Assembly: GCA_002189035.1 (NCBI GenBank)
Contig: NEEC01000019.1
Location: 186,001 to 250,000 of the forward strand
From: Utricularia gibba
Lineage: Eukaryota > Plantae > Magnoliophyta
Direction: 5' to 3'
Length of the DNA stretch: 64,000 nt
The notes beneath the pieces are model-generated. The model was not told where the DNA came from. It saw nothing but the letters and a program-made list of their open reading frames with translations, and searched no databases. The first letter of the stretch is position 1. Each line of letters begins with the position of its first letter. Below, one piece after another: positions 1 to 64,000 of this stretch. The position numbers were made by a program, and so were the translations under genes.

Positions 1-107
1 ATTAATTCCTGTGATTTTTGTAGTAGAATAGCTAGGTTTATAAATTTCTTATGATGCGTTGACTGTACTAGACCGCAACATTTAGCAACTCATTCCAACG
101 TTCATCA
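1..107 (+). mobile_element. 3' end of the 5' LTR of an Athila-like Ty3/gypsy element (LTR family A type)
   Basis: Ends ...CGTTCATCA at 107, 3 nt before a PBS. Shares TAGG-TTATAAATTT..TGAT and terminal TTCATCA with family A LTR ends at 11485 and 13527. Confidence 0.85.
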
Positions 108-110
108 AAA

Positions 111-128
111 TGGCGCTATTGCCGGGGA
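111..128 (+). other. Primer binding site, tRNA-Asp type
   Basis: TGGCGCTATTGCCGGGGA right after the LTR-terminal CA; differs at 2 positions from the Athila-type PBS TGGCGCCGTTGCCGGGGA. Confidence 0.85.
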
Positions 129-156
129 ATGGTGTCTATAAATTTCTCTGTTTTTA

Positions 157-1755
157 ATGCATTTACGTTCCTTTGCAGGTGCACTTGAACCTCTTGATTT
201 GGAGATCGAGAGGACCGAAAAATTACTGAGAAAGAAGCACAATCAAAGTCAGCAAGAGGCTAAGTTGAGAGCCATAGAGATGGCTGACACACCACCAAAT
301 AACCAACAGCTTGTGAATATCTTGGAGAAGACCATTGGGGAGTATGAGTCACCAGACCATACCTACCGAGGGCATTGTATCACCTTTCCTACATCAGCAA
401 TTAATTTGAAGTTGAGGCCAGGAACCCTTGCTCTGTTTCCCAAGTATTATGGGAACAAGAATGAGGATCCTCACATGCATATTGATGATTGTATTGCTGT
501 TGGAGCTGTGCTGCGACCCAAGGACGTGACTGAGGATGATTTACTACTCAGAGTCTTCCAATTTACTCTTGAAGGACATGCCAAGACGTGGTTCAATACA
601 CTTGAACCCCGAAGTATTAGAAGCTGGATGGAAATGAAGAAAGAATTTTTAAATCAGTTTTTTCCTACCTCTAGAGCAGATGAAATTCGAAGCAAAATTG
701 AAAATATTTTTCAGGATTATGATGAGCCTTTACATGAATATTGGGACAGGTTTACAACTCCTCTTTCGAGCTGCACACATCATGGATTTGATAAGTTGAA
801 GCAAGTGAAGTGTTTTTTGAAGGGTTTGACTGCTGCACAAAGAGACAAGTTGGATTTTTCTACACATGGTAATATGAGTACTCTTACCCCATCTGAAGGT
901 TGGGAGAAAATTAAAGAAATGGTTGGACATTGCAGGCATTCTTAGTCTCGGTCTCGAGCCCAACACCAAGTGCATGAAATGGGGATATTGAGAGAGGATG
1001 AAGCAGCAAGAAATGACAAGGATATTGCTGAATTGAAGGATATGGTGAAAGGTTTATTTCTTGTTCATGCAAAATCTGTGCCTTGTGAAGTATGTGGAAT
1101 TCTGGGACATACTCCAGATCATTGCTCCATGAAAGGAAATCTGGAATAACCACTTGAAGGAGTGAATGCAATGGGGTATATGAATAATAGAGCTGATTAT
1201 TTCAGGCCCAAGAATGACCAGCGTTTCGAGCCTATGAGGAGTCATCCCAATTTTAGTTGGAGAAGCACCAACGTTGAAAATCCTCAACATCTGGGATTTA
1301 CTCAATCGCAGTAACAAACAGCACCACCAATTTCGTTTCAGCAAGGACAGAGTGTTCAACAGGGGAATAGATATCCAAATAAGCCATATCAGCCCCCACA
1401 TCAGAGAGTCGACCAGCCAAGCACTTCAGGTGTTAAACCACCTCCTTCAACTGAAGAAATGATGAAGATGATGCTGGAAAACATGGCCAGACGTGATGCT
1501 GAACAAGCAAAAAGGGATGTTGAATCTGAGAAGATGATGAAGAGTCTTGAGAGGCAAATTGGCCAACTTGCTACAGAGCTCACAGAACTGAAAGGAAATT
1601 CAGGGAAACTACCATCTCAGCCCAATGCCAATCCAAAAGCAAACATTTCTGCTATTGAACTTCATGGGGGAAAGCAACTACCTGACCGAAAGGCCCCTAC
1701 AAGTCATAGTAAAGTGGCTGAAGGTGTTAAAATTAATTCTGAGGATAAGGTGTAG
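157..1755 (+). pseudogene. gag: Ty3/gypsy gag (retrotransposon gag domain), disrupted
   Basis: Contains FPKYYGNKNEDPHMH, LLRVFQFTLEGHAKTWF, SWMEMKKEFLNQFFP and GKLPSQPNANPK. In-frame stops at 943 and 1753, with more between. Confidence 0.92.
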
Positions 1756-1866
1756 CATGGAAAAGCAGCTGGGGAACCTGTTGTTGAGATCAAGAAAACG
1801 CCTCCTTTCCCTAGAAGATTACAAGCTAGAGCAAGGCAAGAAGAGAAGGACTCTATAATTATAGCC

Positions 1867-2544
1867 TTGGACTCTGCAATGATTACCATGAAGGCTGTAG
1901 ATTATTTGAAGCAAGTGCCGAAAGGGATGAAAGTATTGAAGGACTTGTGTAGTTCGAAGAGGAAGAACAAGGATGAAGAATTGATCAAAGTCAGTGCTCA
2001 GGTCTCCGCATACCTGACCCAACCGATGCTAGAAAAATGTTCAGACCCTGGAACATTTTTTGTACCTATCCAGGTAGGAACTATATTCATCAGCAGGGCG
2101 ATGGCGGATCAAGGTGCTTCAATCAACATGATGCCTTATGAAGTTTATCTAGCACTAGACTTGGAACCCCTCAGGCCAACAAACTTGAAATTGCAGCTTG
2201 CAACCAGATCTGTGGCCATTCCTGAGGGTATTGCTGAAGATGTTTTAGTTCGAGTTTCTAACACTTGCTATCCATGCGATTTTGTTGCTGTTAAAATGCC
2301 ACCAGCTAGGGTGAATGATAATACTCTAATTCTAGGATGCCCTTTCCTAGCTACTGCAAATGCTGAAATTGATTCTAGGAAAGGAGCCATCACTATTGGT
2401 TATGCTGATGATATCTCTATCTTTAAGACCAATGAAGCTGCAAAGTTCCCTGATGATTTTGCACCTGTGACTGGAGTTGATGTCATTGATGAGCTGGTGG
2501 GGGAAGTTTTCGATTACGAGCAACATGATATTCTTGAAATCTAA
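1867..2544 (+). pseudogene. pol: Ty3/gypsy aspartic protease region
   Basis: Contains CSDPGTFFVP, AMADQGASINMMP (D-x-G-A-S active site), EDVLVRV and LILGCPFLATANAEID. Confidence 0.92.
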
Positions 2545-2610
2545 GAAGTCGAGCTTGAAGAGGAGGATGCTGAACACTTAATTCTGGAATGTTTCATTGA
2601 AGATAAAGAC

Positions 2611-3603
2611 TTGGTGAAGTTTGGAGAGGTGACTAGTGTTGCACCACCAGAATTGAAACCATTGCATTCACATCTCAAGTATGCATTTATTGGTGACAAT
2701 TCAAAGCCGGTGATTATTAGTGCTGATCTTTCCTATGAAGAAGAGATGAAGCTGATGGATGTTCTCAAAGCTAACAGCAAGGCCATCGGCTGGACATTGG
2801 ATGACATCACCAGAATTAGCTCTTCAGTCACAATGCACCGAATTTATCTTGAAGAGGGAGCAAAACCGGTCAGACAACCTCAAAGAAGGCTTAATCCTAC
2901 CCTCATGGAGGTAGTGAAGAAAGAAATCCAGAAGCTGCTGAAAGCTGGAGCGATTTATTCGATTTTTGATAGCACATGGGTATGTATTGACTACAGAAAG
3001 CTGAACGAAGTAACAAGGAAGGATCATTACCCTCTACCATTTGTTGACCAAATGTTGGACAGGTTGAGCGGTAAGAGTTTTTATTGCTTTCTTGATGGGT
3101 ACTCAAGGTATAACCAGGTTGCTGTGGCACCGGATGATCAAGAAAAGACGACCTTTATCTGTCTCTTTGGCACATATGCGTACAAGAAGATGCCATTTGG
3201 TCTCTGCAACGCCCCAGCAACATTTCAAAGGTGTGTCACCAGCATTTTTTCGGATTATATTGATGATTTCATTGAAGCATTCATGTATGACTTTACTGTG
3301 CATGGGACTAGTTTTGATGATTGTTTGAATCATTTGGAACTTGTGTTGAAACGTTGTGTTGAGAAGGATTTAGTTTTGAACTCTGAAAAATGTCATTTCA
3401 TGGTATGCCAAGGAATTGTACTTAGGCATGTTGTTTCTGAAGCAGGTCTTACGGTAGATCCTGCTAAGGTAAGTATTATTTCTGGTTTACCATATCCACG
3501 TGATGAAAGAGGAGTTCGTGCATTTTTAGGCCATGTCGGATTTTACAGGAGATTTATTAAAGGTTTTTCTCAAATTGTTCGACCACTAACCAATCTCTTG
3601 TAG
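2611..3603 (+). pseudogene. pol: Ty3/gypsy reverse transcriptase, inactivated
   Basis: Contains CIDYRKLN, KDHYPLPF, FLDGYSRYNQ and MPFGLCNAPATFQRC. The catalytic FMDD reads FMYD, and the segment normally found between DSxWV and CIDYRKLN is deleted. Confidence 0.95.
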
Positions 3604-3666
3604 AAGGATGCTGAGTTTATTTTTTCAGATGAATGTTAGCATGCTTTTGACACTCTCAATGCAGTA

Positions 3667-4218
3667 GTGACATCAGCTCCTATCATACAAGCGCCCAATT
3701 GGAGTGAGCCCTACCATGTGATGACTGATGCATCTAACTATGCAGTAGGAGCTGTGTTAGGCCAGAAACTTGATGGAAAAGACACTGTTATCAGCTATGC
3801 TTCCAAAACCTTGGATAATGCTCAAGCAAATTACACTACAACCGAGAAGGAGATGCTAGCTGTTGTATTTGCCTTGGAAAAGTTCAAAAGCTATTTGTTG
3901 GGTAACAAAGTGATTGTGCATACAGATCATGCCGCCATCAAACACCTCATGTCCAAGAAGGAGACCAAACCGAGGCTTATGAGGTGGGTCTTATTACTGC
4001 AAGAGTTCAATGTGGAAATCAAGGATAAGCCTGGGAAGCTCAATGAAGTTGCAGATCACCTTAGTAGAATCGAGCAACCCATGGATGGTATTCCAATTGT
4101 TGAAGAATTTCCAGATGAACAACTCTGTGCAATTAAGGCTGATGCAGGGAAGACTAGTGAGCCGTGGTACGCTGACATAGCCAATTATCTGTGCACTGGA
4201 GGATGGCATTGGACTTAA
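3667..4218 (+). pseudogene. pol: Ty3/gypsy RNase H
   Basis: Contains [42 protein letters not shown] and NEVADHLSR. It follows RT directly, with no extra RNase H, which fits Athila rather than Tat. Confidence 0.95.
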
Positions 4219-5474
4219 AGAGTTATGAGAAGCTGAAGTTGAAGAGTGAGAGTAAGCACTATTTCTGGGATGATCCCTATCTGTGGAAAAATTGTGCTGA
4301 TGGTGTTGTGCGAGGCTGCTTCGCTGAAGATGATGTTCAGCAAGTATTGGCATTCTGTCATACATCTCCTTGTGAAGGGCACCATGGTCCTAACTGTACT
4401 GCCAAGAGGTGCTGGATTGTGGTTATTATTGGCCAACAGTTTTCAAAGATGCCAAGTCTTACTGTAAGAGCTGCGAGAACTGCCAGAGAACAGGGAATAT
4501 CTCAAACTAGCACGAAATACCAATGCAGCCAATTGTTGTTCCAGAAGTGTTCGACGTGTGGGGTATAGACTTTATGGGCCCCTTTCCAAACTCTGATGGC
4601 TATGAGTATATTCTGGTGGTAGTGGACTATGTTTCAAAGTGGATAGAGGCAATTCCCACCAAGTCACAAGATACTCATTCAGTCATACGTTTTTTGAAGA
4701 ATAACATCTTTGTGAGGTTTGGAACACCTAAAGCCTTGATCAGTGATCGTGGAAGCCATTTCTTTAACAAGGCTATGGAGAGACTACTGAAAAGCTATGG
4801 AGAGACTAATGAAAAGCTATGGAGTCTGGTACAAGCCATCTAACTCTTACCACCCTCAGACCAATGGGTAGGCAGAAGTTTCTAATCGAGAGATCAAGCA
4901 AACTTCGGAGAAGACTATGACTTCCTCTCGTAAGGACTGGAGCTCCAAGCTGAATGACACCTTGTGGGCAATTCGCACAGCCTTCAAAACTCCCATCGGT
5001 ATGTCTCCTTTTCATCTTGTATATGGTAAACATTGCCATTTGCCCATTGAATTAGAGCAGAAGGCTAGATGAGCAATCCAGCAAGTGAACTTTCAAAGTA
5101 GTGGTGATTTGAGGAAGCTCCAACTTTTAGATCTTGATGAGCTAAGACATGAGACCTACATGAATTCTAAGATCTTCAAGGAACGCACGAAGCAGTTCCA
5201 TGACCACCAAATCTTGAGAAAACACTTTGAACCTGGACAAAAGGTATTATTGTTTCAGTCTAAACTCAAACTTCACCCAGGTAAACTGAAATCTCGTTGG
5301 GAAGGACCTTTTGTGATTAAACATGTGAATTCTAATGGTTTCATTGAGTTATTTGATAGAGACATGCATAGCTCATGTACTGTGAATGGTCACAGATTGA
5401 AAGTGTTCCATGAGCTTATGATCGACGAAGTGGGACACCCTGTGGATGTTCAACATCCGGTGCCATTACGATAA
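4191..5474 (+). pseudogene. pol: Ty3/gypsy integrase, frameshifted, no chromodomain
   Basis: Contains an H-H-C-C zinc finger, [44 protein letters not shown] and VNGHRLK. Several frameshifts, including a 22-bp tandem duplication at 4772-4815. Confidence 0.95.
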
Positions 5475-5552
5475 GTGGTCGATAAAAAACTAACAAGGTC
5501 ACCATAGGATAGTTCACGCAAGATCCATGCAATTTCAAAGGTGCACCGTTGA

Positions 5553-7370
5553 TTACACAAGAGTCTTGTAATGCTTCCACAATGGGTGTTCCTCGTCTAT
5601 TGGACGTTGACCTACCCGACGGCGATCGACGTGCGTGGGTATATCCATTTGGTCAATGAGAGCTTCCAGGAACGTCCTAATATCTCCCCCTCGAACCAGC
5701 GAACAATCATTGACCGCGGTGTACTTGAAGGTGGTTGGGAATATGGCATTTTCGGGCTGTCGAATGAAACTAAACAAGTGAAATAGGATGCAAGATGGTG
5801 GAGAATGAGCACAACCAGAAACTCACCGGATTGTGTGTACGGCGCATCATCGATGAGAAGCGTATTAAGACGGTGATATTTGCCCTTGAACTCTTGGTTG
5901 GCGCCCCATACATGATTCAAAAGCTTAAGCTTAACTATGTTGTTCCTGTTGTCGTGCACCGGATAGCCGGTGTCTACACACCTGGATTCATGCCATTGGA
6001 AGACGAGCTTGCTGGCTGGTGCAGTCTCTAGTAACCACCGAATTACATCGTGCAATTGTTCACTGCCACATGCCATCAGAAAAAAAAATGTCAGCAGGAA
6101 TGCGGTCCCTTGTCTGCTAGGTGTTCAGTCTTACCGCCCTCTTGAAGACTAGATGACGACATCAAAGTGTTCCATGCAAAACTGTATCAACTCACGTGCA
6201 CCTGGTCGAAGATACACTACAACCACAAGAAATAGTACTAACACATGCACCAAATATTAAATGCATATCAATGACATTGCATTACCGTTTCGCCTGTAAA
6301 TGACGGCATCCAGCTTTGGTGCTGCCCATCTGACTTCGCGAGGATACACATTGTCCGCAAGTACGCCATTCACGTCAAATATAAGCAACTTCCATGGTGG
6401 GGCCGTGTTATCACTCGACGGTCCACCATATGACCACCTTGTTTCATACCATACAAGCTAACCACAGAGATCAAGATTCTCTGCGTACAGTCTGTCCATT
6501 TGGATATACTTTGTAGTGGCAACACCGCACCCGTCGTCATGTGTCGAAATCAATGTTGGCCCCTCCGTGTTGCCCCCGACTTCTGGCTGCACATCTTCAT
6601 CCTCTTCATGGTTCACCTCCTCAAGATCATCATTTGTACTCCTATGTTGTCTACGGTGTCGAGGGGTTCCGCACCATAGATGCTGTGTCCTAGGGGCATT
6701 GATGAACGGGGGCAAGACGTCCTCCAAGGACTTTGTTCTGCAAGAGAACAAATTCACAAACCTCCTTGCCGCACGTTTTGGCAATACCTCTATGCCTACA
6801 ACGCAAACAACAAAAAAACATGAGTATTGTTCAACAAGACGTGTGAATATCCGAAGTAATTGTTTATGATTACCTGATGGGTGTCCCACATTCTCTGACA
6901 CTGTCAACGTTGTTGGCCATTCTACAGCGGTGGGTGGGTATACCCATACAAAACTGGTCCACCAATCTTCATATGCGCTTCTCACGTCTGTAACCAGTAC
7001 CACACCAGGTTTTCCATGAAGTGAGTAGTGCGCACTCCCCTTGCGTTGGCCACAAAAAGAAACCGCAAAGAAGACACGCATTTTCGGGGGTATGTCCTCC
7101 TCTTCAAAGATCTGCAGAAATGCAGAACGTGTGCCACAAAACACGGTATGAGGTGGGAGAGTGGGATTTGGAGTGCAGCAAGTATTTGCACCAAGAAAGG
7201 GGCGGGGGGAGTCGCAATCCACACCGAAAGTGCTCGGTGCTGACGGTGAATCCCGAACCGCCAACTCTGGATGGCGGTTCGCCGTCCGACATTTCGCCGG
7301 GCTGTTTATCCCACATTGTGTTACCGTTGGGAATTGAGAGGCGGACACGTAGTTTCTCACACGTCAACAT
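5553..7370 (-). pseudogene. Six-exon pseudogene: Transposase_28 (putative gypsy-type)-like N-terminus, acidic linker, and FCP1/NIF-type HAD phosphatase domain
   Basis: Predicted exons 7370-6874, 6795-6510, 6437-6286, 6216-6135, 6062-5827 and 5756-5553, with GT-AG introns of 78, 72, 69, 72 and 70 nt. N-terminal motifs: KLRVRLSIP, FRCGLRLP, LQIPLSHLIP, AF..IFEEEDIPP....F, HYSLHGKPG, YEDWWTSFVWV. C-terminal motifs: KLLIFDVNGVLAD, VYLRPG..LIQFCMEHFDVVI(W)SS, LVFQWHESRCVDTG, NTLLIDDAPY, NPPENAIFP, GGDIRTFLE, GQRPIDEEHPLW. Lesions: two frameshifts at ~7100-7210, W>stop near 6150, frameshift near 5835. Confidence 0.8.
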
Positions 7371-7684
7371 CTGGAAAACAATAGACGTGTTACTCGACGA
7401 TGACAACGAAGAATTTGAAATGCAAAGGGCAAAGGTTCCTACCGTCGCGACGCTGTTCTAGAGAGGTTGCCGTGGAGACTGTTTTCACGGTGCTGCTGCA
7501 CGTTTGCCGAAAGGGTGGAGTTGGATGGGCAGAATTAATGAATTTTTTTTGGAAAGTGCACAATGTCAGGCGCCTTTATTGTGCGCAGGGGGGGTATTAA
7601 TAGCGCTGGACGGTTGTCAACCGCCCTTCACATTTAATGTTGGATAACTGCAATATTTTATGGCATTTTGTTTTTGGAACTCAG

Positions 7685-8120
7685 AACACCGGATTATGTT
7701 TTCGCGGTGCTGTGGAATAAGTAGCGTACCTCAGGCATTTGAAAACACCGCATATTACGGATCGCGGTGTTTGGTCAAATGGAGTATTATTGTACTACCA
7801 ATCACCCACGCTAACATGTACGAGCTGCGTACACATCTACTTCTAAAATTTGACAGCACCGAATACGATGAAACATCCGGTGCAGCACTGACGCAGCATA
7901 GCCCAAGCGTACAGAAGCACCGGAGTTTACGGATCGCGGTGTTCGGTCAAATGACGCTTTGCTGTACTACAAAATACCCTCACTACTATGCACCAGCTTT
8001 ACACTCATCTAATCTTTAATTTTTATGAGCACCGGATACGATGAAACACATGGTGCTACCCACAACGTTGATGTCGTACAAGCCTATGTGGAAGTACCTC
8101 AACTGAAGATCGCGGTGTTA
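7685..8120. repeat. Degenerate ~173-bp tandem repeat containing CACCG-N13-16-CGGTG palindromes
   Basis: GATCGCGGTG starts at 7760, 7932 and 8108; CACCG(A/G)ATACGATGAAACA starts at 7857 and 8030. Confidence 0.8.
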
Positions 8121-8330
8121 GCTCCAATGATCCACCGTGTGTTATCGACACTATGGTACAATCCCAACAATTTGTGCATCAACTACCAAATACTTTGCAA
8201 TTTCAAGTTCAAGTCGGAGTATAAACGACACGATAGGTTCGGTACGGGAATTAAGGAAAACCACTAGCATGACAATGTCTAAAACAGTGCTACACTAGCA
8301 GCGCCTGCGGGATGCCAGCCACTCAATGTA

Positions 8331-9452
8331 TGATAAACGGAAATTTTCCTAATATCGTTGCAAATAAAAATAGAAAATCCGTATCAAATAAATTTATAAT
8401 CCCTAATCTACACAAAATACAAATTTGGAAAACTTGTATAGTGGATATCGGGGTCGATCACAAGGAGATGGTGCTTGTCAAGTGTTTTAGTGAGTGCATA
8501 ATTCGGGATAACAGGAAGTCTAAGTCTAAGCTCGGACTAACAGTGGTAAGCAAGTTCAGTAAACAAGGTAGGTAAGCAATATTTGGTCTTAACGCTTAGG
8601 TAACAGGTACTGGTTCTAACTCAGAATAATATTAAGGTGCCTTAAGGGTCTATAGGTGGTGTAGTGTCAAAATCCCTAATTTAATCTACCATGTTCCCAC
8701 ACTCACAACTTCAAATAACCTAAGTTTACCCAGGTCATTCACCATGTTTTCGGCTAAGCTAGTCCTCCATATCATCACCAACATTTTAATTAGGTCTACC
8801 CGCATGCAAAGCATATAGAACTAGGTCTAGCTGGTTCTACTAGTTCCACCCCGAACTAACACCTATTGCTCACGTCTTGATTTATTGGTCTACCTCTAAA
8901 TCAAGCATATAAGTTGTGAAGCTACTTGTTCCCCTCTTTAGGTCTACCCATGGTTTGATAGAAACAAGAACTAAGGAAGAATGGTAAATTTTATTAAGAT
9001 TCATAGACCCCCATCACCATGCTTCACCTCAAGGCACTCCTCAGGTTTAGCTACTCATGCTTTGAAGGTAAAACATGATAACATTAACATAAAGCAACGA
9101 AAATGTCAAGAACATCGTGAAAGAGTTGGTTGTAGAAACTGAAAACATCAACAAACGAAAATAAAGGAATAAGAGTTCTGATTTCTGTCTGCTACTGTTC
9201 CTAGCGCTGGACTAGGCTCTTATGCTGTTCTTGAGGATGAAGATCTTCTTCTCCTCTCCTGGTTCAGTACTCGTCGTGTTGGGGGAGAAGCCCCCTCCTT
9301 GGGTCTGCTCTCCTCTCTTCCTTCTCTTCTCTCCAAAAATATCTTCACATCTTTTTTCCATTTTTCAAAATCAGTCCACTGTTTTTGACATTCGTACTGT
9401 TCCTGACCTGAACCTGCAGACTGTAGGCGGCTGAATATTAATCATGTCTCTT
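8331..9452 (-). mobile_element. Family A (Athila-type) LTR, 5'-truncated
   Basis: Starts TGATAAACGG, the reverse complement of the LTR 3' end. It is the reverse complement of ~10320-11485, and homology stops near 9452. Confidence 0.9.
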
Positions 9453-9459
9453 CCTTGTG

Positions 9460-10047
9460 TCTTGCTAATCATGCCATCTATTCCATACCTGATTCCCTCC
9501 GGCAGATGTCGTGACATCTTCTGGATCACTCGTGTCCCCAGCTTCATCCTGGAAGTCCAATGGGACCTGATCCTCCAGGGGATCGACCACCATCTCCTTT
9601 CGAATGAGGTTATGAAGTAAAGGACATGCCAATACAATGCGGTTCTGTGTGTCTATGGAATAGTAGCTAGCCGTCCGTAGTATACCCCACTGCATCTTCA
9701 TCAAGCCCCAAGCTCGTTCAATCACATTTCTGGCTGATGCATGCTGCATGTCGAATAACTCCTTCGCATTCTGGGGTGCTCCATTTCCCTGGCCCCCCTC
9801 CTTCAAGTGGTAACGGACTCCACAGTATTGTGCCAAAAAGCCCTCCCTATTGGCGTATCCATTGTCACATAGGTAATATGTTCCTATGTCATCACGTATA
9901 CCAGGTGCATAAAATCAAGTGAAATACCTGGGCGTACACGGAAGCCGTCGGATCGTGATAGTGCATCGTTGAGACCTGACTATTTGCAGCAGACCCCTCC
10001 CACCCAGCAAGCACATATATAAATTTCATGTGTTCATCACATACACA
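9460..10047 (-). pseudogene. PIF/Harbinger DDE transposase, C-terminal fragment
   Basis: Contains CVCDEHMKFIYVLAGWEGSA, RYHLKE..G.PQNAKELF and RNVIERAWGLMKMQWGILR. Frameshifted and cut by LTRs on both sides. Confidence 0.9.
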
Positions 10048-11485
10048 TGATGAATCATATGTATATAAAATCATTGGAGTAAGAAAATTATGCTTTTGAA
10101 TCATATTTTAAGTGTTTATCTTATAGTTTTTAGTATTTTTACCAAATTTTAGGACATAATGTGATTTTATGTGTTAATGGGATAAATCCTTTGATTTAGC
10201 CCATCCCATGTTATTAACATTTTGTCTAGTCTAGCGGCAAAGTTCTAAAATCAGGGAGGAGACATGAATTTCGTGCATGTAGAGATTTGGAAGAATGGGC
10301 AGCATTAAAAGAGGAGACATAATGCACTGTTCAGCCGTCCACAGTCTGTAGGTTTAGGCCAGGAACAGTACAGATGTCAGAAACAGTAGACTGATTTTGA
10401 AAAATGGAAAAAAGATGTGAAGATATTTTTGGAGAGGGAGAAGGAAGAGAAGACGGGCAGACCCGAGAAGGGGGCTTCTTCCCCAACGCAAAAAACACCA
10501 ACTAGAAGGGGACTTCTTCCCCAATGCGAAAAACACCAACCAGAAGGGGGGAAGAAGGCCTCCATCGTCAAGAACAGCACCAGAGCGCAGTCCAATGCTA
10601 CTGTTCCGGGCTGTAACCAGTAGCAACCGGGTGAAAGAATAATCTTTACTTGCTTCCAATTTTCTGAACATTTCTAGTTTTTGTAGCAGACTAGCTTACA
10701 ATGTTTCTGTTATTTTTGCCAGCTTATATGAATGAAATCGTGTTTTATTTCCCAAGCATGAGTGGCTAAAGTCTTAGATGCCTTAAGGTGAAGTGGTGTG
10801 GTGTGTGCTTAGGGTTGATGATGAAATTTATTTGTATTCCTTAACTCTTGTTTCTAACAAACCATAGGTAGACCTAAGGAGGGAAACAAGTAGTTTCACA
10901 ACTTAGATGCTTGGTTTAGAGGTAGACCAACAAACCAAGACGGGAGTAGTCGGTGTTAGTCTAGGGTATAACCAGTAGAACCGAGTAGACCTAGTTCTAT
11001 ATGCCTTGCATACGGGTAGACCTAATTGCAATTTTGGTTATGATATTGGGGACTAGCTTAGTCAAAAATATATTGGTTATGAATGACGTGGGTAGACTTA
11101 GGTTATTTGAAGGTGTGAGTATAGTAAGATAGTAAATTAAGTTAAAAATCTTAGCATAACACCACATGTAGATCCTTAAGACATCCTCGTATTATTCTAA
11201 GTTAGAACCAGTACCTGTCACTTTAGCGTTGAAACCTGATATTGCTTAACTACTTTTTTTATTGAACTTATTTACCACTGTTAGTCCGAGCTTAGACTAA
11301 GACATACTGTTATCCGAAATTATGCATGTAGTAAAACACTTAGCAAGCACAAGTTTTTCGTGATCGACCCCGATATCCACTATACAAGTTTTCTAAATTT
11401 GTATTTTGTATAGATTAGGGATTATAAATTTATTTGATAACGAAATTTCTATTTTTGGAATGACATTAGGAATTTTCGTTCATCA
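10048..11485 (+). mobile_element. Family A solo LTR (~1.44 kb)
   Basis: TGATGA...TTCATCA; both ends align with the copies at 28095-29428 and 31133-32509. No matching TSD (ACACA vs GCCTC). Confidence 0.88.
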
Positions 11486-11619
11486 GCCTCTTTTTTAAAG
11501 CAAAAATTAATTAACTTTTTTATTTTAATTATATTATTTTTTTCATTCAATAAATACTAGTCTTGTTTTCATTTATTTTCATCTAGTTTTTCTATCTCAT
11601 TTTCATCTCAAATCGTAAT

Positions 11620-14250
11620 ATGAGTCTCTTTGGTCATGAATCTTTTCAAAGTTCTCAAAATTCTACAATTCTTCCTCAAGTAGATCAAGAAGCCGAAAAC
11701 AATATCAACATCAATCAGGATTTTATGGAAGCTGTAGCAAATGATATGGATCCAATGGAGGAATCCGATTTCACATCATCTTCTAAAAAGCATAACAAAT
11801 CTCTGGCTCTTTTTTAGTCCAGTTTAACTTGAGGGTGAAAATTCAATCAAATATAAGTATTACTGTAAAATTTTTACACTTGGTGGTGGAGGTTCGTTAC
11901 TCCTTTGCCTATTAAACAAACTCAATTTTATTTCGAAAGTGGAAATCATCGTAGTATTTTTAAATTTTAATTAGAAAAAATTAAAATAATGATTATTCGT
12001 TTGATAATTATGAAAGAGTGTACTTTTAATATTTTTTAATGCGATTATATTCAAGAAGTACTTCAATAACTCAATTCTAGTTATAAAAAAAATTCAGCGT
12101 TAAGAAAAGTAGATATATTGTTTTGAATGAATTTAAATCTATACGTTTAGAAATTATTTGTATATTTGCAAGTAGAGAATGCATGTTTGCTTTGACTCAT
12201 GATGATTGGAAAAGAAATAAATGGTAATCATTATATTGTTCTTACTTATTTTTAGATAGATAGTAAATGGATTATGTATAAAAGAATTTTAGCTTTTAAA
12301 TCATGAGAATTACCATATAATAGTTTTGCTATTGCTAAATTTATCACGAATATTTGTAAAAGTTGCAATATTTTTAAATGAATTATTTTGACTTCTTTAG
12401 ATAATGTTATTGTAAACATTAATGTTATTGAAATTTTAAAAGTTGATATGAATTCTTTTTTAAACAGTATATTTTTCATACAAGATATGCTTATCATATT
12501 TTAAATTTATGTATTCACAATGGATTGAAAAGTTGGGCAATGCAGCATAGGTCGCAACACAAATCCCAAGGAGCCGTATATGAACAGTATAGTGGCAGAA
12601 GATGGGGCCAAAGTCTGAAAAGGAGTACACACAAAATCCAAAGAGGGAAAAAGTAGGATTTTGGACAAAATGGGGGACAAGATGAAGAGAGAAAAAAGAT
12701 CTCCTCCATTGGAGACACGCAATTCTTTCTAGAGAAGATTTTCTGGGGAGGAAGAAGGATGAAGACGAACATGAACTAGGTTGATGCTTGAAGATGATTT
12801 TTTGTTTTCCAAAGATTATTACTCTTAGCTAAGAATAGCTAGCGACATTTCCAGCTTTCTGTTGAACTTTTAAGTTTCCTGCTTGTTTATTTTCTGGTAG
12901 TCGACTGTAAGATGAGTACAATGTGGATGATGTTTTCTTTTCTACTTTCGTTTATCTTAAGTATGAGTGACTAAGTACTTAGGGGTGTCTTGGAGTGAAA
13001 GAGGGATAGATGTGCTAATCAATCTTTAGACCTAATCAACCATAAGTCACGCCACTTCCTTAACAAATCAGGATAGATCCAGGAGAGAGAAGTAGTGAAA
13101 CCCAACTTAACAACCCTAATTAGAGGTAGACCAAAGATTAAGGGGAAAACAAGAGTCCAGGTAGACCTAGACCTTGTGAGTTAGTTGTATGATTTATGGT
13201 TTGTGTAAACTTGTTTAATGATAAGCATACATCCCCTAGGAGTCCCAAGGCATCACCCATTTCATATTAGAAACCACCGAGTCTCAAGCTTAATATTTTT
13301 CTTTACTGCATTCTATCGTAGTTTTGCCTTAATCCTAGTTAAGACCAAATCCACCAACGTAATACTAATTCCTTGCATTGACCTTCTCATGACAAGCACC
13401 AATCTCCTTGTGTTCAACCCTAGTCTACTATGCTCATATTTTATTTGGATGTAAATTAGGTTTATAAATTTTATTTGATAGGAAAAATTTACAAATTAAC
13501 GACTTTGTACAAATTTTTCATTCATCAAGTGCCTTACAAAATAATTAAAAAAATTCCTTATTGCACTAATTTTTTAACTGATACTTATTATCCAACTTCA
13601 AATCTTTTAGTTCAATGTATTAATCAAATTATATTGGTTTTTTTTCCAAATTTTGAAACAATTCTTATTCTTGGAAAATGATTAAATGTATGCATACAAA
13701 ATTTTAGAAATATTTTCAACAAATTCCATGTTTATTTTTGTGACAACATTTTTTATCCTAAAAATAAAATAAAAGATCTTGATGTTATGCTAACATCTAT
13801 TTCTAATAATATGAATACTCATAATACTTTTTTTGATGTGGATCATATGAATTCTTCAACTATTGAAGTTATTTGTTCTATGTATACATTATATGAGAAA
13901 AAAAGGTTACTACTAAGGCACCTATAATATACCTATTTCTTCTGCTTCAACATCTAATTGAAATTCTGTCTTTCGGCATTTACTTTTTAAATGATGAATG
14001 AACAAGAATATATAAACCATATTTTCTCTTCTTTCACATATAATGACTTTGCTTTTTACACTAAGGCACCTATAATAATTTCAATGGATGATTATTTTGA
14101 TGTGTTGAGTTGGTAGAAATCCAACACCACAAATCACCCCATCTTGGGTAGATTAGCTAAAAATATCTTGACTTTTCCGACATCTATTGTTGCATCGAAA
14201 AGTACTTTTAGTATAGATGATCGAACACTCATAAAGATGAAATCAAAATT
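11620..14250 (+). pseudogene. Degenerate hAT transposase (BED finger, catalytic core, dimerisation domain), interrupted by an LTR
   Basis: Decayed KW.M.KRILAF, TSLDN and R..YHILNLCIHNGL lie before 12527; YYPTSN lies after 13528. FDVLSW.KSNTTNHPILGRLAKNILTFPTSIVAS.STFS is at ~14095-14215. Confidence 0.85.
12535..13527 (+). mobile_element. Family A LTR (subfamily of 44505-45631), 5'-truncated
   Basis: Reverse complement of 44505-45492 (e.g. CAATGCAGCA.AG.TCGCAACACAAATC.CAAGG); ends TTCATCA at 13527. Confidence 0.88.
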
Positions 14251-15729
14251 GAAAAATGATACTTTAAAAGTATACATTTGTACTAAAGATTGGATTATGG
14301 CTAATTGAAGTGGATTTCGAGAATGATGACAATGACGATGACGATGAGACCAAAAAAGGAAATTAAGAACGAATATTTTTGTTAATTTCTACCATTAGTA
14401 TTTCATTTAAAAGCCTTTATTATCATTTATCAATTATAAATTTAGAATAAAAAAATATTTGATTCAAACAATACGTAAAGATCAAAAAGCTTTCTTCCAA
14501 CAATAGTTTCTATTATTGTTATAAAAATATTGATATAATATTTTTTAATATTCTATTATCTGAATTAAAAAAAATTATATTTTGAGATTATTACCGAAAA
14601 CTGGAACCACAGTTTTGCGATGGTTTGAAGTGAATTATAATAAACTTGATATAGACATTCACATGAGAATTAGCCAATCTAGGTATGACATCACATGTGT
14701 GATTCATTCAAAAAAAATCTTCCAAGTTTCAATGCGTTTTTTTAAGCTTGCTTCACACAAAAAGTGCATTATGAGAGTTTTCATTATTTGTAGTACATAG
14801 TACATCTAGTATTGTACATAAATATTGTGCTCAACATACAATGTTCGTTTTGCAACTAAAAAGATATAAAGGGGTTGAATCAATCAAACTCCATTTAATC
14901 AAAAAATCCGTTCACTTTCTCAACTCCATTTCTTGGGAACAATAAAAATTCAAGACGAGTTGAATGTGCACCAAAATTGATTATTGTTCAATGAGGGAAG
15001 AATAATATTTTCAATATTGTTCCCAATTCACTGTGCACCTGTATTAGAGACGAGACAATTAGGCAATATGTTAATATTGAAAATCTCAACAGGATTATTA
15101 AAATCCTCTATATCAGTTTGATAGGCCTTGAATCGGCATGCGCCACATGGAGGCGAGCCCAGAAGGTACTTACAAACCTGTGGATGGTGGATAACCAAAT
15201 CGGCACCTCTCATGCGAAATCAGTTGGAAAAGGTTTCAAAAGCCTCTTGACAACCCGCTATAGGTCGACAGATCGATAAATGTCAAAACGGGCAGCAGTG
15301 GCCATTTTGATGTCTGAAACCGATTTTACAGGAATGTTAGAGTAGTAGACAGGTATCTATCAATCGGACTACAATATGGCTACTAGGCAGAGAAAGCAAC
15401 CGAAACCTGCAGAATTGGGACAGATCGACATTCCGTATAAATATAAAAAAATTCGAAGAAGAAAATGGAAACTCCCTGCATACCATCTTGTATCATTATT
15501 CACTCCTCTCTCCCATTTTTAGTGAAATGACCTTCCCGGCGAGCTCCGACACCTCCATGGTTTTTCCATTCCCTAGCAGTTTTCACGAAAAAATCCTCGT
15601 ACCTTTTGATTGCTTTCTTCTTTGACTCTAACCCGATGCCAATACTTTCTAAATCGGACCCTTTCAAATCTCATTTGCAACCCAAAAACTGATCCAACTC
15701 AACGGGACCGACTTTCAACCAAATGCAGT

Positions 15730-16906
15730 TGATAAAACATGTTTTTCAGTGTCTTAGAACTACAAAATGAGTAATATTATGTTATTAAACTGATGTTATA
15801 TGAGGTATTTTTGTATTTTCATCATTAGGAACATTGTTTAAGTTTTTTAGTCCAAATTGGGACTAAATCAGATTTAGTCCCAATGTTTGTTCTAACCACT
15901 TTTTGAGCAATGCAGCACGTCTTAACAGCCCAAATCTCAAGGAATTGAAAGAGAACAGTGAAGGTTACCGAAAATATGGACAAAAGTTGAATGTAAGTAC
16001 ACCAAAATCTAAGGTGGAAGAAAACATGAATTTTTGACATAGTGAAGGGAGAGAAAATATCTCAACCACTTGGGAGAACATGCCACGGACTTTTAGGAGG
16101 GAGATGTGGAGAAAAACTTACAAGAAGAACAAAGAAGATGAACTAGGAAACAAGCCCTCTTTTGATGACTTCTTTCGATTATGAAAAATATTATTCATAG
16201 CTCATAATACTTTTAGTTTCTTTCGTGCAACTATTTATGATTCCAGTTACTATTTAATTTGTTGTTTTTTTTCTTACTGTCACATTGTGGAATGAATATA
16301 ATTTTCCTGTTATGTTATGAAAGTATTTTCCTTTTCCTTAACATGAGTGGCTAGGCACTAAAAGATGCCTTGGGCCAAAGGGGGATGAGCATGCTTATTG
16401 TTCACTTAATCACACTACTTCTTAATCACTTTACTTCCTTAACAAACCAAAATAGATCTAGGAGGAGGAGGTAGTGCTTTTCATCGTAAATAGTCTTAGT
16501 TAGAGATAGAGCAAAAATTAAGGAAAAACGAGGAGTTAGGTAGACTTGAGTCTTTGCTTATTAGGTAAAAGATTTTAGGTTTGGGTGAGATAATTGCAGT
16601 GATTAGCATGCTACTCTTAAGTATCCCAAATCATCACCTTCTTTTATTTTAGATAAAGATCTTACTTTTCCCGTTATTGTCTATCTGCATATTGTTATGA
16701 AATTTCTATTCTTAGCTTAGACTAAATTTTCAACCATAACTAAAACAGCATGCATCAATTTCACACAACAACCACATAGCTTCTTGTGTTCGATTCTTAT
16801 CCACTATGCTTATATTTTTCGTTTGATTAGTTGTAAATTAGACTATAAATTTATTTGATAGAAAAATTTACAATTTTAATAACATTGCAAAATTTTTCGT
16901 TTATCA
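15730..16906 (+). mobile_element. Family A solo LTR (diverged subfamily)
   Basis: Start TGATAAAACATGTTTTTCAGTG matches TGATAACACATATTTTTGAGTG; end is TATAAATTTATTTGATAG...CGTTTATCA. No TSD recognised. Confidence 0.82.
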
Positions 16907-17539
16907 TCAATACTTGGATGATCACATAATTCAGGTATTGTCTAATCTATTGATTTTTCTTTTTTAAAATCTGCATACATTGCACCCCTAATTTCAAGAT
17001 TATTATCTTTAGCATAATCATCAATGGTAGAATAGTTTTATCAGATATTTGATGATTCAAAGTCATGGTATAGTGCAAGTCTTGTAACATCAAATAATCT
17101 ATTAAAACAAAAAAATGGTTTACTTGATGAAAATGCAATATTTTTAAATGAATAAATGATTATTTCATTATAAATTAATATACTCAAGTATTATATATCG
17201 TAAATCTCTTTTATATTTTATTTTTAAATACATGTATCATTGTTTTATGATTTATTATTTAAATATATTTTCTTTTATTTTTTTTAGAATTGCATTTTAT
17301 ACATATAAACTTATGAATTTATTTTATTAGTCAAATTTATTGTATTATATTATTATTGTTACGTATGTAATGTATAATTTTATTTAATATTATTTATGTA
17401 ATTATCTGATTTTCATTATATTTTTTAAAGATTTATGATGATTAAATTCAAATTAAAGCATGTAATTTTGACAGACTACAATATTATTGTGGTAAATGAC
17501 ATTGATTCTTATACACATCGTCCAAATAATTGATTGAAT

Positions 17540-18300
17540 TTACTACCATGGCTCGAAAGGTGATTAAAGTTGGATTGTGTTTTTGACTTGTATTATCATT
17601 ATTCAGTCATTAAACGAGATTAATCTTTCCATTGTTTGCTTGAATTATAGTATTCTCATTTTTTATGTTTTGCTAAGAAGAGCATTATGATGATATTCAT
17701 AAAATCTTTTTCCTATGGTTGTAGCAAGAAGAGATAAAAAAACAAAAACTAACACATGGTTTATTCAGCCCCTAAAAAGAACGAGCATGTGCGTACTATG
17801 ATAAGCAATTTTTCTGATTGACATACTAAATGGTGTTATGTCACCCCATCAGAAATGGTGAATTGGACATTTTTGCTCTTGTATGAATATGAAAATATGA
17901 TAAGAAGGTCCATAACAATGGTGGATAAGAAGACACATGAGAGACACTTATTGTTTAAGAAATTGTAACCAAGAACTATCATTGGCGAGATATTGTTGAA
18001 GTGTATACTCAACTTAAAGGTTTATTTACCTTAAGTTAATTACATATATTTTCTGGTTTTATGTTATAACTTATTTTTATTTTTCATGATGAGTTTCTAC
18101 TATACTGAACACGAGGCATGACACAATTTTCTACCCAACTTTTAATGAATATTTTTAAATTTTTGTTCAATTGGATCCTTAGAACACAAATTTTTAAATT
18201 TATTCTTTGGAATATATTTTTAAAACCATCATTTTGCATTTGATTAATATGATAAATAAATATGCAATACTCAATGAAATTGTTGGTTTTCTTTCTGATT
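17540..18300 (+). pseudogene. Possible highly degenerate hAT (TTF/ZMYM-type) transposase remnant
   Basis: Only short traces (PWLE...LCF, F.QLDP...F) in AT-rich DNA; weak support. Confidence 0.3.
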
Positions 18301-18916
18301 AAGTATTTATTTTTTTAAATAAATAATACGTATTTTTTAAAATGTTGAATATGTTTGTTAAGTATAGTTTTATTTTTTTAGAGTAAATATATATAATACT
18401 CGAGACCCATGTTTGAATTGCAATGATTCAAAATCATTGGAGAATAGTCCGAAAGAAAACCAAACGCCCAAAATTATTAAATGAAAAAGACCCATCTTAA
18501 GAAGTGATCAATAAGATATCTCAAAGAAAAGAACACTGGTTCAAAAGGTATACGAAAGATATTCTTTAGAGTGAAATACTCGATTAGAAAATACTTGAGA
18601 AGATATTTTCATAAAAAAAAAAAGATATAGGAAAGAAGTGCTTGGAGAGATGTCTTCATAAAAATTGCATGAGGGATGGGCAACCGAGAAGTCGAAGACC
18701 GCTGACTTGAGAAGCAAGTGAATAGATGGCTGATGTTGGAAAGTTTTATATTTGACTTTTTAAATAAAGTTTTATGATGAGGGGCATATTATGTAGGAAC
18801 CTTCAAAGCAAGAAATTGCGTATTTAGAGCATCTTTAGTGATTTCCAAAAATGCTGACGTGGTTTTCCTTTATTCAATTTACTTTATGAAGTTTCCTAAT
18901 TCACTTTATCAATTTC

Positions 18917-21900
18917 TAGAAATATTATTTATAATTTATCGGTTAAATCCGTAACCGATAATAAATGGTCCGGATTTGGATTCCATCTTTTAGAGACCAT
19001 TTTATGAGAATCAGAACCGATTATTTTTTAATTTTATATAAATATATTATATCAGATTTATTGTATATTAAAATTCATAATACAAGTAAGAAGCTTAAAA
19101 AGATTAAAAATACTTTCAATTAGTTTTTAATCTTTTGGAAAATTCACATAGTTTTCAAAATTGATAATATCATAATACAAGTATCATTTGAAAAATTAAA
19201 AAGATTAAAAATACTTGAAACAATAATATTTAAAGTTCATAGACCAATCTACTAATATAACATCAATGACAAAGCAACAAAATAATCCTTAAAATAAAAT
19301 TTAAAGTCCTACGAAATAATTTTTTTCTATTTAATAATCTAGTTAACTTCATTTCATTGCCTGATGAAAAGATAACCTTATCGAATTTCAACCAATTAAG
19401 AAGCTTTCACTGTCAAGTGCCTATGATGCTAAAGCTAAAAATAAATCAATAAGTAAATAATTAAAAACATGAATAATTAAGTATTTTCAATAATCATACA
19501 AAAATAATTTAATAAAAATATAATGATATACCTTCAATTTCATTATCTTCAATATCAGAATCATCAAACATTGATTGCTCTCCTTTTGCTGTCAAATTTG
19601 TACCTTGCATTAAAAACATCTATATAATCATTTTAAAAATTGAAAACATAATAAAAAAATGAATATATTTAATTTACCATCAATGCTACTCCACAACCAA
19701 CGTCTAGTACACATCAAAGCCTCCACTATATCACTACAAAGTCTGTTACATGTACGACAAATTATTTTTCCACTTATACTAAAAGCAGATTCTGATGCAA
19801 CAGTCAAAACTGGAATTGCCAAAATATCCTGAGCCATTTTTTGTAAGATCGGATAAGCACCTCCATTCATTTGCCACCATGCAAGAACATTAAAATTTTC
19901 AGCTCTTGGTAACACTGACTCATCCAGATAACAATCTAATTCTGATAAAGCAGACTTTGCAACAATCTAATTCTTCTCAGCAACAAACTGATCAAACTTT
20001 GACAAAGTGTTACATGTCTTGTTTGAAGATAAGCCACTCAAAGCCACAAATGAACCACATTGATCTTTTGTATGTAATGAAGAGATCATATTAGGAGTCA
20101 TCTTATAGACATTTAAAATATCACGACAATTTCTCCAAATCTCTTCAATCCTCTCACCAAGAATCATATGACATTTTATACCGTGGATCCAATACAGCTG
20201 CCACTCCAAGAATCATATGACAACTTTCCCAATATTGATTAAACTTTGCCGCCATCTCTTCAGCCGTAGATGAAATAGCATAATCCTTACTTTTCAACCA
20301 ATCATCAATGTTCATCTTTATGTCACAGATAACAGGAAAAAAAATACTGCAAGTCGGATTTTTAGTACTAGAGAAAAGCAGAGTAGCTTCATAAAAAATC
20401 TTCAATTTATCATATATTGTTTCTACTTGCTGCCAATCCTCTTCAGTAATGTAACATTTGTAATGTTTATCCATATGATGAAGTCGAGGGAATACACTTT
20501 TATAGAGAATGGCAGTTTCAAGCATTAAAAATGTAGAATTCCAATGGGTTTTACAGTAAACTGATAACATCTTTATAGAAACTATGTCACATTGATGAGC
20601 AGCCTGTTCAAATTTCTCTACTCTTTTAGGGGAGGCAATCCAAAACACTACACTATCACGAATGCTTTCAATAGTACCCGCAATCATACTAAGCCCCACT
20701 TGCACTATTAAATTCAAAATATGAGCATTGCAACGCAAATGTAATACCTGTCCATGTAATAACAGATCCTTATTCGGAAAACTTTGCAAAAGCTTTGGAA
20801 AAATAGCATCATTTGTTGCACAATTATCCGCAATGATTGTAGATAATTTTCGATCTGTATTCCAAGATACAAATGTTTCCATCAAAATAGCTGATAACAT
20901 TTCAGCCGTATGTGGAGTTGGGACATAGGCAAACCTGAATAAAAAAAAATAAATCAACAAATATAATGAAGTAATAAATAATAAAATTAAAAATACCTCA
21001 AAATACAATTCTTCAACAACCAATTATCATCAATATAATGTGCTGTAATTGCCATGTAACTTTTCTTTTGATTTGTAGCTGTCCACATATCTGTTGTAAT
21101 GGCAATTCGATTCTTCAGCTTTCCCAACAATGCATAATTTCTGTTTTTAGTGTTAATATATAATTTCATAATATCCTTCCTCAAAGTATGTCTTGAAATA
21201 ATGTTGAATGCAGGATTTAAACCATGGGAATATTTTCGAAATCCATAATGATCCACCATGCTCATTGGATAATCATGTAAAATGACCACTTCTGCAAGAT
21301 CCTCTCTTGATTTTTCTGGATTAAACATGTGGCTTTCAACATTGCCACTCTTCCCCAATTTGATCAAACATTGTTTTATATCCACATTCCCAAATTTTTT
21401 TGGACAATGCAAATCAACATGCTTCATCAAATTCGATGTTCCTTTCTTTGAATCAGCTCCAAATATTTTTTTACAATTATTGCACTCTGCCATCCATAGT
21501 TGAGTTTTCTTATCTTGATATCTCTTAAAATGATCCCAAACACGAGAAGTTAATTTTCTTTTTCTACTAACTCCACTTGGTTCTTCAATATTCTCCAATC
21601 AAATAACATCATTTTCACTATTCCCATCGATCACAACATGAGTAGCTTCCTTTACATAATCATTTCCCACCGAAGGTATAGATTCTTTTGATATACCATA
21701 ACTAGCTTGAAAATTGGTATTGAAATCCATGTGTAATTAAAACAATATTCAAATCTGTAACTAACACAATACAATCCAATGCATTTTTTTTCAATATAGC
21801 AGCAGAAAATAAAAAAAATATTAGAAAATTTGTTTGGCATAGCTCTCAGTAGAAATCAATATAAATCAACAGATAATTCAAAAACTAAAGAAATGAAATG

Positions 21901-22395
21901 ACTTGAATAGATAAAATCGTATAATAGTAAGGAAGTTTAAGTAAATAACCACACAATAAAATAAAATACCTTTCAATTCATATATATATTAAATGACAGA
22001 ACCTTTATTAAATCAAAAGGGTGCCGCAGGTTGGAATGTATGTATTTTACCTCTTCAGTGATGCCTCCAACTCCTTGTCTTTGTGCGAAACCACCTATTG
22101 TTTACCCAAGTGTCTGGGTATGATACTTAAGCAAAAAGAGTAGGAACTCGACTCTTACCTGGTAGAGAAAAGTAGGTTTAGATGTTTGAAATTAAAAAAA
22201 AAAAGATTCAGATTTACAAATTAGGGTTTAAGAAATTTATATTCTATTTTTACCCGAATCCGATTAAGAACCGATCGGATAATCGGTTTCGGTTTCTAAT
22301 CGATTTTGGTCCGGATTCAGATACAAAAATTTTAAATCGGGTTCGGTTTCGGTTGTTATTAGTACCGGACCGAACCCGACCCATGAACATCTCTA
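18917..22395 (-). mobile_element. hAT DNA transposon (~3.5 kb)
   Basis: The right TIR reads TAGAGATGTT on the minus strand at 22395; the left end TAGAAATATT is at 18917. CCGA/TCGG-rich subterminal repeats at both ends. No 8-bp TSD recognised. Confidence 0.85.
19628..21598 (-). pseudogene. hAT transposase (BED zinc finger, RICESLEEPER/DAYSLEEPER-like)
   Basis: BED finger VWDHF..AECNNC..GTSNLMKH...HC; also TTDMWTA, ADNCATND, HLRCNAHILNLIVQ, KTHWNST, VLDPRYK and FNVLAWW..YPILQKMAQDILAIPVLTVASESAFS. Intron at ~20935-20995; stops and a filler lesion near 20160. Confidence 0.93.
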
Positions 22396-22399
22396 ATGA

Positions 22400-23335
22400 T
22401 GGAAAAGGACTAGAAGAAGTTAATGTACATGAGGAGTGATATAAAACAAACTTGGAACACTTATTTTCGAACTTTTGAACCTTTTTCGCACTCTGTTTTT
22501 GTATTTAGAACTTTTGGTTCTTCCTCTTCTCCAAGGGAGGAAGAACACTTAACTTCCATTTTCGTTTCTGTTTTCATGGTCCTTTATGACTAAAACCTTT
22601 TAGTTTCTGAAAGTAGATGAAGTTTCCTTCCAAGTCTTGAGCATTCCAATCGGTTCTTTGTTGAATTCATTCCGGATTTTACATACTTCCATGCATCTTG
22701 TTCCAGTTTTTCTGTAACGACTCCTAGTTATGGTCCATGAGTAGCAAGCCACTCTTCGTGGATGTTGATGAAGATCAAGGTAAAGAGCATCAACTCCAAC
22801 CCTACCAGTTTGAGGGAAGTAGGAAATTGATTATGGCCAAGGTATCGCGACAGTGAACGAGTAGTGAACTCGTACTCACCACTAGTCATTGGCAACAGCT
22901 GGGCACACGTGCACAATTCGGTTTTGAAGTCAATCGACAGCAATCCTCTTGTCTTCTCAATCATCCAATGGGAAATCACATGAGGCTATTCCCGTGTCTC
23001 CTTGTCAATCAGAGTGAAAGGGAGAGTAGGCTATTCCTTACTCCTATAATCAGCTATTTGGAAGGAATCGGTAAAAATCGAGGCGAGGATATACAAAAGG
23101 AGGAAATGAAATCCCTTTCCTAGGAATTGCAACCTTTAGTCAAGATCCATTACTTAGATTGTATCTTTTATTTTTATACTTCAAAAACCCCCTTTTACAA
23201 ATCAGTGACAATTTGTGAAAGTTTTCTACAAAACTTTTCACAAAACTCAACTCCCTGAGATCGATACTCGTACTATTCTCTTTTGTGTTTTATATTTTAT
23301 ATATTTAAAATTTGTAGAGGAAACGACACGCAACA
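22400..23335 (+). mobile_element. Family B-related LTR fragment
   Basis: Ends AAATTTGTAGAGGAAACGACACGCAACA, like the family B 3' termini. Internal GGCTATTCCCGTGTC and CTCCTATAA motifs are shared with 27760-27830. Confidence 0.7.
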
Positions 23336-35500: not shown

Positions 35501-37470
35501 GATCATAGCTGGGTGGTTTCTCCAATAGTTTCTCATAGGGAGATAAGTTCAGTCATTTCATGGGAGTTCAGTTGAGTAGATAGGTTGCCGTGAGGATGGC
35601 ATCACCCAAGAAGAATTTAGGCAATTCTGCCTAAAATAATAAGGCTTTGGTGATGTTGAGGAGGTATTGGTGTCTTCTCTCTACAATGTCTTTTTTTCTT
35701 TGCCGTCTCAACACAACTGTTTTGATGGAGAATTTCAAGGCATATCAAATCAACTAGTGAGTATTCGAGGGCTTGATCACTCCTTATTGTTTTAATACGT
35801 TTTCCAAACTGATTTTCAATCGTTGTGATAAACGTTGTGATGAGGGATGGTGCTTCCGATTTCATTCTCATCAGATACGTCCAAGTTGCTCGGGTTGTGT
35901 CTTTGATGATGGTAAGAAAGTAACGATATCCTCCATGAGCTCGAGTTTTGTACAGCCCCCAAGTGTCTAGATCCATGATGAGTGGGAAAGGGAAGTTTCC
36001 ACAACTTGGCTCATGGGCATGTAGTACAGACATGTGTTGGTAAACTATGAATCATGGGATGTGTTTTTGAGAGCTGTGAGATCACCGAGTGGAATGGGTG
36101 TCCCATTCGGTGATGCCATAGGTCAAAACTGCAAGAATTAACATTCGAAGCATGTAAATCATGTTCAGATAGCATCAAATTAGAGTGACAGCAAGAAGTA
36201 TTAGGTTATGAATGTTTAGGAAGAAAAAAATGCTGCTCAAATACGTAAAGCCCAGATTGAAGTTTAGCTTTCCCAATCGTCATCTTTAGATTCGAAGAAT
36301 CCTGTAGTAAACACTTAGTAGCAAAGAACATAGGAAGAACATTGCTGTTAGATTACAATTGAGAGACGTCAATGAGATTTACAAAAAATGTCAATATGTG
36401 TAATACGTTGTGTAGTGTTATATGACTATTGAGTCTAACTGTTCCTTTATGTAGAACTTGAACAGTGTGATTATTAGGAAATCTCACTTATGCTATGAAA
36501 GGAGTGTAGGATAGCTCGAGGTTGTAGCACATGTGTTCACTAGACTTGTCTATGATCCATGTGTGTGTGGTGGTTTGTGCAGAATTCACTAAGTTACTAG
36601 CATTGGCATTTATTGTTGGGTTCTCTTCTGGTTTTGCAGAAGTGTGGATTTCTTGTTCTAAGGTGAAGGCTCCCTTTGTCCAACATGTATTCGCCATTTG
36701 GTTGTTCTTAGTAGATCTTTGCAACAAGTTGTGTAGTTGACTCCTGGTAATGGAGATTACTTCTCCATCAATTGTTTGATCCTATGGCACAGAGCTGCTA
36801 TTATTGGCATAATAAGTATGAGGTTTATTTCCTTTGAGCTTTTTGTCTGTATTGAACTCAGGGGGCAATCTGATAATTTTTCAACATTGATCAATGTTAT
36901 GGTTGGTGCGGCAGCAGTTGGTGCAATATTTCCCTAAGTTTTTGTTTTTGTTTTTAGTGGGTAGAGGGCCTTTGTTCTAGAAAGCTGATGCTTCTAATTG
37001 GGTTGGGATAATAGGTTTCTTGAGATGGCCTTCTTCCTGAAATGTAGCTTGATAGACTTTGTTGATATTGGCAGCAATTTCTGATTTAGTAGCTATTGTC
37101 TCAGAGAGTGAAATTCAAAATTGATACCAGTCAAAAATTTATGTATAAGGTCTTTTGTGCGTTGTTCTTGCAGAGGTTGAAAATAGCCGTTGTTGCACTT
37201 GCCACATTTGCACAGACCAGAAGGGCAAGATGTATGATATTCTTGCCATAAAGTGGTTAGCTTATTAAAAAATTGATCGATGGACAGATTACTTTGAACC
37301 AAGCTGCCGATTTCATGTTGTAGATGTGCAACCCTATCTTCATTTGGGTGGGTGAATCTTTCTTTGAGTGTTTTCCAGATTTCTCTAGCTATTTCATGGT
37401 GTGTAATGGTAGTTGAGATGGTTGGCTCAATACACCTATGGTTATTAAGATCATTGCGAAAAATGGCTCA
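32510..37470 (-). mobile_element. Degenerate Ty1/copia internal region (gag, integrase, RT, start of RNase H)
   Basis: gag: SIDQFFNKLTTLWQE..C.CGKC..IHKFLTGIN. INT: MDLDTWG, RYFLTII.D.TRATWTYLM, IKTIRSD, GIKGFKLYDL..IFISRNVIFHE. RT: EPKNY.EA, IGCRWVFKNK, RLVAKGY, FDYEETFSPV, QLDIDNAFLNGEL, LLVYVDDII. Confidence 0.93.
34080..35233 (+). mobile_element. Probable Angela-lineage copia LTR (solo or partial) nested in the copia element
   Basis: Interrupts the host between the integrase tail and RT. Contains CCTATAGGGTCACACAC, GTGGATACCATAGAGG and AAATTCCGCTGC motifs typical of Angela LTRs, and ends AAACCCAAACA. The left boundary is uncertain. Confidence 0.55.
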
Positions 37471-38135
37471 AAGCACTTGGATTCACATTATGATAAGAAA
37501 ACTTTGAATTGGGCCCAATTTATCCTTAATTTGATGTCAAATTAAGTCTATTATTTTAATAAGACTATAATGTCTAGCCCATTTGAGTTGGACCATGTTA
37601 TTTAACCAATCTAAGAGATTTTTTTTTTAGAATAGGAGCAAAATCTAAAGCACAAATCCTAGCAGGAAGTTAAAATAGAAGAGAATATCAAAAAAAGAAA
37701 TCTAAGAGGAGACCGTTAGCAACCAACTAGGGAAAGAATCTTTAGGGGAAGATATTTACAATAACTTCTAAAAAATATGAGAAAAAAGTTGTTGGAATAT
37801 TCAATTAATATATTGATTGAGTAAGTTTATTCAATTAATTATTTGGTTTTGAATGACCAAAACTAACTTCCAAGTCTTATGTAAGATTAGGGATGAGGTT
37901 AGATCTTATGTATTTCCTAATTTTACAAATTCAGTTGATACGTGTCGTTTCCACAATAAATTTTAATATTTTTAAAATTTGTAAAACACAAAAGCATAGT
38001 ACGGTTTTCAGAGAGTTGTTTTTCAATGAAAGGTAAAGTTATACCAAATACAACTGTCACGATTTGTAAACGGGTTTGTAAATAAAAGGTGCGAGAAACG
38101 TAAATGATGAAGCTTGAGTAAGGAAGTAAGAGGGT

Positions 38136-39477
38136 TGTTGCGTGTCGTTTCCACAACAAATTTTAATACTTTTAAAACTCGTAAAACACAAAAGCATAGT
38201 ACGGGTGTCGAACACAGGGAGTTGTTTTTGAGTGAAAGGTGAGGCACCCCAAATACAACTGTCACGATTTGTAAACGGTTTTGAAGGTAAAAAGTGTGAG
38301 AAACATTGGTGATGAAGCTTGAGTAAGGGAATAAGAGGGTTTTGAACAGACAACTGAAATAAACGTAAGCGATGAATCTTAAATAAAGTAAGTGTTCCTG
38401 GCTTTGGAATCCTATCCAGCTATGTTCATTGCATATTCACTCTTCTTTGGTCCTCTCGAGTACTCGATTATAGGAATAAAGAATTGCCTACCCTCTCTTA
38501 CACTCTCTTCCAAGAAGGCACGAGAATAGCCCGATGTTGCTCCTCCTTGGACGAACGTGAGAATAAGAGATACTGCCAGCGTACCCTCACGGCCGAATTG
38601 GGCGTGTGTGCCCGAGTGTTGCCAATGACCCAATGAGTCCAGATACGAGGTCACTAACTGTTCATTGATCCTGAGGTACGGCCACAGACAAAACATTGTC
38701 TTTCTCCTGCCAAAAGGGCTCGAGTTGGTGCTTTCCATCTTGCTCCTCTCCAAAATCCGCTGGTAATGATCAGCTAACCATGAACCTTGAATAAAGGGAC
38801 TGTTACAAAAAGACTGCAACATAGTCGCGCGAAGACATACGAAACCCGTTCGGATTCAAAGAAAATGTGAAGATAAGCTAATGAAACATAGATCTGATGG
38901 TGTTCCAACCCAGAAACGGAAGTTTCTAGCTGCGAACAGCCATACAAACTAAAGAAAATGAAACAAGGTTCTAGAGAGAAGCCAGAAGAAAATTCCTCTA
39001 GAGAGAGAAATAAAAGGGAAAACTAAACTAACTACCACTCACGTCTGAGCAGAATGGAACTTCAATGAGAGTCTGAGATTTCGTGTTCTTGTAATTATGC
39101 TGAACTTGGGATGACTTGCAAGCAACGTCTGACACTGGTACGCTAATGATGCCGCCTGTCAGAGACTCCCATGATCCGCACATCAAGGCTCATGATTAGG
39201 CGTCTGCAGTCTTCCGGAAATCAAGGGAATGTCAGCTCGGGAAGATCCAATTTGTCGCCATCTGATACCCTCTTTCTCTCACTTCCTGCCACGTGTGCAC
39301 CTCTAGAAAAACTCAATTAAAATTAGTAAAATTATTACATAAAATACCAAATTTAGGATAATTACCCTAAACTAGACAAAAACCTAAATCTCATATTATA
39401 GACCCCTAATTAGACACTTCTAATCACAATTAGACATAAAAACAACCTAAGAAATAGTAAGAAAATGACACTTAACA
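38136..39477 (-). mobile_element. Family B solo LTR (inner, 1342 bp)
   Basis: TGTTGCGTGTCG...GACACTTAACA, inserted 200 bp inside the outer copy; no TSD (AGGGT vs ACGAA). Confidence 0.9.
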
Positions 39478-39605
39478 ACGAAAATAAACGTCAGCGATGA
39501 ACCTTAAATAAAGTGAATATTCCTGGGATTGGAATTCTGCCCAGCTACGTTCGTCACGTCTCAACTCTTCTCTAGTCTTCTCAAGTACTCGGTTATAGGA
39601 ATAAA

Positions 39606-41428
39606 GAATTGCCTAGCCTCCTTTACACTCTCTTGCAAGAAGGTACGGGAATAGCCGGATGTTGCTCCTTCTTGGACGAACATGAAGATAAGAGGTCCTG
39701 CCAACGTACCCTCATGGTCGAATTGTGCTAGTATGCCTGAGTGTTGCCAATGACCCAATGAGTCCAAATACAAGGTCACTATCTATCCATTGATCCTAAG
39801 GTATGGCCATAGACAAAACATTGTCTTCCTCCTGTCAAAAGGACATGAGTTGGTGCTTTCCACTTTGCTCTTTTTCAAAACTCGCAATAAGGGGATTGTT
39901 ACAGAAAGACTATAATATAGTCGCGCGAAGACATACGAAACCCATTCGGATTCAAACAAGAGATGAAGATCAACTAACGAAACATAGATATGGGAGTATC
40001 CCAACCCAAAAAACGAAAGTTTCTAATCAAGAGCGACCAAACAAACTAAGGAAATGAAAACAAAGTTTTAGAGAGAAGATAGTGAATTCTCAATGTCTGC
40101 AGAAAAGTGAATTCTCAATGTCTGAACTGAACTTCAATAAAGGTATGAGGTTTCATGTCCCCTTAGTCCTGCTGTGAATTGGAATGGCTTGCAAGGAAGC
40201 TTCTGTTCTGACATTGGTACGTTAATGATTTCACCTATCAGAGACTTCCGTGTCCCTCACGTCAAGGCTCATGATTATGCGTCTGCAGTCTTCCGGAAAT
40301 TAAGGAGACGTCAATTCGGGAAGATGCATTTTGTCATCATCTACCACCTTCTTTCTCTCACTTCCTGCTACATGTGCATCTCTAGAAAAACTTGAAGAAA
40401 ACTAGATAAAATATTGGATAAAATACAAGATTTAGAAAAATTACCCTAAACTAGATAAAAACCTAAATCTTATATTATAAACTCCTTACGAAAATATTCT
40501 AATCACATTTAGACATAAAAATTGCCTCATGGTCGAATTGCCTAGCCTCCTTTACACTCTCTTGCAAGAAGGTACGGGAATAGCCGGATGTTGCTCCTTC
40601 TTGGACGAACATGAAGATAAGAGGTCCTGCCAACGTACCCTCATGGTCGAATTGTGCTAGTATGCCTGAGTGTTGCCAATGACCCAATGTCTATCCATTG
40701 ATCCTAAGGTATGGCCATAGACAAAACATTGTCTTCCTCCTGTCAAAAGGACATGAGTTGGTGCTTTCCACTTTGCTCTTTTTCAAAACTCGCAATAAGG
40801 GGATTGTTACAGAAAGACTATAATATAGTCGCGCGAAGACATACGAAACCCATTCGGATTCAAACAAGAGATGAAGATCAACTAACGAAACATAGATATG
40901 GGAGTATCCCAACCCAAAAAACGAAAGTTTCTAATCAAGAGCGACCAAACAAACTAAGGAAATGAAAACAAAGTTTTAGAGAGAAGATAGTGAATTCTCA
41001 ATGTCTGCAGAAAAGTGAATTCTCAATGTCTGAACTGAACTTCAATAAAGGTATGAGGTTTCATGTCCCCTTAGTCCTGCTGTGAATTGGAATGGCTTGC
41101 AAGGAAGCTTCTGTTCTGACATTGGTACGTTAATGATTTCACCTATCAGAGACTTCCGTGTCCCTCACGTCAAGGCTCATGATTATGCGTCTGCAGTCTT
41201 CCGGAAATTAAGGAGACGTCAATTCGGGAAGATGCATTTTGTCATCATCTACCACCTTCTTTCTCTCACTTCCTGCTACATGTGCATCTCTAGAAAAACT
41301 TGAAGAAAACTAGATAAAATATTGGATAAAATACAAGATTTAGAAAAATTACCCTAAACTAGATAAAAACCTAAATCTTATATTATAAACTCCTTACGAA
41401 AATATTCTAATCACATTTAGACATAAAA
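39606..41428. repeat. Near-identical ~0.9-kb tandem duplication (39606-40520 and 40535-41428)
   Basis: Three ORFs repeat with identical translations at offset 908. Copy 2 has a 21-bp deletion, and a 14-bp filler sits at the junction. Confidence 0.97.
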
Positions 41429-41738
41429 AAAGCCTAAAAGATAGTGAGAAAATGACACTTAACATCAATTGTGTCTTATCTAATTATTCCTACTAAATAA
41501 AAGGAAGTTTCTCCTTTCACATGAACCATTTTAATCCTGGGAGTAGTTGATCAAACCAAATGATCAAAAAGACCTTTAAGATATTGGATTATCGATCCAT
41601 GATTTTTTATTTTTTGTTTTTATTACTTTTCAACCAACAATCTTAAGGTATTTCTTTGATGACACCCGATCCCAATGTTGTTTCAAGCAATCCTACTTCT
41701 GTTTCTATTTTTGTTTCCATTAGTGTCTTTTCCAAAAT

Positions 41739-44700
41739 ATGGCCACTAATGTCACAACCAGTCTACCCCAAACCTCCCCTAGTGCAATACAACCTATCAC
41801 AAAAAACTTTCCTAATATTTTCAAGATTGAATCTTTCAATGGTCAACACTATTGTAGATGGCAAGATCAGATCTACAAACTCGTGGATATGCATGTTGCT
41901 ACTTGGGCCTTGACAATCTCCAAATCAAATGCATCAGATCTACTCTACACAGATTGGGAATGAGCTAACCGGGTATGCCGCCATACAATTATCTCCATCT
42001 TATCAAATTCTCTTTTTGATGTCTATGTAGCATTCAAGGAGGTCATCTTAATCTAGCAATCCATGATTGCCAAATACATTATTGAGGATGTTGTCAACTC
42101 CAGATTTGTAGTCTCCATTGTTACTAGTGGAAAATAGATGAAGGGATATTGTTGTTCACTTGGAATGATTTTTACCACCTATTAGACAACATGGCTACGT
42201 AAAATATACAACTCCTACCACCTTTTGTTGATAAAATAATGATCAAGAAATTGCATAAAAGCTAGAAAGCCTAAAAAAATAATATGAAATACTCAGATCA
42301 AAAGTTGAGTCTAGAGCAGCTAATCAATCTCATTGCTATTGAGTCAAAACACAAGAAGACTAAAAAATCTAGAAGTAATTATGTACAAGCCAATTTGACA
42401 GAAAGCAATCAAAGAAGGTACAACTAAAAACTCAATTCAAAGAAATGTGATTCTCTTGTGATTGTTGACAAACCCTTTAAGAAGAAAAGCAAATAATGTT
42501 TTGTGTGTGGAACTAGGTCACCAAACAATACAGTGTAAACACAGAAAGGTAGGAAAAAAATAGTGATGAGCACCCCAAAACCAAGGTTAATATGATTGAA
42601 GGTAAGAAGGAAGAATCTTTCATTGTCGTAATTAACTATTTGAACATAATTAGTGGATCTTGAATTCTAGAGCTGTATCATATGTGTGCAAAGAAAGAAT
42701 CATTTTTTAACTATCCTTTTTGAGGAAAAATACACAAAAATTGATGCAATTCAGAGATGAATCTAAAAGTCCGCCGACCTGCAGGGATTCAAAGCAGGAG
42801 GTAGTTATCTATTGATAGGACTATAAGCAAGGTCAAGCAAATCCTGCTAAACAAAGAAAGTACCTGACTTCCACAAATAAGTTGGATAGTGCTCTTTTAT
42901 AATTAGAAGTCCAACTCAAGATAAAAGAGATTCTGCATTTATTACTTCTCTTGTAACCTCCTTTCATTTTTTTTAGTGGAATCACTTTCTTCGATAAGCT
43001 CCTCTAACTCTAGTTTTTTGTAACAATAATTTCAAATAAAAAAAATCTTCATCTCCTCTTCTCATTTTTCAAATAATCAAAATCGGAACTTAATCTCGAT
43101 AAATTGACTAACTACCAATTTACCCCTCAGAAATCAACACATCACCCATAATTCAATTTTTGACCACAACATTATGAGAAGACTTTATTATATTCCCCTG
43201 AATCAAATGGGGTAGCAAAAAGAAAAAAAATAGAACATTGAAAGAAATGATGAATTCAATACTCATGGGCTCCATTCCTCCTGAAAACTTGTGGGGAGAA
43301 ACCATCTTAACTACATGTCATATCCAAAATAGAATTCCACAAAAGAAAACCAAAAAAGCTCCATGTGAGATATGAAAAAGCTAGACTCCTCTAAACATTT
43401 GAGAGTATAGGGATGTTTAACAAAATAATGTTACATGACCCAAAGAAAAGAAAAATTAGATCAAAAACAATAGTTTGTTTGTTCATAGCATATCTTTATA
43501 AAAGTACTACATATCGATTCCATGTGTTAAGAAGACTGATGTCCTTCATCATCACACTATTTTGAAAATGAAAAATATTGAATTCCTTAAGAATGTTTTC
43601 TCACTCAAGGAAAATAAATGCAAGATAAATAAGATTTCTACTAATAACAACGTGGTTTCAAATGGTATGCAATCCTCAAGTGAAATCATGAGAAGAAATA
43701 TCTAGCAAATTATGAAATCGACTTTGATGATGACTTCTATGTGTATCTCATAGATAGAGAGCTTTTGTAAAATGGCTATTAAATCAACTTTGGTGTTTAC
43801 TGAATTGACTTCTTCATTTGACCCAAATTGTGTAAAATGGCTATTAAAATTGAGATTGATTCTTTGCAAAATAATCAAGTGCAGGAGGTGGTAAATCTAT
43901 TATAAAGAGCAAAACTTTTTTTGCTGTAAGTTAATATTTAAGAAAAAATTATATCCATATTACAAATACAAAGTCATATTGACTGCAAAAGAATTTTCAT
44001 GAAAGTCTAATGTCAACTATTTCGACACATTTGCTTCAGTGGTTCAATTCTCTTTTGTTCATGTACTGATAACACTTGCCTCTATTCACAACTTAGTGAT
44101 TCATCAATTCTCTTTCTAAATGATGAATTAGAGGAAGAAATGTATTTGGTTCAATCCGAGAGATGTACAATTATAGAACAAGAGAACCAAGTCTACAAAC
44201 TGAGGAAGTCATTATATGGCCTAAAATAGACATTCAAATAGTGGAATGAGAAATTCAATAGTATATTAATATTATTTGGATTTACAATATTATTAGTAGA
44301 AAAATGCATATATATCACGTTAATCAATAACTGGTGTTTTACTACTATTTTACATGTAGATGATCTCTTTATATTTGCTTCTAATATTGAGGTTGTTATC
44401 AATATTAAATTATTTATATCTTCAAGGTTTGCTATGAAAGATATGGGTGAAGTCTCATATATTGTTGGAGTTAAGATCATAAAACGTGATCAAGGTTTCA
44501 TACTTGATAAACGAAAAATTATGCAATGTCGTTAAATGCAAATTTTCCTATCAAATAAATTTATAACCTAATCCACATTCAAGCATAAAACAATTATGAG
44601 CATAGTGATTAGGGTCGAACACGAAGAGCAAGTGCTTGTCAAATGATTAGCCAAAGCATGAAATCAGTGTCACGTTGGTAAATTGGTCTTAACTAGGACT

Positions 44701-46420
44701 AAGGCAGGACTCTAACGAAATACAGTAAAGAAAAGTAACAAGTTTGGATTCGGTAGTTTCTGGAATAGAATGGGTGATGCCTTGGGACTCCTAGAGAATG
44801 TATGTCTATCACTAAACAAGCTCACCTAAATCATAAATCATACAACTAACTCACAAGATCTAGGTCTACCCGGATTCTTGTTTTCCCCCCTAATTTTTGA
44901 TCTACCTCTAATGAGGGTTGTTAAGTTGGGTTTCACTACTTCTCCCTCTTGGATCTATCCTGGTTTGTTAAGAAAGTGGCGTGATTCATGGTTTATTAAG
45001 TCTAAGGATAGATTAGTATATTTCTCCTCTTTTCACCCCAAGGCACCCCCCTAAGTGTTTAGCTACTCATGCTTAAGTTAAACGAAAGTGGAAAAGAAAA
45101 CATCACCCACAGTATGCTCATTTCACAGTCGAATACCAGAAAGCAAACAAGCAAGTAGTGTGAAATGTCGACAAAAACTAAAAACGTCGCTAGCTACTCT
45201 TAGCTAGTAGTAATATTCTTCGAAAACAGAAATTAGTCTTGAACTTCAGCTTCGTTCCTATTTGTCTTCCTTCTTCTTCCTCCCCATAAAACCTTCTCCA
45301 GACATTTGTTCGTGAGTCTCCAAGGGGAGATCTGTCTTCTCTCTCATCTTCCCTCCCTTTTTGTCCAAAATCTCACTTTTTCACCTCCTTGGACTTTGTG
45401 TGTACTCTTTTTCAGACTTCTGTCACCTTCTCTGCCACCACACTATTCATATTCAGCTCCTTGTGATTTGTGTTGCGATCTGTGCTGCATTGTTCGAAGG
45501 AAACTATTAGAAGGTTGGCACTACTACGGTACTTATGTGCAAAAATATAGAACTAGGCAATAAAGCTTAATTTTTGTAGCACAAAATGAGTAAATTATAT
45601 GCATTGAGTCACTCAAAAATATGTGTTATCAATACTAATACATGATTATCATGCAGAAAACTCCTAAGGAAGTGTAATCACTTTCGAAGTGAAGTTTATG
45701 AGAACATCATATGATCCAAGCATGAAACTAGAAAAATAGGACACATAGAACATCTCAACATGAATATGCACAAATCATAGGTAGCTTGTATCTTATGAAC
45801 TAAATGAAGCTTGACATTGCATATATAATGGGCAAATTAAATAGATATATTCATTGTCCATGTGATGAATAGTAGACAACTTTGCAATTATTGAAACATC
45901 TAAGAGGAACCATGCACTATGATATATATTATACTAGAAATCAATCAATATTGGAAAACTAAAGTAATGTCAGTTGGATTTCAAACACTAATGAGGCTAA
46001 AGTCACTAATGGATTTGCTTTTACTTTGAAAGGTGGTATACTTGCATGAAAATCCACTGAACAAATTTTAATTTCAAAATCTACAATGAAAGTTAAATTC
46101 ATTGACGTAAATCTAAGAAGAGTAGAAGATGAGTGGTTGAAAGTCTTCTAAGAGATATTCCACAGAGTTTAAGATTTAAAGCTCCTATATTGATAAATTG
46201 TGATTGTCAATCGGCAATAGCCATTGCTAAGAACAAATCTTATAATGGAAAAAAAACATTTATATGCAATTAAACCAAGTATTGTAAAATAATTATTGAG
46301 AATGGAGTAATCTCATTAGATTACATGAAAACGTCAATGAATTTGGTTAATCTATTGAACAAATCTTTCAATAGAGAGAAGATTTATGATCTTTCAAGGA
46401 AATGGGACTAAAGTGTTTAG
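41739..46420 (+). mobile_element. Highly degenerate Ty1/copia internal region
   Basis: gag: KIESFNGQHYCRWQ..ANRVCRHTIISILSNSLFDVY. INT: YSPESNGVA..RTLKEMMNSIL, LWGETILT. RT: LYGLK, HVDDL, FAMKDMGE. RNase H: NCDCQSAIAIAKNKSYNGK. Confidence 0.9.
44505..45631 (-). mobile_element. Family A solo LTR (1127 bp) with a perfect 5-bp TSD, nested in copia RT
   Basis: TGATAAACG...GTGTTATCA, flanked by ATACT at 44500-44504 and 45632-45636. Confidence 0.96.
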
Positions 46421-48186
46421 AAAAAACTATAATGATGATAAACCTATTCATAATGAGAAAAATACTCAAATTGAGTTCATAAGAATAGCAACAAGTTATC
46501 ATTAATTCTGAGAACACAAGTTATTCTTTGGGAAGAGACCTTGGGTGTTGAAGACAATCGAAGGAGAAGAACTACTAAAAATATTTTATGGGCTTTCCTT
46601 GACTTCTATTTACTGCCTTTTGACCTAATGATATAACTATTTAACTGTTTTGCTAGTTTTCTTGTTACATTTTAGTTGTTATCTCTTTATTTTTAGAGAC
46701 GAAAATGACATTGAATGTGTTGTGTCTCTAAGTTAAAAGTTTTCTTGACTATTTCATCAGCTATAAATGTCTTTACTTTACGATTGAATTATAATGTTTA
46801 ATCTGTATAATATGATTAATGTTTTATACTTTAGTAGACTGCACTAGAAATTTTAATTTTCTCTATAATTTATTTTCAAACTCTCTAAAAAAATAATATC
46901 CTTTGTTTAATTAGTTTACATATAAAATTTGCTATTAAAACTAATTGTTCTTTATAAATCAATTTGTATTTACTGCTATTTTATTTATTTTTATATAGAA
47001 TGTTTGTAAATTATGTATTCAACTTATTAATGTTTTGATGAGAAAAATGTTTAAACCCATGACACCTATAGAAAATTCCTTTCATTGTTGTTGGGTAGAC
47101 CCAGCACTAGTGGCAAATTAATGTAGTTGAAATTCAAGAATTTCAACTATTCAATACTAACGAAAAGTATTATAACATTTAAGAATTTCATCAATATGCT
47201 CTTTTAAAATTTAAATTTTATAATTTTATTAATTTTTATTAGTCTACTTTTGGAAATAATATTTAGAAAACTGAAATATTATTTATTGTACTTTCAGAAA
47301 CTTAGTAATATGACGTGAATTTTATAATTTTCGAAAATTATGCACTTATCATTGCATCATACCACATATTCGATATCTGTTAAGTGAAGTGAGCGGGGGC
47401 TAAAGTCAATAATTAATGGTTTTTGTCTCAAAAAATTTACATGACTTTCAATTCAAAATGAAAAAAAACTAATAATACATAAATTTTACAGTAAGTCTCA
47501 AATAGAAAAGGATGTGTTATTTTATGCAAATCTGAATTTTATTAATAATATCATTTTTAAGTAGTGAATAATAGAATTTGGATTTTATTTATAAACTTGG
47601 ACTAAATCATTAATTTAATCTAATGATTTCTTCCTAAACTTAGTAGCATAATTATTAGATATTAAAATCAAAACCATCTCTAAGATTATGAAAAATCATA
47701 TTTAGTTTAGAAAAAAACAAGCACCAGCCATGTGTAAAGGAAGAAGAAGTTATAGAATGAGAGGATGTAATACAAATAAGAAAAAAAGAGAAAGAATAAA
47801 TGACATACGGTCCTTCAGAAAGGAAGGGAAAAAAGAGAATAATAGAAGTAGAAGAAGGTGATGGAATGCACGAGGATTCGAAGAGCAAAAAAAAAACAAA
47901 AAACAAGTGAAAAAAATGGAAGAAAAGAAGGTATTTTTTTCCAAGGTTGAAGAACCGAGATATGATCACAATAACTATTCTCAATTAGGAATAGATTCAT
48001 AGAACAATAATAAATTATTTTATGTTTATTTATCTATTTCAACTGAATATGTTTTAAGTTCATATTTATCATTTTGTTTGAAAAACTATTACTATGCATG
48101 TCTACGTATTTTTATGAGCATGTTCCATTTACCTTATGAGGAGTAGCTAGACTAAAATAATGCCTTAGGAAAAAAAGAAGATGTGT

Positions 48187-49077
48187 TGTTGAGTATCATT
48201 TTCTAACTATGTTTTAGATCATTTTAGATGTTTAAATGTAATTAGAATTGTCGAATTATGAGTTTATAATATAAGATTTAGGTTTTATCTAAATTAGGAT
48301 AATTATCCTAAATCTTGTATTTTATTTAATATTTTTGTTAATTTTGTTAAAGTTTTTCAAGAGGCGAACATATGATAGGAATTGTGAGAAAGAAAGTAAC
48401 AAATGACAACAAAACAGATATTCCAGAATTGACATCTTGATCACTACCAACGAGTTTTGAAGAGGAACAAGATGGAAAACACCAACTCATACCCTTTTGA
48501 AAGGAGGGAGACAATGTTTTGTGTATAATTGTACTTCAAGAACAATGGACAGATAGTGACCTCATATTTGTACTCATTGGGTCATTGGCAACACTCGAGT
48601 ACATGCGTGCAATTCAATCCATGAGGATACGATGGTAGGATCTCTTATATTCATATTCGTCCAAAAAGGAGCAACATCAGACTATTCCCGTGTCTTCTTA
48701 CAAGAGAGTGTAAGGGAGGATAGACAATTTCTTACTCCTATAACCGAATACTTGAGAAGATCATAGAAGAATAGAGATGCAACAAACATAATTGGGCAGG
48801 ATTCCAATCCTAGAAATATTCTCTTTATTTAAAATTTATCGTTTAAATTTATTTCCATTGTTTATTTATAACCTCCTTATTTCCTTACTCAATCTTCATC
48901 ACTTACGTTTCTCGTACTTTTTACTTTACAAACCATTTACAAATTGTGATAGTTGTATTTGGTGCAACTTCAACTTTCATTGAAAAACAACTCAATGTAT
49001 TTGACACCGTACTACGCATTTTGTGTTTTATGAGTTTTAAGAATATTTAAAATTTGTTGTGGAAACAATGCGCATCA
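48187..49077 (+). mobile_element. Family B solo LTR with an internal deletion, inside an older family A-like LTR relic
   Basis: Starts TGTTGAGTATCATTTTC (consensus TGTTAAGTGTCATTTTC) and ends GTGGAAACAATGCGCATCA. Confidence 0.85.
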
Positions 49078-50010
49078 TATGCTAATTGAATTTGAATTCA
49101 CCCTAATTAGATTCATTTCTTATTTTCTTAACAAACTTGGATAAATCCTTTAAGGGAGAATATGGGCATATCTAACTTAGAAATCACTTAGTAGTATACC
49201 AAGATTTAGAATCAGTTGTGTATGCATGAACTTTAACACATCAAGTACTAGGTACATTATGAAAGAAACAAATGGCATTGAACAATGGAGTACTTTGTGG
49301 ATGATAGTTTATAATCATAAAAGAGTTAGATACGTTATAAATTTATCAAATATAAAAAAAATATTTTTTGTGATACCACTCAATCATTGAGACAAGCACA
49401 TCATCATGTTAGCAAACAATGCAGATTTAATAAATCGGGTTTTTCCATGATTTCCATTGTTATTATCCGAACGCACACCCAAACCATGATACAAGTCTAT
49501 TTTTCTATTGAGTAGGCGTAATTTTTATGTTCAAATTTTTGTAATAATAAATGATAATATTTTATTCAAAAATATTTATAGAATCATCTCATTATTTGGT
49601 ATCATGAAAAGGTTGAAAATTTTAATTTTTGTTTTATAGCATGTTAAAAAACATATTTTGAATTTTACCATGTAACAGCATTAGTCATAAAGTCATTTCA
49701 CAATCATACAATATAAAAAAATATAAGGGATTGTAATACAAAGCATTTAACGAGATCGAGACCAGCCCCTTCTCGTACAGGCCGTGTTCCCAACGCTTGA
49801 CGACGGCGGAATACTTCAGGCTTGATCTTGTAGGCTTACTGCACGCAGTATTATTCTCAGTATTTTACTAATAAAAGACACAACCTGGGAAAACTGCTGC
49901 TTAGATGAGCATTCCGAAGTTTGAACTAAAAAAGGTATCTTGATTTAATGTCTGGAACATCACTGAAATAAAAATGGAACAAAGAGAATCAAACTGGCGA
50001 GTACAGCTGG

Positions 50011-51207
50011 TTAGTTCATCCTTCTGATAAGTTCATTGATGTAGTCCTCGCGGTTGCCAGCATCACCACCTTCCACGTAGTGATTTCTCTTCTTCTTCAG
50101 TCCACCTAGAGGAGCTTTTAGTTGGAATGGCCACAAGAAGTTGTTTGCATGCTTGAAGTGTGAACCGACAGTCACGATTTCATGGATGAGATCTTCCATA
50201 CAGATGATTCCATACTTGCCCAGAACCTGAAGTATCACATAAACGAGTTCCAAATACTAGAGCGTGCATGGTTGCAATAGTGCATCACAATGATTCATCT
50301 CCAAGTTTACAATGATGGTGAAATGACCATACGCTCATATGGTATATCAACCAACCTGTTCCACGATGGAGTTGTCGGTCAATGCAATCCTTTGCTTGTT
50401 TACTTTCCCATAACCTCTCTTGTAAATAAGTTCCTTGACGCTTTTGAGATTTGGGTAACTGGGAGTCAGGGGAGAAATTGGTTATTGCAAATTTACGTTA
50501 TTGAGAGAAACGTGCCAATGCTGAAAGTCAGCAGACTCTTACCCATAGGTGACATAAGGCTCAACTTTGTGCAACATGTTCAATGTAGCCTTGTTCACTT
50601 TTAGGAACACACCATTGAAAATCTGAAGAGAAAGTTCATGGCATTGAAGAGATAATCACAGTAAAATTACATATTTTATAGGAAGACTACCTGTCGCAGT
50701 CGCAGAAGCTGCAGAATCTTCTTGGTCCGTGGGTGCATAGCATTGATACTACAAGATTGATCCCGCAAAAAAGGCCACATATTTTTTATGAATGTTCAAA
50801 CAGAAGTAGTGAATTCCAGTAATCTGAGAGGCCTTACCCACGGATCCTGATGATGAACAAAAGCTTAGGTTCAGGACTAACATAAAATCCACCCTTCAAC
50901 CTGGCTTGACGTTTCAACTCAATCAGCTCTCGTTCCTTTACAAAATTAACATAGCAAAAGATTACAAACTAACAACGAGAAAAGAATAAAACAAGAAGCA
51001 AATATGAAATGTGGCATAATTCACCTGTTTCTCATACTCCCCAGCATACTCTTTTGCTTTCTTGACTATCAGCTTCCTGTTTAACGCTCTCTTTTTCTTT
51101 GCTTTCTCAAGCTCTTTGGCCTTAGCAAGGGCCCACTGTTCAGCCCTTTTCTGATTCTTCAAAACTGACTCTGGAACTATGGCGCTATCCGCAGCGACCG
51201 CGGCCAT
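50011..51207 (-). CDS. RPL7: 60S ribosomal protein L7 (uL30), 245 aa
   Basis: Coding exons 51207-51025, 50935-50838, 50748-50691, 50622-50543, 50458-50356 and 50226-50011, all GT-AG, total 738 nt. Contains [40 protein letters not shown] and [19 protein letters not shown]. 5'-UTR intron at 51208-51436. Confidence 0.98.
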
Positions 51208-51509
51208 CTGAACATCATGCGTATCATAGACATAAATGATAGCAGAATACATCAGCAAAAATACCTCAGATTTTCAGGTAAACATGAAAAAAAAAAAAAA
51301 AACTAGCAGAAAAATGCACAGCAAAATTGGTTTCAATACGCACGAGATAAATCAAGCGATCTGACGAACTCGAATAGATACCACAAGAAGGAGTCTTAAG
51401 GTGTTAAAACAGAGAAATTCATGTAAAGGAACAGACCTGAAGGTGTCGATGAGAAGATCGGCAAATCCCGGCGGCGCTGAAATACTCGTGGATGAGAGAA
51501 CCTCCACTG

Positions 51510-51734
51510 TTATAACTAACAAATATGTTGGGCTTTAGGGTTATTTGTTTGGGCCGTGTATTAAGGCTTCGGTGTGAGGCTCAATCATACACCCAATTCC
51601 CAAGTCATCCGGCCCGTTATTTAGGTCCGATCCGGTCACTCGTGTAAATTCACTGAAGCCGAGACGGGCATCCACGTCTGATTCTGTTATCGGTAGAAGC
51701 CATTTTCTTGAGATCATTTGATTCCATTACCTTG
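51510..51734. promoter_or_regulatory. Short bidirectional promoter with site II and telo-box-like elements
   Basis: TGGGCT at 51529, TTAGGGTT at 51535 and TGGGCC at 51550, between divergent RPL7 and the next gene. Confidence 0.7.
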
Positions 51735-52693
51735 ATGGCCATGTCTAGAATTCTCTCCAAATCTGTACAGGGAGCTCCATTCCGGCAACCGATGGCCCTA
51801 ATCAGCCACATGCGCCACCGATCAACAAAAACGCATCGCGGTCAGATCATCGAAGTGGACTTGTCTTCATCGCAGCAAGATTCAGGCGACTTAACCGCAG
51901 AGGTAATCGCTGTTGGAATCAAGAGGCTTGAGGACACGATTCAAGGGATAATAGTACGCCGAGCAGCCCCGGATTGGCTGCCTTTGCTACCTGGATCTTC
52001 GTATTGGGTGCCGGCGAGAACTTCCGTCTTGCGAAATCGTCACGCGGCGAGTTTGGTTGACGTGATTTGCAAATTGGGTTCCCCTGGCGAGGCGGGGAAT
52101 CTGAGTTTAACACAGGAGTTATCGGAGGACCAGCAGATGTCGCTGACGTCGAGTAAGGGCTGGCCTTCGTCAGCTGTGTTCATTGAAGGTGATGGTTTTC
52201 CCTGTAACTATTCACTTGATTTGGTTTATTTTCTGGGAATGGTTTTTTTTTTTTTTTTTTTGTGATGAAGTGCTATGCCCATTAAATGAAAAGCTTCCTG
52301 ACTTCCGATTTCCCTTGTCTTGTTTGTTTGAGTGATATGCAGCGGTGATTTCTCCATTTCTATATAGGTGATTGTCAATGCTTAAAAGTTCGAATTTTCT
52401 ATGTTTTTGTTGAACTTCAGATGCTTACTTGCAGTCACGTTGATGTAAGTGTTCCGCTTGTGACCGTAAAACTGTTGCTTTTGTATGAATAAACTGCTTG
52501 AGTGTTGAATTGCGCAAGGGATATAATATTAAAGCTAGAATCAAAATTATACTGCAGATTACTATTTTTCCAAATTTTTTACCCAGGCCCTTATGTTAAC
52601 CATGCTCATCGCTTCCCTATAGGAGCTTTACCTGTCCATCCAATTCCAGTTGTGGAACTGGAGGTGCTTCAAGACAACTCTGAGGAGGTGTAA
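51735..52693 (+). CDS. Conserved uncharacterised plant protein, probably mitochondrion-targeted (174 aa)
   Basis: Exons 51735-52188 and 52623-52693. The N-terminus is R/S-rich and presequence-like (MAMSRILSKS..HMRHRST); it carries the motifs IIVRRAAPDWLPLLPGSSYWVP and SKGWPSS. Confidence 0.85.
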
Positions 52694-53328
52694 ACATGAA
52701 GCTTTCTCCATCTGTTGGGTGAGCCATAGTTCTCCCCTACTAGTATGAATTATCGATCTCCATCTACTCCCTATGTTCACCCCACAGTTTCTGCGATTTT
52801 TCGTGCTCTCGAACGACACAGTGTTCCTCCTCATACTCGGTGAAACCTCCTGCGGTTTGTGTTGTTTGTGACGCTGTAAATATCAGGTGTAACAAGAGAA
52901 CCAGGGTGAAGGAAGAACAAACTGGCAGATGCAACTCTTTCCTGGCATCTGCTTCTGCATCATCTGAAGATAGATTGTCATGTATTTTACTGGAATTCAG
53001 TTGTTTCCTGTTTTTGATTTGTTAGTTTATCGAAGGTTGTAAAACACAGAATCTGCACTACTAATGTGAAGCTTTGAAAAGCAACATTGTCAATATAATG
53101 TACATTGTCCTCGAGTGGCTGTGCCTTTGTGGGTAGGCAAACGAGTCTCTTGACGTGGCGAAGTTGTATTGGTTGCCAATCGTGGAGCCACGTAGGGTTT
53201 CTTGTTGTCGATAACAGAAGAAAGGAAAAAAAACGGAAAGAGAAACTCGAGAAGTGAACGGAAAAACAGGCCAATCGCGCGAGAAATATTGAACTTTAGC
53301 TCTTCATTTTACCGCGGAGATCTTTGGA

Positions 53329-54829
53329 ATGGAGGAAGAGCGTGAATTTCAACCTTCGACCTCATCGTCGGAGCACAAATCTGTCTCTGAGAACTCTTTT
53401 AGTGGCCAGTCTCACGTACTGATTCTGTTTTTTTTTTTTTTTTCTGTTCAGTATGCTTTCATGAGTGGATGTTCTGTGATTCGAAATCTTTTTTAGGGAA
53501 GCAGCGTTTCTAATTGGTTTCGATTGCGGAATAGCGTACAAGGCTGATTTTTTAGATCCCGAGATTTTCTGGTTCTTCGTTTACCTAAATAAGTGTAGTG
53601 TTTTTCATACAGGTTCTTTTATCTGATGATTCGGGACTTCGAAACATTGATTTACCTCATCTCCCAATCCTATATCCTGTTCTTTTTCCTGGGTTAATGG
53701 ATCCCCAGCTTGACCAGGAGCAGATGAACCGAGGCCCTGGTCTTTACGCTCTTTCTGTTAATCCGTTTATGCACACGGCTATGGATTCCCGGACCGCTGC
53801 ACTTGTTCCTTTTACTTACAACTTGCCTACGTATGCTTCCTCCATTGTGATTGTTACAATTATGCTGGATTTTGTTAAAGAGTAAAGTATGCCTGAAGTA
53901 TAACAGAAGTGTGTGGTTTATTTAATCTGATGATCGAACAGGATTGTTGCCTGGTTTTGAATCGGTTGGCTGTGTTTAATCTCTACTGACTTATGCTTTC
54001 ACTGAACCTAAGAAATATGTTGGACTCATTTGAGTGGGCACACCAACATTGATACCTGGTGTTTCATCAGACAGCCTAGTTCCACGGGGAACAATGAGGA
54101 TGGAGGTGCTCAGGTGCGAGCTGGGGAGCAACCACGAGAGGAACAACAGGCTGGGCCGCAAAGACAAGTCGTGATTAGAAGAATTCAAATTGCTCTCCAG
54201 ATTGATTTATTTCTCATACTGAAATTGGCGGCAGTTATTTTCTTGTTCAACCATGATGGATCCCAACAAAGACTCGCCCTTCTGGTCTTTCTTGCTGTAA
54301 CTGTCTACCTGTAAGTACTAGTTACACGTACCTAGTGTTTTTTTAGAATCCCAGCTTCTAATGCAGTGTCTTTCATCAATGTACAATTTTAAATGCTGAG
54401 GGAGTCACTCAATTCTCCTTTTTTCCGGTGGCACAGGTACCAAACTGGAGCTCTCGCACCTTTGCTGCGATGGCTATCACAAGGCATGCAACAAGGTCCA
54501 GCTGCGCCTCCCCGGCCTCCTGCTGTAGGAGCACGAGGCAATGGAAATGCCGAAGGTATGATGTAAATCTGATTAGCTTTGTCTGGCGGTTTCCAACGAG
54601 GCTGGACCATGGAGTATGTCCTTAGAGTAAGCGATGATGATTTGCCATTCTCACTTGCTTTATAGGAGAAGGGAATCAGCAGAACAATGGTGCTCCAGAG
54701 AATGAACACCCTGGAGAAGCTCTGCAAGGGGAAGCGGGCAACCGATGGCTGGCGCTGGTGAAAGAGATAAGAATGTTCGTGTTTGGCTTCATCAGTTCAC
54801 TTCTCCCAGATTTTCATCACGTTGATTAG
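53329..54829 (+). CDS. EBS7: EBS7-like ER membrane ERAD factor (At4g29960-like), 275 aa
   Basis: Exons 53329-53415, 53613-53830, 54071-54310, 54437-54555 and 54666-54829, in frame (828 nt). Contains EQMNRGPGLYA, QIDLFLILKLAAVIFLFNHDGSQQRL, YLYQTGALAPLLRWLSQGM and VKEIRMFVFGFISSLLP. The ortholog name is from memory. Confidence 0.8.
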
Positions 54830-56284
54830 CCAAGTAGACGAACGCGTCTTGTAGTTCCGTGAAATGAGAGCTGTTTCTTTTGCTACGTGATTAAAATTAA
54901 TTTTTTTCGCTCTCGTGGTCCTCTGATGCGACTTGTCGGGGAGTTTTTACCAAATTCAACCATTGCAAAAATACTTAATTTCAAAACCCTTAACTGTGTA
55001 CATTTCATTTAGACCGTGGATCAGGATCACCCATCTTATTGTTTTTTTTTTTTTTCATTTTTGAATTTCTTTTTCGAAAACCATTCCGATCATTTAAAAA
55101 CTGTATTATTATCAAAAGTATATATATATTTTATAATAAATATGATTAAATATTTTTCTTTACAGTTTAATAATTATATGGATTTAAAAAATAAAATTCC
55201 ACTATATTATTTTTCAAATATAATACCAAAAATCAGTCAAATATATTATATTTTAAATTTTTTTAGATATTGCTTGTTCAACAAAGAAATGCAATTAAAT
55301 AATAATAAAAAAATCATTAATTTAAATAAAATCGAAAATCAAAATATATTATACATTCTTTTACAAATAATAAATGAAATAACACAAATATCATTTTTTA
55401 TTAAACCTCTTTATTTTAATATTTTTTGTTTAAAAACGCATATAATTCATTAATAAAAATTATTTAAAATTCAATAATTAAAAATACAACAATAAATCAT
55501 ATTTTTTTGTAAATATTATATTAAAATTCACAATTTTTTCTATTTTTATTTTTATATAAACACATGTATCATAATAAAAAAATTAAAATTTTTAAAAAAT
55601 GTATACTTATTGTAAATAAAAAACTAACTATCATCATTATAAAAAAAATAAATATGCCTCTAAAGTTTAAGATGATTATAATTATCTATTATAATTACCA
55701 TAAATGAAAATAATATAAAAATGATAATTAATTATTTATATCGATCATTGTAATCATTAATTACAATTAGAACAATTTCATACATCTTCATTATTTCATA
55801 ATTTCTATTACCTTACCATTATATATATTTTTTTCCACATCATATTTTTCTATTATATTTCTAATTATTAAATATCCATCACTTTATCTTCAATAATTAC
55901 GAGTTTTTTACCAAATATTAATAATAAAATAATTTATCACTTTATCTCATATTGCATTTCATATTTGAAATTAAAAAAATACAATTCTAATAATAAAATA
56001 ATTTCTAATTATTACTCAATTTAGATTAGATCTATCAAATTTAATAAAAATATGCTCCATCAAATCAATATTCATATGTCGATGCTCTACTTTATCTTGA
56101 GTTCGAATCACTAACCTATTATAATATTACATATCATTTGTTTTGCATCGTGTAAACTTTTAATGCTATCAAAAAATTTTGTATGCTCATATTCATCATA
56201 TGAGTTGTAGAATGAAGATCACAACAATACCGTTGATCATTTCTTTAAATCAGTTTCCTTGTTTTTACTTGTTTAAATACTTCC

Positions 56285-56530
56285 AAAGACCCAATTGTAG
56301 GAATTAATGAAGATGGACCAAGATTTTGGATACGTGTAAAAAAGGTATTTGATGAAGTCTCAAAAGATGTCTAGCATAAAAGAAATATATTCATTAATTC
56401 GAATGTCAATATATGCATGTCACATCTTTACATAGAAGTGGCTGAAATGATAAAAAAATATATGGAATTGGCATTGGGCGCTTATCATGTTGAGACCAAA
56501 TTTAATTTTAAATTTGATGATACCTAAAAA
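56285..56530 (+). pseudogene. PIF/Harbinger Myb/SANT-like ORF1 remnant in a very AT-rich interval
   Basis: KDPIVGINEDGPRFWIRVKKVFDE matches the Harbinger ORF1 KDPI.G..Q....FW.R pattern. Faint transposase traces may lie at ~56800-57900. Confidence 0.6.
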
Positions 56531-59500
56531 AAGCTTTGAGGATAACAAAAATAGATTCTAGTAAAATAATATTTTATTTCAATTTTATATATTTTCAAAT
56601 ATTTACTAATCGTTTTTTAGGTAGTATCTAATAAGAAATTCAAAAAACCTAAGTTGAAGTCTAGAAAAAAAATTTTACCAAAAAAATCCATGTCATTTTT
56701 ATCGCACACTCTCAATCGCAAGAGTTAAAAATGTCACAATTGAATTGGAGCTGATGTGAAGTTTTTCATGTACTTTTCCATATATTTAGGACATCGATGC
56801 GGTTGCGCTTATTAGATAGCATGCTTATAAATAATAATATATAATCTAATGCAAACTCTCAAATAATAATCAAAAGTATTCTAACATTATAATAAAATAA
56901 AAATAAGAATTACTTAATTAACGTTATATAGTACTCCTAATCTAGATGGTCTTTATTTATTGGAGTTTGACCAATACAAAAATCATGTATAAATGATGGT
57001 AAATCTGGTACATCTACATCTTATTCAAGAAAAATCTTCATCTTACCTACTTCTATCAAAGTTGAATTTCTTTTATAATTCATATGTTTCTAAAGGTAAG
57101 AAAATATTACATTGTCAACTTATTTAAGAACTATTAAAGTATAGTTTAAATTAAAAAAATAAAAGTTAACAAATGAAATTTTTTACTAAAATCATTACTA
57201 GATTTCTTATTTAATTCTATGGTGAATTATCTATCAATAAAGTGTTGCCATATGTACACCGATTATGAAAAGCATGATCCTCTAATATTTTTAACAAATC
57301 TTTCAACAAAACCATATTTACAGGCTTGTTGAAGATTTAAAGATTTATGGTGATTCATTTCGTTACATCTCATATAAATACCAGATTTGATATCCAACTA
57401 ATGATTTGAGTTCGTTGTACACTATTATAAAAAAAATAACATATAAAAACATAGATATAAAAAAGAAAATAATATTTGTATATTATTATCCACGTGAGTA
57501 TCCAAGTGCAACGTCGAAATGCTGAAGACACAATTTCATAAACTTCCTAACATTTGATCTTGTAAATATTGAAAATATAAATGTGTAAAGACAAGTCAAC
57601 CGATTACCAACTAACTAGATATCGTAAATGTGTGAAATAGTAAATAAATATCATACCCACTCTACTATAAATCCATTTATCGATATATCATTTGATAGAT
57701 GCTGATAAATCGAAAATAATATCTGTAAAAATGCCATTGATATCAAATACCACTATTTTCCGCACCATTAGACTATAACTACTTGATTCGTAAAAATAAA
57801 GTCATCTAAATTGATACTACATCAATTGTTGCTTCAATGACTCATTTTCAACTATCAAATCAATTATTTTGTTTCAATTATCATATCTTCTAATTAATCA
57901 TCAGTATTAATTTTATTTTAGTCATCCATATTATCAACTTTATTAATAATCTATTTTGTAATTTATTCAATTTAACCATTTTCCTAACTTACATTCAGTT
58001 TTTCCTAATAGTTCTATCGACTTCAAGATTGAATTCAAGATGTAAATGTATCGATTAAAAATACAAAACATGTAAACATTGCTTTCTTACAACAATGTTA
58101 ATTTAATATATAAAATTTTTAAGTGTTGTTTACTAAATTGCTAATTACTATATCAAATACATTTATAAATCCAATTTAATCAAAATCATTTTGAACACAG
58201 TAATAAATTGTTTATTATTGAGAATTAGTTATAATTCCCTACTACTTAAATTACTCTATAATGTTATATATTTATTTATTCTATTATTTACTTAAAATCT
58301 TTATTAATGTTGAGAAATCTCAAGAACATAATAACTAAAAAATATCTTAGATGATAATTAAATATGATAATATTAATTAATTCTAATGAAATACAATATT
58401 ATTCTTCATTTTTCTAACATATTTAATGAAAAAGATAGATTGTCTTCATCTTAAACTATGATTGTCAAAAAAACAAGTTGTAACATTTTTAATGATCATG
58501 AAATTTAAAAATGAAAAATAAATAATGTGACGAGCATTACGTCAATATCAAATAAAATTAGAAATGATAAAAGATTTTATCTTTATTTTAAGTAAAATTG
58601 ATATATTTCAAATAATTTTATATCAAATTTTATGAATGAATTTTTTTTTTATTGTAAGATAATTTAGTAAAATTGAGATTCATATCTATGCAAACATATC
58701 TAAAGAAAAAAAAGATTAATTTTCAAGCAATATCAATATGTAATTCAAAATTGCTAGTTGTATGCTATTTTTTAATGTTATTTACATTTGTAATTGTTGA
58801 TTTTACAGAATCTCTACATAAAAATTTTATTATAAGTATGATAAAGTATAATTATAAATTTGGTTTTCTATTTCTTTCACCAAAAAAGTATTAGTTAACT
58901 GATTTTGGATATAAAAATTATGTTCTTTTTTATATCATCATATAAAGATCAAATTTATCATTTAAAATAATATCATATGAATTTCCATTTGAGATTATCA
59001 AAGGATAATTTTAATCAATGTCATTTATAATTTCGTTAGTAATTGAAATATATTTTGGAATTCGGACAATAAAATTTTTTACAATTGCACAACTTCGCTA
59101 ATGAATTTTTTGAAAATATTAAGTTTTGATTATATTGGCAACAATTGACATCTTTAATTCTATACAGAAAATTTATCTAAATGATAAGAATTTCAATTAT
59201 TTTGAATCAAATCAATTAAATCAGAATCATAGTTTTTTTTCGATAAAATAGTAATAGATATATGAATATTATTTTGTATACAATTTGTATATCAATAATA
59301 TTAAATAGCTAATAATTTCATTTATAATGTTATTTTTAAATTATTTTGGTATTTATATCTTTAAATTTAATTTTTCATGAAAATATATTTATATTTAAAT
59401 AATAGATATTTGTAATTGAAAAAGTTAAAATGTTTTATTTATTTCAATGTATTTTAAAGTAATCATATGTTAATATGTGTTTAAAATTATTATATGTAAT

Positions 59501-60519
59501 ATTATTTAATAATAATGATTAAAATAGTATTTAACATAATAATAATATAAAATATTCAAACACTATTAACTTAATTTTAAAATTTTTCAGGTTAGTTTGA
59601 AAAAATGCATATTTAAAAAAAAACTAGTTGGTAAAATGCCTCAATTAAAAAAAACATTATCAAAATATATGTTTTTTTGTATAATATGAGTTATGATTAT
59701 TTAGCATTATGTAAGATTTCAATGTTATTTCATTGAATGAGTTGTAAAATCAATTCATTTCAAGTGAGTTGAATTGTAAAATAAGTTCATCACCCTTTCC
59801 CTCCATATTCCTCATTTTCTCCTTCATTTTCATTCTTTAGCTTTCAAATTGCATTTCAATAATGCTTCGATAATTCCTTCTCTCTAGATTATCTTGTTTT
59901 CTTGACCTCTAATCCAAACTTGACGTTCAATTACTTGATTCTCAAATCAATAGTCAAAATTACAATGAAATTTTATTTCAAAAAATCGATATTGGGTGAT
60001 TCATCAATCTATCATAAGTATATTTTAGAACCGATAAAAATCTTAACAATGAAATGAAACATTTTTTAGAATAAGCTATTGAAGACTTTTATAAAAGTGA
60101 GCTAAAAATCAAAGTAAATTTATGATAATGTTCAACTAGATGTCAAGTTTTATAACATTGTTTATTGCATTAAAGGTTATATTAATGTTTACGATTCAAT
60201 AGATCTTTCCTTCATTATGAACTCTAATAGATTTAACAATTAATAAATATATATACAAGACATGTACTTTCAAAACTTTTCTAATCTTGGGTATTTTGTC
60301 AATGACTTTTTATGAAATATGTATTTTACTAATTTTCCCAAATTTTTAATTCATATGTCAATCAAACGCTATCTACTTATAATTTACTTATAATTCTGTT
60401 AACTTTAAAATCGATTCTAATAAAAATAATACAAAACCCGCCCAATTGTATCCTGAATTCTGGTACTTTTTAACGTGGTTTTCCTATTTACTTGTTCGTG
60501 GGAATGAAGGAAAATAAAT

Positions 60520-60660
60520 CATGCGACGGGCCACCGTCGTGCTTATTTCGTGCAATATCTGGATTAGGGATTCATGAACTTAAAAGGCCTGCTGTTGATG
60601 TTATGATGGGCCACTTGCTGAGCCCGGTGTGTCTACAACAAAGCCCCATATCTGAGCGAG
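60520..60660 (+). promoter_or_regulatory. Site II-rich proximal promoter of the LYR gene
   Basis: GGGCCA near 60528, TGGGCC at 60607 and further GGCC/GCCC motifs upstream of the 5' UTR. Confidence 0.55.
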
Positions 60661-61008
60661 CAGCGGAGATACCCGATGACGAACGAAATCTCTGGTGCGA
60701 ATCGGAACCGTGGAAGGAGATCTGGATTGCAGTTCGCCGCGTGAATCCTATCTATCTCGCCGGATCATTCCAGGGCGCATTGATCTGATCTGCGCCGGGC
60801 AGGGCGGCGGATTCTTCAGGGTTTTTACAAATTCTTCAAGCTGAATCGAGTGGATGTTGAAGGTCTTGATTTATTCCAGCTTTTTGTCGAATTCCTCGGT
60901 TTCGATTCCTGATTTCGTAGTTTGATTTGTTATTGGTTGTGTTTTAAGTAAGGTGATCCATCTCCACGTGCGCCAATTACATACATTCATCGTCAAGTGT
61001 TTGATGAA

Positions 61009-61284
61009 ATGCCGCAAAGATTGTTATGGGCTACGGCGGAGGATCTAGCCAGCAACAGAGTCAAGGTGTTGTCCCTGTACCGTCGGATACTGAGGAGCCT
61101 GAATTCCCCTGAGCTGCAGCTGAACATGGCGGCGAGACTAGCAAAGAAAGCCGAGGTCCGTACCATTTTCCTGGTGGCGTCTGAAGAGCGATCAATTCAC
61201 AATATAGAAGACCTCATGGATACTGGGGAGTACGCCTTATCCCTTCTCCACAAGGGCCAGATCCCCAAGCCCTTTCATCTCTAA
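61009..61284 (+). CDS. LYR-motif (Complex1_LYR family) protein, 91 aa
   Basis: Single coding exon MPQRLLWATAEDLASNRVKVLSLYRRILRSLNSP..RLAKKAEVRTIF..EERS.HNI.DL..TGEYALSLL. Confidence 0.92.
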   Translation: MPQRLLWATAEDLASNRVKVLSLYRRILRSLNSPELQLNMAARLAKKAEVRTIFLVASEERSIHNIEDLMDTGEYALSLLHKGQIPKPFHL

Positions 61285-61930
61285 TTCACAATGTTCGAAA
61301 GAAACCCAAGATTCGGGCATGTGTTTGGTTCTACTCTTTTAAACACATTTTGATAAACGTTTTTAATACTAAAATTGATACTCGAGTTTGATTATAAAAC
61401 TATTTGTGAAAATATTATACAAGTTTCAAATATAAATTTAATGTGTGTTCAAATAGAAAATAAGGTACTCATCCACTTTTTTACCCTTTTACTTTCTAGA
61501 AAAAAAAAATTCAAGTATAATTTAGTAAGATTTTTCTCAGTAAAAAATTTCATACGAGTTCTTCTTTTTAATCACATCCTTTCCTCATCCATAAGTAATA
61601 TGAAATATCGTTATTCTAATTTTATAAAGGAAGCAAATCATGAAATAAAATTTTCAAAAGAATTTGAATTCGTCATTATTGGACCTGCACCAACCAAACA
61701 GGCTGCGAAAGGTATGGGCCTTACGTGGACCCCATTGCTCAGGCCCACTAAACTCCTATTTCAAAAATCCCAAGTCGAGGCGCCAAAAGCTTGCAGTTTT
61801 GAGTGCACAGACGCGCCCTGGTCCTACATTTATGCAGTGCCTTGGAACTGGTGAGCTGCTGCTATTACTCCTCTTCTTTCCTTTCCTTGCTATCTCTTTT
61901 TCTTTGTGTCAGTGTAATGCCTGCTGAGTG

Positions 61931-61952
61931 AGAGAGAGAGAGAGAGAGAGAG
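61931..61952. repeat. (AG)11 microsatellite in the TOR1L2 5' region
   Basis: Read directly from the sequence. Confidence 0.95.
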
Positions 61953-62344
61953 GAGAGGTTCGTAGTCTTGTCTTCTGAATACACCTTTGCCATAACTATA
62001 CGTTTGAATTTGAACGCAAGTAAAGCAGCCGATTAGCAGCATTTATGATCGGTTAAAGGTTTGTGCGATCTTCATCATCTTCTTCGTTTCCGACGTGCTT
62101 TTTGCTCTTCCGCGTCGGGTTCAAGGGTAGGCTATGCCCGTTTCGGGCCTCTGAGTTAATTCCGTGACGGAAAATTGTCTAATATTTAAAAGGAAGTTAC
62201 GTTATAGATTGATGTTTCTGTTTATTCTATATTTGGATATTGCAGATTTTGATGTTTTACGTTACTGCTTTATGATTTGCTTTTTTTTTTCATATTTTTT
62301 TCTGATGCTACAGGAGCAAAGGGTTTTGAAAAGCAGCTGAGGAT

Positions 62345-62395
62345 ATGGCGAATGGTAAAGTTGCGTCGATTGTAGGTGGGGATCAAGTAGTTTAA
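62345..62395 (+). promoter_or_regulatory. 16-codon upstream ORF paralogous to the TOR1L2 N-terminus
   Basis: MANGKVASIVGGDQVV* compared with the main ORF MANGKVTSRSGGHQAVF. Confidence 0.75.
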
Positions 62396-62516
62396 CTTCA
62401 TATCTTTGATGTGACTTGTTTCTTCGTTTTTTGATTTTGATGTTTTCACTTGAAGGTATGGGAGCAGGGGATTTTGAATTGAAACAGGAGTGAATCTAAA
62501 AAAGAAGCCGTAAAAT

Positions 62517-64000
62517 ATGGCGAATGGGAAAGTAACCTCGAGATCGGGTGGTCATCAGGCCGTTTTTGAGCTGAAACAGCGAGTTGCTATTGCACTTAAC
62601 AAGGTTGCGGATAGGGACACTTATCAACTTGGAGTAGAGGAGCTTGATAGAATCGTCAAGAGCTTGACTCCAGATTTGGTTTCTCCACTGCTCTCATGTA
62701 TATTGGATACGGATTCTGAGAAGAAAAGTTCTGTTAGAAAAGAATGCATTCGGCTAATGGGTACGTTGGTGAAATTTCATGGAGGTCTCATTGGATCTTA
62801 TCTCGGGAAAATGATCGCTAGTATCGTTAAGCGACTTAAGGACTCAGATTCTGGTGTGAGGGACGCGTGTATGGATACGGTTGAGGTGCTGGCTGCTACA
62901 CTGAGTAGCGATAGAATTGATACGGGTGGGCTTTTTGTCGCGTTGGTGAGGCCGCTTTTTGAAGCTCTGGGTGAACAAAACAAGCAAGTGCAATGCGGTT
63001 CAGCGCTGTGTTTATCTAGGGTCATTGACGCATTTCATGACCCTCCTCCAGTTGTTTTGCAGAAGATGCTGGAGAGAACTGTGAAGTTGCATAAAAATCC
63101 CCATTTTATGGGAAAGCCGGCAGTGATTGAGTTGAACAGAAGTATAGTTATGGTATGCCTGATCTACAGCGCTTATGATTTTTCTGAATTCTTCAATGGT
63201 CCTCTAATGTCTTTCAACAAATGTAAATCCAAAATGAGAGTGATTTATGATTCCCCGTCAATGTGCACTAGTGATGAAACTGCTGTAAAATTTCATTAAA
63301 CAGCTTATCTTTATTTAAAATTAATGAAAATTTTCCTTGCTCCGTTCTTCAGGCTGGTGGTGCTTCAACACACACTTCCTTGTCTTCTGCCCTCAAAAGC
63401 ATATTAGAATCAATTAAGAGTGCCGACTGGACAATTCGCAAAGCTGCTTGCAATGCACTAGCTGATATTGCCTCTTGTGGTGCAGCATGCTTGAGTTCAT
63501 ATCGCAGTTCATGCCTTCGATGCCTTGAATCGTGTCGTTTTGACAAGGTTCTATACATAGCTCACTTAGTTTCTGCTTGCGAAATTTTATTGTCCAATGC
63601 TCAGTTTGGTTTTTCCAACTTGCGTCAAATAGGTGAAACCCGTCAGAGACATAGCAATGCAGGCCTTGCAGCTTTGGAGAAACCTTCCTGGTTCCAATAC
63701 ATCTGAACCATCTGACTCTGGATCTTCTGTAAAAGGTTCGTTCCAAATTTATTATATCTTAGAATGTCGTTTATCTCTCATTTCCCCCGTTGATCGCATT
63801 CTTGGTCGGAGTTTTAGTTGCATCGTGTCTAGTCATCTTTCATTTCGAGCGTGGAAATAGTCTGTTATTGATGTTATGTCAAGACAATTGTACCATTCCA
63901 TCACCTGAGTCTCCATTCAATCACCCTGTGTGAAGTTTTTTCCTGTACGTGAGAATGCTACTTATCTCCTGCAGAAAGGACTTACAGACATGGCCATGGC
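62517..64000 (+). CDS. TOR1L2: TORTIFOLIA1/SPIRAL2-like microtubule-associated HEAT-repeat protein (TOR1L2-like), 5' part; continues past the window
   Basis: Exons 62517-63152, 63353-63547, 63633-63735 and 63975 onward. Contains VFELKQRVAIALNKVADRDTYQ, ILDTDSEKKSSVRKECIRLMG, IVKRLKDSDS.VRDAC, DWTIRKAA and CRFDKVKPVRD. Confidence 0.92.

Follow-up and report, generated by a model that had tools for sequence, protein, structure and literature searches.

The window analysed here is a stretch of 64,000 nucleotides from Utricularia gibba (assembly GCA_002189035.1, contig NEEC01000019.1, positions 186,001 to 250,000 of the forward strand). At positions 5553 to 7370, on the minus strand and behind a retrotransposon integrase, it contains an intron-bearing frame that seems to join a Transposase_28-like (TRP28-like) N-terminus to a HAD domain of the plant NIF family. 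This raises the questions of whether the two parts belong to one gene, where they came from and which mobile element carries them. Judged from the sequence, the locus appears to hold a genuine fusion of TRP28-like and HAD parts, a gene that retains host introns, exists in many copies and is under selection, and of which the copy in the window is dead. The explanation favoured as a whole, with a probability of about 0.45, is that the gene served a gypsy element as an accessory gene, placed antisense in its 3′ region, and that its product would tether a captured host HAD domain.

The retrotransposon in front of the gene

The left end of the window is occupied by the remains of a gag-pol element:

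1..107, plus strand: 3′ end of an LTR, ending in CATCA; a second copy is absent from the window
111..128, plus strand: primer-binding site, presumably of tRNA-Asp type (sequence reading)
142..5445, plus strand: broken gag, AP, RT, RNase H and integrase, probably of Athila type (PF03732, PF00078, PF17917, PF00665; spacing of RNase H to integrase)

Paired LTRs, a polypurine tract or a 5-bp duplication belonging to this element were not found in the window, and its LTR end resembles the ends of a second LTR family at 67-77%, the two compared members of which are 92% alike. The gap between RNase H and the integrase zinc finger is about 100 codons, which leaves no room for an archaeal RNase H; together with the primer-binding site, which we take to be of tRNA-Asp type, this supports an assignment of the non-chromoviral gag-pol at 142..5445 to Athila. 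According to the supplementary entries of PMC6317226, a tRNA-Asp primer site predominates in Athila, and the pol of Retand elements is marked by a tRNA-Lys/Arg primer site and an archaeal RNase H, the latter present in 98% of them; neither Retand trait was found in the pol of the window.

Structure and decay of the gene

The gene reads in the opposite direction to gag-pol and is composed of the following parts, given here from its 5′ to its 3′ end:

7371..7442, minus strand: possible sixth intron of 72 nt directly before the ATG, overlooked by the initial annotation
6874..7370, minus strand: exon 1, TRP28-like N-terminus, matched by the profile at about 7117-7241 and broken by two frameshifts, near 7200 and near 7125
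6796..6873, minus strand: predicted intron 1, 78 nt, phase 1; its donor and acceptor are the best in this region
6510..6795, minus strand: exon 2, acidic linker in frame with exons 1 and 3; multi-copy depth
6438..6509, minus strand: predicted intron 2, 72 nt, weak; contains the TAG at 6458-6460
6286..6437, minus strand: exon 3, HAD motif I (DVNG); the domain starts near 6391
6217..6285, minus strand: intron 3 of 69 nt in phase 1, placed before FKRP as in host genes
6135..6216, minus strand: exon 4, HAD motif II; stop at 6149-6151
6063..6134, minus strand: intron 4 of 72 nt in phase 2, placed after SSR as in host genes; four indels among copies
5827..6062, minus strand: exon 5, carrying HAD motifs III and IV and broken by a frameshift near 5835
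5757..5826, minus strand: intron 5 of 70 nt in phase 0, placed between NP and P as in host genes; five indels among copies
5553..5756, minus strand: exon 6, with the last part of the HAD domain and the stop codon

The six exons add up to 1457 nt, or about 485 codons, and all five introns are of the GT-AG type. In this respect the model proposed in the initial annotation is borne out, as are introns 3 to 5, but the sites of predicted intron 2 are weak (AAG acceptor, 29% T) and the in-frame TAG at 6458-6460, which that model places inside the 72-nt intron, may instead be a point mutation. An alternative intron 1 of 136 nt ending at 6738 was rejected because it enters a frame with a stop near 6615. 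As the lengths of four of the introns are divisible by three, a single frame can be read from 7129 to 5831 with five stops. Along the frame from exon 1 into the HAD part there is one TAG and, from that TAG to motif I, no methionine, and the HAD part on its own has no start codon. The shared frame, the strong sites of intron 1 and the lack of a methionine before motif I together make it very probable that the TRP28-like and HAD parts form a genuine fusion gene. The copy in the window is broken, as had been stated, by three frameshifts (near 7200, 7125 and 5835) and by the stop at 6149-6151.

The HAD domain and its host family

The spliced C-terminus scores 196 bits over positions 8-217 of a profile of 137 HAD domains, a value that is not fully independent since the profile was built from matches to this very sequence. 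The unspliced read also matches PF03031, at a weak E of 0.015-0.078. A phmmer search with the single-frame read (7129 to 5831) against 1.84 billion representatives returned 170 matches at E 0.001, and the 150 of these that were listed are all PF03031 proteins with an identity that never exceeds 47%. The earlier description of a complete plant NIF-type HAD domain at the C-terminus is thus upheld. Splicing out intron 3 or intron 4 gains 17 and 18 bits respectively and closes the HAD alignment; intron 2 lies outside the domain and its removal leaves the score unchanged. A scan of metagenomes kept 80 of 166 loci, all of them host-type genes at 33-42%, and a word-based protein search with the HAD part gave 478 candidates, none of which reached E 0.01.

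In the alignment the domain retains the nucleophile Asp within a DxNG motif I, the Ser of motif II, the Lys of motif III and the DD of motif IV (the motif names being those we take to apply), with an Asn at the acid/base position as in the host family. The initial annotation correctly read motif I as DxNG and regarded it as a departure from DxDxT. DxNG is, however, the norm of the host family and is found in 136 of the 137 domains picked from it, a set whose selection pattern requires the Gly and would miss DxDxT; the motif was therefore inherited from the host, and decay within the element was rejected as its source. A DxDxT motif I is the mark of the Pol II CTD phosphatases (FCP1/CPL/SCP), and UBLCP1 is a proteasome phosphatase. 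A search of solved structures with one host-family query matched only UBLCP1 (PDB 3shq, E 3.2e-7), which itself carries DxDxT. With DVNG as motif I, and with UBLCP1 rather than FCP1 or SCP as the sole solved relative of the one host member used as query, the traits of a CTD phosphatase were not found and the suggested link to Pol II is unsupported.

Five intron-bearing land-plant loci of the host family were compared closely (L011, L047, L064, L065 and L069). They share introns before FKRP (phase 1), two codons past SSR (phase 2), after LLFCW (phase 0) and after NP (phase 0), and four of the five have a further one in SLG (phase 1), the remaining contig ending before that point. Introns 3, 4 and 5 of the gene agree in position and phase with the host introns in all five loci, so that three of the five host introns are held in common. 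It follows that the HAD domain probably derives from genomic DNA and not from a cDNA. At LLFCW and SLG the coding sequence of the gene runs straight through, and these two introns were presumably lost cleanly or were already missing in the donor. A phylogeny of the domain, suggested in the initial annotation, was built from 150 HAD domains. It places the domain of this gene on a branch of 2.46 (median 0.40), next to two odd sequences with support of 0.65 and 0.87; with so long a branch among such neighbours, no specific donor can be named.

The TRP28-like N-terminus

Transposase_28 is the only match of the N-terminus among 24,736 Pfam families, with E 0.018 and 15.7 bits against a cut-off of 26.2, in a 63-residue read across the frameshift near 7200 that covers positions 3-44 of the 69 in the profile. 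Because this family had been named beforehand, the match weighs more than its E-value alone would indicate. When separate N-terminal pieces were compared with Pfam, neither Transposase_28 nor any other family was matched. The published conserved residues of TRP28 are G21, P25, L34, P46, N47 and F55 (Vicient 2025, main text of PMC11963269). Five of the six (G, P, L, P and F) occur here at the published spacing and the Asn is replaced by a Cys; none of 127,786 positions in the six frames of the window reaches five of six. The N-terminus can therefore be called TRP28-like, as proposed at the outset, on the sole Pfam match and the residue pattern, albeit with a score below the family cut-off.

According to the supplementary entries of PMC6317226 (506 Retand elements) and the text of PMC11963269, TRP28 is reported solely in antisense orientation 3′ of pol, and the TRP28-like gene of the window is likewise antisense and 3′ of a pol. 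None of the 150 listed NIF matches carries PF04195, and the best match of the N-terminus among them has an E of 2.3. The ESM Atlas returned no usable match for the second half of exon 1. A single-sequence fold of the same half has a pLDDT of 49 and was set aside.

Copies, junction and selection

Contigs from four DNA runs were aligned to the window at 80%, with depths that are not to be read as copy numbers. The depth over the gene resembles that over gag-pol and amounts in run X5 to about 1000-1600 over 5600-7200, compared with 71 in the flanking sequence at 11601-12000. The gene is clearly multi-copy. Two further runs, presumed to be RNA, had no contig that aligned, an outcome that carries no information on expression. 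In run X1 the summed depth is 130-227 over 3600-8000 versus 19-81 over gag to RT, a pattern that is absent from X2 and X5.

The contigs also bear on the point at which integrase and gene meet:

5445..5463, no strand: junction particular to this copy or to a minority; loose contig ends at 5448, 5450 and 5451, dip in depth at 5437-5477

In X2, eight contigs depart from the integrase at 5448 and two at 5450, continuing in other sequence, and four contigs of X2 together with five of X5 arrive at 5451 from other sequence. Among the 12 listed of 145 loose ends, no contig joins the integrase side to the gene side. The right side of the junction is half of a palindrome that is completed in other copies. 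The stop at 5472-5474, from which the gene was first said to begin some 80 bp away, is read from the joined sequence (join at 5445-5451) and is a product of that join. A junction at 5474-5553 unique to this copy had been considered a sign of chance juxtaposition, and this has in part turned out to be so, as the join is confined to the present copy or to few others; the loss of a short stretch inside a single element would, however, account for it too.

Differences among the copies were used to examine the state of the gene. Eleven indels are listed for 5150-6350, where introns make up 211 of the 798 gene bases; nine of them fall in introns 4 and 5 and two at the frameshift near 5835. Further indels at 7198 and 7123 coincide with the two N-terminal frameshifts. 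The domain retains 35 of the 43 columns that are conserved (at least 90%) in the HAD family, three of the eight misses being the breaks of this copy, and its median identity to the family is 36% versus 54% between family members. Selection on the HAD domain within the family is supported, as far as sequence comparison can tell. For this copy versus the others, 16 of the 22 exon differences listed, the best-supported among 231 and 3270, are non-synonymous, which fits neutral decay of the copy in the window.

The last figure would also suit the view that the HAD exons are a passenger beside a TRP28 ORF, either not belonging to the same protein or having no role. The weak sites of intron 2 and the TAG at 6458-6460 point the same way, and not one of the 150 listed matches is annotated as a fusion. 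Against this stand the 35 of 43 conserved columns kept at an overall identity of 36%, the avoidance of exons by the indels among copies and the missing start codon of the HAD part, which make a passenger very unlikely.

The spacer and the PIF/Harbinger transposase

Upstream of the gene lie a repeat-bearing spacer and the broken end of a DNA transposon that is interrupted by LTRs:

7670..8190, no strand: CpG-rich array of three units, each about 172 bp long and diverged from the others, in which palindromic CACCG...CGGTG motifs occur (alignment)
8295..8330, minus strand: last codons and stop of a PIF/Harbinger transposase; contigs link 8322-8324 to 9461-9504
8331..9456, minus strand: nested, 5′-truncated LTR of the second family, splitting the tail of the transposase
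9457..10047, minus strand: broken C-terminal half of the PIF/Harbinger transposase (PF13359)
10048..11485, plus strand: second-family LTR that cuts into the transposase and lacks a matching target-site duplication

The palindromic repeat array between transposase and gene went unnoticed in the initial annotation. Tandem Repeats Finder reported no array over 5300-8400, and the 172-bp units rest on alignment. The words CACCG and CGGTG occur 12 times in the spacer, against a Markov mean of 1.75, and also 12 times in the gene, against 4.25, counts that were matched in none of 300 Markov resamples for either, compared with three occurrences in gag-pol (Markov mean 2.09) and none in the transposase. 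The observed/expected ratio of CpG is 0.29-0.35 in gag-pol, 0.85 in the gene, 1.12 in the spacer and 0.59 in the transposase. Viral contigs gave no match for exon 5, the RNase H or the spacer motif, prokaryote genomes gave no match, and the metagenome loci gave none for the N-terminus or the transposase and one weak match for the integrase (in L049).

The transposase, likewise passed over at first, matches PF13359 at E 3.8e-11 with its N-terminal half missing from the window; it has 98 relatives, mainly from Lamiales, the top-scoring at 54%. The regions of its Asp and Glu, which we presume to be the catalytic residues, look intact. It ends 925 bp upstream of the gene on the same strand, and in X5 and X2 there are contigs that connect 8322-8324 with 9461-9504, the shorter arm of each measuring 35-79 letters. 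The two LTRs, at 8331-9456 and at 10048-11485, were considered as the 3′ LTR of the element carrying the gene and rejected, since they belong to another family (67-77% to the 5′ LTR end); both are without matching duplications. No matching 3′ LTR or polypurine tract is present in the window.

The neighbourhood of transposase and gene suggests that the gene could be cargo of a PIF/Harbinger element, sitting in the place of the usual Myb/SANT gene, and that this element entered an Athila copy and later lost its left end by deletion. The transposase joins the upstream region of the gene in other copies too, its putative catalytic regions seem intact, introns in a DNA transposon need no special account, and Myb/SANT follows the transposase in three of three fused gene models. 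In the text of Grzebelus 2007 (PMC2213677) a transposase followed by a second gene on the same strand (orf1) is the typical order of PIF/Harbinger group A, which also contains internal tandem repeats. The second gene here differs from that of group A in not being Myb/SANT, and tblastn with seven Myb-bearing queries found no Myb/SANT sequence in 5400-8330 (E up to 1), although it may sit beyond the junction in other copies. Terminal inverted repeats were not seen, both ends of the element being cut off in the window; the palindromic motif is missing from the transposase; and TRP28 is described as a gypsy domain in PMC11963269 and the supplement of PMC6317226. Moreover, the breakpoints lie about 30 bp from the integrase end and 100 bp from the gene end, for which one small deletion is the simpler explanation. 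On balance, a PIF/Harbinger cargo is a rather unlikely source of the gene.

Which element carries the gene

A gypsy retrotransposon is the probable carrier of the gene. The breakpoints in integrase and gene are both near the gene ends, as one small deletion would leave them, and a diverged array upstream of an antisense ORF fits the 3′ regions of Retand-type elements. Against a gypsy carrier count the copy-specific junction, the missing 3′ LTR, the adjoining PIF transposase and the contrast in CpG between gag-pol and gene, which fits separate histories. That the carrier is the Athila family of the window itself is a more tentative proposition, at slightly less than even odds, and the supplementary entries of PMC6317226 list TRP28 for none of 1046 Athila elements. 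The claim that the element lineage had captured a host gene thus holds for a mobile, multi-copy TRP28-like/HAD fusion, less so for the Athila element in front as its carrier.

The gene might instead come from another gypsy element of Retand/Tat type with an old PIF insertion; either nested insertion followed by deletion or template switching would then have brought it next to the Athila pol. Antisense TRP28 ORFs and 3′ repeat arrays are hallmarks of Retand (PMC11963269, PMC6317226), the junction of this copy is not the common one, the CpG of pol differs from that of the gene and the locus consists of fragments nested in one another, with no duplications that match. A Retand-type pol is absent from the window, however, two breakpoints would be required, both near the gene ends, and the depth in X1 weakly hints that integrase and gene travel together, which X2 and X5 do not. 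Such an origin is considered unlikely.

Proposed origin and action

It is proposed that genomic DNA from part of a NIF/UBLCP1-like gene of the host became joined behind the accessory ORF. An antisense placement shields introns from splicing in genomic RNA. Being antisense to gag-pol, the introns of the gene would thus escape splicing in the genomic RNA of the element and survive reverse transcription. In the copy of the window a deletion would then have taken out whatever lay between the end of the integrase and the palindrome at the 3′ end of the gene. The gene may have its own promoter, located in the spacer; for maize Grande a promoter belonging to gene23 itself is described in PMC7264820. 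As TRP28 is predicted to bind DNA (text of PMC11963269), the TRP28-like front end could bind the palindromes of the element and carry the HAD domain to element chromatin. With an Asn at the acid/base position, the HAD domain might act as a slow phosphatase or as a phosphoprotein-binding module that traps its target, in either case favouring transcription of the element. This role as a tethered regulator is possible, at somewhat less than even odds.

In a more far-reaching form, the Athila family would carry a cassette composed of the antisense TRP28-HAD gene and the PIF transposase around the palindrome array, in the manner of the anti-silencing system of VANC. The TRP28-like part would bind the array and the pseudo-phosphatase would hold or dephosphorylate a nuclear host protein. 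VANDALs are Mutator-type DNA transposons. Their VANC proteins counteract silencing, and the target motifs form tandem repeats in the non-coding DNA of the VANDALs themselves (Hosaka 2017, PMC5735166); the likeness serves as a working model, the binding in the present case being a prediction. The cassette is quite improbable but, if true, would be an anti-silencing retrotransposon system built of Retand, host and DNA-transposon parts.

Comparison with known systems

The capture of host enzyme domains by accessory ORFs of gypsy elements is already known for AlkB and LOG-like domains, although fixed host enzyme domains are described as rare in plant gypsy elements (main text of PMC9289625). The Retand TRP28 ORFs, as presented in PMC11963269, PMC7264820 (Vicient and Casacuberta 2020) and the supplement of PMC6317226 (Neumann 2019), share with the gene of the window a TRP28-like N-terminus, an upstream array and, as this copy stands, an antisense position 3′ of pol. 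The gene differs from them in being spliced and HAD-fused, and the pol in front of it is of Athila type without archaeal RNase H; the terms phosphatase and intron do not appear in the main text of PMC11963269. A Tat/Ogre-like element of Phalaenopsis provides a host enzyme domain (AlkB/2-ODD) at the C-terminus of a second ORF, likewise in a non-chromoviral gypsy (Alvarado-Marchena 2022, main text of PMC9289625). This demethylase is active and proposed to counter host control. It represents another enzyme class in an ORF and not in a spliced gene, and its activity has been shown, whereas that of the present domain is predicted. Host enzyme domains fixed 3′ of pol are also found in the LOG/YgdH-type extra ORFs of Athila (entries in the PMC6317226 supplement; PMC9289625), which differ in being encoded on the sense strand, in lacking TRP28 and in the enzyme involved.

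The plant NIF-family DxNG HAD genes share the whole domain with motifs I-IV and three intron positions with their phases. The gene of the window departs from them in its median identity of 36%, its long branch, two missing introns and a replaced N-terminus. Among the papers listed by a full-text literature search, none deals with a TRP28-NIF fusion or with a NIF domain carried by a gypsy or PIF element of plants, in line with the original remark that a fusion of this kind is not known to have been described. HAD is not among the 15 frequent extra domains described in the main text of PMC9289625, nor is NIF among the extra-ORF domains in the entries of PMC6317226, where ORFs of 250 codons were counted. 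Surveys of long ORFs would miss a spliced gene, so that more such genes may exist.

Among accessory domains, TRP28 is the one that marks Retand elements, and its function is described as unknown (PMC11963269). That it occurs here, in nature, joined to an enzyme-like domain suggests that it could serve for targeting and accept different effectors, with the adjoining array as a candidate binding site. The plant DxNG HAD family is itself little studied, and a selected, transposon-borne copy of it hints at a role in the conflict between host and transposon.

The neighbourhood of the fusion gene

The minus-strand fusion gene, in which a Transposase_28-like N-terminus is joined to a plant NIF-family DxNG HAD domain, lies beside the following features of the window:

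8295-8330 and 9457-10047: a minus-strand PIF/Harbinger transposase, interrupted by two LTRs of one family
7670-8190 and 5451-5463: palindromic CACCG...CGGTG motifs, flanking the fusion gene on either side

The spacer between the transposase and the fusion gene shows no CpG depletion, and a tblastn search of 5400-8330 detected no Myb/SANT partner of the transposase. The fusion gene and the PIF/Harbinger transposase may be mobile together.

Other elements and genes of the window

Gypsy RTs possess a stretch between 'DSTW' and 'VCIDY' that is missing from the RT at 2976-2990. Contigs of X2, one of the DNA sequencing runs compared with the window at 80%, enter position 2978 from different sequence, and the window's gag-pol copy therefore carries an internal deletion within its RT. 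Further mobile-element remains, repeats and likely host genes are:

8331-9456, 10048-11485, 28095-29400 and 31133-32478: four LTRs of a single Athila-like family
19631-21598, minus strand: hAT transposase-like frames with a zinc finger and dimerisation region, identified by eye
35620-37467: fragments of a Copia-like gag and integrase on the minus strand, identified by eye
23769-24053: array of tandemly repeated 39-bp units (19+20)
27302-28014, 38249-41414 and 48283-48993: another repeat, several copies in both orientations
51657-52262, 60952-61281 and 62514-63703, plus strand: three likely host genes

The four LTRs are 68-81% alike, and none of the three that were checked has matching target-site duplications. 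The both-orientation repeat is accompanied by tandem duplications of 908-1125 bp near 38350-41430. The host genes presumably encode an unknown plant protein, a LYR-motif protein and a TORTIFOLIA1-like protein.

The DxNG HAD domain elsewhere

The DxNG HAD domain is often a tandem pair. Such pairs are present both in intronless, high-GC loci of the metagenome scan (L001, L008, L020, L057) and in PF03031 proteins of plant type that match the HAD read of the fusion gene (P0002-P0006, among 150 listed of 170 matches). In some gene models (P0024, P0025, P0118, P0065, P0146) the domain has a fusion partner, which may be CCCH zinc fingers, an RRM or the DNA-binding domain of GeBP type; provided that these models are correct, such fusions hint at nuclear roles for the DxNG HAD domain.
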